Below are positions 1 through 64,000 of a stretch of DNA of 64,000 nt, one piece after another. The stretch is from IMG/VR virus record IMGVR_UViG_3300044960_000113, positions 96,001 through 160,000 of that record. One strand, 5' to 3'. How positions within the stretch are numbered: the stretch's first letter is position 1; every line of letters starts with the position of its first letter. The notes beneath the pieces are model-generated. The model was not told the origin of the DNA, made no database searches, and saw only the letters and a program-made list of their open reading frames with translations. The stretch comes from a virus. A program made the translations under genes and the position numbers.

Positions 1-906
1 ATCGATTAAACCTTTTTCATAAAGTCTATTGACAATATAATAATGTGTAAATGAAGCAAATCCTTCATTTAAAGTTTTTGTGCTGCCTTGAGGGTAAAAA
101 TATTGTGATATTTTTCTAACAATACGAATTATTTCTCGTTCCCATGGTTTTAAATTTGGTGCATTTTTTTCTATATAATATAGAATATTTTCTTGTGGTT
201 CAATTTCTTTAGGATCAATTTTTGAAGTTTTTGAATCATTTTTTTCAATACCATGAATAGTTTTATTTATTACATCGTCATAATATTGAATTTCTTTATC
301 ATATTTTATTTTTTCTTGCATTAGACGTTCTTCTTCATTTAATCTCTTTTTAGAACGTCTCACGTATGCATCAACACCATGATCACGTAATGAATGACAT
401 GCATCTAATAATTTTTCAACTTCAGAAATTCCATATTTTTCTTCACATGATGCTATATATTTTTTAGCAAATTCCATATAATCTATAATATATTCAGCAT
501 TAGTAAAAGTTTTAAACATATAATTATTTTTAAAAACAAAATTATGTCCAAATGCTGCATGAGCTATAACCAACATTTGCATAGTTGCATCATTTTCTTC
601 CATTAAATAATTAATACATGGGTTAGAATTTATAACCATCTCATATGCAAGCCCCATATTTCCCTTTTTATATTGATTCCAGTTTTTAACAAAATCTTTA
701 CCAAATGACCAATGATTATAATTGACGGGCAAACCTATAGATGAATATGCATCTAGCATCATTTCAGCAGAAACAATTTCTAGTTGATTTGGGTAATATG
801 TCAACTCCATTTCTTTTGTTGCTATTTTTTCGCATTCATCATAAATTTTTTTGATTAATGAAATATTCCAATCTTCACCAGATTTAAATAATAATTTTTT
901 TGGCAT
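1..906 (-). CDS. spoVR: SpoVR/YcgB-family protein (3' end runs off the window)
   Basis: Not in the ORF track. Manual translation from ATG at 906 gives MPKKLLFKSGEDWNISLIKKIYDECEKIATKEMELTYYPNQLEIVSAEMMLDAYSSIGLPVNYNHWSFGKDF, the SpoVR/YcgB N-terminal signature; lies directly downstream of yeaH and prkA. Confidence 0.9.
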   Translation of the reverse strand, partial: MPKKLLFKSGEDWNISLIKKIYDECEKIATKEMELTYYPNQLEIVSAEMMLDAYSSIGLPVNYNHWSFGKDFVKNWNQYKKGNMGLAYEMVINSNPCINYLMEENDATMQMLVIAHAAFGHNFVFKNNYMFKTFTNAEYIIDYMEFAKKYIASCEEKYGISEVEKLLDACHSLRDHGVDAYVRRSKKRLNEEERLMQEKIKYDKEIQYYDDVINKTIHGIEKNDSKTSKIDPKEIEPQENILYYIEKNAPNLKPWEREIIRIVRKISQYFYPQGSTKTLNEGFASFTHYYIVNRLYEKGLID

Positions 907-941
907 TTTTATAAAATTGTATGTAATTTAATTATATATAT

Positions 942-2249
942 TTAATTATTTATTTTTTTTTTAAAGAATTTTCTAAATACTTCATAAATTTGAGATTCAT
1001 CATCAATATATTCTGCATTAAAATTTTTTGTTGTATGTAATAAATTTTTATATGCATCCCAAAGAGGATGATTTCCTGCTATTATAGAAATGTATCTATT
1101 ATTTCTAATTTCTAGATATGAAAAATGTTGTATTTTTGGTAATAATTTATTTTTGATTATATGGATACATTCAGCATTATCTTCATGTATATTGTCTCCG
1201 TCAGATGTTTGACAAATATAAATATTTGTTTCTGCTGGGTTATATCGTTTTGATATAATATCATCTACTAATTTAAGTGCAGATGATACGATAGTTCCTC
1301 CACTTTCACGTGTTGTAAAAAATGTATGTTCATCAACTTCATGTGCAGTATCAGTATGACATATATAAACAATGTCTGGGTTTTCATATTTTCTATGCAC
1401 AAATACATAAAATAGAGTAAAGAATTTTCTAGAAATTGTTTTTTCTCTTTCACCCATAGAACCGGAATTGTCCATGATAAAAAATATTACAGCCTTTGAT
1501 TTTTTCTTTGGTTTATAATCATTAACACGAAAACGAAGATCTATTGTATCTAAGAAAGGGATAGATTTAATCTTCTTCGTATATCCCGTGATTTTCTTTT
1601 CTAATTCTGATATTTTTTTGAGATCATTTTCATCTAAATTATCTTTAGTTTTTATATCATCAATTTCATCTTGTGCTTTTTTAAGCAATTTTTTCCATTT
1701 ACTTTTCAATGCAATTCTTCTTAATTTAGATTGTGTTATTGATCTAATAATAGATAACCTATTAGGTGGACCAACATTAGTAAATCCAGCATGTGTTGGA
1801 ATTATTTCAACTATCTGTGTTTGTTGTTTATCTTCTATATTTGGTAACTCTAAATCTTCAAAAAAATAATTTAAAAATTCATCACGTGAAACATTAACAA
1901 TAAAATCATCTTCACTATTACCCTGTCCAGCAGAAGGACCATTACCTATTCCATTTTCTTTTCTATCTTTTAAAATATCAAATTCATCGCCACGGATATA
2001 TTTATAATTACCACTTAATATAACAGGTCCATGAAAAATTGATTTATCATATATAAATCTTGGTTCTTCTATCGTATTTTGAGATATAATTACATTATTA
2101 TTACTATCTAAATCACCAACTTTTTTGCCAATTATATCAATTGTTTTTTTATTAATAAATGACTTAATTCTTCTTAAAAATCTCTGTTTATTTCCAGAAG
2201 ATCTTTTTTTAGCAACATTTCGTCTATCAATAATTGTAAATGTTGACAT
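942..2249 (-). CDS. yeaH: YeaH/YhbH (DUF444) family vWA-domain protein
   Basis: N-terminal IIDRR..NKQRFLRR, vWA motif FFIMDNSGSM, ESGGTIVSSAL, YICQTSDGDN. Confidence 0.93.
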   Translation of the reverse strand: MSTFTIIDRRNVAKKRSSGNKQRFLRRIKSFINKKTIDIIGKKVGDLDSNNNVIISQNTIEEPRFIYDKSIFHGPVILSGNYKYIRGDEFDILKDRKENGIGNGPSAGQGNSEDDFIVNVSRDEFLNYFFEDLELPNIEDKQQTQIVEIIPTHAGFTNVGPPNRLSIIRSITQSKLRRIALKSKWKKLLKKAQDEIDDIKTKDNLDENDLKKISELEKKITGYTKKIKSIPFLDTIDLRFRVNDYKPKKKSKAVIFFIMDNSGSMGEREKTISRKFFTLFYVFVHRKYENPDIVYICHTDTAHEVDEHTFFTTRESGGTIVSSALKLVDDIISKRYNPAETNIYICQTSDGDNIHEDNAECIHIIKNKLLPKIQHFSYLEIRNNRYISIIAGNHPLWDAYKNLLHTTKNFNAEYIDDESQIYEVFRKFFKKKINN

Positions 2250-2256
2250 TTATTTC

Positions 2257-4221
2257 CTATGAAGTACTCTTTTTAATACGTTGATACCATTCAACAAGTA
2301 ATTTTATTTGTCTTTTTGTATATCCACGTGTCATCATACGTTTAACAAAATCATCATGTTTCTTTTGGTCTTCAGATGAACTTTTTGGACCAAAACTAAT
2401 AACTGGCATAATATCTTCAGTTGCCGAAAACATCTTTTGCTCAATTACAGTTTTTATTTTTTCAAAACTATTCCATCTTGGGAATTCACCTTTATTATTT
2501 GCTTTATGTCTTAACACAAAATTGACAATTTCATGTCTAAAATCTTTTGGATTTGAAATTTGTGCCGGTTTTTCAATTTTGTTTAATTCATCGTCTAATG
2601 CTTTGCGATCATACATTTCATGTGTTTCTGGGTGTCTAAAATCAGTATCTGATATCCATGCATCTGCATACATAACATATTTTTCAAATATGTTTTGACC
2701 ATAATCAGAATATGATTCTAAAAATGCAACACGTAATTCTTTTTCTAAATATTCTACATATTTTGGTATCAATAAACTTTTTATAAAATCTATATAAGTA
2801 TTTTGTATATCTTTTGGCAAATGTTCTTGTTCAATAGAATTTTCTAACACATAAAATAAATGAACAGGGTTTGCTGCAGTTTCTTCTGGATCCATATCAA
2901 ATGTTTTAGATAAAACCTTAAAAGCAAATCTTGTTGACATACCAGTCATACCTTCATTTACACCTACTTTTTCTTTTGCATCATCTTTGTATTCTTGTAA
3001 AGGTTTTGCTTTTGGATCAGTGTCCTTAATATTTTCACCATCATAAACTCTCATTTTTGACCAAATAGAAGAATTTTCTGGTTCAACAAGTCTAGTAAGA
3101 ACAGAAAATCTTGCTAAAATTTGTAATGTATCTGGTGCACATGGTGCTTTTTCTAATGCAGAATTATGAAGTAATTTTTCATAAATTTTTACTTCTTCAG
3201 TAACACGTAAACAATATGGTACTTTAATTATAAAGACTCTATCTAAAAATGCTTCATTTGTTTTATCATTTCTAAATTTTTGCCATTCTGATTCATTTGA
3301 ATGCGCAAAAATGATACCTTGGAAAGGAAGTCCAGAAATTGCCTCTGTTCCATTATAAGAATGAGATTGAGTTGCTTCTAAAAGTGGATTCAACGTTTTA
3401 ATATCAGCTTTAAACATTTCAGCAAAATTGACAACTCCACGATTACCACGACATAAACCACCAGAATAACTATATGCGTATGGATGATTAGATGGATAAT
3501 CTTCTAATTTTCTAATATCAATTTTTCCAACTAATGCTGAAATATCTTGATTATTTGGATCTCCTGGTTCAATTTTAGAAATACAAATTTGATGATCTTT
3601 GCTTGGATAAATTTTTTCTACTGTGAATTTTGATATATCACCACCGAATTCTTTTAACTTTTCATTTACCCATGGAGATGGACGAGTAATAATTACTCTA
3701 GATGGAATATTATATTCATTTTCTAGAAATTTTTTAGCTTCTTGATTATTAAATAAACTTAAAGGATCATCAAACACAGGCGATAGTTCATCTTCTGCAC
3801 GTAAAACATATACTGGTTGTGTTTCCATTAATTCTTCAATTCTATCAACAAGTGATGATTTACCTCCACCAACAGGTCCTAAGAAATAAAGAATTTGTTT
3901 ACTTTCTTCCAATCCTTGAGCATAATGTTTTAAGAACGATACTAAATTTTCTATGGTTTCTTCCATTCCATAAAAGTCTGAAAATGCAGGATAAATACGG
4001 ATTTTACGATTTAAAAAAATTCTTCCTAATCTTGGATCTTCAGATGTATCTATTATTTTTGGTTCGCCTATTGCTTTTAATAAACGTTCTGCTGGAGATG
4101 AATATACAGATGGATCTGATTTACATAAATTTAAATATTCTTCTAATGATAATATATTATTAGAAAACATATTATCAAATCGTTGTTTTGATATTTTTGT
4201 TAATGAATCAAACAAACTCAT
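2257..4221 (-). CDS. prkA: PrkA/YeaG AAA+ ATPase / serine kinase family
   Basis: Walker A LGPVGGGKSS, FYGMEETIE, YSYSGGLCRGNRG, FAEMFKA, HSNESEW, EAFLDR. Confidence 0.95.
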   Translation of the reverse strand: MSLFDSLTKISKQRFDNMFSNNILSLEEYLNLCKSDPSVYSSPAERLLKAIGEPKIIDTSEDPRLGRIFLNRKIRIYPAFSDFYGMEETIENLVSFLKHYAQGLEESKQILYFLGPVGGGKSSLVDRIEELMETQPVYVLRAEDELSPVFDDPLSLFNNQEAKKFLENEYNIPSRVIITRPSPWVNEKLKEFGGDISKFTVEKIYPSKDHQICISKIEPGDPNNQDISALVGKIDIRKLEDYPSNHPYAYSYSGGLCRGNRGVVNFAEMFKADIKTLNPLLEATQSHSYNGTEAISGLPFQGIIFAHSNESEWQKFRNDKTNEAFLDRVFIIKVPYCLRVTEEVKIYEKLLHNSALEKAPCAPDTLQILARFSVLTRLVEPENSSIWSKMRVYDGENIKDTDPKAKPLQEYKDDAKEKVGVNEGMTGMSTRFAFKVLSKTFDMDPEETAANPVHLFYVLENSIEQEHLPKDIQNTYIDFIKSLLIPKYVEYLEKELRVAFLESYSDYGQNIFEKYVMYADAWISDTDFRHPETHEMYDRKALDDELNKIEKPAQISNPKDFRHEIVNFVLRHKANNKGEFPRWNSFEKIKTVIEQKMFSATEDIMPVISFGPKSSSEDQKKHDDFVKRMMTRGYTKRQIKLLVEWYQRIKKSTS

Positions 4222-4264
4222 ATTATTCCTTTCACGATTATATTAATTCTATTTATTTAATTGT

Positions 4265-4792
4265 TTATCTTTTATAATATAAAAAACTATATGAATATTC
4301 ATTATTTTCATCTTGTGGAAAATTAGTAACTGACATTAAAGTCCATGATTCATCAATTTTTGGAAAATATGAATCACCCTCAATATTACAATGAACTTTT
4401 GTTATAAACATTTCATTAGTAAATGAATGGTTAATAGCTTGTTCATAAACCTTTTGACCGCCAATTATAAAAATTTTAATGTTTGGTTTATTTTTTATAA
4501 TATCGAACCCATAAAATAATGCATCATCATATGATTTCAAAAATAATATTGATTCATTATATTGTTTATTGTATTTGATTATATTAGATGTTAATACAAA
4601 ATTAATTCTATTTGATAATGGTTTTTCATTAAGTGATTCAAATGTTTTTGATCCCATAACAACAATATTGCCAGTTGTCATGTATTTAAAATTTCGTATA
4701 TCTGTCTTTTGGTGCCAGGGAATTTTATTATTTTTACCGATAACACCATTGTCAGAAACAGCGGCAATTATTGCTACGTTATTCTCTATCAT
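4265..4792 (-). CDS. folA: Dihydrofolate reductase
   Basis: AAVSDNGVIGKNNKIPW, VVMGSKTFES, PLSNRINFVLT, IIGGQKVY, EGDSYFP. Confidence 0.95.
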   Translation of the reverse strand: MIENNVAIIAAVSDNGVIGKNNKIPWHQKTDIRNFKYMTTGNIVVMGSKTFESLNEKPLSNRINFVLTSNIIKYNKQYNESILFLKSYDDALFYGFDIIKNKPNIKIFIIGGQKVYEQAINHSFTNEMFITKVHCNIEGDSYFPKIDESWTLMSVTNFPQDENNEYSYSFLYYKR

Positions 4793-5216
4793 TATATAAA
4801 TATCCTATTATTTTTCCATTTGTTTCAACAGTAAGTGTTTTATAATTAATAGTATGTGCTAATATTTCACCACTATTTTTTATTAATAATGATTGATATG
4901 CATGAACTTTCATGGCTTCTATTTTACCTTCAACAATAATATGATCAGCAGATACTTCTGTTACATTATTTTCGTATATATTAGTATCTACACTTTCTTG
5001 TAAATCATTTGTTTTTTTGGATATTATTCCATCTTTGCCTATATATATTGTAGAATTATTTCCTTTTTCACATCGTATTGATCCAAATACTTGACTGTTA
5101 ATAAAAACACTTTTACCAGCTTCAGCGGTGATATCACCATCAATAATAATTCCATCAATAATGGAATTAAATTGCGTATTTTTTGGTTTAATTTTGTTGA
5201 ACATCTTCAGGTTCAT
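4779..5216 (-). CDS. Bactofilin (polymer-forming cytoskeletal) family protein
   Basis: Beta-helical pattern IIDGDI..VFINSQVFGSI..IYIGKDG..IIVEGKI..LLIKNSGEI..INYKTLTVETNGKIIGYL. Confidence 0.7.
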   Translation of the reverse strand: MNLKMFNKIKPKNTQFNSIIDGIIIDGDITAEAGKSVFINSQVFGSIRCEKGNNSTIYIGKDGIISKKTNDLQESVDTNIYENNVTEVSADHIIVEGKIEAMKVHAYQSLLIKNSGEILAHTINYKTLTVETNGKIIGYLYNDRE

Positions 5217-5670
5217 ATATTGCTCCTGGATTTAATATAATAATAGGACTTTGTTTTGGTAATTCATTTATATTATAAATTCCATTTTCATTAGTATGAA
5301 TAACATCTTTAAAAAATAATTTTAAATCTTTAATTTTAATCCATTTTGGAAATTTTGTATTCTTGAATATACATGCTATTTCTTCAGATTTGGAACTGAT
5401 ATCTTTATCATCAAACACAAAAATAAGTAATTTATCATTAACTTGATGTTCGTGTTTTATGTGTTCATTATTTTTTATGATATTTATTTTTAAACGATTA
5501 AATAATATTGCTAAAAAAATACCAAGGAAGAAAAATGAAGAAAATGAGATTATAAAAGATACAACAATAGAATAAACTATCCCGTATCCTGACGATGAAA
5601 AATCAAGTGCTAATAAAAGCCAAACTATTAAAAATAAAATATCTAAAATTAATCCTAAAAACATAGACAT
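5188..5670 (-). CDS. Hypothetical membrane protein
   Basis: Two N-terminal hydrophobic segments. Confidence 0.6.
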   Translation of the reverse strand: MSMFLGLILDILFLIVWLLLALDFSSSGYGIVYSIVVSFIISFSSFFFLGIFLAILFNRLKINIIKNNEHIKHEHQVNDKLLIFVFDDKDISSKSEEIACIFKNTKFPKWIKIKDLKLFFKDVIHTNENGIYNINELPKQSPIIILNPGAIYEPEDVQQN

Positions 5671-5870
5671 AGTAACTCCTTTTATAGAAAGAATATTATC
5701 TCGTATATATTATAAGAAAATGCATTTCGATATAAAAATTATTGTATTTGTAATGCTTTAAATTTATTTAGACGATCAATTTTGGATAATTTTTTCATTT
5801 ATTTCTTTAGATTCTATTCTGTATCATTTTATTAATGCATTATTTGCATTAATTTTATTTTCTTTAAATT

Positions 5871-6125
5871 CTAATTCAAATAGTTTATTATATTTATATT
5901 ACGTTTAAACGTTTCTAATAAACCTTTTTCATTTTCATCCTTAATATAATAGATATACAAAGCTTGTTGTTGTTTTAATTGTTTTATATTTTCAGCATGT
6001 GCATAATGTTCAACAATTATTATAAATGTTCCAATAATTAAATTAATAAATGTTAAAAATATTCCTATTATTTTTATATATAAATGTTTAACACTTTCTT
6101 CAAAATTATCATCTCTATATTTCAT
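5871..6125 (-). CDS. Hypothetical membrane protein
   Basis: One hydrophobic segment, co-oriented ORF. Confidence 0.5.
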   Translation of the reverse strand: MKYRDDNFEESVKHLYIKIIGIFLTFINLIIGTFIIIVEHYAHAENIKQLKQQQALYIYYIKDENEKGLLETFKRNINIINYLN

Positions 6126-6190
6126 AAATCATTTTTCCACATTAAACATATATATATTAATTTTTATAATTATATTTTTGATATAATATT

Positions 6191-6760
6191 TTATTTATTC
6201 TGAACATTTTGTAAAGGTTTAAAATTCTTTGTGTTCATTTTTTCATGTATTTGTTCAAATGATACCGGATAATAATTCCAATTATCTACACCTACATCTA
6301 ATGATAATGAATTTTGATCGTCTTGTAATGTTCCATGACTATGACCATATAAATGATATGAACCAAAATGTGACTTATCCCAAACTCTCATAGCGTAATG
6401 ACATAAAACAATTTGTTGAATATCATTAGATTTTTTAATATTGACATAAACATTTTTTATATCACTTATACTTTCAAATCGACTTTTTAGAAGATTTGAT
6501 TTACGAATAATTTTATCATGATTGCCTAAAATTAAATGAATTTTTCCATTTAATTTTTTAAGAATGTTATACAATTTATCTTCTTGAGTAAATCCAACGT
6601 CACCTAAATGATAAATAGTATCTCGTTTTGTAACAATAGAATTCCAATTATCAATAAGAATTTGATCCATTTCTTGTGTAGATGTAAATGGTCTATTACA
6701 ATATTTAATAATATTAAAATGTGAGAAATGTGTATCTGAAGTAAAAAATATGTTCGTCAT
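6191..6760 (-). CDS. Calcineurin-like metallophosphoesterase
   Basis: FTSDTHF, YHLGDV, GNHD, LCHY, HLYGHSH motifs. Confidence 0.9.
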   Translation of the reverse strand: MTNIFFTSDTHFSHFNIIKYCNRPFTSTQEMDQILIDNWNSIVTKRDTIYHLGDVGFTQEDKLYNILKKLNGKIHLILGNHDKIIRKSNLLKSRFESISDIKNVYVNIKKSNDIQQIVLCHYAMRVWDKSHFGSYHLYGHSHGTLQDDQNSLSLDVGVDNWNYYPVSFEQIHEKMNTKNFKPLQNVQNK

Positions 6761-6813
6761 TTTTAAATGAAAATGGTCTGAGATTTAATTAAAACCTCAG
6801 ATCTAAATACCTC

Positions 6814-7392
6814 TCATTTATTCGCTAACATCCTTGAATGTTTTGGTAAAAATTGTTTTAAAAATTCCATTTGATCTGCTAATATTTTTCTATTTGCTAG
6901 AATCAAATGTTCTGCTCTATTTGGAACGTATGGAACATATAATAATTCCAAATTTGTTTGTTCAAGAGTTTTTGACCCTTTTCTGTGATTGCATGGTTTA
7001 CATGCGGTAACAACGTTAGTCCAAATATCTTTACCACCTAATGATTTTGGAATAATATGATCGCGTGTTAATTTTTCTGTCGGAAACATATTTCCACAGT
7101 ATGCACAAATGTTTTGGTCACGTCTAAATAATGTTTTATTTGAAAGAACAGGTGTTTTAGATAACCATTTTTCAGATTTAGCACGTGTACCTTTCACAGC
7201 AATAATGCTTGATGTTGTAATAGTAGATATTTTGCCAGTAATTCTACTTTTACCACCATAAAAAGTAAATGTAATTTCACCCATTTTCCAGGCAACAAGA
7301 TTCTTTGCTTCATATGTTACAGCATCTTGCCATGTAACCCATTTATTTGGGGTTCCATTAGAATCCAAAGATAAAATTAATGGTGTGCTCAT
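6814..7392 (-). CDS. HNH endonuclease
   Basis: RRDQNICAYCG..TRDHIIPKSLGG..WTNVVTACKPCNHRKG. Confidence 0.9.
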   Translation of the reverse strand: MSTPLILSLDSNGTPNKWVTWQDAVTYEAKNLVAWKMGEITFTFYGGKSRITGKISTITTSSIIAVKGTRAKSEKWLSKTPVLSNKTLFRRDQNICAYCGNMFPTEKLTRDHIIPKSLGGKDIWTNVVTACKPCNHRKGSKTLEQTNLELLYVPYVPNRAEHLILANRKILADQMEFLKQFLPKHSRMLANK

Positions 7393-7546
7393 TTATTTTT
7401 TCCTATTTTCTAAATATTAATTTATATATTTATTACTTATCCTAAATAGTTTTATTTGAATATACTATATTATATCATATTTTTAATGAAAAATAAATAA
7501 ATAAACAATAATATATTTTTCATAATTATATAGGAAAAATCTTAAA

Positions 7547-7942
7547 ATGAAAATTTATGGCGGTGAAATAGCAGAAGGTTCAAGTATTTTAAATTTAACA
7601 GTTGCAAATGGAACATCATTTCCATCTAATCCAAATGCTGCAGAATTATTTTATAGAACAGATGAAAATAAACTTTATGTCCATAATGGAACAACATGGG
7701 TTGAATTATCTACAACTGGTGCAGGAACATCATATAAACACATTCAATCTTCGGCAAGTACAACATGGACAATAGAGCATAACCTCAATACTATAGATAT
7801 TTTATTTAATATCTATGTAGATATAGGTGAAAATGTGTATAAGCCAATTATACCTAATGATTTCAGTTTTACTGATAATAATACTATTACATTAACGTTT
7901 TCAATTGCATGTTCAGGATATGCAATTATTAAAAAGATATAA
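7547..7942 (+). CDS. Hypothetical, probably virion structural protein
   Basis: Thr/Ser-rich beta modules (LFYRTDENKLYVHNGTTW; YKHIQSSASTTWTIEHNLN) reminiscent of tail/baseplate accessory proteins. Confidence 0.5.
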   Translation: MKIYGGEIAEGSSILNLTVANGTSFPSNPNAAELFYRTDENKLYVHNGTTWVELSTTGAGTSYKHIQSSASTTWTIEHNLNTIDILFNIYVDIGENVYKPIIPNDFSFTDNNTITLTFSIACSGYAIIKKI

Positions 7943-7944
7943 AA

Positions 7945-8373
7945 ATGATTTTATTAATGGGTGAATGCGGTTCTGGTAAAACCACTTTAGCAAATGAATT
8001 AGTGAAACATATTCAATATTCCTGTGTAATTGATTCGGATGTTATTAGGTCATCAATTTATAATTTTGGATATGATGATGATGGAAGACGAAAAAATATG
8101 AGGTTGTGTCTTCAACTCGGTCGATTATATGAAAATTTAGGAATTACACCAATTGTTGCACTTCAAGCACCTTTTAAAGATATACGAGACGAACTGTTAA
8201 CAAAAAACGATTTTAAAATTTTAGTCATAAATAATAATAATCAGAAAAAAATAGAAAATGAAAAAAGAAATGATTGGATTACACCAGTTAGTAATTGGTC
8301 AGATGCAGATTTAACAGTTTATTTTAATGAAGAAGATTGCATTAGCAAAATTTTATCACGTATTATTTGGTAA
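7945..8373 (+). CDS. Adenylylsulfate kinase (CysC)-like P-loop kinase
   Basis: GECGSGKTT, IDSDVIR, GYDDDGRRKNMR, IVALQAPFKDIR. Confidence 0.7.
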   Translation: MILLMGECGSGKTTLANELVKHIQYSCVIDSDVIRSSIYNFGYDDDGRRKNMRLCLQLGRLYENLGITPIVALQAPFKDIRDELLTKNDFKILVINNNNQKKIENEKRNDWITPVSNWSDADLTVYFNEEDCISKILSRIIW

Positions 8374-8650
8374 TATCCCACTTAATTTCTGGATAATCTT
8401 TTTCAGTAACCCATTCCTTTTTTAAACCAATTAAATATAAAAATTGGTTAAACATCATCTTGATTTTTGCCGCAATTCCTGTTTGTGTGAAAAAATACCA
8501 ATCAGTTTTAATATTTAACCAAAATAATTCTAATGGAGAATTACCAAGTCGTTCAAGTTCTTCAAAATCATCCAATGTTGGATGAATATCTAAATTGTCA
8601 TTGATGATTTGTTTTTTATCTGTATTCATAACATATCTGTAACAACTCAA
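8363..8650 (-). CDS. Hypothetical protein
   Basis: ORF track. Confidence 0.5.
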   Translation of the reverse strand: MSCYRYVMNTDKKQIINDNLDIHPTLDDFEELERLGNSPLELFWLNIKTDWYFFTQTGIAAKIKMMFNQFLYLIGLKKEWVTEKDYPEIKWDITK

Positions 8651-8716
8651 TAATCCATAATTATGAATATTATAACATAAATTCTATAATTTGTAAACAG
8701 TTATTTTAAATATAAA

Positions 8717-9271
8717 TTAAGCAGTTTTTTGTGCAGTTTCTGCTTTTTTTGCTGCTAATGTTGTTTTAAGCTTATTCATCTGCATTTGCAAATTATAAGA
8801 AATTTTCTTTAATTCATCGACAATTTTTTGTTTTTCCTTTTTAACGTTTTCATCTTTTGATGGTTTTTCAAGAAGTTCTAATTTTTTTAAATTATTAGTA
8901 TATAATGTCTTATATGATGCATGATTTTTAAAGAAATTTTTAAGATGTTTTTCAGCTTTATCAGTATTTGGATTTCCTTTTTCACCTAATGCGCTTAAAA
9001 AAATATAAAATTTACTATCATCACCTAAAACATCATGAGCTGCTCTTTCGTCACTATCAGATAAAGAATTTAATCCCGTAATTATTGATGCTAATTCCTC
9101 TTTATTTAATGGATTTTGGCCACTAAAAGGATTTTTATCATTTTCAACAGCATCATTAATTTTTACAATAATTGGTTGTAAGAATTTACCAATATCTTCA
9201 CATAATTTAATAGATTCAGTTAATGTTCTTATTTCTTTTATTTCTTCTAATTCATTCAATAATGAAAACAT
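8717..9271 (-). CDS. Hypothetical protein, late promoter, Glu-ending leader (MFSLLNELEE)
   Basis: ORF preceded by three overlapping TATAAATA boxes at 9304-9323. Confidence 0.6.
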   Translation of the reverse strand: MFSLLNELEEIKEIRTLTESIKLCEDIGKFLQPIIVKINDAVENDKNPFSGQNPLNKEELASIITGLNSLSDSDERAAHDVLGDDSKFYIFLSALGEKGNPNTDKAEKHLKNFFKNHASYKTLYTNNLKKLELLEKPSKDENVKKEKQKIVDELKKISYNLQMQMNKLKTTLAAKKAETAQKTA

Positions 9272-9318
9272 TTTAATCCTTTCTGATTTTAAAATTGTTT
9301 ATATATTTATATTTATAT

Positions 9319-11460
9319 TTATAAAATATGTTTGGTTTTATTATAATTGTCTTTAATGAATTCAACAAGTTCTTCCAAACGAATAGGTCTAGATACAAGG
9401 TAACCCTGATAATTGTGACATCCTATTTCTTTAAGTTTATCTAACTGTTCATATGTTTCTACTCCTTCAGCAGTAACAGAAATATTCATACGACCAGCTA
9501 AATCTTTTACCATAGTTATAATATTTTGTGACTTATCACTTATTAATATATTATCAACAAAAGATTTATCTATTTTCAAAATATCTATTTTAAATTTTGC
9601 TAGATAGTGTAAACTTGAATAACCTGTTCCAAAATCATCTAAAGCTATTTTTATTCCACTATTTTTAATTTTTTCAATATTATTAGATGCTGAATCAATA
9701 TTATTGATAAGCATTGATTCTGTTATTTCTATACATAGTTTTGTTGGGTCAATGTTTTCTTTTATTATTTTATTTTTTAATTTTGTAACAGTTTCTTCAT
9801 TTAAATCCTTTGCAGAAAAATTCATAGAAAAATATAAATTAGATATATCTACTTTATCTTGAATTAATTTTATATCTCTTATACATCTATCTATAACAAA
9901 ATTTGTTAATTTATGAATCATTCCAGCATCTTCAACAATATGAATAAATAAATTCGGTGTTATAATAGCATTATTTCTTCTATCTTCCCATCTTAATAAG
10001 GCCTCTACACCAACAATTTTATTAGTACTTATTGAAATAATAGGTTGATAAAATAAATGAAGTTCATCATACCCTAGAGCACGTCTAATACCATTTTCTA
10101 TCTTAACTCTATATTCAACTCTAGCATCTATTTCTTCTTTATAAAATTGAAAATTATTTCTACCAGATTCTTTAGCATAATACATTGCTGCATCTGCACA
10201 TTCTAATAATTCATTTATATTTGTTGAATCATCTGGATAAACGCTTATTCCTATAGATGCTGATATATTAATTTTTTTAGTTCCACCATTTAATTCTATA
10301 GGATTTTCTAAACTATTTAGAATTTTAATTGCTATACGCTCTACATATTTAATATCACATATATTATGTATTACTATAACAAACTCATCACCACCTAATC
10401 TAATAATAAGATCATTTTCTCTTACTGTTGATTTTAATATTTTAGCTACATTTTTTAATAAAATATCTCCAGTTGAATGACCATATGTATCATTGATTAA
10501 TTTAAATCTATCTAGATCTAAATAAAATAATGCTATTTTTTTATTATTAGATCTAGCTTCAGCAAATAGATCATTTATTTTTACATTTAATAATTCCCTA
10601 TTTCCTAGTCCTGTCAAAACATCATGATGTGCTAAAAAATTTATTTTTTCTTCTTTTATTTTTAATTCTGTTATATCTGAAAATTCACCAATATAACCAA
10701 TTATTTCATTATTATCATCTTTGACTGTTGATATTATAAGATGTTCTGGGTATATTTCACCAGTCTTTTTCTTATTCCATATTTCACCTTTCCACGTACC
10801 AGTATTTAAAATTGAATTCCACATATTTTTATAAAAATCTGGATTATGAATTCCTGATGATAATATATTAGGTTTTTTACCTAAAACTTCATCTATTGAA
10901 TATCCTGTTATATTACTAAACATCTGATTTACAAATGTTATTTTAATATCGTCATCACATATCATTATTCCATGAGAACTATATTTAAGTGCTGCCAATG
11001 CATAATTAATTTGTTTTTCTTGTTTAAATACTTTTTCCGATAAAAGTTTATAATTTGTTATGTTTTTGCCTGTTCCACGGTATCCATTAAAAATACCTAA
11101 ATCATCTATAATTGGAACACCATTTAATTCAAACCAATATGTTCTATTATATTTGTCTTTAAAAGAATATATAAATCCGTGAAACGGTAATCTTTTATTT
11201 ATTTTATCTTTATATTCATTTAACACATTTATATCTTCAAATCCAAAAGATTCTATTTCACATATTTTTTTGCCTAAAAAATCCTCTTTATCAAAACCAG
11301 TAATAAGAAAAAATTTATCAGATAGATAAGTAAAAACAAGATTTTCATCTTGTTCCCAATACCAATCACAAGAAATGTCTAATAATTCTTGATTTTTTAT
11401 ATATAATTTTAGTATTTCATCTTCAACTATTTTTGAAGATGTGCATATTTCTTCTGACAT
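9319..11460 (-). CDS. PAS-PAS-GGDEF-EAL diguanylate cyclase/phosphodiesterase
   Basis: PAS (DWYWEQDENL; PNILSSGIH..GEIWNKKKTG), HDVLTGLGNR, RENDLIIRLGGDEF (RxxD I-site plus GGDEF), VEALLRW, EITES, DDFGTGYSSL, EGVET, QGY. Confidence 0.96.
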   Translation of the reverse strand: MSEEICTSSKIVEDEILKLYIKNQELLDISCDWYWEQDENLVFTYLSDKFFLITGFDKEDFLGKKICEIESFGFEDINVLNEYKDKINKRLPFHGFIYSFKDKYNRTYWFELNGVPIIDDLGIFNGYRGTGKNITNYKLLSEKVFKQEKQINYALAALKYSSHGIMICDDDIKITFVNQMFSNITGYSIDEVLGKKPNILSSGIHNPDFYKNMWNSILNTGTWKGEIWNKKKTGEIYPEHLIISTVKDDNNEIIGYIGEFSDITELKIKEEKINFLAHHDVLTGLGNRELLNVKINDLFAEARSNNKKIALFYLDLDRFKLINDTYGHSTGDILLKNVAKILKSTVRENDLIIRLGGDEFVIVIHNICDIKYVERIAIKILNSLENPIELNGGTKKINISASIGISVYPDDSTNINELLECADAAMYYAKESGRNNFQFYKEEIDARVEYRVKIENGIRRALGYDELHLFYQPIISISTNKIVGVEALLRWEDRRNNAIITPNLFIHIVEDAGMIHKLTNFVIDRCIRDIKLIQDKVDISNLYFSMNFSAKDLNEETVTKLKNKIIKENIDPTKLCIEITESMLINNIDSASNNIEKIKNSGIKIALDDFGTGYSSLHYLAKFKIDILKIDKSFVDNILISDKSQNIITMVKDLAGRMNISVTAEGVETYEQLDKLKEIGCHNYQGYLVSRPIRLEELVEFIKDNYNKTKHIL

Positions 11461-11486
11461 GTTAATATTATGTTGTTATTAATATA

Positions 11487-11494
11487 TATTTATA
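11487..11494 (-). promoter_or_regulatory. T4-type late promoter TATAAATA upstream of the GGDEF-EAL gene
   Basis: Exact TATAAATA on the minus strand 27 nt before the ATG, just downstream of a terminator hairpin. Confidence 0.6.
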
Positions 11495-11501
11495 TAAAAT
11501 A

Positions 11502-11530
11502 ATGGGATAACTTTTTAAAAGTTATCCCAT
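11502..11530 (-). terminator. Intrinsic terminator-like hairpin
   Basis: ATGGGATAAC..GTTATCCCAT perfect 10-bp stem followed by T-rich tail. Confidence 0.65.
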
Positions 11531-11558
11531 CATAACAAATATATATAAAATATTAAAT

Positions 11559-11894
11559 TTACATATGTGTTGATAATGATAATCCACTTGTATGTTCAAG
11601 AAATGCATCTTGAAGTTGTTTCGAAATATCAGTATTTACACTACATATTGTGCTAATTTGAATAGAAATTGTTCCATCCATATTCGTAAACATAAATGGA
11701 ACCAACGTCAAACCAATTCTACCACTACCATCTCCACCAATTTCAATACGTCTTACTTTTTCGATTTTTATAAAATATTTTTCATCATCTTTAATATTGT
11801 TTAACATAGATGATAAATAGCGTAAATTATTGTCATCAATGCGACCAATGATTTCTTCTCCATTTACAAGCTTTAATGCTATAATATTATTCAT
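11559..11894 (-). CDS. Conserved T4-like phage small protein (Sm-like fold, tentative)
   Basis: LKLVNGEEIIG..LVPFMF..FLEHTSGL pattern recalled from large T4-like phages. Confidence 0.55.
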   Translation of the reverse strand: MNNIIALKLVNGEEIIGRIDDNNLRYLSSMLNNIKDDEKYFIKIEKVRRIEIGGDGSGRIGLTLVPFMFTNMDGTISIQISTICSVNTDISKQLQDAFLEHTSGLSLSTHM

Positions 11895-11920
11895 ATATTT
11901 TTCTCCATGTGTTATAAAAA

Positions 11921-12214
11921 TTATCTTTTCCTTTTTTTACTTCTTTCATTTGTGTCTTTTGAAATATCAAAAAAATCTATACTACGTTTGGAAACCCACT
12001 TAATAAATTTTTCTATTTCCGGGTGTTCTCTTAATCTTTCCCATGTATGATAATAATTTAACAATTCGCGTTCTGTAAATGTTGAATGAATTTTTTGGTG
12101 ACATATTTTATGGATTTTTTCAGCATCTTTACCCTTAAATGTTTTTGGGATCAAATGGTGTTGATCAATATTTATTTCACCCAACTCACGATGACATAAT
12201 GGACATTTATTCAT
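11921..12214 (-). CDS. Small HNH nuclease
   Basis: CPLC..HHLIPK..ICHQKIH. Confidence 0.8.
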   Translation of the reverse strand: MNKCPLCHRELGEINIDQHHLIPKTFKGKDAEKIHKICHQKIHSTFTERELLNYYHTWERLREHPEIEKFIKWVSKRSIDFFDISKDTNERSKKRKR

Positions 12215-12234
12215 TAATTTTTAAACATCTGATT

Positions 12235-12942
12235 TTAATTGAATTCAGTTCCACCTTTACGTGTTAAATAATCTTCACTAACACTCTTAAGAATAACTCT
12301 TCCTAATTGCGGGTGATTTCTTTCATTTTTAGGTTTAACAACAACACCTTCACGAATATGTTTAGCTTTTCCGGATACTGTTTCTTTTCCAACAGTATAT
12401 TTCATAACAGTATCTTTTGAATATGGGCCAACAAATAATATTGGAACCATTTCTAATTTTAATTTATCTTTCATTTCTGTTAATGTTTCAAAATCAGTAA
12501 ATTTAATATTTTGTCTATATCCCCTAGCAATATCAAAAATTCTAAATGAAATTTTTTCTCCATATGTCAAATCTTGGACTCCCGGACCATATATTTCACC
12601 CAATATATGAATAGGTTCTTCAAGTTCCACGTTTTTAAACGTGTTTAATACAATATCAATTATTCCCATACTTCTCAACGTTCTAATATAAATATTATCC
12701 TTGTTTTTTTCATTATTTTTAAAACACAAACCTTTACTTCCGAGACCTTTGCTATATACAAGGATACGGCCATCAATCATATCATCAGTTCCATCTTTTT
12801 CAGGAACAAAAGTAATACCACAAAACGAATTATGGACTAATATATTATTAGCAAAAAAATTATTAACATTATTAACTTCTATATCATAACGCATTGAAGT
12901 ATTTTCAATTTTTTTGATAGATTTAATTTTAACCGTTTTCAT
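12235..12942 (-). CDS. Split-intein C part (38 aa) fused to RNA ligase C-extein
   Basis: MKTVKIKSIKK..YDIEV..NFFANNILVHN|S; extein has ILGEIYGPGVQ, FDI, REGVVVKP, ILKSVSEDYL (RNA ligase motifs). Confidence 0.92.
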   Translation of the reverse strand: MKTVKIKSIKKIENTSMRYDIEVNNVNNFFANNILVHNSFCGITFVPEKDGTDDMIDGRILVYSKGLGSKGLCFKNNEKNKDNIYIRTLRSMGIIDIVLNTFKNVELEEPIHILGEIYGPGVQDLTYGEKISFRIFDIARGYRQNIKFTDFETLTEMKDKLKLEMVPILFVGPYSKDTVMKYTVGKETVSGKAKHIREGVVVKPKNERNHPQLGRVILKSVSEDYLTRKGGTEFN

Positions 12943-12950
12943 TTTATTTC

Positions 12951-13100
12951 CTATAATAAAAAATTAATAATTCTATTTTTAACATTATCAAAATTCTTTC
13001 TTATGTCATTTTCCCATAGTACTGAAACATTATATCCTTGTTGTTCTGCTAAATTAATTTTTATTTTATCTCTATTCCAAATGTCTTTAACTTTCGCATT
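12951..13100 (-). pseudogene. C-terminal remnant of a Vsr-like endonuclease gene between the split-intein halves
   Basis: Manual translation NAKVKDIWNRDKIKINLAEQQGYNVSVLWENDIRKNFDNVKNRIINFLL*; RD..K...A...GY.V..LWE.D resembles Vsr/DUF559-type C-termini; in frame just after the IntN stop. Confidence 0.65.
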
Positions 13101-13919
13101 TTAAGAATATAATAAAAATTCATCATTTTCTGTCAAGAATTTAACTTCTCTATAACAATTTAATTTAGGTAACCAAACTAAATGATTTTCTGTTAATTTA
13201 ATAATCTGTCCATCTTCAGTTTCAATTTCATACCATTGTTTATCATTTGGGAATATAGAATGTCCATTAATTTTTTCATAAACAACTTCATTAGTAGTTA
13301 TATCAAAAGCTTTTACGTGACAAAATATCTTTTTATCGCAAACCTGCCCAATTTTAATAGGACCAAATTCTAATGTATCAATTATTGTATCATAATCAGC
13401 ACAGCCATGAATTTTTTCTGTAACTACAACATCTTCACCATCTTCAAAAACATCTGGCCACGCTTTAATATTTTCAATGTCATAATTTACTGTCAAACGC
13501 GTACCTGCATTAAATACTTCTCCTGCCATATGAACAGGAATTGGCGGTTCATACTTAACAATGCCCAATTCCTCAGCAACATCAACTCCTTCTACATGTA
13601 AATCTGAATTATTCAATGCACTCACTGGAATAACAATACCAAGTGACAACTCACCCCTAAGCTTTATTGCTTTAACTCTATCACCTTTTGATCCAGCAAG
13701 CATTCCTTTATTTTCTTTTTCATTCCAAAATCCATATTTTTTCAAAATCCATTCTGGAACGATAGCAGCTTCTGGAATATATACAACAAGATCACCAGTT
13801 TTATATTGACCTTTTTTTACCACACAATGATAATCATCAACTTTAGCTAATTCTAAAGCATCAGCATTTGGATGTGGCAATATTTCTATTTTACGTACTT
13901 TAACAGAAAAAGTACTCAT
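13101..13919 (-). CDS. RNA ligase (DRB0094/Rnl2-like) N-extein fused to split-intein N part (100 aa)
   Basis: HPNADALE, VVYIPE, RVKAIKLRG, motif I TEKIHG|CADYDT.., intein block B KLTENH. Confidence 0.92.
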   Translation of the reverse strand: MSTFSVKVRKIEILPHPNADALELAKVDDYHCVVKKGQYKTGDLVVYIPEAAIVPEWILKKYGFWNEKENKGMLAGSKGDRVKAIKLRGELSLGIVIPVSALNNSDLHVEGVDVAEELGIVKYEPPIPVHMAGEVFNAGTRLTVNYDIENIKAWPDVFEDGEDVVVTEKIHGCADYDTIIDTLEFGPIKIGQVCDKKIFCHVKAFDITTNEVVYEKINGHSIFPNDKQWYEIETEDGQIIKLTENHLVWLPKLNCYREVKFLTENDEFLLYS

Positions 13920-13967
13920 ATATAACTACTCCTAATTATATATATGTTCAATATTTAATTTTAGAAG

Positions 13968-14207
13968 TTACTTCTTTTCATTCAATATTTGTGGCTGTTT
14001 TTCATTTGATTGTTCTTTATTATCTTTTTTTGAAGCTTCAATTTCATCATTTTTAAATTTAAAATAATGACCTATCACCATTATAGCTAAAGTAATATAT
14101 CCTAAAGCAACTAATGGTTGTGGTCTATTTGGATCATGTAACAACATTGCACTTGACATAACAAGTGCCGCAATAATAATAGACCAATCTTTTATTTTAA
14201 TGTTCAT
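13968..14207 (-). CDS. Hypothetical membrane protein
   Basis: Two hydrophobic segments. Confidence 0.55.
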   Translation of the reverse strand: MNIKIKDWSIIIAALVMSSAMLLHDPNRPQPLVALGYITLAIMVIGHYFKFKNDEIEASKKDNKEQSNEKQPQILNEKK

Positions 14208-14245
14208 ATATAGTTCCTATTGTGTAATATTATATATCATTTTTG

Positions 14246-14998
14246 TCAAATTGTAAATATATTTTTACTATCTATATTTTTATTGATTGCTATTAATCTA
14301 ATATCTTGTTTTTTATAGTTACGAGGCATACGTATATGCCAAATTGGTAATGAAGATTCTATATTCTCAGTATCATCATTCCAATATACTGCTGAAATCT
14401 TTTTAATATTATTAATATCAATTGCACAAATATTATATTTTTTATTTTTAATAAAATTTGTCCACAAATTTTTAGCATCTTTTGTTTGTTTATGGTCTGA
14501 TATAAGAATAAGATTATCATGATTTATTATAGCATCATAAAGTTTGGAACCTAATCCTTTACCTCTATATTCATTATGAATATATGACATAACAACTTGC
14601 CATATATCTAACTTTCGTTTCTTTTTTTCTATTATAACATAACCTTTAATAAAACTTGGGCATTTTAGAATATTTTTCTTTTCTTTTTCTATATTTTTTA
14701 ATTTATCATATTGTTGTTTTTCTTTTTTTGTTAATTCTTTAAAATGCCTTTTAATTTTTAAAATTCGAAGTTTATTTTTACCACCATAATATTCAAAATT
14801 AATTACGTCACGTTTTTCATTTTTGTTCCAAAGTAAATAAATTTTCTCATTTTTTGATTTATCTAGACGCGATAATGTTAGATTTCCTATTTTATATAAA
14901 TCTGTCAAATATATTTTTTTTTCAAACATGTGTTTTGCAATATATTGCACGGTTGGTCTGACATAATATTGTGTAATTTCTTTATCTAAAAGAATCAT
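14246..14998 (-). CDS. GNAT-fold acetyltransferase-like protein
   Basis: Motif A YRGKGLGSKLY; QTKDAKNLW. Confidence 0.6.
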   Translation of the reverse strand: MILLDKEITQYYVRPTVQYIAKHMFEKKIYLTDLYKIGNLTLSRLDKSKNEKIYLLWNKNEKRDVINFEYYGGKNKLRILKIKRHFKELTKKEKQQYDKLKNIEKEKKNILKCPSFIKGYVIIEKKKRKLDIWQVVMSYIHNEYRGKGLGSKLYDAIINHDNLILISDHKQTKDAKNLWTNFIKNKKYNICAIDINNIKKISAVYWNDDTENIESSLPIWHIRMPRNYKKQDIRLIAINKNIDSKNIFTI

Positions 14999-15285
14999 AA
15001 AAATTCACTCTTTATATTTTTAAGTATTTTTTTATCTATTATTGAAATATTTTTTATAAATACGTCTATTTTTTCTTTACCATGAATTTGACAAAGGTTT
15101 TTAATAATATCTTTAATGTCAGAATATACAACATCTTTAGTTGTTTTTTTAATAAAATATCTATTTTCTAAAATATATCGATGTAATCTAAATTCACAAT
15201 ATATCGAAGAAAATATGGAAGCAGCTTGAAACTCATCACTCATATAATCTACATCAAATATTATAGCGAATTCTTTTTCTTTCAT
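14995..15285 (-). CDS. Hypothetical protein
   Basis: ORF in operon. Confidence 0.5.
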   Translation of the reverse strand: MKEKEFAIIFDVDYMSDEFQAASIFSSIYCEFRLHRYILENRYFIKKTTKDVVYSDIKDIIKNLCQIHGKEKIDVFIKNISIIDKKILKNIKSEFL

Positions 15286-15524
15286 TTAATAAATGACATC
15301 ACAGTTCTAATAACATTAATTGCTTCTTCTAATAATTTCTTTCTTTCTATACTACTTGCTTCTTTTTCTATTTCATACATTGTTTCAATATTTTTTAAAA
15401 TATTTTCATATTCAACCTCTGTTAATTTTCCATTATCATAGTATTGTTTTGCCGATACAGCCATTTTTGTTATTTTTGAAACAAACTTATCATCAGATGA
15501 TAAAAATTTTGAAATATCTGTCAT
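15282..15524 (-). CDS. Hypothetical helical protein
   Basis: ORF in operon. Confidence 0.55.
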   Translation of the reverse strand: MTDISKFLSSDDKFVSKITKMAVSAKQYYDNGKLTEVEYENILKNIETMYEIEKEASSIERKKLLEEAINVIRTVMSFIK

Positions 15525-15529
15525 TTAAA

Positions 15530-15919
15530 TTATCTCCTTTTTGCAATAGCCTGTATTGTTCTATCAATAGAAGCTGTTAAAAATTCTCCTTGTAATTTAC
15601 AATATTCTAAATTAAATGATTTAGACAATTCAACATCTTTTTTAAACTTATCAACGCTATCTTTTAGCTTTATTATTATATTATATAATTCTTCATTATT
15701 ATTTTGATATTTCGAATATTTTTCTAAAAATCGTAAATTCAAATATAAACTATTTAAAGAGTATAATAAATTATTTTTATCAGAACATGAATTAGAAATA
15801 TCATCTGCTATAACAGAAAGTGTAATAACATGTTCATATTCTACTGGATCATAATTTATAGATATATGTGAACAACCAGATAAAAATGCTAATGATATGA
15901 TAAAAAATATTTTTTTCAT
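15530..15919 (-). CDS. Lipoprotein
   Basis: Signal peptide with lipobox FLSG|C. Confidence 0.7.
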   Translation of the reverse strand: MKKIFFIISLAFLSGCSHISINYDPVEYEHVITLSVIADDISNSCSDKNNLLYSLNSLYLNLRFLEKYSKYQNNNEELYNIIIKLKDSVDKFKKDVELSKSFNLEYCKLQGEFLTASIDRTIQAIAKRR

Positions 15920-16033
15920 TTTACTAATCCTATATATTAATCTTAAATATATTTATTATATTTAAAACAATAACCCTTAGAATTTATTAAATTCTAAGGG
16001 TTAAAAAAATTACACTATATTTATTTTTTAATT

Positions 16034-16498
16034 TTATTTAATAGCTATTTTTTTAATGTGTGATTCTTTTTCTGGCTTAACTAAAGTAATAGTTAAAACA
16101 CCATCATTAAATTCGCATTCTTCAATATCTACACCATCATGAACAGTAAACAATGTTTTAAATTGTCTTTGGCTAAATCCACGAAAAACATATTGTTTAT
16201 TTTCATCCTTTTGTTCTTTATTTTTTTGACCTCTAACGACTAAAACATTTTTATCCAACTCAACAGACAATTCATCTTTTTTAAATCCGGCAATAGCGAA
16301 TTCTAATTGCCATTTATTATCACCCAATTTAATATAGTTATATGGTGGATATGAAGGAACATTTACATGAAAATTATCATCAAACAACTTATCCATTATA
16401 GAAAAAACATCATCAAACCCAATCGTTCTTGGAAAGAGTGGACCAAATATATCAGTATGTTTTTGAGGTAATTGATCTTTTAAAACATTTAGAACCAT
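16034..16498 (-). CDS. Small heat-shock protein Hsp20 (IbpA-like)
   Basis: IGFD, YPPYN, AIAGFKKDEL, RGFSQRQF, DGVLTITL. Confidence 0.93.
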   Translation of the reverse strand: MVLNVLKDQLPQKHTDIFGPLFPRTIGFDDVFSIMDKLFDDNFHVNVPSYPPYNYIKLGDNKWQLEFAIAGFKKDELSVELDKNVLVVRGQKNKEQKDENKQYVFRGFSQRQFKTLFTVHDGVDIEECEFNDGVLTITLVKPEKESHIKKIAIK

Positions 16499-16578
16499 AG
16501 TTTTTCCTCCTTATTAATAAGCAAGTTAATAATATGAGAGATATATTCATAATGAACTATATCTCATAATTATTTATA

Positions 16579-16893
16579 TTAAATTTTATGATTTATTTTT
16601 AGATGTTCTAAAAATTCTGTGTATTTTGTATATTCACCAACATCATACATATCACATAATAATTTACACCCATATTTTATATTAGCTATAAAATTTATAT
16701 CTATAGTATAGAAAATTTTATTGTAAAACTGATATGATTTTATAATATCATCAATAGAAACTTTATTATCTTCTATCATTTTAAGAATTAAATCTGGTGC
16801 ATGTTTTTCAACAAATGCACGATTTATTAATGATAATAATTTATTCTTAAATTCAGAAAAATCAGAATTTAAATTATTTTTTTCGTCTGACAT
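16579..16893 (-). CDS. Hypothetical protein
   Basis: ORF track. Confidence 0.5.
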   Translation of the reverse strand: MSDEKNNLNSDFSEFKNKLLSLINRAFVEKHAPDLILKMIEDNKVSIDDIIKSYQFYNKIFYTIDINFIANIKYGCKLLCDMYDVGEYTKYTEFLEHLKINHKI

Positions 16894-16895
16894 TT

Positions 16896-17357
16896 TTAAA
16901 AATCAAAAGATGTTTGTTTATATGATTTACTAACAAAATTATCTAATATTTTAATTTCTTCGTTATTATTAGAATTTGAACTTTCATTAAATTCATCATC
17001 TAAATAGTTTTGATCTATAAAATAATTTTCCAAAAAATCTGGTGTATTAATATAAACATTATTTGTATACGTATATACATCATCTTTTTTAGATTTTTCA
17101 AAACTAATTATAATTTTTTCTATTAAATTTTTAATATTTCTCCATTGCTCAGCTGTTGGTACCTGATCAACTGAATTAATAACAAAAATTAAATCATCAT
17201 ATGCATTATTGTCAATAATTAAATCTGATAATAAATCTGATTCTTTTTCAATTATCGAATCTAAATATTCTATAATTTTTCTCCATTGACTAATGTTTGG
17301 CTGAACTTCATTAAATTTAATAAATCCATAAAGCATAATTATAAAAAATTTAATCAT
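16896..17357 (-). CDS. Hypothetical acidic protein
   Basis: ORF track; internal repeat (P)xxxQWRxI. Confidence 0.5.
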   Translation of the reverse strand: MIKFFIIMLYGFIKFNEVQPNISQWRKIIEYLDSIIEKESDLLSDLIIDNNAYDDLIFVINSVDQVPTAEQWRNIKNLIEKIIISFEKSKKDDVYTYTNNVYINTPDFLENYFIDQNYLDDEFNESSNSNNNEEIKILDNFVSKSYKQTSFDF

Positions 17358-17359
17358 TT

Positions 17360-17884
17360 TTATTTTTCTCCTACAATAGATAATAATTTTTCAATTGTGT
17401 CATTGGGATTTTTATAAAGAATTCCTATTGAATTACCTTTTTTTACCCAATCATCTATATTTGATTTTCTATCATCTATTAAAATATCACCAGATTTTGC
17501 ATGTTTCCATTTATCATGTGAATATGGACCCAAAACAACTTCAATATTACCAAAATGTTCTTTTACCCATTTTCTTTTATCGTCTTCAGCAAACGGCATA
17601 GTACTTTTTCGTGGTATAGCTGTTAAAATTTTTATATCATAGCCATATTTTTTAGCAATATCTTGAATTTCACCAAATAAATATTCAGCAGATTCCATTT
17701 CTTTTAACTTAGAATAAAAATGTGGATCTTTTTGAATAATTTCCCACATTTCATCGTCATTTTGTTCACTTGGATATTTACCAGTATATTGTTTAACAGC
17801 CTCATTAAAATTAGCAAGAACACCATCTAAATCTAGATATATAATAGGCTTTCTATTTTCTTTATATAATTCTTTTAATTTCAT
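17360..17884 (-). CDS. HAD-family 5'(3')-deoxyribonucleotidase with MKLKEL leader
   Basis: IYLDLDGVLANF, ILTA, KRKW, ILIDDRKSNI. Confidence 0.85.
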   Translation of the reverse strand: MKLKELYKENRKPIIYLDLDGVLANFNEAVKQYTGKYPSEQNDDEMWEIIQKDPHFYSKLKEMESAEYLFGEIQDIAKKYGYDIKILTAIPRKSTMPFAEDDKRKWVKEHFGNIEVVLGPYSHDKWKHAKSGDILIDDRKSNIDDWVKKGNSIGILYKNPNDTIEKLLSIVGEK

Positions 17885-17889
17885 AAAAT

Positions 17890-18363
17890 TTAAATTAATA
17901 TTTCCGTATCTTTTAATTTTTTAGGGGAATTTTTTGATTTTTCTTCTGTGTTATTTTCTGGTTTAACATAATCATGAGGTGGAATAATTTCAGGAAACTT
18001 GTCTGCGGCAACAAAATCAAAAAATACATCTATTAATTTACAACCAACAAATCTATTATCACATTCTTTCATGACTGATATTATTGCATCAGCTCTGCTA
18101 TTTTCACTCAATACTACCCAAAATCCATCTTCTCCAATCGCTATAGCTCCCCAACCAGGTCTACCACTTTTAAGTAATAATATACACTCTTTATTTGTTA
18201 TTTTTTTACATTCATTTAAAGCACTTTCAACTGCATCATTTACTGATTTGGCAGAATGTATTCTTCCTATTTTTTTATCTTCAACTTGAACAACAATAGC
18301 AGATGCAGAATAACATATAGAAGAAATCATAATAAGTAACAAAAATGTAATGATCTTTTCCAT
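17890..18363 (-). CDS. Secreted DUF4189-like protein
   Basis: Signal peptide; ALNEC..C..GWGAIA..S..A...EC..C repeats. Confidence 0.65.
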   Translation of the reverse strand: MEKIITFLLLIMISSICYSASAIVVQVEDKKIGRIHSAKSVNDAVESALNECKKITNKECILLLKSGRPGWGAIAIGEDGFWVVLSENSRADAIISVMKECDNRFVGCKLIDVFFDFVAADKFPEIIPPHDYVKPENNTEEKSKNSPKKLKDTEILI

Positions 18364-18562
18364 TTGTTTTTCTTCCTATTAATACATAGCTAAATTATAT
18401 ATTAAAATTATATTTTTATGTTATTATGTAAAATGTTAGTAATTAATAATAAATTTTTCTTATATATTAATATTTATTAAAATTCTTTCACAAAAATAAT
18501 ATAATGGGTGTATTCTTAGAATACACCCATATATTTTATAATTAAATTATATATTAATATAA

Positions 18563-18805
18563 TTAAAGTACAGCTGATGCTAGATAACCATGTGATTTCC
18601 AGTAGATTTTTGTTTTGCCGTTTTTTGTTTGTTCTACTGAACGAATGGTAACACGACTATCTCGTTCACGTTTTGTAGTTTTACCAAGACGTGTGACACG
18701 TGTGCCAGCTGGAATTGTTACCTTACGACCTTCTTTCAAAATTACCATATAATTACTCCTTTCGTTTATATTATAAACAAATTTACGCAATTTACTATAC
18801 AACAA
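18563..18805 (-). CDS. Hypothetical basic protein
   Basis: ORF track; true start probably the second Met. Confidence 0.55.
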   Translation of the reverse strand: MLYSKLRKFVYNINERSNYMVILKEGRKVTIPAGTRVTRLGKTTKRERDSRVTIRSVEQTKNGKTKIYWKSHGYLASAVL

Positions 18806-19036
18806 CTTTTACTATGTCAAAGTCAACATATAAAATACTAATGTTTGCGCACCATTAGTGTTAAAAATTGTTATTTTTTAATCAATGTGGGTTATTTTTT
18901 ATATCATCATCAATAAGTGACGATATAATTGATGTTATATTAGAATCACGATTGATTACATAATTTATTAAATCACATAAAAGAAAAACACAAACTGCAA
19001 TAAATGAAATTAGTAAAAAAATAAGAATACTAGCTA

Positions 19037-19234
19037 TCATTTAACTATTTCTCCATAAGATTCGGATATATTAAAATATCCAATAATATGACCACGAGAA
19101 TTTGTTGCATTATAAACATTTTCATCATATGGGTCAATTTTAATTATACCATTATATTTTTCTATGACAGTTTTTTTCCATTCACCTAAATTTGTGAAGT
19201 TATTTTTTATATTAAATAACTCATTAACGTTCAT
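19037..19234 (-). CDS. Hypothetical protein
   Basis: ORF track. Confidence 0.5.
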   Translation of the reverse strand: MNVNELFNIKNNFTNLGEWKKTVIEKYNGIIKIDPYDENVYNATNSRGHIIGYFNISESYGEIVK

Positions 19235-19323
19235 TTACTTTTCCTCTTTTATATACCTTTTCTATATTAAAAATATTATAACATATTTTTTATTTTTTTT
19301 AACAAAAAATATCCTATTTTTAT

Positions 19324-19758
19324 TTATAACATCCTTCCAAAAGTTATGTGAAATGGATAGTTACCAATAAATCCTAATTCTTTTCTTATTTCTTCTAATT
19401 TTTTAGATCTAACTGGTAATACCCAAAATTTCCAATGTTGCTCAACATTTACAGAATATTCAAAATCTATCTTTTGTCTATCATATTTTTTCCAAAATTT
19501 TCTAAATTCTGGTTTAACGGCTTTTCTACCATCTAAAATTGTAATATGTGGTTTCCATGCAGTTGGTTGTAGTCTTAAACCAAATCTTTTAAATACTAAA
19601 TATCTATAAAATGCTGCTAGACCATAATCAACTTCACAAATTAACCACCATTCTTCTTCTCGTCGTGTCTTTTTAATTTCTGGGCGTTTAGGATTATAAA
19701 TCATCATTCCTTTATATTTTACCCAAGTCATAACAATTCTCCTATATGGTGCCCCCAA
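19324..19758 (-). CDS. 2H phosphoesterase superfamily protein
   Basis: Two HxT motifs: KPHITI and PFHITF. Confidence 0.6.
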   Translation of the reverse strand: MGAPYRRIVMTWVKYKGMMIYNPKRPEIKKTRREEEWWLICEVDYGLAAFYRYLVFKRFGLRLQPTAWKPHITILDGRKAVKPEFRKFWKKYDRQKIDFEYSVNVEQHWKFWVLPVRSKKLEEIRKELGFIGNYPFHITFGRML

Positions 19759-19821
19759 CTAGAATTGCACTAGTAACTGCGGGTTACGAATCCGCTATTA
19801 TGCTAATTTAACTATAAGGGC
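19747..19821 (-). tRNA. tRNA-Thr(CGT), T-loop TGCAATT
   Basis: GCCCTTA/TGGGGGC acceptor, loop TTCGTAA, CCA end. Confidence 0.7.
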
Positions 19822-19914
19822 ATAATTTTAAAGTGAAATTATACAATATTTATAACTAAAAATAAATAGAAATGGGGTAACCAGGTTACCCCAATATTTT
19901 GATATAAGATCTTC

Positions 19915-21375
19915 TTAAACAGTAATAGCTTTATATCTATCACTATTAAGAACTTCTAACATCATTTCATATGCATCTAATATTTTTCCAGACATTAAAT
20001 TTTTGAAAATGCTTGGGCTACAACCCGAAACGTTTAAGAATCCACGATCATCCATACACATTGGAAATTGTTTGTTTCTTGATGCAACGTTCCAAAATAC
20101 TAGAAGTGGCATTTCATAACCTTTTTCATCCCATTCTTTTTTGATAACATTAAACAATGTATCGCTATTATTATAAGCACAAGCATCAAATTCCATATCT
20201 GAAATAACATAAATCTTTTTAATCATATCTTCAGATTTAATGTTGTTTTTAATTGCAACATTAAGAATAGTATCAAATACTTTCTTAATGTCGGTATTCA
20301 TATCCCATTTTGCACGAGATAAATTTTGGTATTTTTCATAAATATCACGACCCTTAACTTCCTGAAGTTGTGGATTCAATGAAAATGTTAAAAACTTATT
20401 ATGGAATGGTCCAGTGTTTCGTTCTGCTGTATAAATACCAAGAGAAATAGAAACATGCAATGGTAAACCTGACATTGAACCTGAAACGTCACACACACAA
20501 ATACTATTCTCGCCCTTAGCAATATAGTCAGGTTGATTGTTCCACATAGTGTCAAGAGTTTTACGCTCTGATTCAGTAATCATGATATTTGAACAATTAC
20601 GAACAATTTCATATGGGAATTGAGTCGATGCGTTAATTTTTGTTTCACCATTATTGACTTTATTTAAATATTCAATATAACGAACATTATCATGTCTAAT
20701 GAATGCTTTACGATATTTAAGATTTGCTTGTGATGGAACATGTTCATAAACAACTTTATCCCATTGATTAGATGATAAAGTACGTTCTAACACATCAATT
20801 TTTTTACGAAGTAATGAAAGACCACGACGATATGTTTTTGGTGAAATTCCAAAAGCTTCACGAGTTTTACGTGCAAGTTCTCTCGATTTTGGTGATGATG
20901 TGTTTTCTGATTTTAACCATTTAGCTAAAATAGATGGTTTATCACTTTCTAAATCTTTGATAAATTGTTCACGCATCAATTTTAATGCGTCACTTTCAAC
21001 ACTAGTACCAACTAACGCATATAAGTCATCCCATCTTCCATATTCTGGAATAAGATGAAGATTTCTACGAACTGTGTGTGGAGCAATATTAGCTAGATCG
21101 CGTAAAAACACTCTAAATGTTTCACGCTCACCTTGTCCACCACGAACATCGCGGAAATAAAATAAGGTTTTGACTGTTAGTAATGGATCTTCATTATAAG
21201 CATCTAAGAAAAGATCGTGTGCATTTTCAGCACCTCTTCCGGTTCTAAGTGCACCAGCTTGGCTAAATAAATCTAAAACTCGTGAATTTGTAGATTTATT
21301 TGAAATTGCACCATTTTCTGTGAATGCAGTTTTATTGAAATGATTTTCTAAAGCTTGAGCGATTGTGACTGTCAT
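19915..21375 (-). CDS. DUF2828-family (TROVE-like/vWA) protein
   Basis: FTENGA, RDVRGGQGER, EYGRWDDL, LAKWL, HVPS, VCDVSGSM, VISDMEFD, VFWNV; start placed at the ATG after GGAGG (track start 21387). Confidence 0.85.
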   Translation of the reverse strand: MTVTIAQALENHFNKTAFTENGAISNKSTNSRVLDLFSQAGALRTGRGAENAHDLFLDAYNEDPLLTVKTLFYFRDVRGGQGERETFRVFLRDLANIAPHTVRRNLHLIPEYGRWDDLYALVGTSVESDALKLMREQFIKDLESDKPSILAKWLKSENTSSPKSRELARKTREAFGISPKTYRRGLSLLRKKIDVLERTLSSNQWDKVVYEHVPSQANLKYRKAFIRHDNVRYIEYLNKVNNGETKINASTQFPYEIVRNCSNIMITESERKTLDTMWNNQPDYIAKGENSICVCDVSGSMSGLPLHVSISLGIYTAERNTGPFHNKFLTFSLNPQLQEVKGRDIYEKYQNLSRAKWDMNTDIKKVFDTILNVAIKNNIKSEDMIKKIYVISDMEFDACAYNNSDTLFNVIKKEWDEKGYEMPLLVFWNVASRNKQFPMCMDDRGFLNVSGCSPSIFKNLMSGKILDAYEMMLEVLNSDRYKAITV

Positions 21376-21385
21376 AATGACCTCC

Positions 21386-21493
21386 AAGACATATTGTTTA
21401 AATAAAAAATTTTGCTGTTAATGTCTTTTTTGAGAAGAATTAACTAGACACATTTTAAGGTTATCATCCTCAAATAGTTGCTGTTAGTGTCTA
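21386..21493 (-). ncRNA. Two tandem AGACA(C/T)-WWACAGCAA hairpin motifs
   Basis: 21386-21427 and 21445-21493: stem AGACAY/RTGTCT with conserved unpaired ACAGCAA; third copy at 22162-22267. Confidence 0.65.
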
Positions 21494-21502
21494 TATTTTT
21501 AT

Positions 21503-21531
21503 ATTATATATAAAGAAGTTTTTAAAGTAAA
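21503..21531 (-). promoter_or_regulatory. Sigma70-like early promoter
   Basis: TTTACT-17 nt-TATAAT. Confidence 0.7.
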
Positions 21532-21552
21532 AGGTTAAAATATCCTAAATGT

Positions 21553-21738
21553 TTATTCTTCTTCGTCTTTAATTTTGATAGATTTTTTCTTACTTTCCTG
21601 TTCAGCAACTGCCATACCAATAATTAGACGCTTAATTTCACCACGTCGATGTGGGTCAATAATATTATCAAAATAACATTTGTAATGACCTGGAAGACGA
21701 AAGTTTGGCCCGGTAATTTTTTTACGTGGTTCTGACAT
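21553..21738 (-). CDS. Hypothetical protein
   Basis: ORF with GGAG RBS. Confidence 0.55.
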   Translation of the reverse strand: MSEPRKKITGPNFRLPGHYKCYFDNIIDPHRRGEIKRLIIGMAVAEQESKKKSIKIKDEEE

Positions 21739-21978
21739 TAATTTTCTCCTGCTTATTAAAATTTTATGAAAATATTTTTAAATTTTAATTAATTTATTGA
21801 GAAAATTTTCTCTATAAAATCTATTTTGTAATTGTGAAAAGATATTTCTATTTTCTTTTGATAATAAGAGAAAACTAATATTGCGAAGACGATTAAATTC
21901 ATCTTTTAAAGCTAATTCATCCTCTTTAATGTTTTGTCGATTAATTAACATTATCTCTCAATATTTATAAAGTGAAAA

Positions 21979-22052
21979 TGGTTGCGATCGCCGGTTCTGC
22001 CCACGGCTCTCGTGGTTATGAGCCACGCGTGACACTAGTTCACTTCCTCGCA
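21979..22052 (-). tRNA. tRNA-Met(CAT), degenerate, T-loop GGCAGAA
   Basis: CGTGG CTCATAA CCACG arm; imperfect acceptor and T stems; CCA. Confidence 0.6.
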
Positions 22053-22056
22053 ATTT

Positions 22057-22151
22057 TGGTAGTCCCCCACGGTTACGATCCGTGCCGTTCCAGCCAATCT
22101 AGCCGGTCTCGCGAGTTTATAAGACTCGCCCGCTCACCAGAGCTGAGGACT
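22057..22151 (-). tRNA. tRNA-Ile(TAT) with long variable arm, T-loop ATCGTAA
   Basis: AGTCCTC/GGGGACT acceptor, GCGAGT CTTATAA ACTCGC, ~25-nt variable region, CCA. Confidence 0.75.
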
Positions 22152-22161
22152 ATCTTTTAAC

Positions 22162-22267
22162 AAGACACAAAACCGAAGGATCGGTTCCACTCCTCTCGTT
22201 ATAATCTACGATCGCCGAGATTGTCCAAACGGACACTCCATTATAAAAAATTTGCTGTATGTGTCTT
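22162..22267 (-). ncRNA. ACAGCAA-motif RNA with multi-branched (cloverleaf-like) insert
   Basis: AAGACACA/TGTGTCTT closing stem, ACAGCAA, three internal hairpins. Confidence 0.6.
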
Positions 22268-22281
22268 TTTATTATTTATTA

Positions 22282-22310
22282 ATTATATATCAAATTTTAA
22301 TAAAAGTAAA
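22282..22310 (-). promoter_or_regulatory. Sigma70-like early promoter
   Basis: TTTACT-17 nt-TATAAT. Confidence 0.7.
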
Positions 22311-22407
22311 CAAAAATATCCTAAAAATTAAATATTTTGTTATATGAATTTTTATTTAAAATTATATATTAAATTTTATCAAAAATAAACAAAAATATCC
22401 TAATTTT

Positions 22408-23253
22408 TTAATCTAATAAAAACGTAGATAAATTAACATTCGGGTTCCACCATTCCGGTAAAAATCTTTTTGCTGGAACACCATTATCTAAAGAATCAAA
22501 AAAATCATTTATATATTGTTTAAGTTCATCACTATTTATTATGAGTGATTCATGGTCAAAATTTTGTTTTTGAAATAATGCGTGTTTAATATTTTCATTT
22601 GGATTGAACATATCCCTTGCTAAAATTTCAAAATCATTTATTGATTGTTCAATATTATCTTCATAACTTAAATTTAAAATTGTTCTATCTTGAAGATGTA
22701 ATTTTAATATATCAAAAATAACAATTCGTTGTAAACACCCATTAACTAAAATTCTATCATCTGGTAAAAACATAAAATTTTTATTTTTATTATTATTATT
22801 TTCTTCTAAAGATAGCGACCATTTTTTAGTTTTAAATCCAACAAGATATGAAGCAACTGATTTAAATATATTTTTACGATTCAAAAAAATAAATTGGTTG
22901 TTTTCATTTTTTAATAAACGTTTTGCAAAATCTGGGCATCTCATAATAAAATCACCGAAAAATTTTAACATAAAAGGTCTTCCAGGTAAATTATTTAACA
23001 ATTTTTCTCTTCTTAAAAATTCTTTATATTTATCTTCATATGTTTTTAAAAGTTTATACATTTTACCATCATGGTGATTTATACATATTGGTATATGTGT
23101 TTTTTGATCTTCTATAACTTCAGTGCCTAAATTTAAAAATTCAAATAAACTTATATAATTTGGTAAATTTTGTTTAATTATTTGATATGTAACAGTTGAT
23201 CCTGATCTAGGATAACAAACTAAAATAATATTTTTATTTTTATCAAACTCCAT
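22408..23253 (-). CDS. Sulfotransferase-like protein
   Basis: 5'-PSB loop YPRSGST, FIFLNRKN..SVASY, LSYED. Confidence 0.65.
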   Translation of the reverse strand: MEFDKNKNIILVCYPRSGSTVTYQIIKQNLPNYISLFEFLNLGTEVIEDQKTHIPICINHHDGKMYKLLKTYEDKYKEFLRREKLLNNLPGRPFMLKFFGDFIMRCPDFAKRLLKNENNQFIFLNRKNIFKSVASYLVGFKTKKWSLSLEENNNNKNKNFMFLPDDRILVNGCLQRIVIFDILKLHLQDRTILNLSYEDNIEQSINDFEILARDMFNPNENIKHALFQKQNFDHESLIINSDELKQYINDFFDSLDNGVPAKRFLPEWWNPNVNLSTFLLD

Positions 23254-23262
23254 AATTATTTC

Positions 23263-23886
23263 CTATTGCCCCATAATTGGTATTTTATTTAATTTTTTAA
23301 ATGCCCATTTTCTTTCAGAACAAAACCAACATTTATCACAATAACCAACAGTTTGTTCTGTACAAGAATGTGTATATTCTAATAAATATTCTACATTTTC
23401 TCTATAATATATATCAATAATATGATATTTAAAAATATCAATAAATGGTCTAGATATTTTATTTGGCAAAATGTTTCCTTTAATTCTAATAGGTCCGGAA
23501 AAATTTGTATCAAGATTTTCTAATGGTATTGAATTACCAGCTAAAAAAATAAAATCAACTATATTAGATTTAATAATTTTTTCTATTGTTAATGGTACTA
23601 TTTTATAATGGGGTGTTGATTTATCAATATCAATAGCTTCATGTTTTAAATTATTTAATCCCATTTTATCTAATACTCTATTGCTATTGATGATATTGTC
23701 ACCAATAACTTTGTTTATTGTAAATACTGTTAATGGATAATTTGGGAAATATTTTGTTAAGAGATGAAGTAATATTGTACTATCAGTACCACCACTGTGT
23801 AAAATTCCAATAGATTTTATATTATTTGGAATCTCTAATGTTATAGTTCGTTCATCATTGATTGGTCCACACTTTAATTCTATCAT
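23263..23886 (-). CDS. QueC-like PP-loop ATPase
   Basis: LHSGGTDS, RPF, THSC..YCDKCWFCSERKWAF. Confidence 0.7.
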   Translation of the reverse strand: MIELKCGPINDERTITLEIPNNIKSIGILHSGGTDSTILLHLLTKYFPNYPLTVFTINKVIGDNIINSNRVLDKMGLNNLKHEAIDIDKSTPHYKIVPLTIEKIIKSNIVDFIFLAGNSIPLENLDTNFSGPIRIKGNILPNKISRPFIDIFKYHIIDIYYRENVEYLLEYTHSCTEQTVGYCDKCWFCSERKWAFKKLNKIPIMGQ

Positions 23887-23942
23887 TTTTATTTAAATAT
23901 TTAAAATTTTATTTATATTATATATAGAAAATACATTTTATT

Positions 23943-24015
23943 TGGAGCGGGAGAAGGGATTCGAACCCTCTTCATCAGCTTGGAAGGCTGAGTCCTCTCC
24001 CAGGAGAACTCCCGC
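23943..24015 (-). tRNA. tRNA-Gly(TCC)
   Basis: TCAGC CTTCCAA GCTGA, TTCGAAT, U73, CCA. Confidence 0.9.
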
Positions 24016-24024
24016 ATATATAGT

Positions 24025-24100
24025 TGGAGCGGCTAAGGAGATTCGAACTCCCGACATCTTGCTTGGCAAGCAAGTGCTCTACCAACTGAGCTATAGCCGC
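24025..24100 (-). tRNA. tRNA-Gly(GCC)
   Basis: Canonical cloverleaf, CTTGC TTGCCAA GCAAG. Confidence 0.95.
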
Positions 24101-24112
24101 ATATTTTATTTT

Positions 24113-24188
24113 TGGTGGATGTGACAGGACTCGAACCCGCTACCCCCTGCGTGCAAAGCAGGTGCTCTCCCAGCTGAGCTACACACCC
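24113..24188 (-). tRNA. tRNA-Ala(TGC)
   Basis: G3-U70, loop TTTGCAC. Confidence 0.95.
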
Positions 24189-24290
24189 ATAATACTTAAT
24201 TACTCCATTTGGATGTCGTAACGACATCCATAAAGTTGCTAAGAATTTTTAATTATTTGATATTATTTATAAAAAAATATAGTATAATTA

Positions 24291-24476
24291 TTATATCCAA
24301 TTTACTATATTTTTATAACTAGTTATAAATTTATCATTTAGTAAAGTTTTACATTCAATAAAATTATCATCTAACCAATTTTCAACATAGGCAAAAATAA
24401 TTTTATTATTAATTTCAACTTTTACTAATCCAGTTTTAAATGCATGTTCCATTAATTTAATGTCACCTTTTTCCAA
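24291..24476 (-). CDS. Hypothetical protein
   Basis: ORF track. Confidence 0.45.
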   Translation of the reverse strand: MEKGDIKLMEHAFKTGLVKVEINNKIIFAYVENWLDDNFIECKTLLNDKFITSYKNIVNWI

Positions 24477-24652
24477 ACGTCAAAAGCTTTATAAAATTCT
24501 TGATCATTATTAAATTCAATTTTAACAACATCATCATTATGTGTTAAATAATCGTTAATATTCCAAATATCCCAATCATAAATTCCTTCAGAATTAAGAA
24601 GGTTTTGAAATCTATTAAAATATTCCTTTTTAATAACAAGGCCATATGCCAT
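24452..24652 (-). CDS. Hypothetical protein
   Basis: ORF with RBS. Confidence 0.5.
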   Translation of the reverse strand: MAYGLVIKKEYFNRFQNLLNSEGIYDWDIWNINDYLTHNDDVVKIEFNNDQEFYKAFDVWKKVTLN

Positions 24653-24730
24653 TTTATTTATCTCCTTTTATTATTTCCAAATAATTTTTATTTGTTATTC
24701 ATCATATAATTTCTTTAGTTTATATTTATT

Positions 24731-25076
24731 TGGTGCCACCACCCGGAGTCGAACCGGGATGACCTAATTAGTCGACGGATTTTAAGCGGTTTTTTCCTAA
24801 CGTTTCCATTAGGCCCGGACTATCTCTTCACCTTTCATTTCTGTTAAGGTGATGGGCGTTCTAAGCTGGTTATTAAGAGGACTCAGAATCATTTTAAATA
24901 AGACTCTACCTCTCCAGTAGTCTCTACACCTTCAAATGATGTATCATTTGCTTGGCTCGCGATCGCCATTTTTAACAGGCTCTCCCGAATTAACCCATTG
25001 TTCACTTTGATATTTCTATCAAAGGCGGACTAGGTCGTTACCTTTCCGTTGCGTCTACCAATTCCGCCATGGTGGC
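24731..25076 (-). tRNA. tRNA-Leu(TAA) interrupted by a group I intron
   Basis: 5' exon 25045-25076 (GCCACCA..ACGGA) and 3' exon 24731-24786 (CTTAAAA TCCGT, V-arm, T-arm, CCA) join to a perfect type II tRNA-Leu. Confidence 0.9.
24787..25044 (-). ncRNA. Group I intron (258 nt, no ORF)
   Basis: P/Q/R/S core: AATTCGGGAGAGCC, GGCGATCGCGAGCCAAGC, GAAGGTGTAGAGACTA, GAAGAGATAGTCC; terminal G. Confidence 0.9.
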
Positions 25077-25161
25077 ATATGTATATATTATAAAAATTTT
25101 AAAGAACTATTAATTATAACTTTGTATTTATATTTTATTAAATATAATAATTAATTTCTTT

Positions 25162-25470
25162 CTAATGAATTACTTGTTGATTACTATATAACGTTAATAC
25201 TTCTTCCCAAAATTCTTTCATTTCGGGATTTTTTTCTATTGCTGTTAATAATAGAGGAATCCAATCTACAATTTCATCACTATATGAAATAATTAAATCT
25301 TTAATATGTGTTAAATCTGTCATCTCAAAAAGAATAATTTCTATCTGATCACCATTAATATCATTAATGAAACCTGTAACAATATCACTATCATCATTTT
25401 CAAATACAAGTTGTGCTGGTTTAATACCGTCTGGATCTTCTGCCTTAATTGTATATCGTTGTGTAATCAT
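25162..25470 (-). CDS. Hypothetical acidic protein
   Basis: ORF track. Confidence 0.55.
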   Translation of the reverse strand: MITQRYTIKAEDPDGIKPAQLVFENDDSDIVTGFINDINGDQIEIILFEMTDLTHIKDLIISYSDEIVDWIPLLLTAIEKNPEMKEFWEEVLTLYSNQQVIH

Positions 25471-25494
25471 AATTATTTTTTAAAAATAAAACAA

Positions 25495-25701
25495 TTAATT
25501 AAATTCTTTATTAATATAATAATGTAACAATTTATCTTTAATCATTTCTGGAATACAAGAATATCCTTCTTCTAAATAAAATCGCGGTGAATCACCCCAT
25601 GCTCTATTTCTCAAAAAATTGGCAAATGCTAATCTATGACCTTGATTTTCGACATCAAATTGAATTTCAGGACGTGTTTTAAGAATATAAACTCTTTTCA
25701 T
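25495..25701 (-). CDS. Hypothetical protein
   Basis: ORF track. Confidence 0.55.
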   Translation of the reverse strand: MKRVYILKTRPEIQFDVENQGHRLAFANFLRNRAWGDSPRFYLEEGYSCIPEMIKDKLLHYYINKEFN

Positions 25702-25890
25702 TATGCAGTCCTTTCATAACTAAAGAACGTTCAAAATATTTCTTTTCTTGTTGAATATAATCTTTTTCTATTTTTGTATCTTTATTATTAATTATTAGTA
25801 CACATCCACTTAATAATAATGAAAATAATAAAAATAAAAAAATATTTCGAATAAACATTTTATTTATCTAAATTTTAAATTAATGTTGAA

Positions 25891-25919
25891 ATTATATATC
25901 AAATATTAAAAAATGTAAA
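25891..25919 (-). promoter_or_regulatory. Sigma70-like early promoter
   Basis: TTTACA-17 nt-TATAAT. Confidence 0.65.
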
Positions 25920-25925
25920 TAAATC

Positions 25926-26741
25926 CTAGGAAATATTTAAAATTTCATTAGTATAACCAACTCTATACCATTTCATTTTATAATTTTTATTAATACTGTC
26001 TTTAGTATTATACATTATATCTCCAATATCAAGAAAAAGATTAGGATGTTTTGACCAAAAATTTTTAGAATAACCTTTATATGCTATTTTTAATAATCTA
26101 GCCGGTTTATCATTCATATCTCTATATAATTTTATCAACGCATCATAAATTTTATTAGGATAAAAATCTAAAAATTGTGTAGTTATTCTAGATTGAACAT
26201 CAATAATATTTCCATTAATTGTATTAAATGACATTGCACCATAATATGAACGATATACCTTTCTCTCAACAAAGTTTATTATTGATGGAAAGTTTTTTAT
26301 AGACAAGTTTGGCAATGTTTCCCACATCATAAATCTACCATCTTCATTTAAAGTTGCTTTTACACTTGCTGACCATAAAATTTCATTATTTAAAATTAGT
26401 GTATCTGTTCTAATATAATCTCCATTAAAATGAGAGAACCAAAAATATCCAGGTTTAAATTTTACATCATCTATAGATTTCCATATATCACAATCAAAAT
26501 AATCACAATCAATATTGTAAATAGGACGACTAAAAACAGGAAATGTTTGGGGAACAATTCCATGTGGAGCACATAAATATCCTAATGATTCACAAATATA
26601 AAGTCTGTTAAATAACCAATGTTGTTGTTGAAAATGATGATATACATCCAAATCATATAATGGAATTATAGTATTTGGTATTGATTTTTGATAATTTACA
26701 AACTTATTTAGTTCCCATTTACCAGGTGTTAAAAACGGCAT
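25926..26741 (-). CDS. ATP-grasp-like phage protein (tentative)
   Basis: HWLFNRL..LGYLCAPHG..PVFSRPIYN, FNTINGNIIDV pattern. Confidence 0.45.
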   Translation of the reverse strand: MPFLTPGKWELNKFVNYQKSIPNTIIPLYDLDVYHHFQQQHWLFNRLYICESLGYLCAPHGIVPQTFPVFSRPIYNIDCDYFDCDIWKSIDDVKFKPGYFWFSHFNGDYIRTDTLILNNEILWSASVKATLNEDGRFMMWETLPNLSIKNFPSIINFVERKVYRSYYGAMSFNTINGNIIDVQSRITTQFLDFYPNKIYDALIKLYRDMNDKPARLLKIAYKGYSKNFWSKHPNLFLDIGDIMYNTKDSINKNYKMKWYRVGYTNEILNIS

Positions 26742-26781
26742 GTTTATAAAATTTTAATATCATTATATTATAATGATATAT

Positions 26782-27978
26782 TTATAACATGCAATTTTTT
26801 AATAATATAAATCCATTCCTACCACCGAATCCAAATGAATTTTTGAGAGCATATCTAATCTGTTTTTCTTTAGGTTTATGCATTACGAAATCTAGGTTAG
26901 CGTCTAATGGGTCGTTTAAGTTCATCGTATGTGGGATTAATGAATGTTTCATAGCCATAATAGTATATATTAATTCAACAATGTTTGATGAATGAATACA
27001 ATGTCCTATATGTCCTTTATTACTACTTATTGATACACCTGGAAAATATTTTTCCATTAAACTAGCTTCTATATCATCACCAACTGGAGTAGATGTTGCA
27101 TGTGCATTTATATAATCTATTTGTCCATTAAAATTTTTCAAACATCTTTCTAAAGCAATTCTTGAACTTTTCATTTCTTTATCTGGTGCTGTTAAATTAT
27201 TTCCATCATTTTGAAAACCTAAACCAATAATTTCTGCATAAATTTTAGCATTTCTTTTTTCAGCATGTTCTAATGTTTCTATAATTAAACATGCATGTCC
27301 ATTAGCAATCATAAAACCATCTCTATTTTTATCAAATGGTCTAGATATTTCTTTTTTAGATAATGCACCTAAATTTTCAAACCATGTAATATCTAAATAG
27401 TTACAACCATTACTTGATGTTCCAACTATAGTACATTGAAGATTATTTTCACTCATTATCTTCAAAGCATAATCTATACTATAAAAACCCGTTGAACATG
27501 CAGCAGATAATGTTAAAGACTGACCTGTTAAATTATATCTAGTTTGTATACAATTTGAAATAAAATCTGAACTATAATTTAATGCTATGAAAGGATTTAA
27601 TCGCCCAAAGGTATTATTAATATAATCTAAATAATCTAATGCTATATTTCTTGTAGAAGAACTAAAAACAACTGGAACTTCTTTACCGTGAATATTTATG
27701 TTTGCATCTTTAATAGCATGTTCAACAACACCTAAAGCAATTTTAGAATTATTAGTTAATCTTCTTAACTCTTTTTCAGTATATCCATATTTTGTTAAAT
27801 CTGGAACTATTTGTTTTTCTAAAAAACAGAATTTTGTTTTTATGTTTTTATTTTTTAATGAGTCTATATTAGACGTGGATGTTAAGTTTTGATTATTTGT
27901 AATAATATTATTAAAACATTCACTGGGATCAGATCCTAATGAATCATGGATACCAATACCTGTTATTACAAATCTCAT
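26782..27978 (-). CDS. fabF: Beta-ketoacyl-ACP synthase (FabF/FabB-like)
   Basis: SAACSTG, SRPFDKNRDGF, YINAHATST..GD, KGHIGH, NSFGFGG. Confidence 0.9.
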   Translation of the reverse strand: MRFVITGIGIHDSLGSDPSECFNNIITNNQNLTSTSNIDSLKNKNIKTKFCFLEKQIVPDLTKYGYTEKELRRLTNNSKIALGVVEHAIKDANINIHGKEVPVVFSSSTRNIALDYLDYINNTFGRLNPFIALNYSSDFISNCIQTRYNLTGQSLTLSAACSTGFYSIDYALKIMSENNLQCTIVGTSSNGCNYLDITWFENLGALSKKEISRPFDKNRDGFMIANGHACLIIETLEHAEKRNAKIYAEIIGLGFQNDGNNLTAPDKEMKSSRIALERCLKNFNGQIDYINAHATSTPVGDDIEASLMEKYFPGVSISSNKGHIGHCIHSSNIVELIYTIMAMKHSLIPHTMNLNDPLDANLDFVMHKPKEKQIRYALKNSFGFGGRNGFILLKNCML

Positions 27979-27983
27979 TATTT

Positions 27984-28298
27984 TTAAACAGTTTCTGTCG
28001 TTACATAAGTAGTAATATTATGTTGTGCAGTATAAGTATCAATAGCATTTTGTAAATCATTAATTAATGTTTGATTTTGACTTAAAAATTCATTTCTATA
28101 TGACTCATCAGCCCAAATATAAGTAATAGTTGATGTTACATCATCAATGTGATTAGTTTCAACACCTATAAATTTATCTGGTGGTAATTGATTTAATAAA
28201 GAAATCAAATTATTATGTAAATTTGAAATTGTATCACTATTTATTAAACCTGGATCTGTTGGTGATTGTCTTATGATTGTTCTAGTAACTTTAAACAT
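27984..28298 (-). CDS. Hypothetical protein
   Basis: ORF with GGAG RBS. Confidence 0.55.
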   Translation of the reverse strand: MFKVTRTIIRQSPTDPGLINSDTISNLHNNLISLLNQLPPDKFIGVETNHIDDVTSTITYIWADESYRNEFLSQNQTLINDLQNAIDTYTAQHNITTYVTTETV

Positions 28299-28352
28299 AG
28301 TATTTCTCCTTTAAATAAAATAATGTAATAAAATATTTCTACTGTATATTTA

Positions 28353-28754
28353 TTATTTATAATTAAATGTTGACCATAAATCTTTATCTGTTTGTTTTGG
28401 TAATTCTTTTTTATTTGCTTTTGCTAATATCAATAATGCATTAAATACATCCTTAGGAAATCCATTTCTATTTCCTCTATCATCAATAATTAATTTATTA
28501 AAATATGAATCTAATTCAATACTACCCCACGTAAGTTCAATTTTTTCAAAAATACGAGGATATTTATCCTTAATTAAATCAGCGGCATTAAATACTTCTT
28601 CTAAATCATTAGGTGGTTTTTTAAATAATGTCACTGGTTCAATAGGTGTTTCATCAGATGGAATAATTTCTGGAAATTCAGAAGTTGGTATTACCTCATT
28701 ACCCCAAATAAACTCACCCTTTTTTTCAAATATCATATTATTATAGATCTCCAA
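28353..28754 (-). CDS. Hypothetical protein with a host-derived-looking domain
   Basis: YPRI..WGS..YF..L..DDRG.R.GFP motif I associate with betaproteobacterial hypotheticals. Confidence 0.55.
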   Translation of the reverse strand: MEIYNNMIFEKKGEFIWGNEVIPTSEFPEIIPSDETPIEPVTLFKKPPNDLEEVFNAADLIKDKYPRIFEKIELTWGSIELDSYFNKLIIDDRGNRNGFPKDVFNALLILAKANKKELPKQTDKDLWSTFNYK

Positions 28755-28767
28755 TTATATATTATTA

Positions 28768-28986
28768 TTGATTAACCGATAACCAGGATTCTGTCTAGGA
28801 GTATAATTTATCTATGCCACAACCCGATCTCATAGGATGGAACTTACCTCGATCTATTTGTGTTGCACACTCAATCTTTCGATTTATTAATGGTACAAAC
28901 GACTATTAGTCTCCCATTAGTTCCAAGTGTGTCCTGAGTTTCCTCAACGGGTTTTAAAAACCCACCGCTATACTCTAGTTAATCAA
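28768..28986 (-). ncRNA. rnpB: RNase P RNA, minimised (~219 nt)
   Basis: P1 TTGATTAACT/GGTTAATCAA; P2 GAGTATA/TATACTC; P4 GAGGAAACTCAGGA/AATCCTGGTTA; GTGCAAC; GGTAAGTTCCA; 3' TAGATAAATTATACTC CTAG ACAGAATCCTGGTTATCGG matches the bacterial consensus. Confidence 0.88.
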
Positions 28987-28994
28987 TTCATTTG

Positions 28995-29067
28995 CTCCTC
29001 GGCCTGGGTTCGAACCAGGGACACACGGATTAACAGTCCGTCGCTCTACCAGCTGAGCTACCGAGGA
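28995..29067 (-). tRNA. tRNA-Asn(GTT), no encoded CCA
   Basis: ACGGA CTGTTAA TCCGT, G73 followed by CAA. Confidence 0.92.
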
Positions 29068-29071
29068 TCTT

Positions 29072-29147
29072 TGGTGCTGCCTGTCGGACTTGAACTGACA
29101 ACCTACTGATTACAAATCAGTTGCTCTACCAATTGAGCTAAGGCAGC
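29072..29147 (-). tRNA. tRNA-Thr(TGT)
   Basis: Canonical cloverleaf, CCA. Confidence 0.95.
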
Positions 29148-29184
29148 ATTATATATTTATTAATCTTTATTCTTAACAGAGAAT

Positions 29185-29213
29185 ATTATATCATAGTTTT
29201 ATTAAAAAGTAAA
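29185..29213 (-). promoter_or_regulatory. Sigma70-like early promoter for tRNA-Thr/tRNA-Asn/RNase P RNA
   Basis: TTTACT-17 nt-TATAAT. Confidence 0.7.
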
Positions 29214-29222
29214 TACGTTTTA

Positions 29223-29438
29223 CTATGATAACACTTTAGATTTTGTGTAAATATCTTTGAAATCAAATCTAACTTTTTTATATGCTAAAAGATGTCCGTC
29301 TTCTGAAATTGGTAAATTATTATTTTCCATAAAATCCCATAATTCATTGACAGATGAAGAACTTGGATTTTGTATTAGCAACTCTAAAAATTTTACGTAT
29401 CGCGATACGTCAAAACCCATTTTTAATATTGATAACAT
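29223..29438 (-). pseudogene. Fragment of an rIIB-like gene
   Basis: FLELLIQNPS..VNELWDFM..LPISEDGHLLAYKKVR.DFKDIYT is the conserved rIIB core; only 71 aa. Confidence 0.7.
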
Positions 29439-29591
29439 TTTTTATTAAAGAACCGTGAATTTCTTTTCCTTTGTAAAAAATTTTATCATCTCTAATTATA
29501 TCCTCTAAATATAGGAAAAACAATGAAAATATTATATCATAAAATCAATAAAAAGTGTTAATTATTTTTTATAATATTAATCAATAATATT

Positions 29592-31310
29592 TTATCCACA
29601 TTTACTAGAACCACATTGCATACATTTATGACATCCTTCTTGATATACAACCTTTTCACTTCCACATTCTGTACATTTTGCACCTTCAACTATTTCACCA
29701 TCTTTAATAAATGATGCTAGAAATTTTTTAATCTGGAAAATAAAACTTCCAACATAAACATCTTTAATGCTATCAAGTGTTGCAACAATATTTTTGATTA
29801 ATACTCCATGTCTAAGATTTAAAGAAATCATTCTAGCAATTTTAGAAGCATTATCATTTGATTTAATTTTTTCTAACACTTTATCTATATGCTCTTGTTT
29901 AATATTTTTTCTTTTTGCTAATTCTGTCAATTTATCAATAGCATCTAATGTTATAACATTTTTTTCATGATGATTTGTATGAACAAATAATGCAAATGGT
30001 CTAGTGCGTGTTTCATTCCAAACAACAGTTAGATACCATTTTCTTCCTTCAGCACGTAAAGTTTTCATTGATGCTTCTGCAGTTTCTGGAAGAATTACAT
30101 CATCTAAAATAATTTCCTCATCATAACCATTTTTATCTGTTTCTTTTGAAGATAGTACAGCTGTCATTGTACCTGTTCTGTATGTTGTTACACCTTTAAC
30201 ATATCCAGATTTATAAACATCTAAATAAACATTTTTAAAATCATCAAATGGATATTCATGTGGAACATTGACAGTTTTTGACATAGCACTGTCAACCCAT
30301 CTTGCAAATCCAACTAAATCATTAACATGATCTTCAACAGTCAATCCATTCAATGCAGTAACAGCCCATGGTGCTTTTGGATTCCATTCATTTTTTTCTT
30401 TTAAATATCTAACACCATAATCAGAACACGTAACCTCTTTAGTCAATCCTCTATTTTTATCGATTTTATAAACTATACCATTATGTTTTCCTTTAAGAAT
30501 TTCTTCATCACCTTCTTTTGTGAATTTAAAAATTTTTGTTTCATGCCACTCACCATCGTACCATTTAGGTGTTTCTTCAATCATATCTTCTGGAATAGAT
30601 GGAACAATAACCGTTCTTATATATTCTGGCATAAATATTGGTTCTAATCCACTAGATACAACATTTGCTAATATAGAAGTATTTCCTGTTGGTTGTATCG
30701 ATAATAATGAACTATTCCTAATTCCAACAGTTTTTAATTTTTCCATATATGATTTTGATAGACCTAATGATTGAATAAATGGATTTTCAGAATGTTTTTG
30801 TGGGTCACATAATTTAAACATTCCTTTTTCTTCTGCTAAATCAATAGATGACATATATGCACTTCTAGCTATGGTAGACATAACCTTTTCACGCAATTCA
30901 TGTGATTTATCAGAACCAAATTTTATTTTCAACATAAATAATGATGATGCCCAACCAAGAATACCAATACCAATGCGACGCTTATTTTTCATTGAATATT
31001 CATATTCAGGAAGTGGTGCATTAGATAAAGTATTAACATTATCTAAGAAACGAACAAGATAACCTGTATATTTTGCTATTTTTTTATAATCAAAATCTGT
31101 ACAATCTTCATTAATAAATTGAGTTAAATTTAATGAAGATAAACAACAAATACCACCTGGAGCCAACATTTGTTCACCACAATTATGAACTAAAATTCCA
31201 TTTGCAAAAAAATTATGATTTTTGGTAGTAGTTAAATCAAAAACATCTTGATTTTCAGTTATTTTTATAGATTTAATTTTTAATTTGCGGAGGTTGTTGT
31301 TTGTTTCCAT
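29592..31310 (-). CDS. nrdJ: Split-intein C part (43 aa) plus C-half of class II (NrdJ-like) ribonucleotide reductase
   Basis: KIKSIK..VFDL..HNFFANGILVHN|CGEQ; CCLSSLNL, RRIGIG, SIQPTGNTS, SSGLEP, SAMSKTVN, KGVTTYR, C-terminal Cys cluster. Confidence 0.92.
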   Translation of the reverse strand: METNNNLRKLKIKSIKITENQDVFDLTTTKNHNFFANGILVHNCGEQMLAPGGICCLSSLNLTQFINEDCTDFDYKKIAKYTGYLVRFLDNVNTLSNAPLPEYEYSMKNKRRIGIGILGWASSLFMLKIKFGSDKSHELREKVMSTIARSAYMSSIDLAEEKGMFKLCDPQKHSENPFIQSLGLSKSYMEKLKTVGIRNSSLLSIQPTGNTSILANVVSSGLEPIFMPEYIRTVIVPSIPEDMIEETPKWYDGEWHETKIFKFTKEGDEEILKGKHNGIVYKIDKNRGLTKEVTCSDYGVRYLKEKNEWNPKAPWAVTALNGLTVEDHVNDLVGFARWVDSAMSKTVNVPHEYPFDDFKNVYLDVYKSGYVKGVTTYRTGTMTAVLSSKETDKNGYDEEIILDDVILPETAEASMKTLRAEGRKWYLTVVWNETRTRPFALFVHTNHHEKNVITLDAIDKLTELAKRKNIKQEHIDKVLEKIKSNDNASKIARMISLNLRHGVLIKNIVATLDSIKDVYVGSFIFQIKKFLASFIKDGEIVEGAKCTECGSEKVVYQEGCHKCMQCGSSKCG

Positions 31311-31425
31311 ATAGCTTTTTCCTTTTTGTAACTTTCACAATAATCATTAATGTTGTCAATTATAATAATTGGTATATCTTGTTCTTTTTTTAACATCTAT
31401 GGAAGTTATAAACCTATGTGACATT

Positions 31426-32763
31426 TTAAATACCTATTAAAATATCGTCTGTTGTTAAGTCAGATGCATTAACATACCCACGATTTTCAGTATAGACTTT
31501 ATGATCTGGTGTTAATTTAATGACTGTAGAATCTTCTAATTCTAATTCGATAACATTAGCATTATTACGTGTTTTGTCGACAAAAGTTATATCTTCAAAT
31601 TCTGTATTTTGTGTGTCAATATTCATTGTTAATACTTTGAAGCTTTCACCAGATTTAAACCTTTTGGCCAACTCAAAAAATGATATTTCACCCTTATCTG
31701 TCGTGACTAAAGTATCACCAGTTAAACATGGATTTGTCGAATAAATTGTTTCAGCATAATTTAATGGATTAAAATAATTTGCACGATCTAAAAATAAAAC
31801 ACCTGGCTCTGCGCGATTATATGTTGATTCCATAATTAAATTCCATAGCCAAGTTGCTGATACTGTTTGATACACTATTGTTGGATACCCAGCTGATTCC
31901 CATTGCTTAATGTCACCTTTCCATTCTTTTTTATATTTTGGATGACTTGTGTCTGGGAAACGTAAATTCCATTTATCAATTTCTTCTTTTTCTTTAATTA
32001 AAATTTGTTTATTTTCATCATCATCTGATAATGAATCAATTTGTTTTTGTAATTCTAATGCTTTTATAACCTTTGACATAAATTCATCTGAACAATTTAC
32101 TGACATATTAAATTTTGTCAATCTTCCTGATGATTGTTTTGCTGTAATAAATTCTATAATATCAGGGTGCCAAACATCTAATACTGCCATCATCGCGCCC
32201 TTTCTAATTTTACCTTTCGCTTTTACATGTGTTGATTTTTTACCTGAACCAGAAGTAATAATATCAGATGATTTATCAAATAATTCCATATATTTTACAG
32301 CACCTGGCGTTTCAACGCCAATCCCATAAATAAAAGCACCACGCGGTCTTATCCAACTAAAATTTTCTCCCCATCCACCCTCACTTTTGAGTGTTTGTGC
32401 TTGATCATTTAATGTTTTAATAATATTACTTAATGAGTCTATATCATTATTTGCTCTAGGTGCAACAAAGCAATTAATAAATGTTGTACCTTTCCATTCT
32501 GTCCCAGCATTTGCATAAATTCTACCACCAGCAGTAACTTTAAATTCACTAAGCATATCATAAAATTTTTCGGTCCACTCGATACGCTTTTCTTCAGTTT
32601 CTTCTGCTGATGCTATTGTTTTTGCGACTCTAAAAAGAGTATCATCTATTGTTTTATCATTATAATCTTTGTATGTTGTTTGCCATATTTCTTCTGAAAA
32701 TTGATCTTGAAATTTTGTTGAATATTTTTTTTGAAGTTTTTGTTTAAGTGTATTGAAATCCAT
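31426..32763 (-). CDS. nrdJ: N-half of class II (NrdJ-like) ribonucleotide reductase plus split-intein N part (100 aa)
   Basis: AGGRI, INCFV, GGWGENFS.IRP, RKGAMM, HPDI, FNMSV, EPGVLF, STNP|CLTGDT, block B KLTPDH. Confidence 0.92.
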   Translation of the reverse strand: MDFNTLKQKLQKKYSTKFQDQFSEEIWQTTYKDYNDKTIDDTLFRVAKTIASAEETEEKRIEWTEKFYDMLSEFKVTAGGRIYANAGTEWKGTTFINCFVAPRANNDIDSLSNIIKTLNDQAQTLKSEGGWGENFSWIRPRGAFIYGIGVETPGAVKYMELFDKSSDIITSGSGKKSTHVKAKGKIRKGAMMAVLDVWHPDIIEFITAKQSSGRLTKFNMSVNCSDEFMSKVIKALELQKQIDSLSDDDENKQILIKEKEEIDKWNLRFPDTSHPKYKKEWKGDIKQWESAGYPTIVYQTVSATWLWNLIMESTYNRAEPGVLFLDRANYFNPLNYAETIYSTNPCLTGDTLVTTDKGEISFFELAKRFKSGESFKVLTMNIDTQNTEFEDITFVDKTRNNANVIELELEDSTVIKLTPDHKVYTENRGYVNASDLTTDDILIGI

Positions 32764-32890
32764 CTTTTCTCCTATTTAATCTTTGTATGTTGTTTGCCAT
32801 ATTTCTTCTGAAAATTGATCTTGAAATTTTGTTGAATATTTTTTTTGAAGTTTTTGTTTAAGTGTATTGAAATCCATCTTTTCTCCTATT
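32663..32890. repeat. Perfect 114-bp tandem duplication of the nrdJ RBS and first 33 codons
   Basis: 32663-32776 is identical to 32777-32890. Confidence 0.95.
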
Positions 32891-32918
32891 ATTCATAATC
32901 ATGTGATTTCACAAAATT

Positions 32919-34160
32919 CTATAAAACCACTGGACACTTCAACGAAGCAGCCAATGTCGTACCGACCACTGGACTTATGACCTCTCTGTGTCTGTTCTCG
33001 ACTGATTCGGCCGAGTTTAATTCTCTTGCACCTCTTTTAATCCAATTGACAAGATCTCTAGAGGCTTCTTGTTCGATGTTCTTAGCAGCATTCAAGTCTC
33101 GATCATGCACTACACCACAGACGGGACATGTCCAACGACGGGCATCAAGCGATTTTTTACCATCATGATGACCACAAGTAGAACAAATTTGACTAGAAGC
33201 AAAGTAGCGATCAACCTTGGCAAATTCCTTGCCATACCAATTTGCTTTGTACTCAATTTTAGATACCAATGAAGACCAACTCGCATCCGCAATGTTCTTG
33301 TTTCGAGTCTTGTTCTTAGACTGCATCATACCTTGGATAGCTAGATCCTCAAGATAGATGTAGTCATAATTCTTGACAAGCCATTTAGAAAACTCATGTT
33401 GTAGGTGTTCTCGCTGATTAGAAATTTTCAAATATATGCGATTGACCTTCAACTGTTGCTGCTTGCGGCGATTGCTACCTTTTTGCTTCCGACTCAAATG
33501 CTGTTGTGCTCTTTTTAGTTTAGATTGGCTTTCTCTAAACCACCTTGGATTTGCTAGTTTGTGACCGTCACTGAGAACAGCCAAATCTTTCAACCCAAGA
33601 TCAATACCTACAGCACGATAGGTATTTGGTAAAGGTTCTGGTTTTGCTTCTTCCACCAGAACGCTTACAAAATACTGGTTTGCTTTGTTTTTCGAAACTG
33701 TTACTGATTTGGGCGCTCCACGGAACTTTCGATCAACAACCATTTTCATTGGTGTCATTTTTGTGAGCTTGATTGTTCCAGCATTTAAATCAAACGCCTT
33801 CATTCCACCCAATGATGCCGCGGGAATTTTGAATGAATCTCGTGATTTACCTTTACGTTTGAACTTCATTCGCCCAAGTTTAACTGCTCGTTTCTTGTTG
33901 AAGAATTGCTTTTTGGTTTCATCAAAGTCCATTCGCTTTTGCTGAAGTGCATAGCTGATGGCTTCGTTCAACCAAGGATATCTGGGATCATCTTTCAAGG
34001 TCTTTTCTGTGACCGTTTGGTTTGGTCCATCTTTAGACCAAGAATTGAAGTTAGCTACCAGTTGATTCCAGACAAAACGAACTGCACCAAAGTTCTGCAA
34101 CAAGAACTGCTCTTGTTCTTTGGTTGGATATAACCGATACTTGTATGCCATAAGAATCAT
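32919..34160 (-). mobile_element. tnpB: TnpB (IS200/IS605 family, no TnpA) RNA-guided nuclease
   Basis: AYKYRLYPT HTH, GIDLG, YLEDL, CSTC/CPVC zinc finger, DRDLNAAKNI; visibly higher GC than flanks. Confidence 0.95.
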
Positions 34161-34251
34161 TTTGCTCTGTATAAATAAAATTGTATGGGACAGCCCAGTT
34201 CACCTGTAGCTGAGGTTGGAGTTCCGCCTAAGAACTTCCTAACCATATATT

Positions 34252-34259
34252 TATTTATA
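34252..34259 (-). promoter_or_regulatory. Late promoter TATAAATA upstream of tnpB
   Basis: Exact motif followed by a structured leader. Confidence 0.55.
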
Positions 34260-34351
34260 CAAATAAGATCTTTGATCATCGCTTCTATATAATTTTTATA
34301 GGAATTTTATGGTTGTTGATTGAAATGTGAATTTAAATACAATATATCCTT

Positions 34352-35365
34352 TTATGATTTAAGAAAATCTATTATCTTTTTTGATACTTCATCAAATTGT
34401 TGTTTAACCTTTTGTGCTTTTTCTTTTCCGTATTCTGATGTAACTTTATCAAATTTTGTTGCTGTTATTGCTTTATCCATTTTCTTTCTATATATTGATG
34501 CAACTTTTTCTAAAAAATCATTTTCATCTGAAATATTTCTAAGTTGACCTTTATTATATGCATCATTTAACGTAAATGATTTTGCTAATCCTTTTATTCC
34601 TCTCGCAATATCTTCTATTTTAACATTCTCAAGATTAAAACCAGAATATTTTTTTAAATCATTATGAATTTTTGCATTTTTACCAACAATATTAATTAAT
34701 ATATCTATTAAAAATTCTTTAGGATTAATACTAATAGTTTTTAAATCTGCTTTTTGTGTTCTGAAAGGAACAACTATTCCATCTTTTGTTTTTTGTTGTA
34801 CTCCATAACCCTGAATTGATAAATTAAGAATTTCTGCTAATGATGATAATAAATTTCCATATAATGCACCTTTAACACCATGTTCAGGTTTATATCTAGC
34901 TTTTGCCCAATCTTTTGTATGTGTAAAAGTAAAGATTAAATCAACTTGAACATAATTATCACCATCTTTAATCATGATAAATTGTCCAGCTGTTTTTGAT
35001 TCTGGAACTGGGACAATATATGGTAAATTTGATTTTTCAACAAAATTTAAAATATTGTCATAATTTATTTTTACATTTTTATAATCTGATTTTGATTCAT
35101 CTTTTGGTATACTAATTAAACAATCAATATCACCATATTCTTTTTCAGGATCATCTTTATCATAATATGATACTGAACCAACAGGACCAATAAATTCTAT
35201 TTCATTGAAACCTTCTTTTTTTGCATACTTATTATATTTATCAAAAAATTTTTCAGTTAAATGTAATACTTTACGAACTAATGGTGGAGTCAATTTTGTA
35301 TTTTGATTGAGTGTTGTGCCCCAACCACCTTCTAATAAAGATAAAAAAGATTTAATAATTTTCAT
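34352..35365 (-). CDS. Pol-beta-type nucleotidyltransferase-like protein with Glu-ending leader
   Basis: GPVGSVS..YGDIDCL, YVQVDLIF; N-terminus MKIIKSFLSLLEGG. Confidence 0.55.
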   Translation of the reverse strand: MKIIKSFLSLLEGGWGTTLNQNTKLTPPLVRKVLHLTEKFFDKYNKYAKKEGFNEIEFIGPVGSVSYYDKDDPEKEYGDIDCLISIPKDESKSDYKNVKINYDNILNFVEKSNLPYIVPVPESKTAGQFIMIKDGDNYVQVDLIFTFTHTKDWAKARYKPEHGVKGALYGNLLSSLAEILNLSIQGYGVQQKTKDGIVVPFRTQKADLKTISINPKEFLIDILINIVGKNAKIHNDLKKYSGFNLENVKIEDIARGIKGLAKSFTLNDAYNKGQLRNISDENDFLEKVASIYRKKMDKAITATKFDKVTSEYGKEKAQKVKQQFDEVSKKIIDFLKS

Positions 35366-35623
35366 TTATTCAAATTTTTTTCTCAAAATATCTTTTGTTT
35401 TTTCTAATATTGATCTTCTTTCTGTACTTAAATTTTTACCAGCTCTATTAATATAGAAATTCAATGCACTCATGGCAGATTTTAAGTCTTTGTGTGAACT
35501 TTTTAACCAAGATGCTATATCTTCAGCTGAACCATTAGCAAATAAATTTTCGGGAGGATGCTTTTTTGTTTCTACATCACCAGACCACATTTTCTCAGAT
35601 AATAATTCTTTTATTAATTTCAT
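35366..35623 (-). CDS. DUF3175-like protein with MKLIKEL leader
   Basis: SAMSALNFYINRAGKNL..R..LE..K..LR. Confidence 0.75.
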   Translation of the reverse strand: MKLIKELLSEKMWSGDVETKKHPPENLFANGSAEDIASWLKSSHKDLKSAMSALNFYINRAGKNLSTERRSILEKTKDILRKKFE

Positions 35624-35879
35624 GATAATTTCTCCATAAATTTATAAAAATACTCTTAATTATTTATTAAATTAATTAATTTTTTTATACATTAAAATTT
35701 AATTACTATTTTAATTAGTATCAACAACAAGAATCAAACCTTGATATTAGAATCTCATTAGGAACAAGATTTCGTTCATTCGGTATCGTAAGTAGTATTT
35801 GGTTGGTTGGAATACATGTTTAATAATATATAATTATAATAATATACAAATTATTTAATACATATTATTTAAAATTTTT

Positions 35880-35969
35880 TGGGGTGTATGGCCGGACTCG
35901 AACCGGCTATATCCTTTAGGAACTGTGTTTCACAGACACAGGGCGCGACCACTTTGCTCTTCATACACC
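35880..35969 (-). tRNA. tRNA-His(GTG) with G-1:C73 and an extra variable hairpin
   Basis: GGTGTATG/CATACACC, TGTGT CTGTGAA ACACA, TCCT-AA-AGGA in variable region. Confidence 0.85.
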
Positions 35970-36030
35970 ATAGAAACTCTAGTTTTCTCTAGAGTTAAAA
36001 ATTTACTTTTTATATCAGATTTTAATAACT

Positions 36031-36105
36031 TGGCTAGGGCCCCCAGATTCGAACTGAGACTATCACTGTCAAAGAGTGAGGTGCTGCCAATTACACCAGA
36101 CCCCA
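36031..36105 (-). tRNA. tRNA-Gln(TTG)
   Basis: TCACT CTTTGAC AGTGA, G73, CCA. Confidence 0.92.
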
Positions 36106-36174
36106 ATTGTCAAAACACATTTTTCTTTTCAAAGATGATAAAAGTTTAAAATTTTTAATTGTTGTTAGTGTCTT

Positions 36175-36248
36175 TGGTTGTTCCTGAAGGTAACGCTCCT
36201 TCGTCTCACGATTATCAGTCGTGCGCTCTACTTTTGAGCTAAGGAACA
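36175..36248 (-). tRNA. tRNA-Ile(GAT), T-loop AGCGTTA
   Basis: CACGA CTGATAA TCGTG. Confidence 0.88.
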
Positions 36249-36306
36249 ATAAATTTTGATGGGGCTGCAGAGTACTGCCCCTGTCCTCCATCATTTTTTG
36301 TATTTT

Positions 36307-36381
36307 TGGTCGGCCCACCCAGATTCGAACTGAGAAAGATTGATTAAAAGTCAATTATGATACCAATTTCATCATGGGCCG
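36307..36381 (-). tRNA. tRNA-Lys(TTT)
   Basis: ATTGA CTTTTAA TCAAT. Confidence 0.9.
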
Positions 36382-36414
36382 AATGCTTTCCATTTTCAAT
36401 TGTAACATTATGAT

Positions 36415-36504
36415 TGGCTGTCCAGGCAGGGATCGAACCTGCGTAAGTATCTCTACTCTCTCCGCTTAACAGGCGGGGCCGTTACCAACTCCGGTCACTG
36501 GACA
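36415..36504 (-). tRNA. tRNA-Asn(GTT) with long variable arm
   Basis: CCCGC CTGTTAA GCGGA, variable GAGAGTAGAGATACTTAC, G73, CCA. Confidence 0.85.
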
Positions 36505-36627
36505 TCTATTTTTAATCTTTTGATCTGCATCTCGTGCAGCTTCTCCAGATTTCCGCCTATTTAAATCCATTTTTAATCTGGTGGATTTTGGCTCTCGTTA
36601 CCATTTTTACCAGTATTATAAAACAAC

Positions 36628-36657
36628 TTAGGGTCTAAACTTTCGTTTTGACCCTAA
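36628..36657 (-). terminator. Terminator-like hairpin after leader peptide
   Basis: TTAGGGTC..GACCCTAA followed by GTTGTTTT. Confidence 0.6.
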
Positions 36658-36690
36658 ATATATTTTTTGTGTTTAAGAGAATAATATTAT

Positions 36691-36795
36691 TTAGGGCCAT
36701 TCCCTATTTTGTTTATGATCAATAGTGCGAATAGTGACCTGTGCAGTTTTAATCTGCACTGTCTGTTTTCTATTTGTATTAATCATAAAAGCCAT
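36691..36795 (-). CDS. Putative 34-aa leader peptide MAFMINTNRKQTVQIKTAQVTIRTIDHKQNREWP
   Basis: GGAG RBS, manual translation, followed by hairpin and tRNA array. Confidence 0.55.
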   Translation of the reverse strand: MAFMINTNRKQTVQIKTAQVTIRTIDHKQNREWP

Positions 36796-36996
36796 TTTAT
36801 ATTACTCCATTTAAACATAAATCTATTTATTGATATTTCAAAAATTTTTAATAAAAACCCTAAAATAAGGTTTTTATTAAAAGTGATTATAATATTGATT
36901 TTCCCACAACAAGGTCTTTATCACACCTATCCTTTAGTCATTCATTATCATCACGACCATAAGTCAAACTGCAATTGAGTATGAACTGTATTTTTA

Positions 36997-37116
36997 AACT
37001 CTGCCCCCGAAGCTGTAAAGTTATAGTCGCTCCGATTTCTGCTCCCACAGCGGCCGATTTGTTGAATTGAGTACTGGGAGATACTCAATTTTTTGTCGGC
37101 CCTTAGCGACAGAGTT
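36997..37116 (-). ncRNA. Candidate structured ncRNA (~120 nt)
   Basis: AACTCTGTC/GGCAGAGTT closing stem, GGCCGA/TCGGCC, TTGAGTA/TACTCAA, GCTGTGGG/TTTACAGC; own promoter. Confidence 0.55.
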
Positions 37117-37136
37117 TTTATTTAAAATATGTAGAT

Positions 37137-37165
37137 ATTATATCTAATATCAAACAAAAAGTAAA
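37137..37165 (-). promoter_or_regulatory. Sigma70-like early promoter
   Basis: TTTACT-17 nt-TATAAT. Confidence 0.7.
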
Positions 37166-37277
37166 CAGTTATTTTGATAAATATTTTTATTAATTAATAA
37201 ATAGATTTTATATATTTAAAATTACTATATAAGAATAATATTCTAGGAGTCTCTGAGATCATCCTAGTGTCTCTGGA

Positions 37278-37622
37278 TTATATACTTTTTCTAATTTTAA
37301 CCCAATCTATTTTGTTAAATTTTCGCATATCACATTCCCCAGCAATTTTTAACATTTTAGAAAGAGTATATTTTTCATTATCAAAAAGACAATATGTCTC
37401 TACCGTATTAATATGAATAGGATTAATAATAATTTTACCTTCTGAAAATTTTGCTATTTGTTTAGAAGTTTCTATTAAAGAAACATATCCACCTTTCATT
37501 AATCTTAATGCAATTACAACAAATTCTCCCCTTTCATTATCATCTGAAAAATCAAATGAAAAATTAATTGTGTGTAAATTATTATCTTTAGTTTTACATT
37601 CAATAATCAAGTAAGCTTTCAT
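37278..37622 (-). CDS. Hypothetical protein
   Basis: ORF track. Confidence 0.5.
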   Translation of the reverse strand: MKAYLIIECKTKDNNLHTINFSFDFSDDNERGEFVVIALRLMKGGYVSLIETSKQIAKFSEGKIIINPIHINTVETYCLFDNEKYTLSKMLKIAGECDMRKFNKIDWVKIRKSI

Positions 37623-37695
37623 AATTTATATAAAAAATAGACAATATAAATTATCAAAAAGAAATAGACATAAACTATTAAAATTTAAAAATAAT

Positions 37696-38583
37696 TTATG
37701 TCCATAAATATCGACGTATTTTAATTAAACGTTCTAACATTTCATCATCTTCTTTAATATAAGATTCTTCTATTTCAATCATTTTATCTTGACATTTTTT
37801 CCATTCTTCATCTATTTTTTCATCATTATCTTCTATCATATCAATGATACTATTTTTTCCATTTTTGTATTTTGAATTATAATACTCAGTATATCCAGAT
37901 TCATCCATTGGATCTTTTCTCATTGGTCGAATAAATTTCCACCAAACATAAAGATCAAGAATTTCTAATGCAGCTTCAGCCTGATGTGTTGGTTTCATAT
38001 ATTCAGGATTATTTTTTCTTTTTTCATCTACTACATCTTTTCCTTCTTTTTCTTCCAACCAAGTATAACCAAACCAATTATCATCTTTTAATAATTTTGT
38101 TTCCCATAAAAGATAATCGACGCCTAATTGTTGACTTCTAATAGGAATAAATTTATGTATAAAATATGGTAAATATTTGACATACCATGGTTTTTTAGAA
38201 TTATCACACCACATATTTAAACTAGCTTTTTCAATTTCAACAAAATCTACTAAAAGTTCAAACATTCCATGTAACATTTTTTCTTCTGTTTCATGCCATG
38301 AACCTTTTGATAAACGAGTATTAATTATATGAGATGGTGAAATAAAACGTAAGTTAAACCAATATGCAAAATTATCTAATTTATCTTTTGGCCAATAGAC
38401 TATATCTTGAAGTAAATCTAAACCATCTTCAGATAACCAATATAAAAATTTATTTTTTTCTTTAGCTTTTTTATGATATTCTTTCCAACCTTTTGCGTCT
38501 GCTGCTAAAGGTTTAGGATCAATACCTCCCAATTTTTTTAACCAATTAGAAAATTTAGAACAACTCCAATATGAAACTCTCAT
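37696..38583 (-). CDS. Conserved hypothetical phage protein (Trp-rich)
   Basis: Long ORF, YWSCSKF..LIKIRRYLWT. Confidence 0.65.
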   Translation of the reverse strand: MRVSYWSCSKFSNWLKKLGGIDPKPLAADAKGWKEYHKKAKEKNKFLYWLSEDGLDLLQDIVYWPKDKLDNFAYWFNLRFISPSHIINTRLSKGSWHETEEKMLHGMFELLVDFVEIEKASLNMWCDNSKKPWYVKYLPYFIHKFIPIRSQQLGVDYLLWETKLLKDDNWFGYTWLEEKEGKDVVDEKRKNNPEYMKPTHQAEAALEILDLYVWWKFIRPMRKDPMDESGYTEYYNSKYKNGKNSIIDMIEDNDEKIDEEWKKCQDKMIEIEESYIKEDDEMLERLIKIRRYLWT

Positions 38584-38652
38584 AATTTTGTCTCCTATTA
38601 TAATAGGTAATAAATATATACTTTGAATAATTAAAATTATATAATTATCGTT

Positions 38653-38940
38653 TTATTCATGTAATTGAATATTTTTTCCTGATTTTAAAATATTAAAATT
38701 ATCAATTATTACACCAAATACATATGCCATAGTAACAGTTAATGAAATACTAAAAGCCCATGTTAATGCAGATGTATGTAATGAATTTGTTGGTTCTCCA
38801 TTTATTATTAACCATGTTATAAGTGACCAACAATATAAAAGTGTAACAACAATAATATTTTTTCTAATTGTTTTTGTTGGTAGTTGATTTTGATTTTGTA
38901 TTTGTTCTGACATTTTAATTCCTTCTCCTAAATAATTCAC
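38653..38940 (-). CDS. Small two-TM membrane protein
   Basis: Two hydrophobic helices. Confidence 0.6.
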   Translation of the reverse strand: MNYLGEGIKMSEQIQNQNQLPTKTIRKNIIVVTLLYCWSLITWLIINGEPTNSLHTSALTWAFSISLTVTMAYVFGVIIDNFNILKSGKNIQLHE

Positions 38941-38959
38941 ATAATTTTACTTTCGGGGG

Positions 38960-39044
38960 CGGAAGGTGTGGGACTCGAACCCACGAGACCATTGCTGGTC
39001 CACTGCTTTCCAGGCAGTTCTCATAGCCGCTAGAGGAACCTTCC
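38960..39044 (-). tRNA. tRNA-Ser(GGA), 3' end GCCC
   Basis: ACTGC CTGGAAA GCAGT, V-arm; near-identical to 40032-40119. Confidence 0.88.
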
Positions 39045-39366
39045 ATTTTACAAAATAAAGGAGATGTCTAACCTCTCAAACCAACCCAGTATTAATATTA
39101 TATATCATTCTATAGCATTATTTATATACTAAATTTAAAAAATAAAAAGCGAACTACAAGTTCGCTTTTTATCTCAACCATACTTTTTATCGTATAGTTT
39201 TAACGCATTTATTCTAGCTAAAAACAATCTTATCTTAATAATATCATCTAATTCTTCTCTATGTTTAACTAATCGTATAGATTTAGATTGTAACAAAACA
39301 TCAAAATCTATATCTATATCATTTAATTCTTGATTGTTTGTACCAGTTAATAAAAAAATAATTCTA

Positions 39367-39621
39367 TTATTTAGCTGGCTTAGCTTCGACTTTTGCTTTA
39401 CTTTTAGTGTTAGTTTTTTTACTAGCAGATTTTTTAACAGCTTTCTTTACTGGCTCAGCTTTTGCTGGTGTAGGTGCGACAGCTGTAGAAGCAGCAGGAA
39501 CAGCAGGAGCAGTCTTAGGTGCATCAGCTGCTAAAACTGAAGAAATACCAAATGTGATGACTAAAGCTGAAACTAGAAGTGAATTTTTCATATTAGATCT
39601 CCTTATATTAATTAGATACAA
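39367..39621 (-). CDS. Secreted Ala/Pro/Lys-rich low-complexity protein
   Basis: Signal peptide (MKNSLL..VLA) and PAK-rich tail. Confidence 0.7.
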   Translation of the reverse strand: MYLINIRRSNMKNSLLVSALVITFGISSVLAADAPKTAPAVPAASTAVAPTPAKAEPVKKAVKKSASKKTNTKSKAKVEAKPAK

Positions 39622-39691
39622 ACGGAATTATCTGTATCTATATAATTAATACTCCTAGGAGAGAAAAGTTACATATATTTAGGAAATATTT

Positions 39692-39776
39692 TGGTGCGTA
39701 GGGAGGGAGTCGAACCCTCAATCCTTTCGGCGCTGGCTTCTAAGACCAGAGTGTATTCCAGTTCCACCACCTACGC
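39692..39776 (-). tRNA. tRNA-Leu(TAG)
   Basis: CTGGT CTTAGAA GCCAG, V-arm. Confidence 0.95.
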
Positions 39777-39781
39777 ATTAA

Positions 39782-39864
39782 TGGTGCCCTCAACAGGATT
39801 CGAACCTGTAAAAGCTCTGGGTTTGAGCCAGTCGTCTGTGCCAATTTAACTAAGCCATGAGGGC
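39782..39864 (-). tRNA. tRNA-Leu(CAA) with short variable loop and enlarged D region
   Basis: CTGG CTCAAAC CCAG, variable region only ~6 nt. Confidence 0.8.
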
Positions 39865-39874
39865 AATTTTTGTT

Positions 39875-39948
39875 TGGAAACGAGGGCGGGAATCGAACCC
39901 ACCTCTTGGGTTTTGCAGACCCAGGCACAACCACTATACCACCTCGTC
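39875..39948 (-). tRNA. tRNA-Cys(GCA)
   Basis: TGGGT CTGCAAA ACCCA, U73. Confidence 0.92.
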
Positions 39949-39953
39949 AATTT

Positions 39954-40029
39954 TGGTGCTCCAGGAAAGAATCGAACTTTCTTTTCATCTTTACCAAAGA
40001 TGTGTATTACACCAATATACTACAGGAGC
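39954..40029 (-). tRNA. tRNA-Thr(GGT)
   Basis: CATCT TTGGTAA AGATG. Confidence 0.92.
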
Positions 40030-40031
40030 AA

Positions 40032-40119
40032 TGGCGGAAGGTGTGGGACTCGAACCCACGAGACCATTGCTGGTCTACTGCTTTCGAGGCAGTTCTCATA
40101 GCCGCTAGAGGAACCTTCC
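40032..40119 (-). tRNA. tRNA-Ser(CGA)
   Basis: ACTGC CTCGAAA GCAGT, V-arm, GCCA. Confidence 0.92.
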
Positions 40120-40182
40120 ATATTTTTATTATTAATTCTTACTCTATCTTCTTATGGCCCAGAATATAATGTTAAATTTTTT

Positions 40183-40278
40183 TGGCGGAGATGGTAGGAT
40201 TCGAACCTACGTGTCCTTTTTTTGGAGGACCCATTGTTTTCAAGACAAGTACCTTAAGCCAGACTCAGTCACATCTCC
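40183..40278 (-). tRNA. tRNA-Ser(TGA)
   Basis: Loop CTTGAAA, long V-arm, GCCA. Confidence 0.92.
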
Positions 40279-40283
40279 ATTTT

Positions 40284-40385
40284 GTTCTTGCCGGATACTC
40301 ATCCGAGTAGGAGCAATGGTCCGGCGCCAAAGGCAAGATTTACTACGTGCTTGCACACTCCACCTAGCATTTCGGCTAGGCAACT
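40284..40385 (-). ncRNA. Candidate structured ncRNA between tRNA-Ser genes
   Basis: CCTAGC/GCTAGG, TCTTGCC/GGCAAGA, CCGGA/TCCGG, TACTC/GAGTA stems. Confidence 0.5.
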
Positions 40386-40397
40386 TCTTTTACATAA

Positions 40398-40485
40398 TGG
40401 CGGAAGTTAGAGGATTCGAACCTCTGTGACCTTTCGGTCGATCTGTTTAGCAAACAGTCCCAATAGGCCTCTCTGGCAAACTTCC
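40398..40485 (-). tRNA. tRNA-Ser(GCT)
   Basis: Loop TTGCTAA, V-arm. Confidence 0.93.
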
Positions 40486-40512
40486 AAAATTTTAATATAA
40501 TATCTTTTTTAA

Positions 40513-40590
40513 TGGTCGGTGTGGCAGGATTCGAACCTGCGGTTTCCTGCTCCCAAAGCAGGCGACTTAACCGAGCTAGCCTACACACCG
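40513..40590 (-). tRNA. tRNA-Pro(TGG)
   Basis: CCTGC TTTGGGA GCAGG. Confidence 0.95.
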
Positions 40591-40612
40591 AAAAAATTTA
40601 AAAATTTTAATT

Positions 40613-41290
40613 TTAAACTAAATTATTTTTAATATCTTCTAATGATCTAATTAGATTCTTAACATAGACACCTAAAGAATCCATTGACATATATAAATCA
40701 TTAACAAGTTTTTTAGATTCTGGTGTTATTGTTTTATCTTTTTTCATTTTATCTACACGATATGATAAAACCATATTTGATGTATCTGGACTTTCAGAAT
40801 CTAATTTTGATTTAACAATGTCATATTTTTTTCGTATTTCATCTATTTGATTTAAAAATCCTTCATCGTATTTTTTATATTTCTTATACCAATAAGTTAT
40901 TAATCCATGAGGATCATGATTTTCAGCTGATTCTAAAATACGATTTAATATATCAATAGTATTGTCAATTCTAAAATCTTTTCTATCTACTTTTGGAAGA
41001 TATTTAGAAAGCATTTCTTTAATAAAATCTTCAAGATGTTTTTCTAATTCTGTTTCTAATTCGTTTTTATTTGAATATTTGCTAAATCCTTTATTTTTTA
41101 AATATCCAGGTATCACTCCATCATTATAATATTTGTAGTACTGATAAAAAACTCTATCTTTTCTTTCTTTATCTGTTTTTGATAAAATATTTTTATCATA
41201 CATCCATGCCATTAATTTATCAATTTTTGATAATTTATTATTCCATGCTCTACCTGGTTTTGAAGCTTCAAATAATTCAGATACTTTCAT
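40613..41290 (-). CDS. Hypothetical protein with MKVSELFE leader
   Basis: TATAAATA at 41327-41334, GGAG RBS. Confidence 0.65.
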   Translation of the reverse strand: MKVSELFEASKPGRAWNNKLSKIDKLMAWMYDKNILSKTDKERKDRVFYQYYKYYNDGVIPGYLKNKGFSKYSNKNELETELEKHLEDFIKEMLSKYLPKVDRKDFRIDNTIDILNRILESAENHDPHGLITYWYKKYKKYDEGFLNQIDEIRKKYDIVKSKLDSESPDTSNMVLSYRVDKMKKDKTITPESKKLVNDLYMSMDSLGVYVKNLIRSLEDIKNNLV

Positions 41291-41360
41291 TCTATATCTC
41301 CATTACTAGAACAATTAATATGTTAATATTTATAAGTATTTATAGAATTATAACATATTT

Positions 41361-41448
41361 TGGTGCAGCAGGTAGGATTTGCACCTACTCAGCACTAAGG
41401 CGCCGAATTTACAGTCCGGTGAGGCTCTCTAAACTCCCCCGCTGCTGC
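41361..41448 (-). tRNA. tRNA-Tyr(GTA), T-loop TGCAAAT
   Basis: CCGGA CTGTAAA TTCGG, V-arm. Confidence 0.88.
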
Positions 41449-41454
41449 ATTAAC

Positions 41455-41529
41455 TGGTAACCAAGAAGAATTTCGAAATCTCGACCTTTTGCATGTCATG
41501 CAAACGCTCTTCCTCTGAGCTACTTGGTT
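41455..41529 (-). tRNA. tRNA-Val(GAC)
   Basis: TTTGC ATGACAT GCAAA. Confidence 0.85.
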
Positions 41530-41549
41530 ATTTTTTACATATAATATTT

Positions 41550-41633
41550 TGGTGGGGTATCTAGGTAACGATCCTAGCTGGCCGAAGCATAAGTTTTACA
41601 GACTCCAGTGTCTCCTTAACACTCTAATACCCC
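41550..41633 (-). tRNA. tRNA-Tyr(GTA), T-loop ATCGTTA
   Basis: Loop CTGTAAA, V-arm, CCA. Confidence 0.85.
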
Positions 41634-41644
41634 ATATAATCATT

Positions 41645-41719
41645 TGGTGCCTCGTGAAGGTTACGCTCCTTCTACCCTTCGCTTGTAAGGCGAATGCTCT
41701 ACTATTGAGCTAACGAGGC
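41645..41719 (-). tRNA. tRNA-Val(TAC), T-loop AGCGTAA
   Basis: TTCGC CTTACAA GCGAA. Confidence 0.88.
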
Positions 41720-41732
41720 ATTTAAAAGAGTA

Positions 41733-41840
41733 TTAATCGACACATGGGTTTAAGGACTTCATAGATATGTCCTCTCAATTTGATTATACAAGTTGTCCAT
41801 ACTTGTAAATTGAGATTACGTTAACGCTTTGGTCGATCAA
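41733..41840 (-). ncRNA. Candidate multi-branched ncRNA in tRNA array
   Basis: TTGATCGAC/GTCGATTAA closing stem; CTCAATTT-ACAAGT/ACTTGT-AAATTGAG arm; AGGAC/GTCCT arm. Confidence 0.5.
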
Positions 41841-41874
41841 GCAGGCGGACACACCAATTTGTTCCCTAATACTC

Positions 41875-41953
41875 TGGTGCAAGGTCCAGGAATCGAACCT
41901 GGTTTTACTGCTCTTCAGGCAGTCGCTGAAATCACCAGACTAGCTCACCTTGC
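41875..41953 (-). tRNA. tRNA-Phe(GAA)
   Basis: ACTGC CTGAAGA GCAGT. Confidence 0.9.
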
Positions 41954-42074
41954 ATATTTCAACTACCTCGTATCAATTGCACAGCACTATTATTACATTA
42001 TTATTGTCTACCAGTGGCCACAGATTAGTGTAATCATTCCCTAGTTCGTCAACTAGGCGAGATTATTTAATAAT

Positions 42075-42154
42075 TGGTGGACCTCCAGGGATTTGAACCC
42101 TGCTGAATATCCGCATTGCAAGTGCGGCGAACACCCCAAGCATTCCCGAAGCCC
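42075..42154 (-). tRNA. tRNA-Ala(TGC), second copy
   Basis: G3-U70, CCGCA CTTGCAA TGCGG. Confidence 0.88.
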
Positions 42155-42164
42155 ATTATGTTTT

Positions 42165-42238
42165 TGGCGGGCTGCCAAGGAATCGAACCCTGATCTGATG
42201 TTTTGGAGACATCCATTCTACCACTGAACTAGCAACCC
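42165..42238 (-). tRNA. tRNA-Trp(CCA)
   Basis: GATGT CTCCAAA ACATC, G73. Confidence 0.93.
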
Positions 42239-42245
42239 GTTTTTA

Positions 42246-42355
42246 TGTGTTGACTGTCTCAACACTGACGAATTTTACTCCCTTTCGGTTTCATCCTCGC
42301 CGCCGCCCGTTTAGTTCTTTTTTAACGTGCTGAACAACACCCTCGTTGCGTATAT
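42246..42355 (-). ncRNA. Candidate structured ncRNA
   Basis: GGCGAG/TTCGTC stem enclosing GATGAA-CC-GAAA-GG-GAGTA; terminal GTGTTG/CAACAC hairpin. Confidence 0.45.
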
Positions 42356-42372
42356 ATGCACGTATTACTTAT

Positions 42373-42447
42373 TGGTCGTCACTATAGGTACTGCCCCTAT
42401 CTAGTCTTCGTTATGAGCGAAGTGCATAACTTCTCTGCCAAGTGACG
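42373..42447 (-). tRNA. tRNA-Met(CAT), T-loop GGCAGTA
   Basis: CTTCG CTCATAA CGAAG, CGTCACT/AGTGACG. Confidence 0.85.
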
Positions 42448-42564
42448 TTAATCTATAACTACTCTTTTAGTTCTTTTAAAAGAACCTTTTCCTTTTTTAG
42501 ATTTAAAAACACGCATTTTATATTTTGGTGTTCTTAAATCTTTTGATACTATACTTTTCTTCAT
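42448..42564 (-). CDS. arfA: ArfA-like alternative ribosome-rescue factor (38 aa)
   Basis: Not in ORF track. AAGGAG RBS; MKKSIVSKDLRTPKYKMRVFKSKKGKGSFKRTKRVVID carries the ArfA L..P....RV.K.KKGKGS..R motif. Confidence 0.8.
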   Translation of the reverse strand: MKKSIVSKDLRTPKYKMRVFKSKKGKGSFKRTKRVVID

Positions 42565-42585
42565 TTTTAATATCTCCTTAAAATC

Positions 42586-42616
42586 AAACCGGGCTCCTTT
42601 TTATGGAGCCCGGTTT
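42586..42616 (-). terminator. Strong hairpin between leader peptide and arfA
   Basis: AAACCGGGCTCC/GGAGCCCGGTTT 12-bp stem. Confidence 0.75.
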
Positions 42617-42643
42617 TTAAATTTCATGAGATATTTATCTCTT

Positions 42644-42739
42644 TTAACCGAGCTCCTTTAGTCGCATAGGCGCATATGAACTAAAGCTCACTAGAAGCAT
42701 TGTACATAATGATGGTAACCAATAAGTTGCTTGTTTCAT
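42644..42739 (-). CDS. Putative 31-aa leader peptide MKQATYWLPSLCTMLLVSFSSYAPMRLKELG
   Basis: AAGGA RBS, manual translation, upstream tandem promoters, downstream hairpin. Confidence 0.55.
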   Translation of the reverse strand: MKQATYWLPSLCTMLLVSFSSYAPMRLKELG

Positions 42740-42779
42740 TTACTTTAAAATTCCTTTTAATTAAATTGTATCTATGTTA

Positions 42780-42907
42780 TATTTATAATAATATCACGTT
42801 TTTTCAAAAAAGTAAACTATTTTTTCCTAAATTTTTTAAAAAATTAAGCTGTATTTACATCATATTTATAATAATATCATGTTTTTCAAAAAAGTAAACT
42901 ATTTTTT
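42780..42907 (-). repeat. ~46-bp direct repeat carrying tandem promoters
   Basis: 42780-42825 and 42863-42907: TTTACT-17-TATTAT overlapping TATAAATA. Confidence 0.75.
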
Positions 42908-42952
42908 AAATCGCCTATTCAAAAATAATTAATAATTTCTCTTTAATTAATG

Positions 42953-43592
42953 TTATTTCCAAATAAATTCTCCACCAATATTAATAAATGAATGATCTGA
43001 TTCTGATTTAAATTTGATATTTTTACAATAAAAACTACCACCTACTTCTCTTGGTGCACCTTGTAATGATGTTAATTGATTATCTGAACAATCAAAATTA
43101 CCACCAACTTTTTTTGGTCCACCTTGTAATAATTTTATAACCACCAATTTCTCTTGGTCCACCTTGTAATGATTTTAATTGATTATTATGACAATCAAAA
43201 TAACCACCAATTTCTCTTGGTCCACCTTGTAATGATTTTAATTGATTATTATGACAATCAAAACTACCACCAACTTCTCTTGGTCCACCTTGTAATGATG
43301 TTAATTTATTACCATAACAATCAAAACTACCACCTACTTCTCTTGGAGCACCTTTTAATGATGTTAATTTATTACGTTGACAATAAAAATTACCATCTAC
43401 TTCACCAAATTGGACTGGTATATGTGTTAAATTTCTATTAGAAATATTAACATCTCCATTAACATCAACTATACCATTATCATGAATTATATAATTTTTA
43501 ATGTTCATCTTTTTTAACCAATCCTTTATTTCTTGTTTATTGGTTAATACTTTATGTTCTTCTTCTTTTAAAAATAGTTCTTGTAATTTCAT
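42953..43592 (-). pseudogene. 22-aa leucine-rich-repeat protein with MKLQEL leader, frameshifted within a repeat
   Basis: LTSLQGGPREVGGSFDCxxNQ units (66 bp) continue across ORFs 43098-43592 and 42953-43162; truncated unit near 43130. Confidence 0.8.
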
Positions 43593-43645
43593 TTCCAGAT
43601 AAAATTAGATTAATAATTTTTGTTCAAATAATTCGAGTAATTTCA

Positions 43646-44059
43646 TTATTCTAAAATCTTATCTAATCTATCAAAAAAGTTTTCAGTTTTAGAATGTAAA
43701 TTATTTGGTAAATCTATTAATTTAAAACTTTTAACTTTACTAGTTTCTTTTGATGTTTTAACATTTTGTGGATCATTTATCTTTGCAGCATAATATATAG
43801 AATTATCAATAATAGCTATTTCTTTAAGATTTGATGGTGATATTACATAACCTGTTTCTTCTTTTAATTCTCTAATAGCAGCATCAATAGGTGATTCACC
43901 ATCATCAACACTACCACCAAAAAAATTCCATTGATTTGGATTATTAACAGATGGAGATCTTTTACCTAATATAATTTTATCTTTAGTGTAAAGAATTACC
44001 CAAACCGATTTAATATTTTTTTTCTCTAAAATAAATTGTTTAAATGTTTTTTTAAACAT
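43646..44059 (-). CDS. Nudix hydrolase with MFKKTFKQFILE leader
   Basis: Nudix box GGSVDDGESPIDAAIRELKEETG. Confidence 0.9.
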   Translation of the reverse strand: MFKKTFKQFILEKKNIKSVWVILYTKDKIILGKRSPSVNNPNQWNFFGGSVDDGESPIDAAIRELKEETGYVISPSNLKEIAIIDNSIYYAAKINDPQNVKTSKETSKVKSFKLIDLPNNLHSKTENFFDRLDKILE

Positions 44060-44060
44060 G

Positions 44061-44552
44061 TTACTTATTTAATTTTTTTTCAAATTTATTAATTACTTCT
44101 TTAAGAGCATTTTCCCACAATGACACCATTGTTTTTAATGGATTTCCTGCAACAATTTTTGGTTTTGGTGATTTAAGTCTATATGGTACTATTTTACCAG
44201 TAAAATAATTTGGGTTTGACTGTTGTCTAATTTGACCATTTCCATAAATTTTATAAACATAGTTATCATTAGTATCTTTACCATTAGAATATTTAATATT
44301 CTGTTTAAATGATAAAGTACCATTTTGCAATTCCCTATCAGTTGAATTAAATTCTAATCCTAACTCTAATGCATCTTTCCAAGTTTGCGTTTTCTTTAAT
44401 TTATCAAGAGCTTCATTAAAAAATGATAAATCGCCCTGTTCGATACCAAGTCTATTTAACCAGTCAGTAACAGCACCACGTACAATTCCTAATTCTTTTT
44501 TATAACTTGGTAAATAATAACTTTTAGATTCAAATATTTCAGATACTTTCAT
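44061..44552 (-). CDS. Hypothetical protein with MKVSEIFE leader
   Basis: ORF, GGAGG RBS. Confidence 0.6.
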   Translation of the reverse strand: MKVSEIFESKSYYLPSYKKELGIVRGAVTDWLNRLGIEQGDLSFFNEALDKLKKTQTWKDALELGLEFNSTDRELQNGTLSFKQNIKYSNGKDTNDNYVYKIYGNGQIRQQSNPNYFTGKIVPYRLKSPKPKIVAGNPLKTMVSLWENALKEVINKFEKKLNK

Positions 44553-44571
44553 TTTTATTACCCTCCAATGT

Positions 44572-44988
44572 TTATTTTTCTTTTTTATACCCAGAACTAC
44601 TTAACCAATTCTCAACTTCATCTAAACTCATATCGTTGAATGTTTTAATTGTTTCAAATTTACCACTTTTTGGAGATTGAAATGAACGTCTTAAGGTATA
44701 ATAATAAGGTCCATCTTGCCATAAAATAAATTTATCTATACCTTTTGAATATTTGCTTATCCAATGATTAAGTTTTTCGAATATTTTCATTCCAGGTCTA
44801 ATATGAACAATTTTAAGATCAATTGGTGACTTACCATATTTTTTCTTTTCTTTTTGTAATGCTACATTTGCTTCATATTTAGAATTAAATTTTCCTTTAT
44901 AACCAATCTTTTTAAAAGAACTATCTGGCATTATTGTATATTGTATTGTTAATTGTTCATTTAAATTTAAAAGTTCACTTACCTTCAT
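44572..44988 (-). CDS. Hypothetical protein with MKVSELL leader
   Basis: TATAAATA at 45028-45035. Confidence 0.6.
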   Translation of the reverse strand: MKVSELLNLNEQLTIQYTIMPDSSFKKIGYKGKFNSKYEANVALQKEKKKYGKSPIDLKIVHIRPGMKIFEKLNHWISKYSKGIDKFILWQDGPYYYTLRRSFQSPKSGKFETIKTFNDMSLDEVENWLSSSGYKKEK

Positions 44989-45084
44989 AATGGAATTCCT
45001 TATATTTTACATAATAATTAATTAATATATTTATAATATATTTTTAATTTTTTTAAACAAAATTAAATAAAATTGAAATAAAGA

Positions 45085-45163
45085 TGGTCCGGAAGATAGG
45101 ATTTGAACCTACATGATTCCATTACTCTTTCTACAGTTTCGAAGACTGAGGAGATACTTCCGG
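45085..45163 (-). tRNA. D-armless tRNA-Arg(TCG) with expanded variable region
   Basis: CCGGAAG/CTTCCGG; 7-nt connector TATCTCC; CAGT CTTCGAA ACTG; 20-nt variable region; T-arm; CCA. Confidence 0.75.
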
Positions 45164-45166
45164 AAT

Positions 45167-45246
45167 TGGCCTCGATGACAGGATTCGAACCTGCATGTTT
45201 CCAATTAACCTTTCAACTGGTTCGTAGCCAGAGGGTATACATCGAG
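45167..45246 (-). tRNA. D-armless tRNA-Arg(ACG) with expanded variable region
   Basis: CTCGATG/CATCGAG; connector TATACCC; CTGG CTACGAA CCAG; 21-nt variable region; CCA. Confidence 0.75.
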
Positions 45247-45247
45247 A

Positions 45248-45323
45248 TGGCACCACCAAAGGGTCATGCTCCCATCCTTATAGATTGACAGTCTATTATG
45301 CTCATTATTAACACTATGGTGGT
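45248..45323 (-). tRNA. tRNA-Asp(GTC), T-loop AGCATGA
   Basis: ATAGA CTGTCAA TCTAT, G73. Confidence 0.8.
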
Positions 45324-45328
45324 TCAGA

Positions 45329-45403
45329 TGGCGGTCTATCCGGGACTCGAACCCGGTTCAATGGCGTGACAAGCCACCATAATAACCCATATACGAATAG
45401 ACC
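45329..45403 (-). tRNA. tRNA-Asp(GTC)
   Basis: GTGGC TTGTCAC GCCAT, G73. Confidence 0.92.
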
Positions 45404-45415
45404 TAATAAAAAATT

Positions 45416-45492
45416 TGGTGCGGGTACCCAGATTCGAACTGGGACTTAAACGTTGGCAACGTTTCGTGCTAACCATTAAACACTATACACGC
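45416..45492 (-). tRNA. tRNA-Gly(GCC) with A73
   Basis: AAACG TTGCCAA CGTTT; T4.C69 mismatch. Confidence 0.85.
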
Positions 45493-45501
45493 ATAACATA
45501 T

Positions 45502-45576
45502 TGGTAGACCGTAGGAGATTCGAACTCCTCTTCCCAGATTGAAGGTCTGGTCGCCTGCGCCAGCTGCTCACGGTCC
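45502..45576 (-). tRNA. tRNA-Glu(TTC)
   Basis: CCAGA CCTTCAA TCTGG (C33). Confidence 0.85.
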
Positions 45577-45583
45577 ATATTTT

Positions 45584-45654
45584 TGGTATCCCGTACCAGT
45601 TCTGCCCCCGGTCCCTTTTGAGGCCCAATGGCGTCACTAGCTGCCTCATGGGAT
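45584..45654 (-). pseudogene. tRNA pseudogene (Glu-like), 3' strand of anticodon stem missing
   Basis: Acceptor ATCCCAT/ACGGGAT, D-arm and GGCAGAA T-loop present; TTGGG has no partner. Confidence 0.55.
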
Positions 45655-45687
45655 ATTTCTCTAAATTGTAAAAGAACTTAACACATT

Positions 45688-45762
45688 TGGTGCGGGGTAG
45701 GAGAATCGAACTCCTTATTTCTGGTTGGAAGCCAGACGTGTAACCAATGACACTTACCACGC
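45688..45762 (-). tRNA. tRNA-Gly(TCC) with A73
   Basis: TCTGG CTTCCAA CCAGA; T4.C69 mismatch. Confidence 0.85.
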
Positions 45763-45774
45763 ATATAAAACAAT

Positions 45775-45801
45775 TTAGGGCTTCTTTTAAAAAAGCCCTA
45801 A
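45775..45801 (-). terminator. Terminator-like hairpin after leader peptide
   Basis: TTAGGGCTT..GAAGCCCTAA then ATTGTTTT. Confidence 0.65.
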
Positions 45802-45834
45802 GTTTAGATAAAAAATCTTAACTTAGAGCTCACA

Positions 45835-45924
45835 TTAAATATCCTCCCCGCGTTCATCGCGATCAACACGACCTGTTCCGGTAACCCGAATAGTCATGAT
45901 TGAGATTGAAGTAATGTTAAACAT
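45835..45924 (-). CDS. Putative 29-aa leader peptide MFNITSISIMTIRVTGTGRVDRDERGEDI
   Basis: AGGAG RBS, manual translation, promoter upstream, hairpin and tRNA array downstream. Confidence 0.55.
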   Translation of the reverse strand: MFNITSISIMTIRVTGTGRVDRDERGEDI

Positions 45925-45961
45925 TTATTGCTTGCTCCTATTAAAAATTTACTATATTGGT

Positions 45962-45990
45962 ATTATATATAGATTTTTCTAAAAAGTAAA
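45962..45990 (-). promoter_or_regulatory. Sigma70-like early promoter
   Basis: TTTACT-17 nt-TATAAT. Confidence 0.7.
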
Positions 45991-46034
45991 CAGTTATTTC
46001 CTATATTTAAATATTAAAAATATTTATAATAATT

Positions 46035-46155
46035 TCATGTTCGTTTATTTTTAGCTAATCTTTCCCATTCGCGTTTTTGATAATAAATAGCTTCATTTTT
46101 TGTTAAACCATTTACTATTGAACGTCTATCAAAATAATAATTCTGATATTTTCAT
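46035..46155 (-). pseudogene. Frameshifted small gene with MKISELL leader
   Basis: ATG AAA ATA TCA GAA TTA TTA TTT TGA; a shifted frame continues DRRSIVNG..KNKRT*. Confidence 0.45.
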
Positions 46156-46171
46156 AATTTATATTTCTTTA

Positions 46172-46678
46172 TTAAACCTCTTCTAATAACCAGAATGATA
46201 ATTTTTCTGCACCACTTCCGCGTGACCAAAATCCATTATAAAGATAAAACCATGGACCCTCTTCTTTATCGTTTAAATCACGAACATATAAATAGGAATG
46301 ATAACCATATTTATTTTTTGATTGAATATCTTCTAACTCTTTTAACGATTTTGCATTTTTATTTTTTAATAATTCTCTAACAGAATCAAATTTTATACCA
46401 CCTTCACCATATTTTTCATCATCATCTGTTAAACCTAAAATTTCATAAACTTCAGCACCTTGATTATACGCATTATATGTTGCTAAAACAATCATTCCCT
46501 TTTTTAATTCTGAATGTTGTAAAGAACGTACAACTTTATATTCTTTATCATCAACAATAACATTTTCTTTTTTCGATGTTACTTCACGTACTTTTTGAAT
46601 AGTTTTTTTAGATTTTGATGCATGACTTGACAATTCATCAATATTATATACTTCTTTTAAAAGTTCTTTAAGTTTCAT
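46172..46678 (-). CDS. Hypothetical protein with MKLKELLKE leader
   Basis: ORF, GGAG RBS. Confidence 0.6.
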   Translation of the reverse strand: MKLKELLKEVYNIDELSSHASKSKKTIQKVREVTSKKENVIVDDKEYKVVRSLQHSELKKGMIVLATYNAYNQGAEVYEILGLTDDDEKYGEGGIKFDSVRELLKNKNAKSLKELEDIQSKNKYGYHSYLYVRDLNDKEEGPWFYLYNGFWSRGSGAEKLSFWLLEEV

Positions 46679-46691
46679 TATTTAATCTCCT

Positions 46692-46964
46692 TTATTTTTC
46701 TGTACGTTCATTAATCCAATCTCTAATTTCTTTTTCTGACATTTTACTAAAATATTTAGTATAAAATTCTTCTGGTGTACTATCTCTAGCCTTTTTGACT
46801 GAATATGGCATTTCATCTTCTAAATAAAGATATAATTTTTCTTCAGCAGATTCACTTGGTTCAGTCCCATTTGTTAGATAATCAAAAATCTCTTTAGCTT
46901 CAGCTTTTGTAAATAGCTTAGTTAAATAAGATTCATTAATAAACTGTTTAAATGTTTTTTTCAT
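46692..46964 (-). CDS. Hypothetical protein with MKKTFKQFINE leader
   Basis: ORF; YL..EMPY.V.KAR..PE motif. Confidence 0.6.
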   Translation of the reverse strand: MKKTFKQFINESYLTKLFTKAEAKEIFDYLTNGTEPSESAEEKLYLYLEDEMPYSVKKARDSTPEEFYTKYFSKMSEKEIRDWINERTEK

Positions 46965-47028
46965 TTTGTTTTACCCTACGTATTAATAAAATATTTAATT
47001 TTATTTATTAAAAATGTAAAAAATATTA

Positions 47029-47211
47029 TTAAATATACATATTTTCATCAAAATCATTTAAAATTTGATAAATTTTATCATATACATAATCAATATTATT
47101 ATTGTTAATAATACCTTTATTTATTAAATCATCAACTAAATCTAAAAGATTAAGCTCAAGAAAATTTATTAATGTTTCTGTTGGTTTTTGATGAAAAATT
47201 TCAAATAACAT
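47029..47211 (-). CDS. Hypothetical protein
   Basis: ORF track. Confidence 0.45.
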
Positions 47212-48277
47212 ATTTATTTTCCAATATAGTTAACTGTTTATTAAATACAACTTTAGCTTTTTCTGAATTTGGAACATTCTTAAGAAGCTTTTCATAATTG
47301 ATATTTTTTAAAAGTATAATCGATTGTTCAATATCTATCATAGCATCTCTAAAAGAAGATGTTATAGCGCAGGCAATCATTAAATATTTAAAAGTTAATG
47401 ATTGCCTTAAAGCACCTATATTTTTAAGAATATCAATTTTTTCTTTTGATAAAAGTCTATCAAAAACAATAATAAAATCATGATATTTTTGATAAAGTTC
47501 TATTGTTTCTTTAACAGAAGATGGAAATTTTATAATCGTTTCTAGTTTATTGATATCACAGTTTCTAAAAAGAACAGTACAAAGTGATTCAATAGGTGCA
47601 TCTGTTAACATCGCTTTATCTAGTAATTTTTTATCAGTGTCTAATAATTCAAATCCAAAAAGTCGATTAAGAGCACCACATTGGTCAAGAATTTCAAGTC
47701 CCCAAATCATATCATTTTCAAGAAGTAGTTTTTCTAATTCTTTCCAAACTCTTTCAGGTGTTAGATGATCAAGTTCACCCATTGTCACCATACGTGACAT
47801 TAGAGACATAGTATCAGGATCTACACTGAATCCATAACGAGCAGCAAATCGTGCAACTCTAAGTACACGTAAAGGATCTTCAGCAAATGCTGCTGATACA
47901 TGTCTAAGAATACCATCTTTTAGATCTTTTTGACCACCAAATGGGTCAATAATCTCACCGGTATTAGGACAGATAGCCATAGCATTGATCGTAAGATCAC
48001 GCCTAGATAGGTCTTCTTCAAGTGACACATTTTCAGTTGACCAAGAAAATCCATTATAACCTATCCCATTTTTTCGCTCTCGCCTAGCTAGAGCATATTC
48101 TTCTTTAGTTTCAGGGTGAAGATAAACTGGAAAGTCAGTATCAACACGAGTATAACCTTGGGATTCAAGAGTTAAAATATCTTGTTCAGTAGCACCAACA
48201 ATAACCCAATCGCGATCTTTGGAATCAAAACCTAGAAGTTTATCTCTAACGGCTCCACCAACAGAATAAATTTTCAT
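47201..48277 (-). CDS. cca: CCA-adding tRNA nucleotidyltransferase (class II)
   Basis: [59 protein letters not shown]. Confidence 0.95.
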
Positions 48278-48279
48278 TT

Positions 48280-48744
48280 TTAATGATAACGTCTATTTAA
48301 CATAACAGCATATAAACATAATTCATTTTTCTGATTGTATAAACTATTTAACCATGTTAATTGTGAAAAAGTTTTTCTTATTCCCAATTTTTGCAATTTA
48401 AACGTTCCATAAACAACATCACCAACAAATACGGGTTTTAAAAATTTAGCATCTTCAATTGCACAATTTATTTGTGCAGAAAATGGTGGTAATTCAAGCG
48501 TTTCTTTATAAAGATGTGTTAATAAAGCAATTCCTAATAATCCATGCATAACTGGTTTTGATCCAAATGGAGATTCTTTTTCACATCTTTCTGGATCAAT
48601 ATGTATCCATTGAGTATCATATACAGCAAATGCAAAATCGTTTACAAATTTCTGTGTTATTAGAAATTGTTCACTTTTTCCTATTTCTTTACCTACATAA
48701 TTTTTTAATTCTTCATAATCTTTAAATAATATTTTAGTTTTCAA
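48280..48744 (-). CDS. MaoC-like (hot-dog) dehydratase
   Basis: [34 protein letters not shown]. Confidence 0.88.
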
Positions 48745-48861
48745 ATTATGCTACCTCATTTTTTAATTTTATTTATTCATTAATAATATTAATGTTATAT
48801 CATACTTTTAGTTCATTAATAAACATTTTTATATCAACATGATTATTCAGATATTTTCTCC

Positions 48862-49419
48862 TTAGTGATTATTTATCATTAATGCATTCCCACGTTTTAT
48901 CATATCATCAAATATTCCGCCGTGTTCCATAATAGTTTCAAATTCACCATTATTATCACTATAATTTAAAACGTAAATATCACAATCTGAATTATGTTTT
49001 AAAAATATATCATAAATTTTACTATTAAATTCATCTCTATCCTTTTCAAATTTATCTAAAATATTTTTAAATTCCTCAACTGGCAATTTGTATAAATCAT
49101 CTGTAATTGTTGGAGGTGAGCCAACATCTTTAAAAAGAATGTTATTTTTATAATACAATCCATTTAAAGATTCTTTAATCATTTTTTCGTTATTTTTATC
49201 TTTTTCGGCCAACTTTAAATCATCTAAAACTCTTATAGCTACATCAATAGCATTTACGCTATTTTCAGAATAATAATTAAATTTTAAATTATTATGATCC
49301 TTAACATCTGGCCACAACATAAAAATAACATTTTCTACATTTAATTCCATGTTTTTAGGAACAGCAACTATAAAACTAGAACTAGAACTATTACTAACAA
49401 AACCCATTCTAATCTTCAT
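48862..49419 (-). CDS. Hypothetical protein, KIRxGFVSNSSSSSF family
   Basis: N-terminus MKIRMGFVSNSSSSSFIV. Confidence 0.75.
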   Translation of the reverse strand: MKIRMGFVSNSSSSSFIVAVPKNMELNVENVIFMLWPDVKDHNNLKFNYYSENSVNAIDVAIRVLDDLKLAEKDKNNEKMIKESLNGLYYKNNILFKDVGSPPTITDDLYKLPVEEFKNILDKFEKDRDEFNSKIYDIFLKHNSDCDIYVLNYSDNNGEFETIMEHGGIFDDMIKRGNALMINNH

Positions 49420-49469
49420 TAGACATCTCTCCTATTTTAACAATGTTTGTTAAATATTCTATCATTAGA

Positions 49470-49940
49470 TTAATGATTATCATTGTCATTATGTATAAAT
49501 GACTTATCATTAAATAAAAATGATTTTAGATGTTCATTACTATCAAACATTTCTGTATTCATATCTTCAGTTGCATTTGATTGATGATCTATATAACTAT
49601 ATATAAGGCCTGATTGTTCATCATCATGAATACTAATTTTCCAAATAATACCTTTAGCACCTGTATATTCTTTAAGTACATTTTCTAACATCTGTACTCT
49701 TTGATCACTAAGTTCTCCTGAATACAATGCTTGTAAATATGAAAATATTACTTTACTTCCAACATCATTATATATTTTCTCTTGCCAACCAAATTCTGTT
49801 TCACCAAAGTCATCATCGACGACAATATGATCTCCATCCCATTTAAAAATTTTTGGATTAAAATTGTCTATTTTATCAGAATTGATAACAATAAAACTTG
49901 ATGATGAACTATTGCTCACAAATCCTGCTCTGATTTTCAT
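49470..49940 (-). CDS. Hypothetical protein, KIRxGFVSNSSSSSF family
   Basis: N-terminus MKIRAGFVSNSSSSSFIV; YIDHQS. Confidence 0.75.
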   Translation of the reverse strand: MKIRAGFVSNSSSSSFIVINSDKIDNFNPKIFKWDGDHIVVDDDFGETEFGWQEKIYNDVGSKVIFSYLQALYSGELSDQRVQMLENVLKEYTGAKGIIWKISIHDDEQSGLIYSYIDHQSNATEDMNTEMFDSNEHLKSFLFNDKSFIHNDNDNH

Positions 49941-50093
49941 TTTTAATTTCTCCTTATTAATATTCTAGTACAATATCATATATTAAGTATATTTTTCATG
50001 CTTGTTATCATTTTTCTTCTTCAATATGCCAATCTTTCAGGAAGATTCGTTCGTATACTTTCATTGTGTATCCTCTCTGTTTGTGGCTCCGTG

Positions 50094-51248
50094 TCATTTA
50101 GCTCTAAATTCAATTCTTTGTTCGGCTTTAATTTCTCTAATTTGATGATATGTTGTATTAGATGCATTACCGATATCAGAATTATACAAATCATAAACTG
50201 GACACAAACGACAATCGTTGCAAATATGTGAATTGTCTTGTTTGATTAATTTATCCCTAAATTTACGTGTCTCATTTGCCATCCAAACATCTTTGACAAA
50301 ATCTTCTGCTTCAAGTACGTTAATACCTTCCCAACCTGGTTGATCTTCAGTAAATGAACAATGCCAATACACTCCATCTACGTTAATATAGCTTGAGAAC
50401 AATCCACTTTCACATGACTCAACCATTTGGACATACTTATCAAAATTCTTATCATACTTCATTGCTTGTAGAAAAATTGGAGCAGAACATGAATCGAAAC
50501 CAATCTGTACTCCCATATCTAATGCATGATCAATTAAACCTTTATATTTTGCAACGTCTTTAACAATGTTCATTCCATTACGTTTACCTTTTGGTTTAAG
50601 AGTTAGGAACATTACTGCTTTTAGATGATTTTTAAGTCGTTCATCATTAGCAGCATCTTCAATTAGGTGATGACATTTTTCTAATGTTTCTTCAGCAACA
50701 ACTTGGTGAATATTACATTGAACAATACCTGCTTCATTCAGTTTAGCAATTGCGTTATAACAAACATCCTTATCATGATATAAACTAACAGCAATTCCAC
50801 CACAATATTTAGCAAGGATAGAAACCCATTCATCTGTCAAACCATAACCATTAATAGTAATATTTGGAATAATTCCATTTTCTCTACAATATTCAAACAT
50901 CTTAACAAGATCAGGACAACTATCCATATCACCAATACCAAATGCAATTTGCGTCAATGTCTTTGGCATTTTATCTAAAATAGATTTAAATGTTTCAAAA
51001 GACATGTACTCACCCTTTGGGGTATTTGATTTATAACAATGTTTACATGGACCTTGATCTGTACCAGAGCAGACCGTGGATACTTCTAGATCTAGGATTT
51101 CCGGACCAAATGGAGACCATTTTGGATCATCATCAAACGTTTTACCCCAACGTGCAAAATAACCTGACACTTTATTAAATCTAAAGTTATAATCGTCAGA
51201 GATAAGACTCTTAATGGTATCATTCTCAAAAATTTTAGCAGTTTTCAT
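50094..51248 (-). CDS. Radical SAM protein with C-terminal Cys cluster
   Basis: Cx7Cx2C (CSGTDQGPCKHC), CESGLFSSYI..YWHCSF, CNDCRLCP. Confidence 0.88.
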   Translation of the reverse strand: MKTAKIFENDTIKSLISDDYNFRFNKVSGYFARWGKTFDDDPKWSPFGPEILDLEVSTVCSGTDQGPCKHCYKSNTPKGEYMSFETFKSILDKMPKTLTQIAFGIGDMDSCPDLVKMFEYCRENGIIPNITINGYGLTDEWVSILAKYCGGIAVSLYHDKDVCYNAIAKLNEAGIVQCNIHQVVAEETLEKCHHLIEDAANDERLKNHLKAVMFLTLKPKGKRNGMNIVKDVAKYKGLIDHALDMGVQIGFDSCSAPIFLQAMKYDKNFDKYVQMVESCESGLFSSYINVDGVYWHCSFTEDQPGWEGINVLEAEDFVKDVWMANETRKFRDKLIKQDNSHICNDCRLCPVYDLYNSDIGNASNTTYHQIREIKAEQRIEFRAK

Positions 51249-51250
51249 TT

Positions 51251-51583
51251 TTATTTTGATTTTATCATTACTTTATCAATAGAAGCTTTAATAGCAGAAT
51301 CAATAACAGCATCGACTGCTACACGTTCAGATTCATCAAAAAGTTTTTGATCTATAAATTTTGATTCAGATGGGTCATCTCCATCAATAAATTCATAACC
51401 TTTACGTATAACTAAACGAACACGTTTTTTTCCAGATAATGGCATTTTCTCATGTCGTACTTGTAATCGATTTCTCAACCAAGCATATCGTAATGCATGT
51501 TGTTTATACAAATTCAATAATTGCCATAATTCTTCTAATTCTTGAATATATTGCGATTCAGTTCTAAAATCCATTTTTCTCAA
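51251..51583 (-). CDS. Hypothetical protein
   Basis: Contains A.RYAWLR motif. Confidence 0.55.
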   Translation of the reverse strand: MRKMDFRTESQYIQELEELWQLLNLYKQHALRYAWLRNRLQVRHEKMPLSGKKRVRLVIRKGYEFIDGDDPSESKFIDQKLFDESERVAVDAVIDSAIKASIDKVMIKSK

Positions 51584-51836
51584 TCCTATTAACTCTTTCT
51601 AAAAATGTGTCTTCACCTGTGTCACCAGAATAAAGCCACTCCACTTCTTTCATTAGAGAAGAAATACGTCTTGCATCTTTTAAAATTTCATTCAGTTTAT
51701 TGATAACTTCATCTGAATAATCATAATACGTTTCACCCCATTCATTTGCTGTTTTTCTATTTTCTATTTTCAATTCCAACTCATCAGCAAATCTAGACAC
51801 ATACATATATGCATAATCAAATACACCACCACTCAT
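51564..51836 (-). CDS. Conserved hypothetical phage protein
   Basis: MSGGVFDY..EWLYSGDTGED.F. Confidence 0.65.
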   Translation of the reverse strand: MSGGVFDYAYMYVSRFADELELKIENRKTANEWGETYYDYSDEVINKLNEILKDARRISSLMKEVEWLYSGDTGEDTFLERVNRIEKNGF

Positions 51837-51857
51837 AATATATCTCCTTCAATAATT

Positions 51858-52100
51858 TTAATTTTCTTTAATAACTTTTTCAATTTTATTTAAAATACGT
51901 GATTTAATTCTATAACTAATCATATCTGAAACAATATCTAATATAGTTCCTATTTTCTGAAAATCATTAAAGTTTTCTAACTTAAAACTAAATTCTTGAC
52001 TATTTACTACAAACGTAGCAATACCAGATAAATCATTTGGATCTGAAGATCCTTTCCATGATTCTTTAACTAATTCTCTATTAATAGGTATATGTTTCAT
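51858..52100 (-). CDS. Hypothetical protein
   Basis: ORF track. Confidence 0.5.
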   Translation of the reverse strand: MKHIPINRELVKESWKGSSDPNDLSGIATFVVNSQEFSFKLENFNDFQKIGTILDIVSDMISYRIKSRILNKIEKVIKEN

Positions 52101-52102
52101 AA

Positions 52103-52270
52103 TTATACAAACTCCAACAAATCAAAAATATAATCTGGTTCTAAACCAAATTCTTCATAAAGAAGCTCTTCTGGATCAGACATATCTTTTGTTGCATCTT
52201 TGATCCACTGAATGACTTCCTGCTCTGTCATATCTTCACGTTTCATTAATACTCGTACCATATTATTCAT
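52103..52270 (-). CDS. Small acidic hypothetical protein (55 aa)
   Basis: Not in track; GGAGG RBS; MNNMVRVLMKREDMTEQE..EEFGLEPDYIFDLL. Confidence 0.65.
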   Translation of the reverse strand: MNNMVRVLMKREDMTEQEVIQWIKDATKDMSDPEELLYEEFGLEPDYIFDLLEFV

Positions 52271-52362
52271 TATTTCCTCCATTCGTAAACTTCACACATT
52301 CCATATTCACCTTCAAATTATCTCCAATGTAGATTATTTCCCATTATATCTTCCTTTGTGTT

Positions 52363-52437
52363 TGGTGGGCCCTCTCGGATTTGAACCGACATATTTCGAA
52401 TTATGAGTTCGGTATTTTATCATTAAATTGCAAACCC
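52363..52437 (-). tRNA. tRNA(CAT) (Ile2 or Met) whose 5' half is supplied by the end of the endonuclease ORF
   Basis: GGGTTTG..ATTT/AAAT D-arm, CGAA CTCATAA TTCG, T-arm, AGGGCCC A CCA. Confidence 0.65.
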
Positions 52438-53069
52438 GCATATGTTCCATTTCGTATTTCGGCGATTTCTTTTTTCTTAATAACTATTAATTTTCTTGGA
52501 AATTGTTGCCATTTTGCTCTATCTCTGTCTGTTTCGTATCCTTTAACCTCAATAAATACATCCAATTGTGGTAAATAAAAATCTGGATAGTACTGTCTAA
52601 TTCCATTCCATTCATATTCAAATGAATTAAAACACCTTTCTATAATTATAGATTTATTTAAGCAATATTCATAAAACTCAAGTTCCCATTTTCCAATAAA
52701 TTTTAAACCATATTTTGTTATTTGTTTTGCTCTTCCTCTATTAGAAGATGTGTATGATTCTGGATTATTTTTAACAGCCAACTTCATTGCCCTAGAATGT
52801 TGTTCTCTAAGAGCTTTTGTCCATATTCTATTTTTTCCACTTTTACCCATCTTTGCTCTTGATTCATCACTAATGAAAACAGGAATTCCAGTTTCTTTAG
52901 CTTTTGTGAATTGATTAGAACCATGTCCTTTTCTAGAATGCATACTTTCATACCATTTATCACTTGGTCTTGGTACTTGTCTATTAGGATTATTTTTACA
53001 ACGTCTCTCATGATTTTTTAGTGAATTAGAATTCTTACATTCTTTATAACAAAAATTACATAATAGCAT
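52401..53069 (-). CDS. Putative homing endonuclease (Zn finger plus PD-(D/E)xK)
   Basis: CNFC..HERRC zinc finger; YYPDFYLP..FIEVKG; TATAAATA at 53094-53101 and GGAGG RBS. Confidence 0.8.
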   Translation of the reverse strand: MLLCNFCYKECKNSNSLKNHERRCKNNPNRQVPRPSDKWYESMHSRKGHGSNQFTKAKETGIPVFISDESRAKMGKSGKNRIWTKALREQHSRAMKLAVKNNPESYTSSNRGRAKQITKYGLKFIGKWELEFYEYCLNKSIIIERCFNSFEYEWNGIRQYYPDFYLPQLDVFIEVKGYETDRDRAKWQQFPRKLIVIKKKEIAEIRNGTYAGLQFNDKIPNS

Positions 53070-53110
53070 AATATCTACCCTCCTTTTATATGCTATTTAT
53101 AATTATATAG

Positions 53111-53144
53111 GAGTCCGCCGCTCTCACCGCTGAGCTAAAGACCC
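53111..53144 (-). pseudogene. Orphan 5' half of tRNA(CAT)
   Basis: GGGTCTT TA GCTC AGCGGTGA GAGC G GCGGA CTC; pairs with the acceptor strand at 52367-52373. Confidence 0.8.
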
Positions 53145-53150
53145 ATTTAT

Positions 53151-53339
53151 TTATCGTTTAGTAATATTTAAATATGCATTAATTGGAAATAGAATCATTA
53201 TCAATATTATAACCCCAATTGTATACCAATCTGCTTTATAAAGTTCGTTGCACCCCATCAATTGGCACCAATTTGTGTTAAATATAAAGCCTAGAATGAA
53301 ACAAAAAATACACGATACATAAAAATATAAAAATCTCAT
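53151..53339 (-). CDS. Hypothetical membrane protein
   Basis: Two hydrophobic segments. Confidence 0.5.
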   Translation of the reverse strand: MRFLYFYVSCIFCFILGFIFNTNWCQLMGCNELYKADWYTIGVIILIMILFPINAYLNITKR

Positions 53340-53356
53340 TTTATAATTACCTATTA

Positions 53357-53542
53357 TTAATGTTTTATTATATCATAAATATCAAATAATATTTTAGTTA
53401 ATGCCTTATCAGAAAATTGTCGTTTTAAAGAATGAAATCCAGTATGTTGCATACATCTTTCAGATAGCTCGTTCTTAAACAACATATAGCAATGTCCACC
53501 ATCTGGATTTTTCTTATGATTACAAGTTTTGCAAGTATTCAT
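53357..53542 (-). CDS. Small Cys-rich hypothetical protein
   Basis: CKTC..GGHCYM..C. Confidence 0.5.
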   Translation of the reverse strand: MNTCKTCNHKKNPDGGHCYMLFKNELSERCMQHTGFHSLKRQFSDKALTKILFDIYDIIKH

Positions 53543-53628
53543 ATTACTGTGTCAGTTTAAAGAATTTGAATAGCTAATAGTTGTAATGGTGTTCACCGTT
53601 TATCCAATTTATTCTAAATCATCTATAA

Positions 53629-53940
53629 TTAATATTTTACCTTTTTAAAAATTTGAATTCTTTGTTTAAGTTCTTTAATCGATTCTCTTATTGGAGTATG
53701 TGCACCTTCATCATATTTAGGATTGCAATTATAAATTACATGTGAACAATTACGATCTCTCATTATAATTTCTTTTGCTTCATTATCAATCTCTAATTGC
53801 TGATGAACATTAATTATTTCGCCATCCAAAGCAGCAACATATTGTTCATCTATAAGAATAGGATTAATTTTAGTTTCGACAAATTTTTTAACTGCTTGCC
53901 AACGCTTTTCGTATTTCTTACTGAGATCAATAGATGACAT
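53629..53940 (-). CDS. Hypothetical protein
   Basis: ORF with RBS. Confidence 0.5.
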   Translation of the reverse strand: MSSIDLSKKYEKRWQAVKKFVETKINPILIDEQYVAALDGEIINVHQQLEIDNEAKEIIMRDRNCSHVIYNCNPKYDEGAHTPIRESIKELKQRIQIFKKVKY

Positions 53941-53954
53941 TTTAATTCTCCAAT

Positions 53955-54173
53955 TTATCTATTATACCAAACTATATGAAAGATATTTTCAGATTTACAT
54001 TTTTGTAAACATTCTTTCCAGTTTGATGGTAAAACTTTTCCAAACTTTTTATCATTTTTAATAAATTCTCCATAACCATCATCATCTGTAATGGCTCCAC
54101 ACATAATTAAATTATGGAAATCTTCTATTGTATAGATTTCATCTTCGTATTCATATTCGTATTCGTTTATCAT
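53955..54173 (-). CDS. Conserved hypothetical phage protein
   Basis: ITDDDGYG..IVWYNR. Confidence 0.6.
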   Translation of the reverse strand: MINEYEYEYEDEIYTIEDFHNLIMCGAITDDDGYGEFIKNDKKFGKVLPSNWKECLQKCKSENIFHIVWYNR

Positions 54174-54197
54174 AATTTTATATTCCGTTTCAATTAT

Positions 54198-54274
54198 TGG
54201 CCTGCCCAGAGGGATTCGAACCCCCGACCAATAGCTTAGAAGGCTATTGCTCTTCCGGACTGAGCTATGGGCAG
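54198..54274 (-). tRNA. tRNA-Arg(TCT)
   Basis: ATAGC CTTCTAA GCTAT. Confidence 0.95.
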
Positions 54275-54431
54275 AATATTATTAAACACTTTTGCTATAA
54301 CAGCAATTAAGTTTTTTAATTGCTGTCATCATTTTTTTCCTTAAAAAGATCATTAATTAATAAAGAAATTGTTGGTGCAACCATAAAACCAATAATCAAA
54401 ATTGTAATTACATCAACATTTTCTAACATTT

Positions 54432-54971
54432 TTATTCAATTACAACTTCACCATTAGGATAAAATACAACAATTACACGTTGACCAGGTGCAAATGGAAT
54501 AGTTGAACTAGCAATCACCTCTGTTTGCCCAGTCGAATCACGAACATATACATTATACATTTGAACCATTCGTTGAGAACAAACTTGACGTTGTGTATAT
54601 TGCATTGATGGAGGTACATACTGATATTGAGGATGATTATTGCTACTAATAGTATCACCAATTACTGATCCGGCGATCGCGCCCGCACCAGTTGCAGCAG
54701 CTTTTCCGGAACCTTTACCAAATCTGCTACCAACTAGTGCACCAATAACACCTCCAGTAATTGCACCGGTATATGAATGTTCTTGTTGATATTGGTTATA
54801 GCCATATTGTGGTTGTTGAATTGGAACATTTTCAACCCAACATTGATTGACCTGTCTTACAAAACTTGGTGTTGTCTGAATAACATCACCTGAAATTCTA
54901 CGGGTATATGTTTGTGCTAGTGTTGTGGAAACAAACAAAATCATCAATGTGATAAATGTGAAAATTTTCAT
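54432..54971 (-). CDS. Glycine-zipper 2TM envelope protein (YcfJ-like)
   Basis: Signal peptide; GAITGGVIGALVGSRFGKGSGKAAATGAGAIAGSVIG. Confidence 0.85.
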   Translation of the reverse strand: MKIFTFITLMILFVSTTLAQTYTRRISGDVIQTTPSFVRQVNQCWVENVPIQQPQYGYNQYQQEHSYTGAITGGVIGALVGSRFGKGSGKAAATGAGAIAGSVIGDTISSNNHPQYQYVPPSMQYTQRQVCSQRMVQMYNVYVRDSTGQTEVIASSTIPFAPGQRVIVVFYPNGEVVIE

Positions 54972-55018
54972 TTTATATACTCCTTTACGTGTTAAAATAA
55001 TTCACTTAAATTTATTTA

Positions 55019-55216
55019 TTAAATCAATCCATTCATCTTATTCCACATTTCTGCATATTCACGAGCATGAGTAAATGCGTAATCATCAGATTGTGGATCA
55101 AAACGCATAATCAAATTATTGCCTACAAACACGTTAGGTCCAATTGCTTCTGCTTTAGGGCGATCTTCTCCACAATAATATTCTCCTTCTGGACAATCAT
55201 CGACCAGGTCTCGCAT
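55019..55216 (-). CDS. Hypothetical protein
   Basis: ORF with GGAG RBS. Confidence 0.5.
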   Translation of the reverse strand: MRDLVDDCPEGEYYCGEDRPKAEAIGPNVFVGNNLIMRFDPQSDDYAFTHAREYAEMWNKMNGLI

Positions 55217-55360
55217 AATTAATATCTCCTTTCATCATTGATTTATATGAATATATAATATCACATTTTTAGTAAAAAGTAAATATATAAAAATATGTAT
55301 ATAAATCAATAAATTATATTTATATACATTTGATCTTTATAATTATAAAGTTATTTTATA

Positions 55361-56167
55361 TTAAATATTAATCAATTTATTAATATCAAATCCTCGTGTT
55401 ATTGGATCTGTTTCATATCCTTCATATCCACGTGGGTTACAAACAACATGAGTATTACCAATAGTATATTCACATGACATATGTGTATGACCGTGAATGA
55501 TAATATCTGGCTCATGTTTAAGAATTTCTTCTGTCATTTCAGAAGAAAAGAACATATTAAGTTTATTTTCCTTGTATATTGGATGAATTGATTTATTTGA
55601 CACACCATGATGGACAACAACGACGGTTTTCTTTCCATCTTTTTTAAATTTATCAACTTCAGACCAAATAAAATTTTTGGCTAATTCATGATCATTCCAT
55701 GTATCTTCAGCTAAAAATTTACGCTCAAAAGCAAAATTACCATTTCTAATAACACGTGCATCTGTCATTGTTTGTTGCCATAAAATATGGGCAGATGGAT
55801 TCTTTTTATCACAATCAGTCCATAATGTTGCACCAATGAAAGCAACATTATCAATAACAATTGATGATTTTTCTAAAATAGAAACGTTATAAATGTTATA
55901 ATGATTCCATGCATTTCTAAATTTTTCTTCTGTTAATTGAAATGCACCATAATAATGTTCATGGTTACCAAAAATCATAACAACGTGTTTAAATTGATTT
56001 GCACAGCGCGAAATAAATGGTAAAAATCTTTCATGAAGATGATTATCTTTATGAACAATACCAGTATCTCCAGCCAAAACTAGAATTGTATTTTTGTCTT
56101 CTTGAGAATTTGGAATAATAAAATCACCAAATTCTAAATGAATATCTGATAATGGTTTAATTAACAT
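55361..56167 (-). CDS. Calcineurin-like metallophosphoesterase
   Basis: SDIHLEF, LAGD, GNHE, GATLWTD, VVVHH, IHGHTH, NPRGY. Confidence 0.92.
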   Translation of the reverse strand: MLIKPLSDIHLEFGDFIIPNSQEDKNTILVLAGDTGIVHKDNHLHERFLPFISRCANQFKHVVMIFGNHEHYYGAFQLTEEKFRNAWNHYNIYNVSILEKSSIVIDNVAFIGATLWTDCDKKNPSAHILWQQTMTDARVIRNGNFAFERKFLAEDTWNDHELAKNFIWSEVDKFKKDGKKTVVVVHHGVSNKSIHPIYKENKLNMFFSSEMTEEILKHEPDIIIHGHTHMSCEYTIGNTHVVCNPRGYEGYETDPITRGFDINKLINI

Positions 56168-56372
56168 GTTTTTCCATCAAGCTACAATATTCGTCAATAA
56201 TCTTTTTAGATTCGGTCAAAGAAACGTTAAAGGTTTTGTAATGTTTCAAAACAGCTTCAACTTTAAGACCAGCGTGAACAAGATCCTGCCAAGTATAGTC
56301 ACTTTTCAAAAGTTCATCCTTAGCAGTATTATAAGCATGTTTAACAGCCTTAAACGTTTCGATATTCATCAT
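56157..56372 (-). CDS. Hypothetical protein
   Basis: ORF track. Confidence 0.5.
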   Translation of the reverse strand: MMNIETFKAVKHAYNTAKDELLKSDYTWQDLVHAGLKVEAVLKHYKTFNVSLTESKKIIDEYCSLMEKHVN

Positions 56373-56481
56373 CGCCTATGGTATATGGGTTAATATTGAC
56401 ATTATAACACAAAAATAAAGAAAAGTATATAAAATATTTATTTAATATTATTAATTTTTTTAATAAAGATAGTTAAAATAA

Positions 56482-56760
56482 AATGCAAGCTGATTTGATG
56501 ACAAGGACAGCTTGCGAAACCTCGTGGTGATTACGCTGCTAGGCGCATCTCTCCAAAATATTCATCATTTGCTGCATTTATTTTAGTTTTGTCTTCTCAA
56601 TAACGGCTTTAGACATTGCCGAGCGCCTTTTATTAGTACTAATCGTTACCACGTCGAAACCATATACCACCCCATATTAAAATTTTAATCTATTGGTGGA
56701 GTGGGCGGGAATCGAACCCGCGTCCGCAATAACTTTCCCTTATAAAAGGTTTACGCTGTT
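56482..56760 (-). ncRNA. ssrA: Two-piece (circularly permuted) tmRNA
   Basis: Acceptor piece ..GACGCGGGTTCGATTCCCGCCCACTCCACCA (ends 56694) precedes coding piece GGGGTGG..TTCGAC (starts 56673); G3-U70; tag ANDEYFGEMRLAA* at 56531-56572. Outer ends approximate. Confidence 0.93.
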
Positions 56761-56814
56761 TTACTACATTTACACAAACGCCAATTTGTGTTCTTTATTT
56801 GTTATATTTATATT

Positions 56815-56843
56815 ATTATAATACAAAAAAATCAAAATGTAAA
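56815..56843 (-). promoter_or_regulatory. Sigma70-like promoter of tmRNA
   Basis: TTTACA-17 nt-TATAAT. Confidence 0.7.
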
Positions 56844-56990
56844 TATTAAAATTCTGCTACTGGTTTAAAACCATTTCTTCTAACGCTTTTTCTAGTTGAG
56901 AACTAGACATGTTCATTATAACTTTTTTAATATTATTTTCTACATCATTAACAAATTCTTTTAATAACATAATTAAATCCTCTTTAAAAA

Positions 56991-57677
56991 TTAATCGTCT
57001 GATGACCATTCATATGTAGTAAATTTTTTGTTTACCCAATCAATATTTACTGCAGTACCTGTTGAGTGTCCCCAACTATCTGGTTTAGAAGATTTAATAA
57101 ATCCCGACAAATTAACCATTTTCTCAAAATCATTTTCATCTGGAACATTTTCAAACTTATTATCAATAAACCATTGTCTTAATTCTTTTGTTTTTTTATC
57201 ATGTATTAATTGTGCTAAATTATCTTTAATTGCTTTTTTAGCTGCAGGTGGTAAACGTTTTTCTAAATCTATTGCTATTTTTTTAAAATAATCATCATAA
57301 AATTTAGTTTGTGCATCTTTAATTTCTTTAGCATATTTTTGCATATCTTCTGATTTTGATAAATCTTCGTCGTAAAACCATTCTGCATTTTTTCCAGATG
57401 GTGATTTTCCTTTTATCATCCATACCATCTTACGAACATTACCATCTTTAACATATGATTTTGTTAAGCCTTTTGGTAAAATTTGCCATTTATCGGGTGA
57501 CACATTTATAATTGCATAACCTAAATTAGTTTTTACTTTAATAGCACGTTGTGGTGTTACTTTTGCGTAATTAACAATATCCATTAAATCTATTTTTGGA
57601 TAACTTTTATGCGTTGCCCATATTTGATCTTCATATGAAGATAATTGATATTCTGGAAAATTCCATATTCTAGACAT
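56991..57677 (-). CDS. Hypothetical protein
   Basis: Long ORF. Confidence 0.6.
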   Translation of the reverse strand: MSRIWNFPEYQLSSYEDQIWATHKSYPKIDLMDIVNYAKVTPQRAIKVKTNLGYAIINVSPDKWQILPKGLTKSYVKDGNVRKMVWMIKGKSPSGKNAEWFYDEDLSKSEDMQKYAKEIKDAQTKFYDDYFKKIAIDLEKRLPPAAKKAIKDNLAQLIHDKKTKELRQWFIDNKFENVPDENDFEKMVNLSGFIKSSKPDSWGHSTGTAVNIDWVNKKFTTYEWSSDD

Positions 57678-57734
57678 ATATTATTTCCTTTTTTATTAAG
57701 TAACTTATATTAATTTCTAAAATTTTACTATTAT

Positions 57735-58163
57735 TTATAATAAATTTTTGATATTTTGATAAAATTTTTCATTATAATAATAAATCCACAAATCTATGTC
57801 ATTGCTAACATAATCCCAATGTCGTCCACTTGCGAAAGAAATAATATTAATAATTTCATCTAATTGTTTTATTTCATCACCAATTTTATCATAATTATAA
57901 TATTCTCTTGAATCAGTTTCAATTGGAATATTAATTAAATTCATTGTTAAACTTAATACAAAAATTTTATAGGCAACATTTTGTATTGCTTGAATATATC
58001 CTTTTTCTGATAATTTTTCAACAACACCAAGTTCGATGGCTCTATTTGAAACTTTTTTAAATTCTTTAGGATTATCCTTTATTCTTTCAATAATTTTACA
58101 AACAATTTTATTTTCTTCATCAAATGGGTTTATGTCAAATTCTTCAAAAATATTATTATTCAT
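57735..58163 (-). CDS. Hypothetical protein
   Basis: ORF track. Confidence 0.5.
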   Translation of the reverse strand: MNNNIFEEFDINPFDEENKIVCKIIERIKDNPKEFKKVSNRAIELGVVEKLSEKGYIQAIQNVAYKIFVLSLTMNLINIPIETDSREYYNYDKIGDEIKQLDEIINIISFASGRHWDYVSNDIDLWIYYYNEKFYQNIKNLL

Positions 58164-58175
58164 AAAATTTATTAT

Positions 58176-58991
58176 TTAATCTAAACGTAGTGTTAAACAT
58201 TTAGCACTTCCACCAGCCTTCATAAATTCAGACAATGAAGTTTCTACTATATTATAACCTATATCTGACATTTTTTGTTTAAAATATTTAGAACAACCTG
58301 AATTAACTATAATATTATTATTCACTTCAACAGCGTTACATACGAAATTATAAGCGTCTTCATCATTAACGCAAATTGCTTTATCTCCAAAAATTAAATC
58401 AATAATATAATTAGAATAATCATCAAAAGCTTTATCATAATATACCACATGACCAGATTGTAGTGGGCAAAAACATGTATCTAAATGATAAAAATTATCT
58501 TTAATTAATCTTAATTGTCTAACTGTTATTTCATCACCATAAAATTCTTCTACATATTTTTTTGCATTAATAGATGAACGAAAACCAAAACCTAACCATG
58601 CTATAGGTCTAAACGGATCTAGTAAACAATCTCCAGCACCTTCAAATTTTATGTTTTCTGGAATTTCATAAATTGAATATCCAACGTCATTTATCATCTT
58701 CTTTATATGTGGAATTTCTCTAGTTCGTTCTTCAAAGAAGAAATTAGATAATAAACATTTTTTATTTTTAACTATACCATAATTTGCGGTAAAAACAATA
58801 TCTGGTATAACATTATCATATATGTTAAAATAATATATTTCTGCGCCAGAATTTTCTAATTTAGAACGAAGAGTGATAAATTCATTATATGCTTTTTCTG
58901 TATCAACATTATGTTGTTGATTATGCATCCATGGATTAATATCATAATTCACCTGATATGAATTATTCCAACACATTAAAAAATTAATCAT
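58176..58991 (-). CDS. Amidinotransferase / DDAH-like (pentein) enzyme
   Basis: PDIVFTANYG, FEGAGD, FYHLDTCF, GGSAKCLTL. Confidence 0.9.
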   Translation of the reverse strand: MINFLMCWNNSYQVNYDINPWMHNQQHNVDTEKAYNEFITLRSKLENSGAEIYYFNIYDNVIPDIVFTANYGIVKNKKCLLSNFFFEERTREIPHIKKMINDVGYSIYEIPENIKFEGAGDCLLDPFRPIAWLGFGFRSSINAKKYVEEFYGDEITVRQLRLIKDNFYHLDTCFCPLQSGHVVYYDKAFDDYSNYIIDLIFGDKAICVNDEDAYNFVCNAVEVNNNIIVNSGCSKYFKQKMSDIGYNIVETSLSEFMKAGGSAKCLTLRLD

Positions 58992-59072
58992 TTTTAATAC
59001 CCAATCTAAATTTAAATCCTCTATATATTCTTCATAAAATTTTAACTTTGTTTTTATTTGCTTTTATTTGTT

Positions 59073-59294
59073 TTATTCTCTTGAATTATTACACATGTTT
59101 TTATATTTATCTAATTGAATTTCTAATTTTCTAATTTTCTTATTAGCATTTATTAAATCATTATATCTTTCATCATATTCAACTATTAAGCGTGACAATT
59201 CATTATTATTAGCAATTAATTCTTGTCTTTCTTCATTGAGAAGATAAACAAAAATAGTCATAATGATAGAATAAAGTAATAATATGTATTTCAC
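59073..59294 (-). CDS. Small membrane-anchored coiled-coil protein
   Basis: N-terminal TM plus coiled coil. Confidence 0.5.
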   Translation of the reverse strand: MKYILLLYSIIMTIFVYLLNEERQELIANNNELSRLIVEYDERYNDLINANKKIRKLEIQLDKYKNMCNNSRE

Positions 59295-59309
59295 GTATTT
59301 TTATATATA

Positions 59310-60737
59310 TTATTTTCTGTAATAAATGTCTTTAAAACGAATAATATCATCTTCACCAAGATATTCACCCATTTGAATTTCAATTATAATAAGATCAGAC
59401 GAACCTGAGTTACTAAGACAATGAATTTCACCTATAGGAACAAATATAGATTCATTTTTATTTAAAAAAAATTCTTTATCACCTTTAATTATTTTAGCAG
59501 TGCCCTGTACAACAACCCAATGTTCACTACGATAATTATGTTTTTGCAAACTTAATGATTCACCAGGTTTAATAATAAGTTGTTTTACTTTATAATTATT
59601 ATTTTCTAATAAAATAGAATATGTACCCCACGGTCTATGTATAGTTCTATGAAATTTATAAGTTTCATGTCCTCTTGATTTAAGTTCATTATAAATTTTT
59701 TTGACGTTTTGCGATTTACTTTTAGATGTAATTAATAATGCATCTTGTGTATCTACAACTATAAGATTTTCAATACCAATAGCTGCTATTAGTTTATTTT
59801 CACTGTTAAAATAACAGTTTTCAACATTATCTAATATAACTTCTCCAACAATTTGATTACCATTTACATCACGGTCAACTAAACTACTAAATTCTGCCCA
59901 AGAACCTACGTCTTGCCAACCAATATCGCATTTAATGACAGTTGCTTTTTGTGTTTTTTCCAAAATAGCGTAATCAATAGAATTTTCTGGAACTTTATTA
60001 AAATTTTCACTATCGAGTTCGCAAAATGTAAAATTTTCATCCTGAATAATTTTTGAATTTATCAAACATTCATTTACTGTTTCTAATATTATAGGACAAT
60101 ATTTATTCATCTCTTCAAACATAATAGATGCTTTAAAACACAGCATTCCGGAATTCCATAAAAAATTATCGTTTTTTATAAAAGATGTTGCTGTAAGAAT
60201 ATCTGGTTTTTCTATAAAACGTATTACTTTATTATTTTCTTCATTTACTTCAATATAACCATATTCAGTTTTTGGACTATCTGGTTTAATTCCAAATAAT
60301 ACTAAATTATCTTATTCTGCTAATGTAATTGCGCGTTTGATTGCATCAATATGATTTATTTTATTTTGAATTAAATGATCAGAATTTAAAATAATTAAAA
60401 TTGAATTTTCATTTTCTTTAATTAAATATAACGTTGCTGCAGCTATTGCTGCTGCTGTGCCACGACCAAATGGCTCTAATATAAATGATAGTGGTATTTT
60501 ATTATAGTTAATATTTTTATATTCATCCTTTATTTTAAATAATAATTCTCTATTAGTAATAGTAAATATTTTAGAAATATTAGGAATTATTGATGCATTA
60601 AAAAATGCTTTTTGTAATAAACTTTGACCATCATTTAATTTAATAAACGGTTTTGGGTACATTTCACGTGAAATTGGCCATAATCTAGAACCAACACCAC
60701 CACATAATATAATTGGAATTAAAGGATAATTTTGCAT
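59310..60737 (-). pseudogene. manC: Mannose-1-P guanylyltransferase/phosphomannose isomerase interrupted by one in-frame TAA
   Basis: ILCGGVGSRLWP.SR..PKPF; after TAA (60312-60314) the frame continues LFGIKPD..EYGYI..FIEKPD..WNSGM; GWQDVGSW; cupin RPWG, LSLQKH..RSEHW. Confidence 0.88.
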
Positions 60738-60893
60738 ACTTTATATTTAAAAACATGTGACTATTTTTTATTTAATATAAAAAATATTTTTAAAATTGAT
60801 TCAATCTAAAATGAATTTTGGAATATTTATATATAAAAATAATTTTTATTTAAAACACGCAAAAACGTTTATAAATAATTTTATTCATAAATA

Positions 60894-61976
60894 ATGTTTT
60901 TGATTAAAATGATAGATATTTTATTTATTTCTAAGTATAGAGAATCAAAATCAAAATGGGAAGATCCAAGAACTATTAATCCTAAAAATAAATTATTATC
61001 TTCTGGATTATTTAATAGTTTAAACTTTTTAAAAAATGCATTAATAGATGTTGGGATAACATGTGCTTATGAGCATGTTATTGATAGTAATTATATATAC
61101 AAAGAAATAAACAAATATAAACCTAAAGTTGTTATAATAGAAGCATTATGGGCAATGCCAGCCAAATTTGTAGAATTATCAAAGATATATCCAAATATTA
61201 AGTGGGTATTAAGATTACATAGTGATTTACCGTTTATTGCAAATGAGGGAATTTTTACACAATGGTTTTTTCAATATTTAAATATTAAAAATATGTTTAT
61301 AAGTTGTAATAGTCAAAGAATGTTTTCATCATTAAAGCATTTTGTGACAAAAGATAAATTATTATATCTTCCTAATTATTATCCACTGGATGAATATAAT
61401 GAAAAACCAAAAATTAGAAATTTAGATGATAGAAATATTTTAAACATTGGGTGCTTTGGAGCAATTAGAAATCTTAAAAATCAACTTTTTCAAGCATTTG
61501 CTGCAATTGAAATTGCTGATAAATTAGGAAAAACATTAAATTTTCATATTAATGCTACAAGAATAGAGGGTAAATCAGAATCTGTAATTAAAAATATTAA
61601 AAATTTATTTGAGCATAATAAAAGACATAATTTAATTTCACATTATTGGATGGATCATTCAACATTTTTAGATATTATTTCAAATTTAGATATTTCACTA
61701 CAAATTAGTTTAACTGAAACATTTAATATTATTGCAGCAGATAGTGTTAACAGAAACGTTCCAACAATAGTATCAAACGAAATTTATTGGGCAGATAATA
61801 AATTTAAAGTAGAACCAACCAACTATGACGATTTATTAAATAAAATGTTTTTTATATTTGATAATAAAGATAATGATATGATTTATCTAGATAATAAACG
61901 CGCATTAAAACAATATTGTGATAATGTAATACCTACCTGGAAATTAGAACTTAATAAAATTTATAGTACATTATAA
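60894..61976 (+). CDS. GT-B fold glycosyltransferase-like protein
   Basis: IGCFGAIRNLKN, SLTETFNIIAAD (E-x7-D), VPTIVS. Confidence 0.65.
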   Translation: MFLIKMIDILFISKYRESKSKWEDPRTINPKNKLLSSGLFNSLNFLKNALIDVGITCAYEHVIDSNYIYKEINKYKPKVVIIEALWAMPAKFVELSKIYPNIKWVLRLHSDLPFIANEGIFTQWFFQYLNIKNMFISCNSQRMFSSLKHFVTKDKLLYLPNYYPLDEYNEKPKIRNLDDRNILNIGCFGAIRNLKNQLFQAFAAIEIADKLGKTLNFHINATRIEGKSESVIKNIKNLFEHNKRHNLISHYWMDHSTFLDIISNLDISLQISLTETFNIIAADSVNRNVPTIVSNEIYWADNKFKVEPTNYDDLLNKMFFIFDNKDNDMIYLDNKRALKQYCDNVIPTWKLELNKIYSTL

Positions 61977-62053
61977 TATAGAAATATAAGAATTTAATAT
62001 AATATATTATTTAAAAATTTATTTCCTATACCACTACACATAATTCAACAAAT

Positions 62054-62278
62054 TTATAATATTTTTTTCTCTTTAATTAACGTCTCAAAAATATAAAACA
62101 TTTGGTCAAATTTAAGATCATATAAACCTTTTATTCCTAAAAGTATATTTACTATTTCATCGTTTGATAAATTTTTATCACTAATTCCTTCAATTAATGA
62201 ATTTATATCTGACGTAATGTTCCAACATTCCATAATTTTTTGTTCTAATTCAAATCTATCAGTCATATTAACCTCCAT
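62054..62278 (-). CDS. Conserved hypothetical phage protein
   Basis: DRFELEQKIM.CW..L.GI..LY..KF. Confidence 0.6.
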   Translation of the reverse strand: MEVNMTDRFELEQKIMECWNITSDINSLIEGISDKNLSNDEIVNILLGIKGLYDLKFDQMFYIFETLIKEKKIL

Positions 62279-62762
62279 TTATGTTTTTAATAATAAAACG
62301 AACTTCCATAATACATTTTCCTAATAAGTTCTGACCACGCCATCGATCTGGATTAGTAGCATCTATATTATTTTCACCAATACCAATTCCCCAAATTTTA
62401 TCATATGGACTAGCTTCAACTAAAATTTTGTCTCCAGTTGCCAAAAGTTTTTCTTTTAATTTTTCATTTTGATTAAATTTATTGATATTGCCTTGAATGA
62501 CTACAGCTTCTTTAATTTTATCCCAATATGATGAATCAAAATTTTTGATTTTTCTACCTATTGCTTTAGCCTCTTTAGATGTTTTAGCTTTTAAAATTTT
62601 TTCTGCAGATTTTAAATCTTCAAATGTTGTTGCTTTTCTGTGAATCATGAAATGCTCTGCTGTTGGAAACGTTATTCCATTTACAATAAATTTAGATGGA
62701 TACCATTGCGATAACCAATCTTTTTCACCAAAAAAGAAAATAAATTTATCTGTCTCTCTCAT
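62268..62762 (-). CDS. NADAR (YbiA-like) N-glycosidase
   Basis: LSQWY, TAEHF, LVEASPYDKIWGIG, GQNLLGK. Confidence 0.92.
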   Translation of the reverse strand: MRETDKFIFFFGEKDWLSQWYPSKFIVNGITFPTAEHFMIHRKATTFEDLKSAEKILKAKTSKEAKAIGRKIKNFDSSYWDKIKEAVVIQGNINKFNQNEKLKEKLLATGDKILVEASPYDKIWGIGIGENNIDATNPDRWRGQNLLGKCIMEVRFIIKNINGG

Positions 62763-62763
62763 A

Positions 62764-63321
62764 TCATATCTCTATTTTTTGATACCACGATGGTATCAAT
62801 CCATGTTTCCATTTAGCAATATGTTGTTTAGTAGAATTAAAATATAGTTGATATGATTTTTCGCAATAATCAATTTCAGATTTATCTAATTTATATTCAA
62901 TTGGCATTGCTCTAAATGGACTTGTAAATAAATTTTTTGGTATTGAAAATGGAACATTTTTTAAATATGGAATCAATCTAGAACATGAATGAATTTTATT
63001 ATATCTTTTAGAATATTCATCTAATAAATTTATCCACAATGTATAAAGCCACATATAATTAGAATCTGATTGTCTAACCCATTTTGCCGATGGATGATTA
63101 ATATGTGTTGCTTTATATAAATTTGATTCCATATCAACATCTATTAATTTAAAATATTTTTGTTTCCTATTTTTTTGATCACGTATTTCTAATACACCAT
63201 CTAAAACTCTATGTGCTGTTGATAATAATTGTGCATATTCTATAATCATTTTAATACAGTGTTTATCACAATGTTGTTGTGCACATATTTTTGGATCTTT
63301 ATTAAAAAAGAAAATATTCAT
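62764..63321 (-). CDS. Pyrimidine-dimer DNA glycosylase (DenV-like) family
   Basis: MNIF..DP..AQQHCDKH..KM..EYAQLL, YKATHINHPSAKW. Confidence 0.75.
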   Translation of the reverse strand: MNIFFFNKDPKICAQQHCDKHCIKMIIEYAQLLSTAHRVLDGVLEIRDQKNRKQKYFKLIDVDMESNLYKATHINHPSAKWVRQSDSNYMWLYTLWINLLDEYSKRYNKIHSCSRLIPYLKNVPFSIPKNLFTSPFRAMPIEYKLDKSEIDYCEKSYQLYFNSTKQHIAKWKHGLIPSWYQKIEI

Positions 63322-63401
63322 TTTAAATATTTTATGTTTATAATTTCCTAATTGATATATTCTTTACAAAATGAATAATTATAACATAAAACCTTTTAAA
63401 T

Positions 63402-64000
63402 TTATTTTATTTCATAACGATCATATACTGGATTATGTTGTTGATTAACACGAATGAATGTTGTGCGTTTAGGAAGCTCTTTAATCGATTTACTTCCTGT
63501 ATAAGTACATGCGCTACGTAATCCACCCAAAAAATCTAGAACAGTGTTTTTAACTTCACCTTTATATGGAAGCAATACTTTTTTTCCTTCACTTGATCGA
63601 TAATTGTTAACACCACCATAATATTTTTCCATTGCAGTAGATGAACTCATACCATAAAAATAGACACCTTTAATATTTCCATCTTTATCATATACCAAAT
63701 TTTCTTCTCCTGCTTCTTTATGCCCAGCTAACATACTACCTAACATAACAAAATCGGCACCACCACCAAATGCTTTTGCAATATCTCCAGGAACTACACA
63801 ACCACCATCACTAATAATATGTCCACCTAAACCATGTGCGGCATCAGCACATTCAATAACAGCTGATAATTGTGGATATCCAACACCCGTCTTAATACGA
63901 GTGGTACACACCGACCCTCCACCTATGCCTACCTTAATTAAATCTGCACCTTCTAGGATAAGTGCCTCGGTCATCTCAGGTGTTACCACATTTCCAGCAA
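63402..64000 (-). CDS. guaC: GMP reductase (5' part outside the window)
   Basis: [51 protein letters not shown]. Confidence 0.93.

Follow-up and report, generated by a model that had tools for sequence, protein, structure and literature searches.

What does a phage gain from a 38-codon open reading frame (ORF) that ends exactly where a tRNA begins, and how is such a gene controlled? The question is raised by a 64-kb window (the whole stretch of DNA analysed, 64,000 nucleotides long) from a 184-kb contig of a huge hot-spring phage. A preliminary description of the region had proposed that the ORF encodes a pre-shortened form of the ribosome-rescue factor ArfA under translation-sensing control, and the ORF, the short upstream ORF (uORF), the hairpin, the tRNA and the promoter-like sites from which it argued are all present on the minus strand at the positions it gave. 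Its overall interpretation is partly supported by the results presented here. The reading that we favour, with moderate confidence, is that the locus encodes a minimal phage ArfA, that it heads a tRNA operon gated by an attenuator responding to ribosome stalling, and that its message is cut by RNase P at the arfA stop codon.

The transcription unit and its tRNA(CAU) junction

The arfA ORF (42564-42448, minus strand) is the first cistron ahead of about 16 phage tRNA genes, and all genes near the unit are encoded on the minus strand. Its stop codon, UAA at 42450-42448, adjoins nucleotide 1 of a tRNA(CAU) cloverleaf of 75 nt with an encoded CCA (42373-42447, minus strand), just as had been reported. 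A conserved, structured spacer RNA (42239-42372, minus strand) lies between this cloverleaf and tRNA-Trp. The rest of the unit (39139-42238, minus strand) comprises tRNAs Trp, Ala, Phe, Val, Tyr, Val and Tyr, a 225-aa ORF for which no relative was found in viral contigs, and further tRNAs Pro, Ser (three copies), Thr, Cys and Leu (two copies), ending in a strong terminator at 39175-39139 (minus strand).

Four other phage lineages (loci L120, L121/L122, L131 and L132) carry the same module of leader, terminator, arfA and tRNA, and the link between attenuator, arfA and tRNAs is confined to these lineages and the present phage. Among the other viral loci fetched, 14 carry any tRNA gene and none has a tRNA abutting arfA; two arfA relatives, P0003 and P0004, are located in ordinary protein operons. 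The distance from the arfA stop codon to the next tRNA is 0, 0, 6, 8 and 5 nt in the five loci, the zero gap being common only to this phage and its closest relative, with 5-8 nt in the three other lineages.

The minimum-free-energy fold of 42447-42373 is a complete cloverleaf (-19.4 kcal/mol, z -2.2) with a 7-bp acceptor, a 5-bp anticodon stem, a 7-nt loop, a 5-bp T stem, and the discriminator A and encoded CCA found in every other tRNA of the phage. The anticodon loop is canonical (U33, CAU, A37). GG is missing from the D loop, and the T-psi-C pattern from the T loop; the Rfam tRNA model RF00005 gives no match at E<=10 over 41800-43000, and ARAGORN in bacterial mode does not call the structure even at lowered thresholds. 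ARAGORN calls it in mitochondrial mode alone, as Met(CAU) at exactly 42373-42447. An exact 31-nt piece of it is absent from viral_contigs and metagenome_contigs.

Irregularities of this kind could mean that the cloverleaf does not decode, being instead a tRNA-shaped RNase P attractor that defines the end of the arfA mRNA, or a decoy for anticodon nucleases. This is an unlikely reading, though one with several observations in its favour: the failed Rfam and bacterial-mode calls, the aberrant D and T loops, the identity of the cloverleaf with that of L120 at 75 of 75 positions (100%, against 60% for the adjacent tRNA-Trp), and the presence of a second CAU tRNA in the window at 52366-52437 (Rfam). 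A decoding tRNA is argued for by the canonical anticodon loop, the 7-bp acceptor, the discriminator A and the encoded CCA, and by similarly odd T loops in several tRNAs of the same phage that ARAGORN does call. In addition, the sensor stretch of the leader described below includes two internal Met codons, and a canonical tRNA-Met(CAU) occupies the equivalent place in L132, 5 nt past arfA.

A 38-residue member of the ArfA family

The 38-aa ORF is confirmed as a member of the ArfA family by profile comparison. In the HMM search that had been named beforehand as the test able to refute an ArfA-like ORF, it matches Pfam family PF03889 at 26.8 bits against a cut-off of 25.5 (E 3.5e-6), with ORF residues 13-34 aligned to profile positions 21-42. 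The margin is slim, a six-frame search giving the same ORF 24.9 bits, under the cut-off. Relatives were gathered by a degenerate DNA pattern, a longer family member and alignment; at E<1e-3 the ORF has 41 among 1.84 billion cluster representatives, and the family comprises at least 7074 clusters. All of the distinct phage relatives match PF03889 (37/37; best E 6.5e-12), and their N-terminal half, which lies outside the search pattern, is conserved as well. A PDB search with the profile of these relatives recovered ArfA chains only (E 2e-11), and the profile aligns with residues 12-50 of E. coli ArfA without gaps. In the INPHARED phage collection, neither a 4-kb DNA query nor the 38-aa protein had a match (low-complexity filter on; near-identical records excluded).

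Among the closest known systems is E. coli ArfA (YhdL, PF03889), for which ribosome-bound structures are available (5U4I, 5MDV, 5MGP, 5H5U and 7OJ0). The phage protein shares with it the RV strand, the KKGKGS motif, an aromatic residue and an Arg past the motif, and a basic mRNA-channel tail (PMC8012679). The core reads RV-x-K-x-KKGKGS-x-x-R at ORF residues 17-31, the family form ending in KKGKGS-[YF]-x-R, and the short phage homologues (29-70 aa) belong to the same family and show the same consensus on either side of KKGKGS. Whereas E. coli ArfA has 72 residues, about 55 of them in the active form, the phage protein has 38 and is the gapless counterpart of E. coli residues 11-48 only, closed by its own stop codon, which bears out its description as pre-shortened. 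E. coli ArfA cut to 40 residues is inactive (PMC8012679); past the equivalent of residue 40 the phage protein has 8 further residues, 3 of them Arg or Lys.

The two genes also differ in how the message ends. Known arfA genes, that of E. coli included, yield a non-stop mRNA, through an RNase III-cut hairpin or a terminator within the ORF, and are hence repressed by tmRNA. The phage gene, in contrast, has an in-frame stop and carries neither an RNase III site nor a terminator hairpin past the motif. No terminator-like hairpin was found after KKGKGS, and a 14-bp hairpin within the ORF (42541-42499), considered as an analogue of the RNase III site, was rejected as it sits ahead of that motif. Because of its own in-frame stop and the lack of a hairpin past the motif, the phage arfA would not obligatorily be expressed from a non-stop mRNA. 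Further differences are that the gene is phage-encoded and part of a tRNA operon, that a putative leader-peptide attenuator precedes it, and that its stop codon abuts a tRNA.

BrfA of Bacillus subtilis and ArfT of Francisella are likewise small basic peptides that recognise an mRNA channel when it is empty and bring in a release factor, and BrfA, too, is made from a non-stop mRNA (PMC6881298, PMC8012679). No sequence relationship of either to the phage protein was detected, the latter matching ArfA only. ArfA genes in phages are already known: gp30 of pelagiphage HTVC027P is a phage ArfA homologue transcribed during infection (PMC12753301), and thousands of metagenomic short ArfA homologues bear the JGI name "alternative ribosome-rescue factor".

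The phage peptide may recruit release factor 2 (RF2), as E. coli ArfA does. Alternatively, it might be an ArfA derivative that merely acts as a plug in the mRNA channel of host ribosomes, be they vacant or stalled, with host shut-off, hibernation or shielding from a defence nuclease as the outcome, or it might act through another partner. We consider this distinctly unlikely. In its favour, a Lys stands where E. coli ArfA has Ala18, a residue whose change to Thr (A18T) abolishes activity and blocks RF2 activation (PMC8012679), and residues 1-10 of E. coli ArfA are without counterpart in the phage protein; the positions equivalent to E. coli I16, L20, P23 and F25 remain hydrophobic. The known distribution of ArfA is limited to beta- and gamma-proteobacteria (PMC8012679), and close homologues are common in phages whose hosts lack ArfA, such as the SAR11 pelagiphage HTVC027P (PMC12753301). 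The present phage carries a permuted tmRNA, which hints at a host group other than the beta- and gamma-proteobacteria. The finding of no RF2 or SmpB gene on its 184-kb contig tells against the favoured reading. All six DNA sequencing runs listed as containing the sequence, four of which contain half or more of the words sampled, are labelled as hot-spring or microbial-mat metagenomes, and no RNA runs containing it were among those listed. Against a plug stands the conservation, across the phage family, of the RV strand and of the hydrophobic spacing ahead of it. In E. coli, RF2 is recruited by the ArfA strand Q27-E30 (PMC8012679). Co-regulation with tRNAs and co-occurrence with tmRNA also fit support of translation rather than its block.

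A putative leader-peptide attenuator ahead of arfA

Two putative promoter-like sites precede the unit on the minus strand: a distal one (42871-42898; TTTACT, 16 nt, TG-extended TATTAT) and a proximal one (42788-42816; TTTACT, 17 nt, TG-extended TATTAT, followed by TATAAATA). Both conform to TTTACT-N16/17-TG-n-TATTAT and lie inside an 83-nt tandem duplication, the distal site in the first copy; the -35 and -10 blocks of the proximal site are kept in L120. The tandem promoters of the preliminary description correspond to these two sites; promoter-like matches as such are not commoner than in shuffled sequence. A promoter scan of the minus strand from 42788 to 42565 found no site, and the interval from the terminator to the arfA ORF is too short to hold a promoter.

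Next in the direction of transcription is the leader ORF (the uORF; 42644-42739, minus strand), of 31 codons plus stop and with a ribosome-binding site. Residues 4-25 of its predicted peptide consist only of amino acids belonging to the set of 11 served by the downstream tRNAs, as derived from ARAGORN calls, and all 11 are present (11/11; run of 22 residues, p<1e-5). In L131 the leader has an in-set run of 12 with 7/7 members, and in L132 a run of 34 with 13/13; leader and tRNA composition match at p<1e-5 in three complete loci. When tRNA sets were derived automatically, the match was not significant for L120, for L121 or for two other leaders of the window (units B and C). Relative to L120, the leader differs by three indels of 3 nt each, and its frame and peptide are conserved.

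The leader is followed by a terminator hairpin (42586-42616, minus strand) whose arms, 42616-42605 and 42597-42586, form 12 perfect base pairs around a 7-nt loop. It has a GC-rich stem (-22.5 kcal/mol) and a U-rich tail and lies 21 nt ahead of the arfA ATG. An Rfam match of this region to the L20 leader was discarded, since its 24.3 bits fall short of the gathering score, 58.7, and it rests mainly on the terminator hairpin. A second strand (element 2; 42645-42657, minus strand), ending at the first base of the leader stop codon, repeats the terminator 3' arm almost exactly. Tested for pairing with the 5' arm, it forms 11 bp at -20.2 kcal/mol, a value equalled in 0 of 2000 dinucleotide shuffles, and the resulting antiterminator hairpin has -19.8 kcal/mol. 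In the minimum-free-energy fold, element 2 pairs within the leader ORF with element 1, giving a possible anti-antiterminator (42650-42691, minus strand) whose conservation in L120 is not clear.

The terminator conformation also involves the start of arfA. The Shine-Dalgarno (SD) sequence AAGGAG (42574-42579, minus strand) is strong and optimally spaced, 9 nt ahead of the ATG, and its region pairs with an anti-SD segment (42619-42636, minus strand) when the terminator is formed. Occlusion of the SD is as good in 0 of 2000 shuffles here and in 15 of 2000 for L121, whereas L120 and L131 show no significant occlusion. When the antiterminator fold is forced, the SD is unpaired. At equilibrium, the full-length RNA prefers the terminator over the antiterminator fold by 16 kcal/mol, and any switch must therefore be kinetic. 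The same layout is found at the leaders of units B and C within the window (0/2000 and 1/2000 shuffles), the attenuator pairing is recovered in L120 and L121 (17/2000 and 7/2000), and in L131 and L132 the layout is present as judged by eye. Pairing statistics and conservation together support the identification of uORF, hairpin and stop-codon segment as a putative trp-type leader-peptide attenuator retained in other phages, and with it the predicted translation-sensing control. The antiterminator pairing and the leader composition, like the ArfA match of the ORF, each lie well outside what chance would give.

Leader-peptide attenuators are well known from amino-acid operons, as in trpL and hisL and in the multivalent thrL and ilvL. 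Like the trpL/hisL type, the phage unit combines a short leader ORF, an intrinsic terminator, regulatory codons matched to the product, and an antiterminator strand placed so as to be masked by a ribosome at the leader stop. Unlike them, it would regulate tRNAs and a ribosome-rescue factor rather than biosynthetic enzymes; its leader names 11 amino acids, once to a few times each, instead of holding a run of one or two residues, and its terminator helix also hides the SD of the first cistron. No description of leader-peptide attenuation of tRNA operons was found in the literature.

A simpler account would be that the hairpin is the terminator of an upstream small transcript, or is bidirectional, that the uORF is no sensor, and that arfA is expressed by constitutive leaky read-through. 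In its favour, the consensus scan scores the same hairpin as a terminator on the plus strand too, the equilibrium fold favours the terminator, and the promoter-like matches are not enriched over shuffles. It nevertheless seems improbable in the face of the complementarity of the antiterminator over the leader stop in five loci and three units of the window, the in-frame conservation of the leader, the fit of its composition to the downstream tRNAs in the three complete loci, and the minus-strand orientation of all nearby genes.

Selection on arfA, proposed mechanism and meaning

Over arfA codons 14-39, comparison with L120 reveals 10 synonymous and 3 non-synonymous differences, a clear sign of purifying selection in this alignment. 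The view that a lysine-rich frame arose here by chance in AT-rich DNA, and that its Pfam match is spurious, is close to refuted: the ORF is only 38 aa long and of low complexity, its six-frame score is below the cut-off and the family HMM weakly matches 10 of 14 control genomes (E<=10), yet it has a strong and optimally spaced SD, orthologues, differing mostly at synonymous sites, in at least four further phage loci, a conserved N-terminal half outside the search pattern, and a profile that finds ArfA alone in the PDB.

In the mechanism that we propose for this minimal ArfA, transcription would start at one or both TTTACT/TATTAT promoters and proceed through the attenuator. A ribosome that translates the leader smoothly and reaches its stop codon would cover the antiterminator strand, the terminator would form, and its extended helix would also bury the arfA ribosome-binding site. 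If the ribosome stalls within the leader, the antiterminator strand would pair with the 5' arm of the terminator, RNA polymerase would read through to arfA and the tRNA genes, and ribosomes would have free access to the start of arfA. The operon seems to be switched on only when ribosomes stall, and its leader appears to sense tRNA supply, as against tmRNA capacity in the case of E. coli arfA. Once made, the 38-residue peptide would use its basic KKGKGS tail to probe the mRNA channel, left empty when a ribosome stalls at the 3' end of an mRNA, and its RV strand would recruit host RF2, by which the nascent chain would be freed.

Maturation of tRNA(CAU) by RNase P would sever the arfA message at its stop codon. 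A precedent for such a separation is the E. coli transcript carrying secG mRNA and leuU tRNA, which is divided by RNase P alone in a single cut; within 30 s the freed secG mRNA decays 3'-to-5', and its 3' ends are scattered along the coding region (PMC2241853). While secG keeps 14 nt past its stop codon (PMC2241853), the phage arfA has a spacer of 0 nt, and its processing by RNase P is a prediction.

This zero-nt junction could tentatively be viewed as a regulatory device in itself, although we hold such a role to be doubtful. RNase P would leave the stop codon as the last three bases of a message without a protective 3' structure, exonucleases would remove it, and most arfA messages would turn non-stop, so that the logic of E. 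coli arfA would be reached by another nuclease. The peptide would be tagged and destroyed as long as tmRNA, both of the host and the permuted one of the phage, had spare capacity, and ArfA would accumulate only once trans-translation was saturated. Two keys would then be needed, tRNA shortage to open transcription and tmRNA overload to let the protein survive. If this were true, the phage would carry in this unit a circuit for sensing and repairing attacks on translation, for instance by anticodon nucleases or mRNA interferases.

To our knowledge, the only control described for arfA is the loop of non-stop mRNA and tmRNA. What is new in the favoured mechanism is its regulation, since we infer from the arrangement of the locus that arfA would be co-induced with tRNAs upon ribosome stalling; also new is that RNase P presumably fixes the 3' end of the arfA mRNA at the stop codon, a case that bears on whether this enzyme can set a functional mRNA end at that point. 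A minimal ArfA would thus be under another kind of translation-sensing control, wired to the same switch as the tRNA block of the phage. L120, L121, L131 and L132 provide independent loci for the idea that leader peptides gate phage tRNA operons. The 38-residue protein is also material on the smallest functional ArfA, for which it is a candidate, and a possible tool peptide. For phage biology, the finding bears on counter-defence against systems that target tRNA or mRNA, and it suggests that for huge phages a stalled ribosome is a single signal, answered by both tRNA supply and ribosome rescue.

The phage ArfA homologue

All of the features listed in the preliminary description were located on the minus strand, and its reading of the locus is largely right. 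The arfA ORF (42564-42448, minus strand) encodes 38 residues with an RV-x-K-x-KKGKGS core and is preceded by a strong AAGGAG, with a spacing of 9 nt to the ATG. Its proposed identity as a real ArfA is borne out by profile searches: the ORF narrowly passes the gathering threshold of the Pfam family PF03889 (26.8 vs 25.5 bits; 24.9 bits in the six-frame search), 37 of 37 distinct relatives match this family, and a profile of the relatives, compared with 177,635 PDB sequences, recovered ArfA chains only (E 2e-11) and aligned without gaps to residues 12-50 of E. coli ArfA. Searching with a degenerate DNA pattern of the core brought up over 118 viral contigs, with nearly all matches lying within ORFs of 29-70 codons, and the N-terminal half is conserved among these ORFs, although it lies outside the pattern.

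The suggestion that the phage encodes a pre-shortened ArfA also holds, the protein corresponding by profile alignment only to residues 11-48 of the E. coli protein. In comparison with the latter, it lacks the first ten residues and carries Lys at the position of Ala18, but it retains the RV strand, which recruits RF2 in E. coli, and extends eight residues past position 40, the point at which a truncated E. coli ArfA is inactive (PMC8012679). Over codons 14-39, arfA differs from its closest relative, the phage locus L120, by 10 synonymous and 3 non-synonymous changes; this mostly synonymous divergence indicates that the ORF is a translated gene under purifying selection. Its coding RNA is unusually structured (z -3.9, 0/200 shuffles), with hairpins of 14-16 bp over codons 8-22 and of 7 bp over codons 27-32, the second of which is still paired in L120 via synonymous changes.

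The ArfA family comprises at least 7074 clusters. Since JGI names many of these 'alternative ribosome-rescue factor' and an ArfA-domain gene of the pelagiphage HTVC027P, gp30, is reported to be expressed (PMC12753301), phage ArfA is not in itself new, and the present protein adds one more member to a family for which phage annotations already exist. In a further phage locus (L127, 71-5082), a 38-aa homologue occurs near a CCA-adding enzyme, directly upstream of 2H-phosphoesterase-like and Macro-domain ORFs, a setting of RNA-repair genes instead of tRNA genes.

Leader, terminator and predicted occlusion of the arfA SD

Upstream of arfA lie a leader ORF of 31 codons (uORF, 42739-42644, minus strand) and a perfect 12-bp hairpin (42616-42586, minus strand), and farther upstream on the same strand are two promoter-like sites within an 83-nt tandem duplication. 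Just upstream of these promoters, a 164-aa ORF (43098-43592, minus strand) consists of tandem repeats of ~21 residues with weak leucine-rich-repeat matches. The uORF closes with 11 nt, running to the first stop-codon base, that nearly duplicate the terminator 3' arm, and their pairing with the 5' arm (-20.2 kcal/mol) was equalled by none of 2000 dinucleotide shuffles of the 90 nt upstream. The antiterminator hairpin formed in this way (-19.8 kcal/mol) is near the terminator (-22.5 kcal/mol) in stability. In the minimum-free-energy fold, the antiterminator strand is sequestered by an upstream partner within the uORF and the terminator helix is extended by pairing of 42636-42619 with the arfA SD (0/2000 shuffles); the SD is unpaired in the forced antiterminator fold.

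In the full RNA the terminator state is more stable by 16 kcal/mol, and the choice must therefore be co-transcriptional, as it likewise is in classical attenuators. A ribosome that reaches the leader stop codon would mask the antiterminator strand, leading to termination and a closed arfA SD, and one stalled farther upstream in the leader would leave this strand free, allowing read-through with the SD open. Transcription of arfA could occur by read-through only, because the space separating the hairpin from the gene is too short for a promoter. By these features, leader and hairpin form a predicted attenuator.

The unit reads, on the minus strand, arfA, tRNA(CAU), Trp, Ala, Phe, Val, Tyr, Val, Tyr, a 225-aa ORF, Pro, three Ser, Thr, Cys and two Leu, and ends at a strong terminator (39175-39139, minus strand). 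With the amino-acid set of the operon taken automatically from the ARAGORN calls, every leader residue from 4 to 25 is in-set, a run of 22 found in 0/100,000 random peptides matching the phage in composition, and 11/11 set amino acids occur in the leader, which therefore spells out the tRNA content of the operon.

Two more units of uORF and terminator in this window (45924-45775 and 36795-36626, within 45775-45990 and 36626-36830, minus strand) have an antiterminator strand at or just past the leader stop (0/2000 and 1/2000 shuffles) and head a Gly/Glu/Gly/Asp(/Arg) and an Asn/Lys/Ile/Gln/His array, respectively. For these two, leader composition matches the array significantly only when the uncalled Arg tRNAs are counted in; provided that these odd Arg tRNAs are real, the three arrays jointly cover all 20 amino acids without overlap.

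A search of 1.84 billion cluster representatives yielded 41 relatives, and four additional lineages were identified from the contigs of the nearest ones. L120 shares the promoter blocks and has a homologous leader in which every indel relative to the window is 3 nt, an antiterminator (17/2000), the terminator and an arfA whose product is 78% identical. In the L121/L122 loci, a TTTACT promoter, an unrelated 38-codon leader and a terminator precede arfA, with an antiterminator near the leader stop (7/2000), SD occlusion (15/2000) and a Tyr, Leu, Pro, Asn tRNA array 6 nt past the gene. The same layout occurs in L131, where 8 nt separate arfA from tRNA-Pro and 21 of 25 leader residues (start Met excluded) are drawn from the seven amino acids that its array serves (p<1e-5). 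L132 has Asn, His and Gln tRNAs between its leader and terminator and arfA, and 5 nt past the gene comes a canonical tRNA-Met(CAU), followed by a further ten tRNAs. The L132 leader holds a run of 34 in-set residues and covers 13/13. The other viral loci fetched contained a tRNA gene in 14 cases, abutting arfA in none, and in P0003 and P0004 the homologue lies within plain protein operons. Pairing, leader composition and recurrence of the layout in other lineages all favor the translation-sensing control put forward initially.

The arfA-tRNA junction

The arfA stop UAA (42450-42448, minus strand) is directly followed by a 75-nt RNA (42447-42373, minus strand) that folds, at minimum free energy, into a complete cloverleaf; its anticodon is CAU, and the ACCA end is encoded. 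ARAGORN in bacterial mode made no call and no Rfam tRNA matched at E<=10; the mitochondrial mode called Met(CAU) at exactly 42373-42447. GG is missing from the D loop and the T loop departs from T-psi-C, and similarly odd T loops occur in four other ARAGORN-called tRNAs of the phage. In several phage tRNAs (Tyr, Val, Ile and Ile-UAU; 41550-41633, 41645-41719, 36175-36248 and 22057-22151, minus strand), A-[GU]-C-G-U-[UA]-A replaces T-psi-C-R-A, and several are of unusual length (84-95 nt). CCA is encoded by all phage tRNAs except two. Two further tRNA-model matches without an ARAGORN call lie at 52366-52437 and 45088-45163 (minus strand; 38 and 33 bits); the anticodon loop of the first reads CAU by eye, which brings the CAU tRNAs of the phage to at least two.

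In L120 the UAA also abuts the tRNA(CAU), with 75/75 aligned bases identical to the window and flanks at 60-73%. Across loci the gap is tight (0, 0, 6, 8 and 5 nt), an exact zero being common only to the window and L120. The 134-nt spacer between tRNA(CAU) and tRNA-Trp (42239-42372, minus strand; L120 457-590; L121 2036-2170) is a conserved structured RNA with invariant blocks, including GGGCGG, and three helices; 12/29 predicted pairs are preserved despite substitutions on both sides, a 3' hairpin shows two compensatory pairs between window and L120, and no Rfam family matched.

Maturation of the tRNA would require an RNase P cut at 42448/42447, which would leave UAA as the last three bases of the arfA message. 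In E. coli secG-leuU, a single RNase P cut parts mRNA from tRNA, after which secG mRNA undergoes exonucleolytic decay in <30 s, with 3' ends mostly inside the coding region (PMC2241853). ArfA tolerates three nucleotides and tmRNA roughly nine (PMC8012679); an arfA message ending at an A-site UAA would be exactly at the limit of ArfA and well under that of tmRNA. Loss of even one base from this end would render the message non-stop, and it seems rather unlikely that the phage exploits this conversion. At this locus, RNase P cleavage, any regulatory role for the UAA end and RF2 dependence of the protein are inferences.

Genome setting and regulatory novelty

The IMG/VR record spans 184 kb (CheckV completeness 52%), the window, its bases 96001-160000, has a G+C of ~27% with almost every gene on the minus strand, and the source virus is a huge phage. 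YeaG/PrkA-like and SpoVR-like genes are shared with 340-640-kb phages; the serine kinase (654 aa, ~60% identity to homologues in those phages) adjoins the SpoVR-like ORF (1-4221, minus strand), the two being genes of a phage-borne stress-kinase cassette. Neighbouring ORFs at 31426-32763 and 29592-31310 (minus strand) match successive parts of the RNR large subunit and adjoin a transposase-like ORF (32919-34160, minus strand), and the RNR gene may be split or interrupted at 29592-34160. Near-identical DNA was found in runs labelled hot-spring or microbial-mat metagenomes.

The phage encodes a CCA-adding enzyme, 32 tRNAs as counted by ARAGORN and a permuted (two-piece) tmRNA (56440-56786, minus strand; RF04321, 92.7 bits) whose predicted tag ends in LAA; no SmpB or release-factor genes occur on the 184-kb contig. 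A literature search turned up no publication describing attenuators of tRNA operons. What is new here lies in regulation: a predicted leader-peptide attenuation that would gate arfA together with tRNA genes and occlude the SD, with a tRNA that would define the end of the mRNA.

Follow-up and report, generated by a model that had tools for sequence, protein, structure and literature searches.

Homing endonucleases usually spare their hosts by residing in self-splicing introns, in inteins or at intergenic sites, while prophages, ICEs and genomic islands insert in tRNA genes and carry with them a copy of the end that they displace. Among the described systems that come closest to the locus reported here is SegB of phages T4 and T6, a free-standing GIY-YIG homing endonuclease encoded within a tRNA gene cluster, whose homologues are statistically associated with tRNA genes and whose gene shows microhomology between its own 3' end and the 5' end of a tRNA gene (PMC2330249; PMC13096335; PMC2988022). 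In the case of I-TevI, SegB and mobE, a late promoter lies within a hairpin, so that the ribosome-binding site is hidden in read-through transcripts but accessible in late ones initiated within the loop (PMC2988022). The mobE gene is situated in nrdA of Aeromonas phage Aeh1, an arrangement which that same paper cites under the heading of 'genes in pieces' (via PMC2988022). Finally, I-Ssp6803I (PDB 2OST) is described as the PD-(D/E)xK homing endonuclease of a group I intron in the tRNA-fMet gene of Synechocystis (Bonocora and Shub 2001, via PMC3984707). The association of SegB with tRNA genes, a PD-(D/E)xK homing enzyme in a tRNA intron and translational control by a hairpin are therefore already published. 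Our literature search returned only the SegB work and general reviews, and gave no account of a tRNA gene split by a nuclease cassette whose ORF enters a linked replacement tRNA.

The window analysed here is a stretch of 64,000 nucleotides of viral DNA, positions 96,001 to 160,000 of the IMG/VR record IMGVR_UViG_3300044960_000113. The source record is 184 kb long, is estimated to be about half complete, and contains 32 other tRNA genes and a tmRNA; the phage's own tmRNA lies 3.3 kb from the locus described below, and samples containing the phage come from hot-spring mats. All features of that locus lie on the window's minus strand. We consider it likely that the locus is a copy of a widespread mobile phage cassette which homes without an intron and replaces its own tRNA(CAU) target.

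The 5' half of a resident tRNA(CAU) gene, comprising tRNA positions 1-34 up to C34, is stranded at 53111-53144. Read from 53144, it begins with the 7 nt of an acceptor strand and U8, continues through a D arm (stem GCTC/GAGC, GG in its loop) and closes with the 5-nt strand of an anticodon stem followed by CTC; it was matched by an nhmmer half-tRNA profile with an E value of 6.6e-07. A tRNA 3' half, which is probably the resident gene's own, is located at 52363-52404 and runs from ATAA through the other strand of the anticodon stem, the variable loop, the T arm and the 3' strand of the acceptor to ACCA. All seven positions of the stranded acceptor strand pair with the 3' strand at 52373-52367, and when the two halves were fused in silico, ARAGORN called a 76-nt tRNA-Met(cat) with this 7/7 acceptor stem. 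Between the two halves is a gap of 706 nt, 669 of which are filled by an ORF for a homing-type endonuclease of 222 amino acids (52401-53069 including the stop codon, from the ORF list). Upstream of the ORF are a TATAAATA box at 53094-53101, which corresponds to the T4-type late-promoter consensus, and the Shine-Dalgarno sequence AAGGAGG at 53079-53085, 9 nt 5' of the ATG. At its other end the ORF enters a tRNA(CAU) with an encoded CCA (52363-52437) that is recognized by the Rfam model RF00005. The overlap of the two (52401-52437) includes the acceptor 5' strand, the D arm, and the 5' strand and loop of the anticodon stem. The final 12 codons of the ORF and its stop are at the same time nucleotides 1-37 of this ORF-tail tRNA. 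The anticodon CAT occupies 52405-52403 and the stop codon TAA occupies 52403-52401, that is, U36-A37-A38 of the CTCATAA loop. An earlier note, made from the letters of this DNA, had described a clean tRNA 5' half with its 3' half about 700 nt away, an insert holding only the box, a ribosome-binding site and a zinc finger/PD-(D/E)xK ORF with no group I core, terminal codons that fold as the 5' part of a tRNA, and a stop codon inside the CAT anticodon loop. Each of these was borne out, the first by the agreement of the sequence with the ARAGORN joining and the last by the register just given; the searches that bear on the other two follow.

Rfam searches of the insert region (52000-53500) produced no group I or group II match even at E<=10. 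The group I intron in the tRNA-Leu(UAA) gene of the same window was found at 62.9 bits in the same search mode, and this control lends weight to the absence of a match at the insert. Group I introns follow a 5' exon whose last base is U and have G as their own last base; four placements of the junctions would restore CTCATAA at our locus, and the resulting introns end in A, C, T or C, never in G. With the catalytic core (P3-P9) undetected and none of the placements following the splice-site rule, the locus did not qualify as a group I intron, and a group I or group II intron was rejected. When introns were allowed, ARAGORN reported a single gene at 52363-53144, a tRNA-Arg(cct) with a 706-nt intron. 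We regard this archaeal-type intron as an artefact, since CTCCTA and CTCATA are ambiguous at the junction, the common anticodon among relatives being CAT.

The product of the ORF matched PHROG 15137, annotated as 'endonuclease', with an E value of 2e-23. Pfam yielded sub-threshold matches only, including a weak zf-C2H2 hit for the finger, the NCBIfam search found no family for the protein, and a PDB search with the single sequence gave nothing useful. Across 42 aligned sequences, C4, C7, H20 and C24 are invariant and form an N-terminal CCHC zinc finger (residues 4-24; 52998-53060), and E129, P162-D163, E174 and K176 are likewise invariant and mark a PD-(D/E)xK nuclease domain (residues 112-210; 52440-52736). 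The family profile aligned E129, D163, E174 and K176 with the E..PD..ExK residues of T7 endonuclease I (PDB 1M0D) at an E value of 0.015. The AlphaFold model of the protein has a mean pLDDT of 86.5, with a block mean of 96 over residues 1-30, which include the finger, and values below 50 at residues 217-222, where the last block mean is 39. The fold of residues 112-222 matched those of I-Bth0305I (Z 7.5), Vsr (7.4) and Bax1 (7.2), and further those of TnsA (6.9), Hjc (5.5) and I-Ssp6803I (5.1); Z scores below 8 are middling, but the list is a coherent one. Only PD-(D/E)xK enzymes were matched by the C-terminal domain, and the top Foldseek matches belong to the same superfamily. As modelled, the domain has the restriction-endonuclease-like alpha/beta core and carries the catalytic E/PD/(D/E)xK residues, which places it in this superfamily. 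No second copy of the nuclease was found in the 184-kb record. The tail residues of the protein that overlap the tRNA are not conserved across relatives, and since they are also modelled with low confidence, it is the tRNA, not the protein, that dictates the overlapping bases.

A profile scan of IMG/VR identified 156 stretches that encode relatives of the nuclease, and 49 phage records contained a match. We analysed 80 loci, 66 of which are distinct. The first four IMG/VR relatives (50-67% identity) all have, in the same order, a stranded 5' half ending in ..ACTC, the nuclease and a tRNA(CAT). A tRNA is present at the end of the ORF in 56 of the 66 distinct loci, with the anticodon CAT in 53 of these. 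The ORF runs into the tRNA in 48 of the 66, having its stop codon inside the tRNA in 37 and reading through the whole tRNA in 11. At 19 loci the last base of the stop falls at tRNA position 10 (TAG = U8-A9-G10), and at nine, which are of the same type as the window, it falls at positions 37-39. Stranded 5' halves were found at 24 of 68 loci as compared to none of 69 control segments, and at all but one locus they end 16-51 nt ahead of the ORF start; at several loci they have decayed to 5'-truncated stubs. Several loci (L016, L022, L042 and L063) also have, downstream of the cassette tRNA, a separate resident 3' stub consisting of the T arm, acceptor and CCA, whose acceptor strand matches that of the stranded half at 7/7 pairs. 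One cloverleaf is shared by the 45 distinct cassette tRNAs; every pair in it (21 of 21) shows compensatory changes on both sides, with a covariation term of -8.1 kcal/mol, and selection therefore maintains their structure. Only five of these 45 have C-G at the D-stem pair 13:22, whereas a GCTC/GAGC D stem is present in 16 of 20 stranded halves. Some relatives, namely Apostate and AsFcp_4, have the nuclease without any replacement tRNA, and compensation is thus not obligatory. Within this family the window locus is somewhat decayed, and its ORF reaches unusually far into the tRNA.

The earlier note had called for comparison with related phages, which shows the layout of nuclease and tRNA(CAT) recurring in 53 of 66 distinct loci, and had suggested that the nuclease neutralizes its insertion by dual coding for protein and tRNA. 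That suggestion is upheld in part: the bases are indeed shared and the cassette does lie in the anticodon loop, but the dual coding is no special invention of this phage, being standard in a large family of cassettes whose nuclease ORF has no stop of its own and reads on into the cassette's tRNA(CAU) as far as the first in-frame stop.

The note had also raised the alternative that the two resident halves are assembled or ligated in trans. On that account the halves would be joined as RNA, by splicing or by cleavage followed by ligation with RNA-repair enzymes, and the stranded half would be a working exon. Both halves in the window are complete and form a perfectly paired acceptor stem, the halves of Apostate and AsFcp_4 are likewise complete and paired, T4-like phages encode tRNA-repair ligases, and an RNA ligase gene is found near the Apostate locus. 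This account nevertheless seems very improbable to us. No ribozyme was detected at the locus by searches that found the control intron, and no junction that restores CTCATAA gives both a 5' exon ending in U and an intron ending in G. Moreover, the resident 3' part is truncated or replaced in most relatives, several having lost most of it, which would make joining impossible there; complete, covarying second tRNAs exist in 53 of 66 relatives, and stranded halves have decayed to 5'-truncated stubs at several loci. The family comparison thus turned against joining in trans and favors a cassette that brings its own tRNA.

The ORF-tail tRNA of the window is the weakest that we saw. Positions 52437-52366 score 38 bits against RF00005 in both the local and the whole-window scans, above the gathering score of 29, whereas the cassette tRNAs of four relatives that were scored reach 59-63 bits. 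It has C8 in place of U8, a D loop with a single G and no GG, and mismatches at 7:66, 27:43 and 49:65, and ARAGORN did not call it on its own. This lack of a call, together with the ease with which stems arise from AT-rich sequence, could be taken to mean that the resemblance of the ORF tail to a tRNA arose by chance in AT-rich coding sequence. However, only 9 of the 128,000 positions in the window (both strands) qualify as 5' halves able to pair with this 3' half, and on the strength of this number chance was dismissed. The stranded half and the ORF tail are two of the nine, and the ORF tail sits exactly in register beside the loop. In 53 of 66 relatives a tRNA(CAT) occupies the corresponding position with respect to the ORF, the ORF-tail tRNA aligns arm for arm with 44 cassette tRNAs, and the D arms of the nearest relatives are likewise AT-rich (GTTA/TAAC in L015, for example), so that coincidence is scarcely credible.

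The same weaknesses bear on whether the tRNA still functions. It is possible, though we judge it rather unlikely, that the resident gene was destroyed, that the ORF-tail tRNA is a decaying relic and that the phage relies on CAU decoding by the host. The low score relative to the four relatives, the absence of an ARAGORN call, and C8, the missing GG and the three mismatched pairs would all fit a dead tRNA, as would the tolerance of the split by relatives of type B, in which the gene is split and no substitute tRNA is present. On the other hand, the score exceeds the Rfam gathering score at the scale of the whole window, all four arms are retained, and the D stem, ATTT/AAAT, pairs completely and is a variant of those that covary in the family. 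The mismatch at 27:43 is a common one, this pair being broken in 11 of 45 family sequences. That the nuclease ORF is intact, with every invariant residue, suggests that the copy is young, and a further tRNA(CAU) was not found in the 184-kb record. The question of a dead tRNA concerns function only and is compatible with the locus being a copy of the cassette.

In the window there is no separate 3' stub, and only one 3' half is present. This 3' half pairs 7/7 with the acceptor strand of the stranded half and 6/7 with that of the ORF tail, and a strain variant at 53141, seen in sister runs, changes U4-G69 of the stranded half to the Watson-Crick pair C4-G69. Family-wide, the distance between nucleases correlates with that between the 5' halves of the downstream tRNAs (rho 0.28, p 0.0015); for the 3' halves there is no such correlation (rho 0.03, p 0.37). 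A chimera of this type is proven for phage CBA120, where an unrelated HNH gene occupies the Kuttervirus site; the HNH ORF overlaps the chimeric tRNA, whose 3' half is that of the SJ3 allele. Based on two discriminating base pairs, the one strain variant and the analogy to CBA120, and because nuclease distance follows the 5' half and not the 3' half, the tRNA of the window is probably also a chimera, composed of a cassette 5' half and the resident 3' half and produced by a crossover inside the tRNA.

Cultured phages offered filled and empty sites for comparison. In Kuttervirus SJ3 the tRNA(CAT) gene at the cassette site is intact. PhaxI, whose flanks are 99% identical to those of SJ3, keeps positions 1-27 of this tRNA, and in place of the rest it has the nuclease and a tRNA(CAT) of different sequence. 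In Lazarusvirus Konradin the gene, annotated as tRNA-Ile, is intact; in Apostate the cassette lies exactly in the anticodon loop of that same gene, the junction carries a duplicated AT, and there is no replacement tRNA. These two pairs demonstrate that the cassette is mobile. The intact alleles of cultured relatives are annotated as tRNA-Ile2 or tRNA-Met, and in Tequatrovirus F25 the same nuclease family is found at tRNA-Arg(UCU), again with the stop codon in the anticodon loop. For the phage of the window itself, exact-match scans of IMG/VR with the stranded half and with the 3' half gave no matches, a search through the flanking genes for a cassette-free relative gave one non-syntenic locus and nothing else, and DNA contigs from the sequencing runs matched this phage itself and a few strain variants of it, none of them with a joint across the cassette. 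No RNA run with the locus was listed.

The anatomy of the locus, its recurrence, the fold and catalytic residues of the nuclease, the covariation of the cassette tRNAs and the presence/absence polymorphism are the observations that a mechanism has to accommodate. We infer the cleavage specificity, the homing pathway, the immunity of the cassette tRNA and control by the hairpin, with cleavage, immunity and homing modelled on SegB (PMC2330249) and on other intronless homing systems (PMC3984707). In a mixed infection, the enzyme would cut a cassette-free tRNA(CAU) gene in the region of the anticodon loop, and the break would be repaired from the cassette genome, with the tRNA 5' half as the left homology arm and the tRNA 3' part as the right. 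The product would consist of the resident 5' half followed by the hairpin with its late promoter and ribosome-binding site, the nuclease ORF and the cassette tRNA. The cassette tRNA would retain CAU decoding; it differs from the target mainly in the D stem and, because of this difference, would presumably escape cutting. The nuclease ORF ends at the first in-frame stop within the tRNA, which in the window is the UAA at positions 36-38. The hairpin would silence translation of read-through transcripts and permit it from transcripts that start at the late promoter in the loop.

This hairpin is predicted by RNAfold at 53080-53113 with the promoter box in its loop. In the window the pairing is between CTCCT, composed of the last bases of the tRNA half and the first two of the cassette, and AGGAG of the ribosome-binding site, and it is weak at -5.0 kcal/mol as compared to -10 to -20 kcal/mol in relatives. 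A CTCC-GGAG pairing with a TATAAATA-like box in the loop is also seen in many relatives with a retained stranded half, the variants of the box being ATAAATA and CTAAATA. In the AT-rich window TATAAATA is not enriched (36 found versus 29 expected), and the box by itself is not significant. As predicted, the structure would put a late promoter within a hairpin that hides the ribosome-binding site, and we infer from the resemblance that control is of the T4 type. Such a role for the hairpin may account for the stranded half being best preserved near the junction. The fusion of ORF and tRNA might itself be a regulatory device, although we think this unlikely. In that case, cleavage by RNase P would turn every processed transcript into a non-stop mRNA, its product being tagged through tmRNA and degraded, and the last bases of the stranded half would be the anti-Shine-Dalgarno arm and perhaps a nuclease operator beside the late promoter. 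The non-stop message, proposed in the earlier note, is predicted from the overlap of ORF and tRNA and fits with that overlap being family-wide. If true, the RNase P cut would fall 9-37 nt before the stop and the dosage of nuclease would be coupled inversely to tRNA maturation.

If the locus is a cassette as proposed, the family suggests a third solution, for RNA genes, to the problem of sparing the host, namely to cut the target and overwrite it with a linked and presumably cut-resistant copy. This would explain the orphan tRNA halves and 'pseudo-tRNAs' of phage tRNA clusters, the nuclease ORFs annotated as overlapping tRNA-Met in PhaxI, Kuja and CBA120, and, in part, how quickly phage tRNA sets turn over. 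Each cassette tRNA forms with its resident target a natural pair of presumed uncut and cut sites, and such pairs could serve to map the specificity of a new PD-(D/E)xK homing enzyme. Because ORF and tRNA overlap, a coupling of tRNA processing to the fate of an mRNA can here be put to the test.

With T7 endonuclease I (1M0D) and the Vsr/I-Bth0305I branch (1CW0, 3R3P; PMC2677866), the cassette family shares the core fold and the E, PD and ExK residues; it differs in having an N-terminal CCHC finger and a helical middle region. The likeness to T7 endonuclease I is borderline in sequence (E value of 0.015), the superfamily fold matches have Z scores below 8, and T7 endonuclease I is a junction resolvase and not a site-specific homing enzyme. 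SegB resembles the cassette in its biology. Its gene likewise lies within a phage tRNA cluster, it cuts the tRNA genes of relatives that lack it so that its own region is preferentially inherited, and it too has a late promoter and a hairpin that sequesters the ribosome-binding site. However, the GIY-YIG fold of SegB is unrelated to the PD-(D/E)xK fold of the cassette nuclease, and SegB recognizes a T-psi-C motif and sits between tRNA genes, whereas the cassette splits an anticodon loop. The SegB papers make no mention of a split resident tRNA, a stranded half or an ORF that ends in a replacement tRNA with the same anticodon (PMC2330249; PMC13096335; PMC2988022).

Like the cassette, mobE is a free-standing endonuclease gene inside a functional gene, with no intron and with hairpin-controlled translation. 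There the protein halves reassemble after translation, whereas the target of the cassette is an RNA gene for which a replacement is supplied. I-Ssp6803I shares with the cassette nuclease the PD-(D/E)xK fold (Z 5.1), the anticodon region of a CAU tRNA and the position of the element in the anticodon loop; the two have no detectable sequence relation. The damage done by the I-Ssp6803I element is undone by a self-splicing intron, whereas the cassette has no ribozyme and would make good its insertion at the DNA level with a second tRNA or a new 5' half. In this last respect it resembles the integrative elements of tRNA genes, in which the interrupted gene is also restored by the mobile DNA's own sequence. 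Those elements employ integrases and attP/attB sites and replace the 3' end of the gene, whereas the cassette likely employs a nuclease and recombinational repair and replaces the 5' part or the whole gene.

The tRNA(CAU) gene, which in the window holds a free-standing PD-(D/E)xK nuclease, is also a nuclease site in cultured phages. In the Kuttervirus Escherichia phage CBA120 (locus L095, 814-1292) an HNH homing endonuclease gene lies at the tRNA(CAU) site, and its ORF overlaps a tRNA composed of a new 5' half and a 3' half identical to the resident allele of phage SJ3. Because this HNH gene sits there with an ORF-overlapped chimeric tRNA, one tRNA(CAU) site and one trick are common to two unrelated nuclease families.

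Nucleases of the cassette family also occur in other cultured phages. In Escherichia phage vB_Eco_F25 (locus L006, 2470-3230) one lies at tRNA-Arg(UCU), the spot occupied by segB in T4; this locus has a 5'-truncated tRNA-Arg stub ending in CTTCT and a strong RBS hairpin, and the tRNA-Arg that lies downstream has the TAA stop of the nuclease ORF in its anticodon loop. Acinetobacter phage Apostate (locus L008, 1426-2168), compared with the Lazarusvirus Konradin (L096, 527-603), has an exact insertion in the anticodon loop of a tRNA-Ile2-type gene that is intact apart from the nuclease cassette, with AT doubled at the junction. The Apostate locus carries no replacement tRNA, and its split gene is either dead or rescued at the RNA level.

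At loci L013, L016, L040, L045, L048, L063, L065 and L071 the cassette tRNA has no encoded CCA and is followed directly, before the resident 3' stub left from the original gene, by a conserved motif identical or nearly identical to ACAAAGCATCTTT. This motif may mark where the cassette ends on its right side, or it may act in processing. Within the window, sister runs of the same sample have G in place of A at 53141 (plus strand), which changes position 4 of the stranded resident 5' half from U to C, so that this base and its partner in the 3' half are Watson-Crick paired.

A phage-encoded permuted tmRNA (56440-56786, minus strand; Rfam RF04321, 92.7 bits, and ARAGORN) lies 3.3 kb from the cassette, with a tag peptide predicted by ARAGORN as AANDEYFGEMRLAA. 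Several minus-strand tRNA calls in the window are atypical. In the tRNA-like gene at 45088-45163, detected by Rfam only (33.1 bits) and missed by ARAGORN, the D region is aberrant and the loop reads CTTCGAA. ARAGORN called tRNAs of odd length for Ile(tat) (22057-22151, 95 nt), His (35880-35968, 89 nt) and Asn (36415-36504, 90 nt), which may bear insertions or be miscalled; at the exact ARAGORN spans, the Asn tRNA passes the Rfam gathering score (42 bits) and the other two do not.

The tRNA-Leu(UAA) gene (24731-25076, minus strand; ARAGORN -i) contains a 258 nt group I intron in its anticodon loop (Rfam RF00028, 62.9 bits, 24796-25041). This intron was absent from the whole-window Rfam scan in gathering mode, presumably due to the filters. 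Its position is the classical one of the cyanobacterial and plastid intron, here carried by a giant phage.
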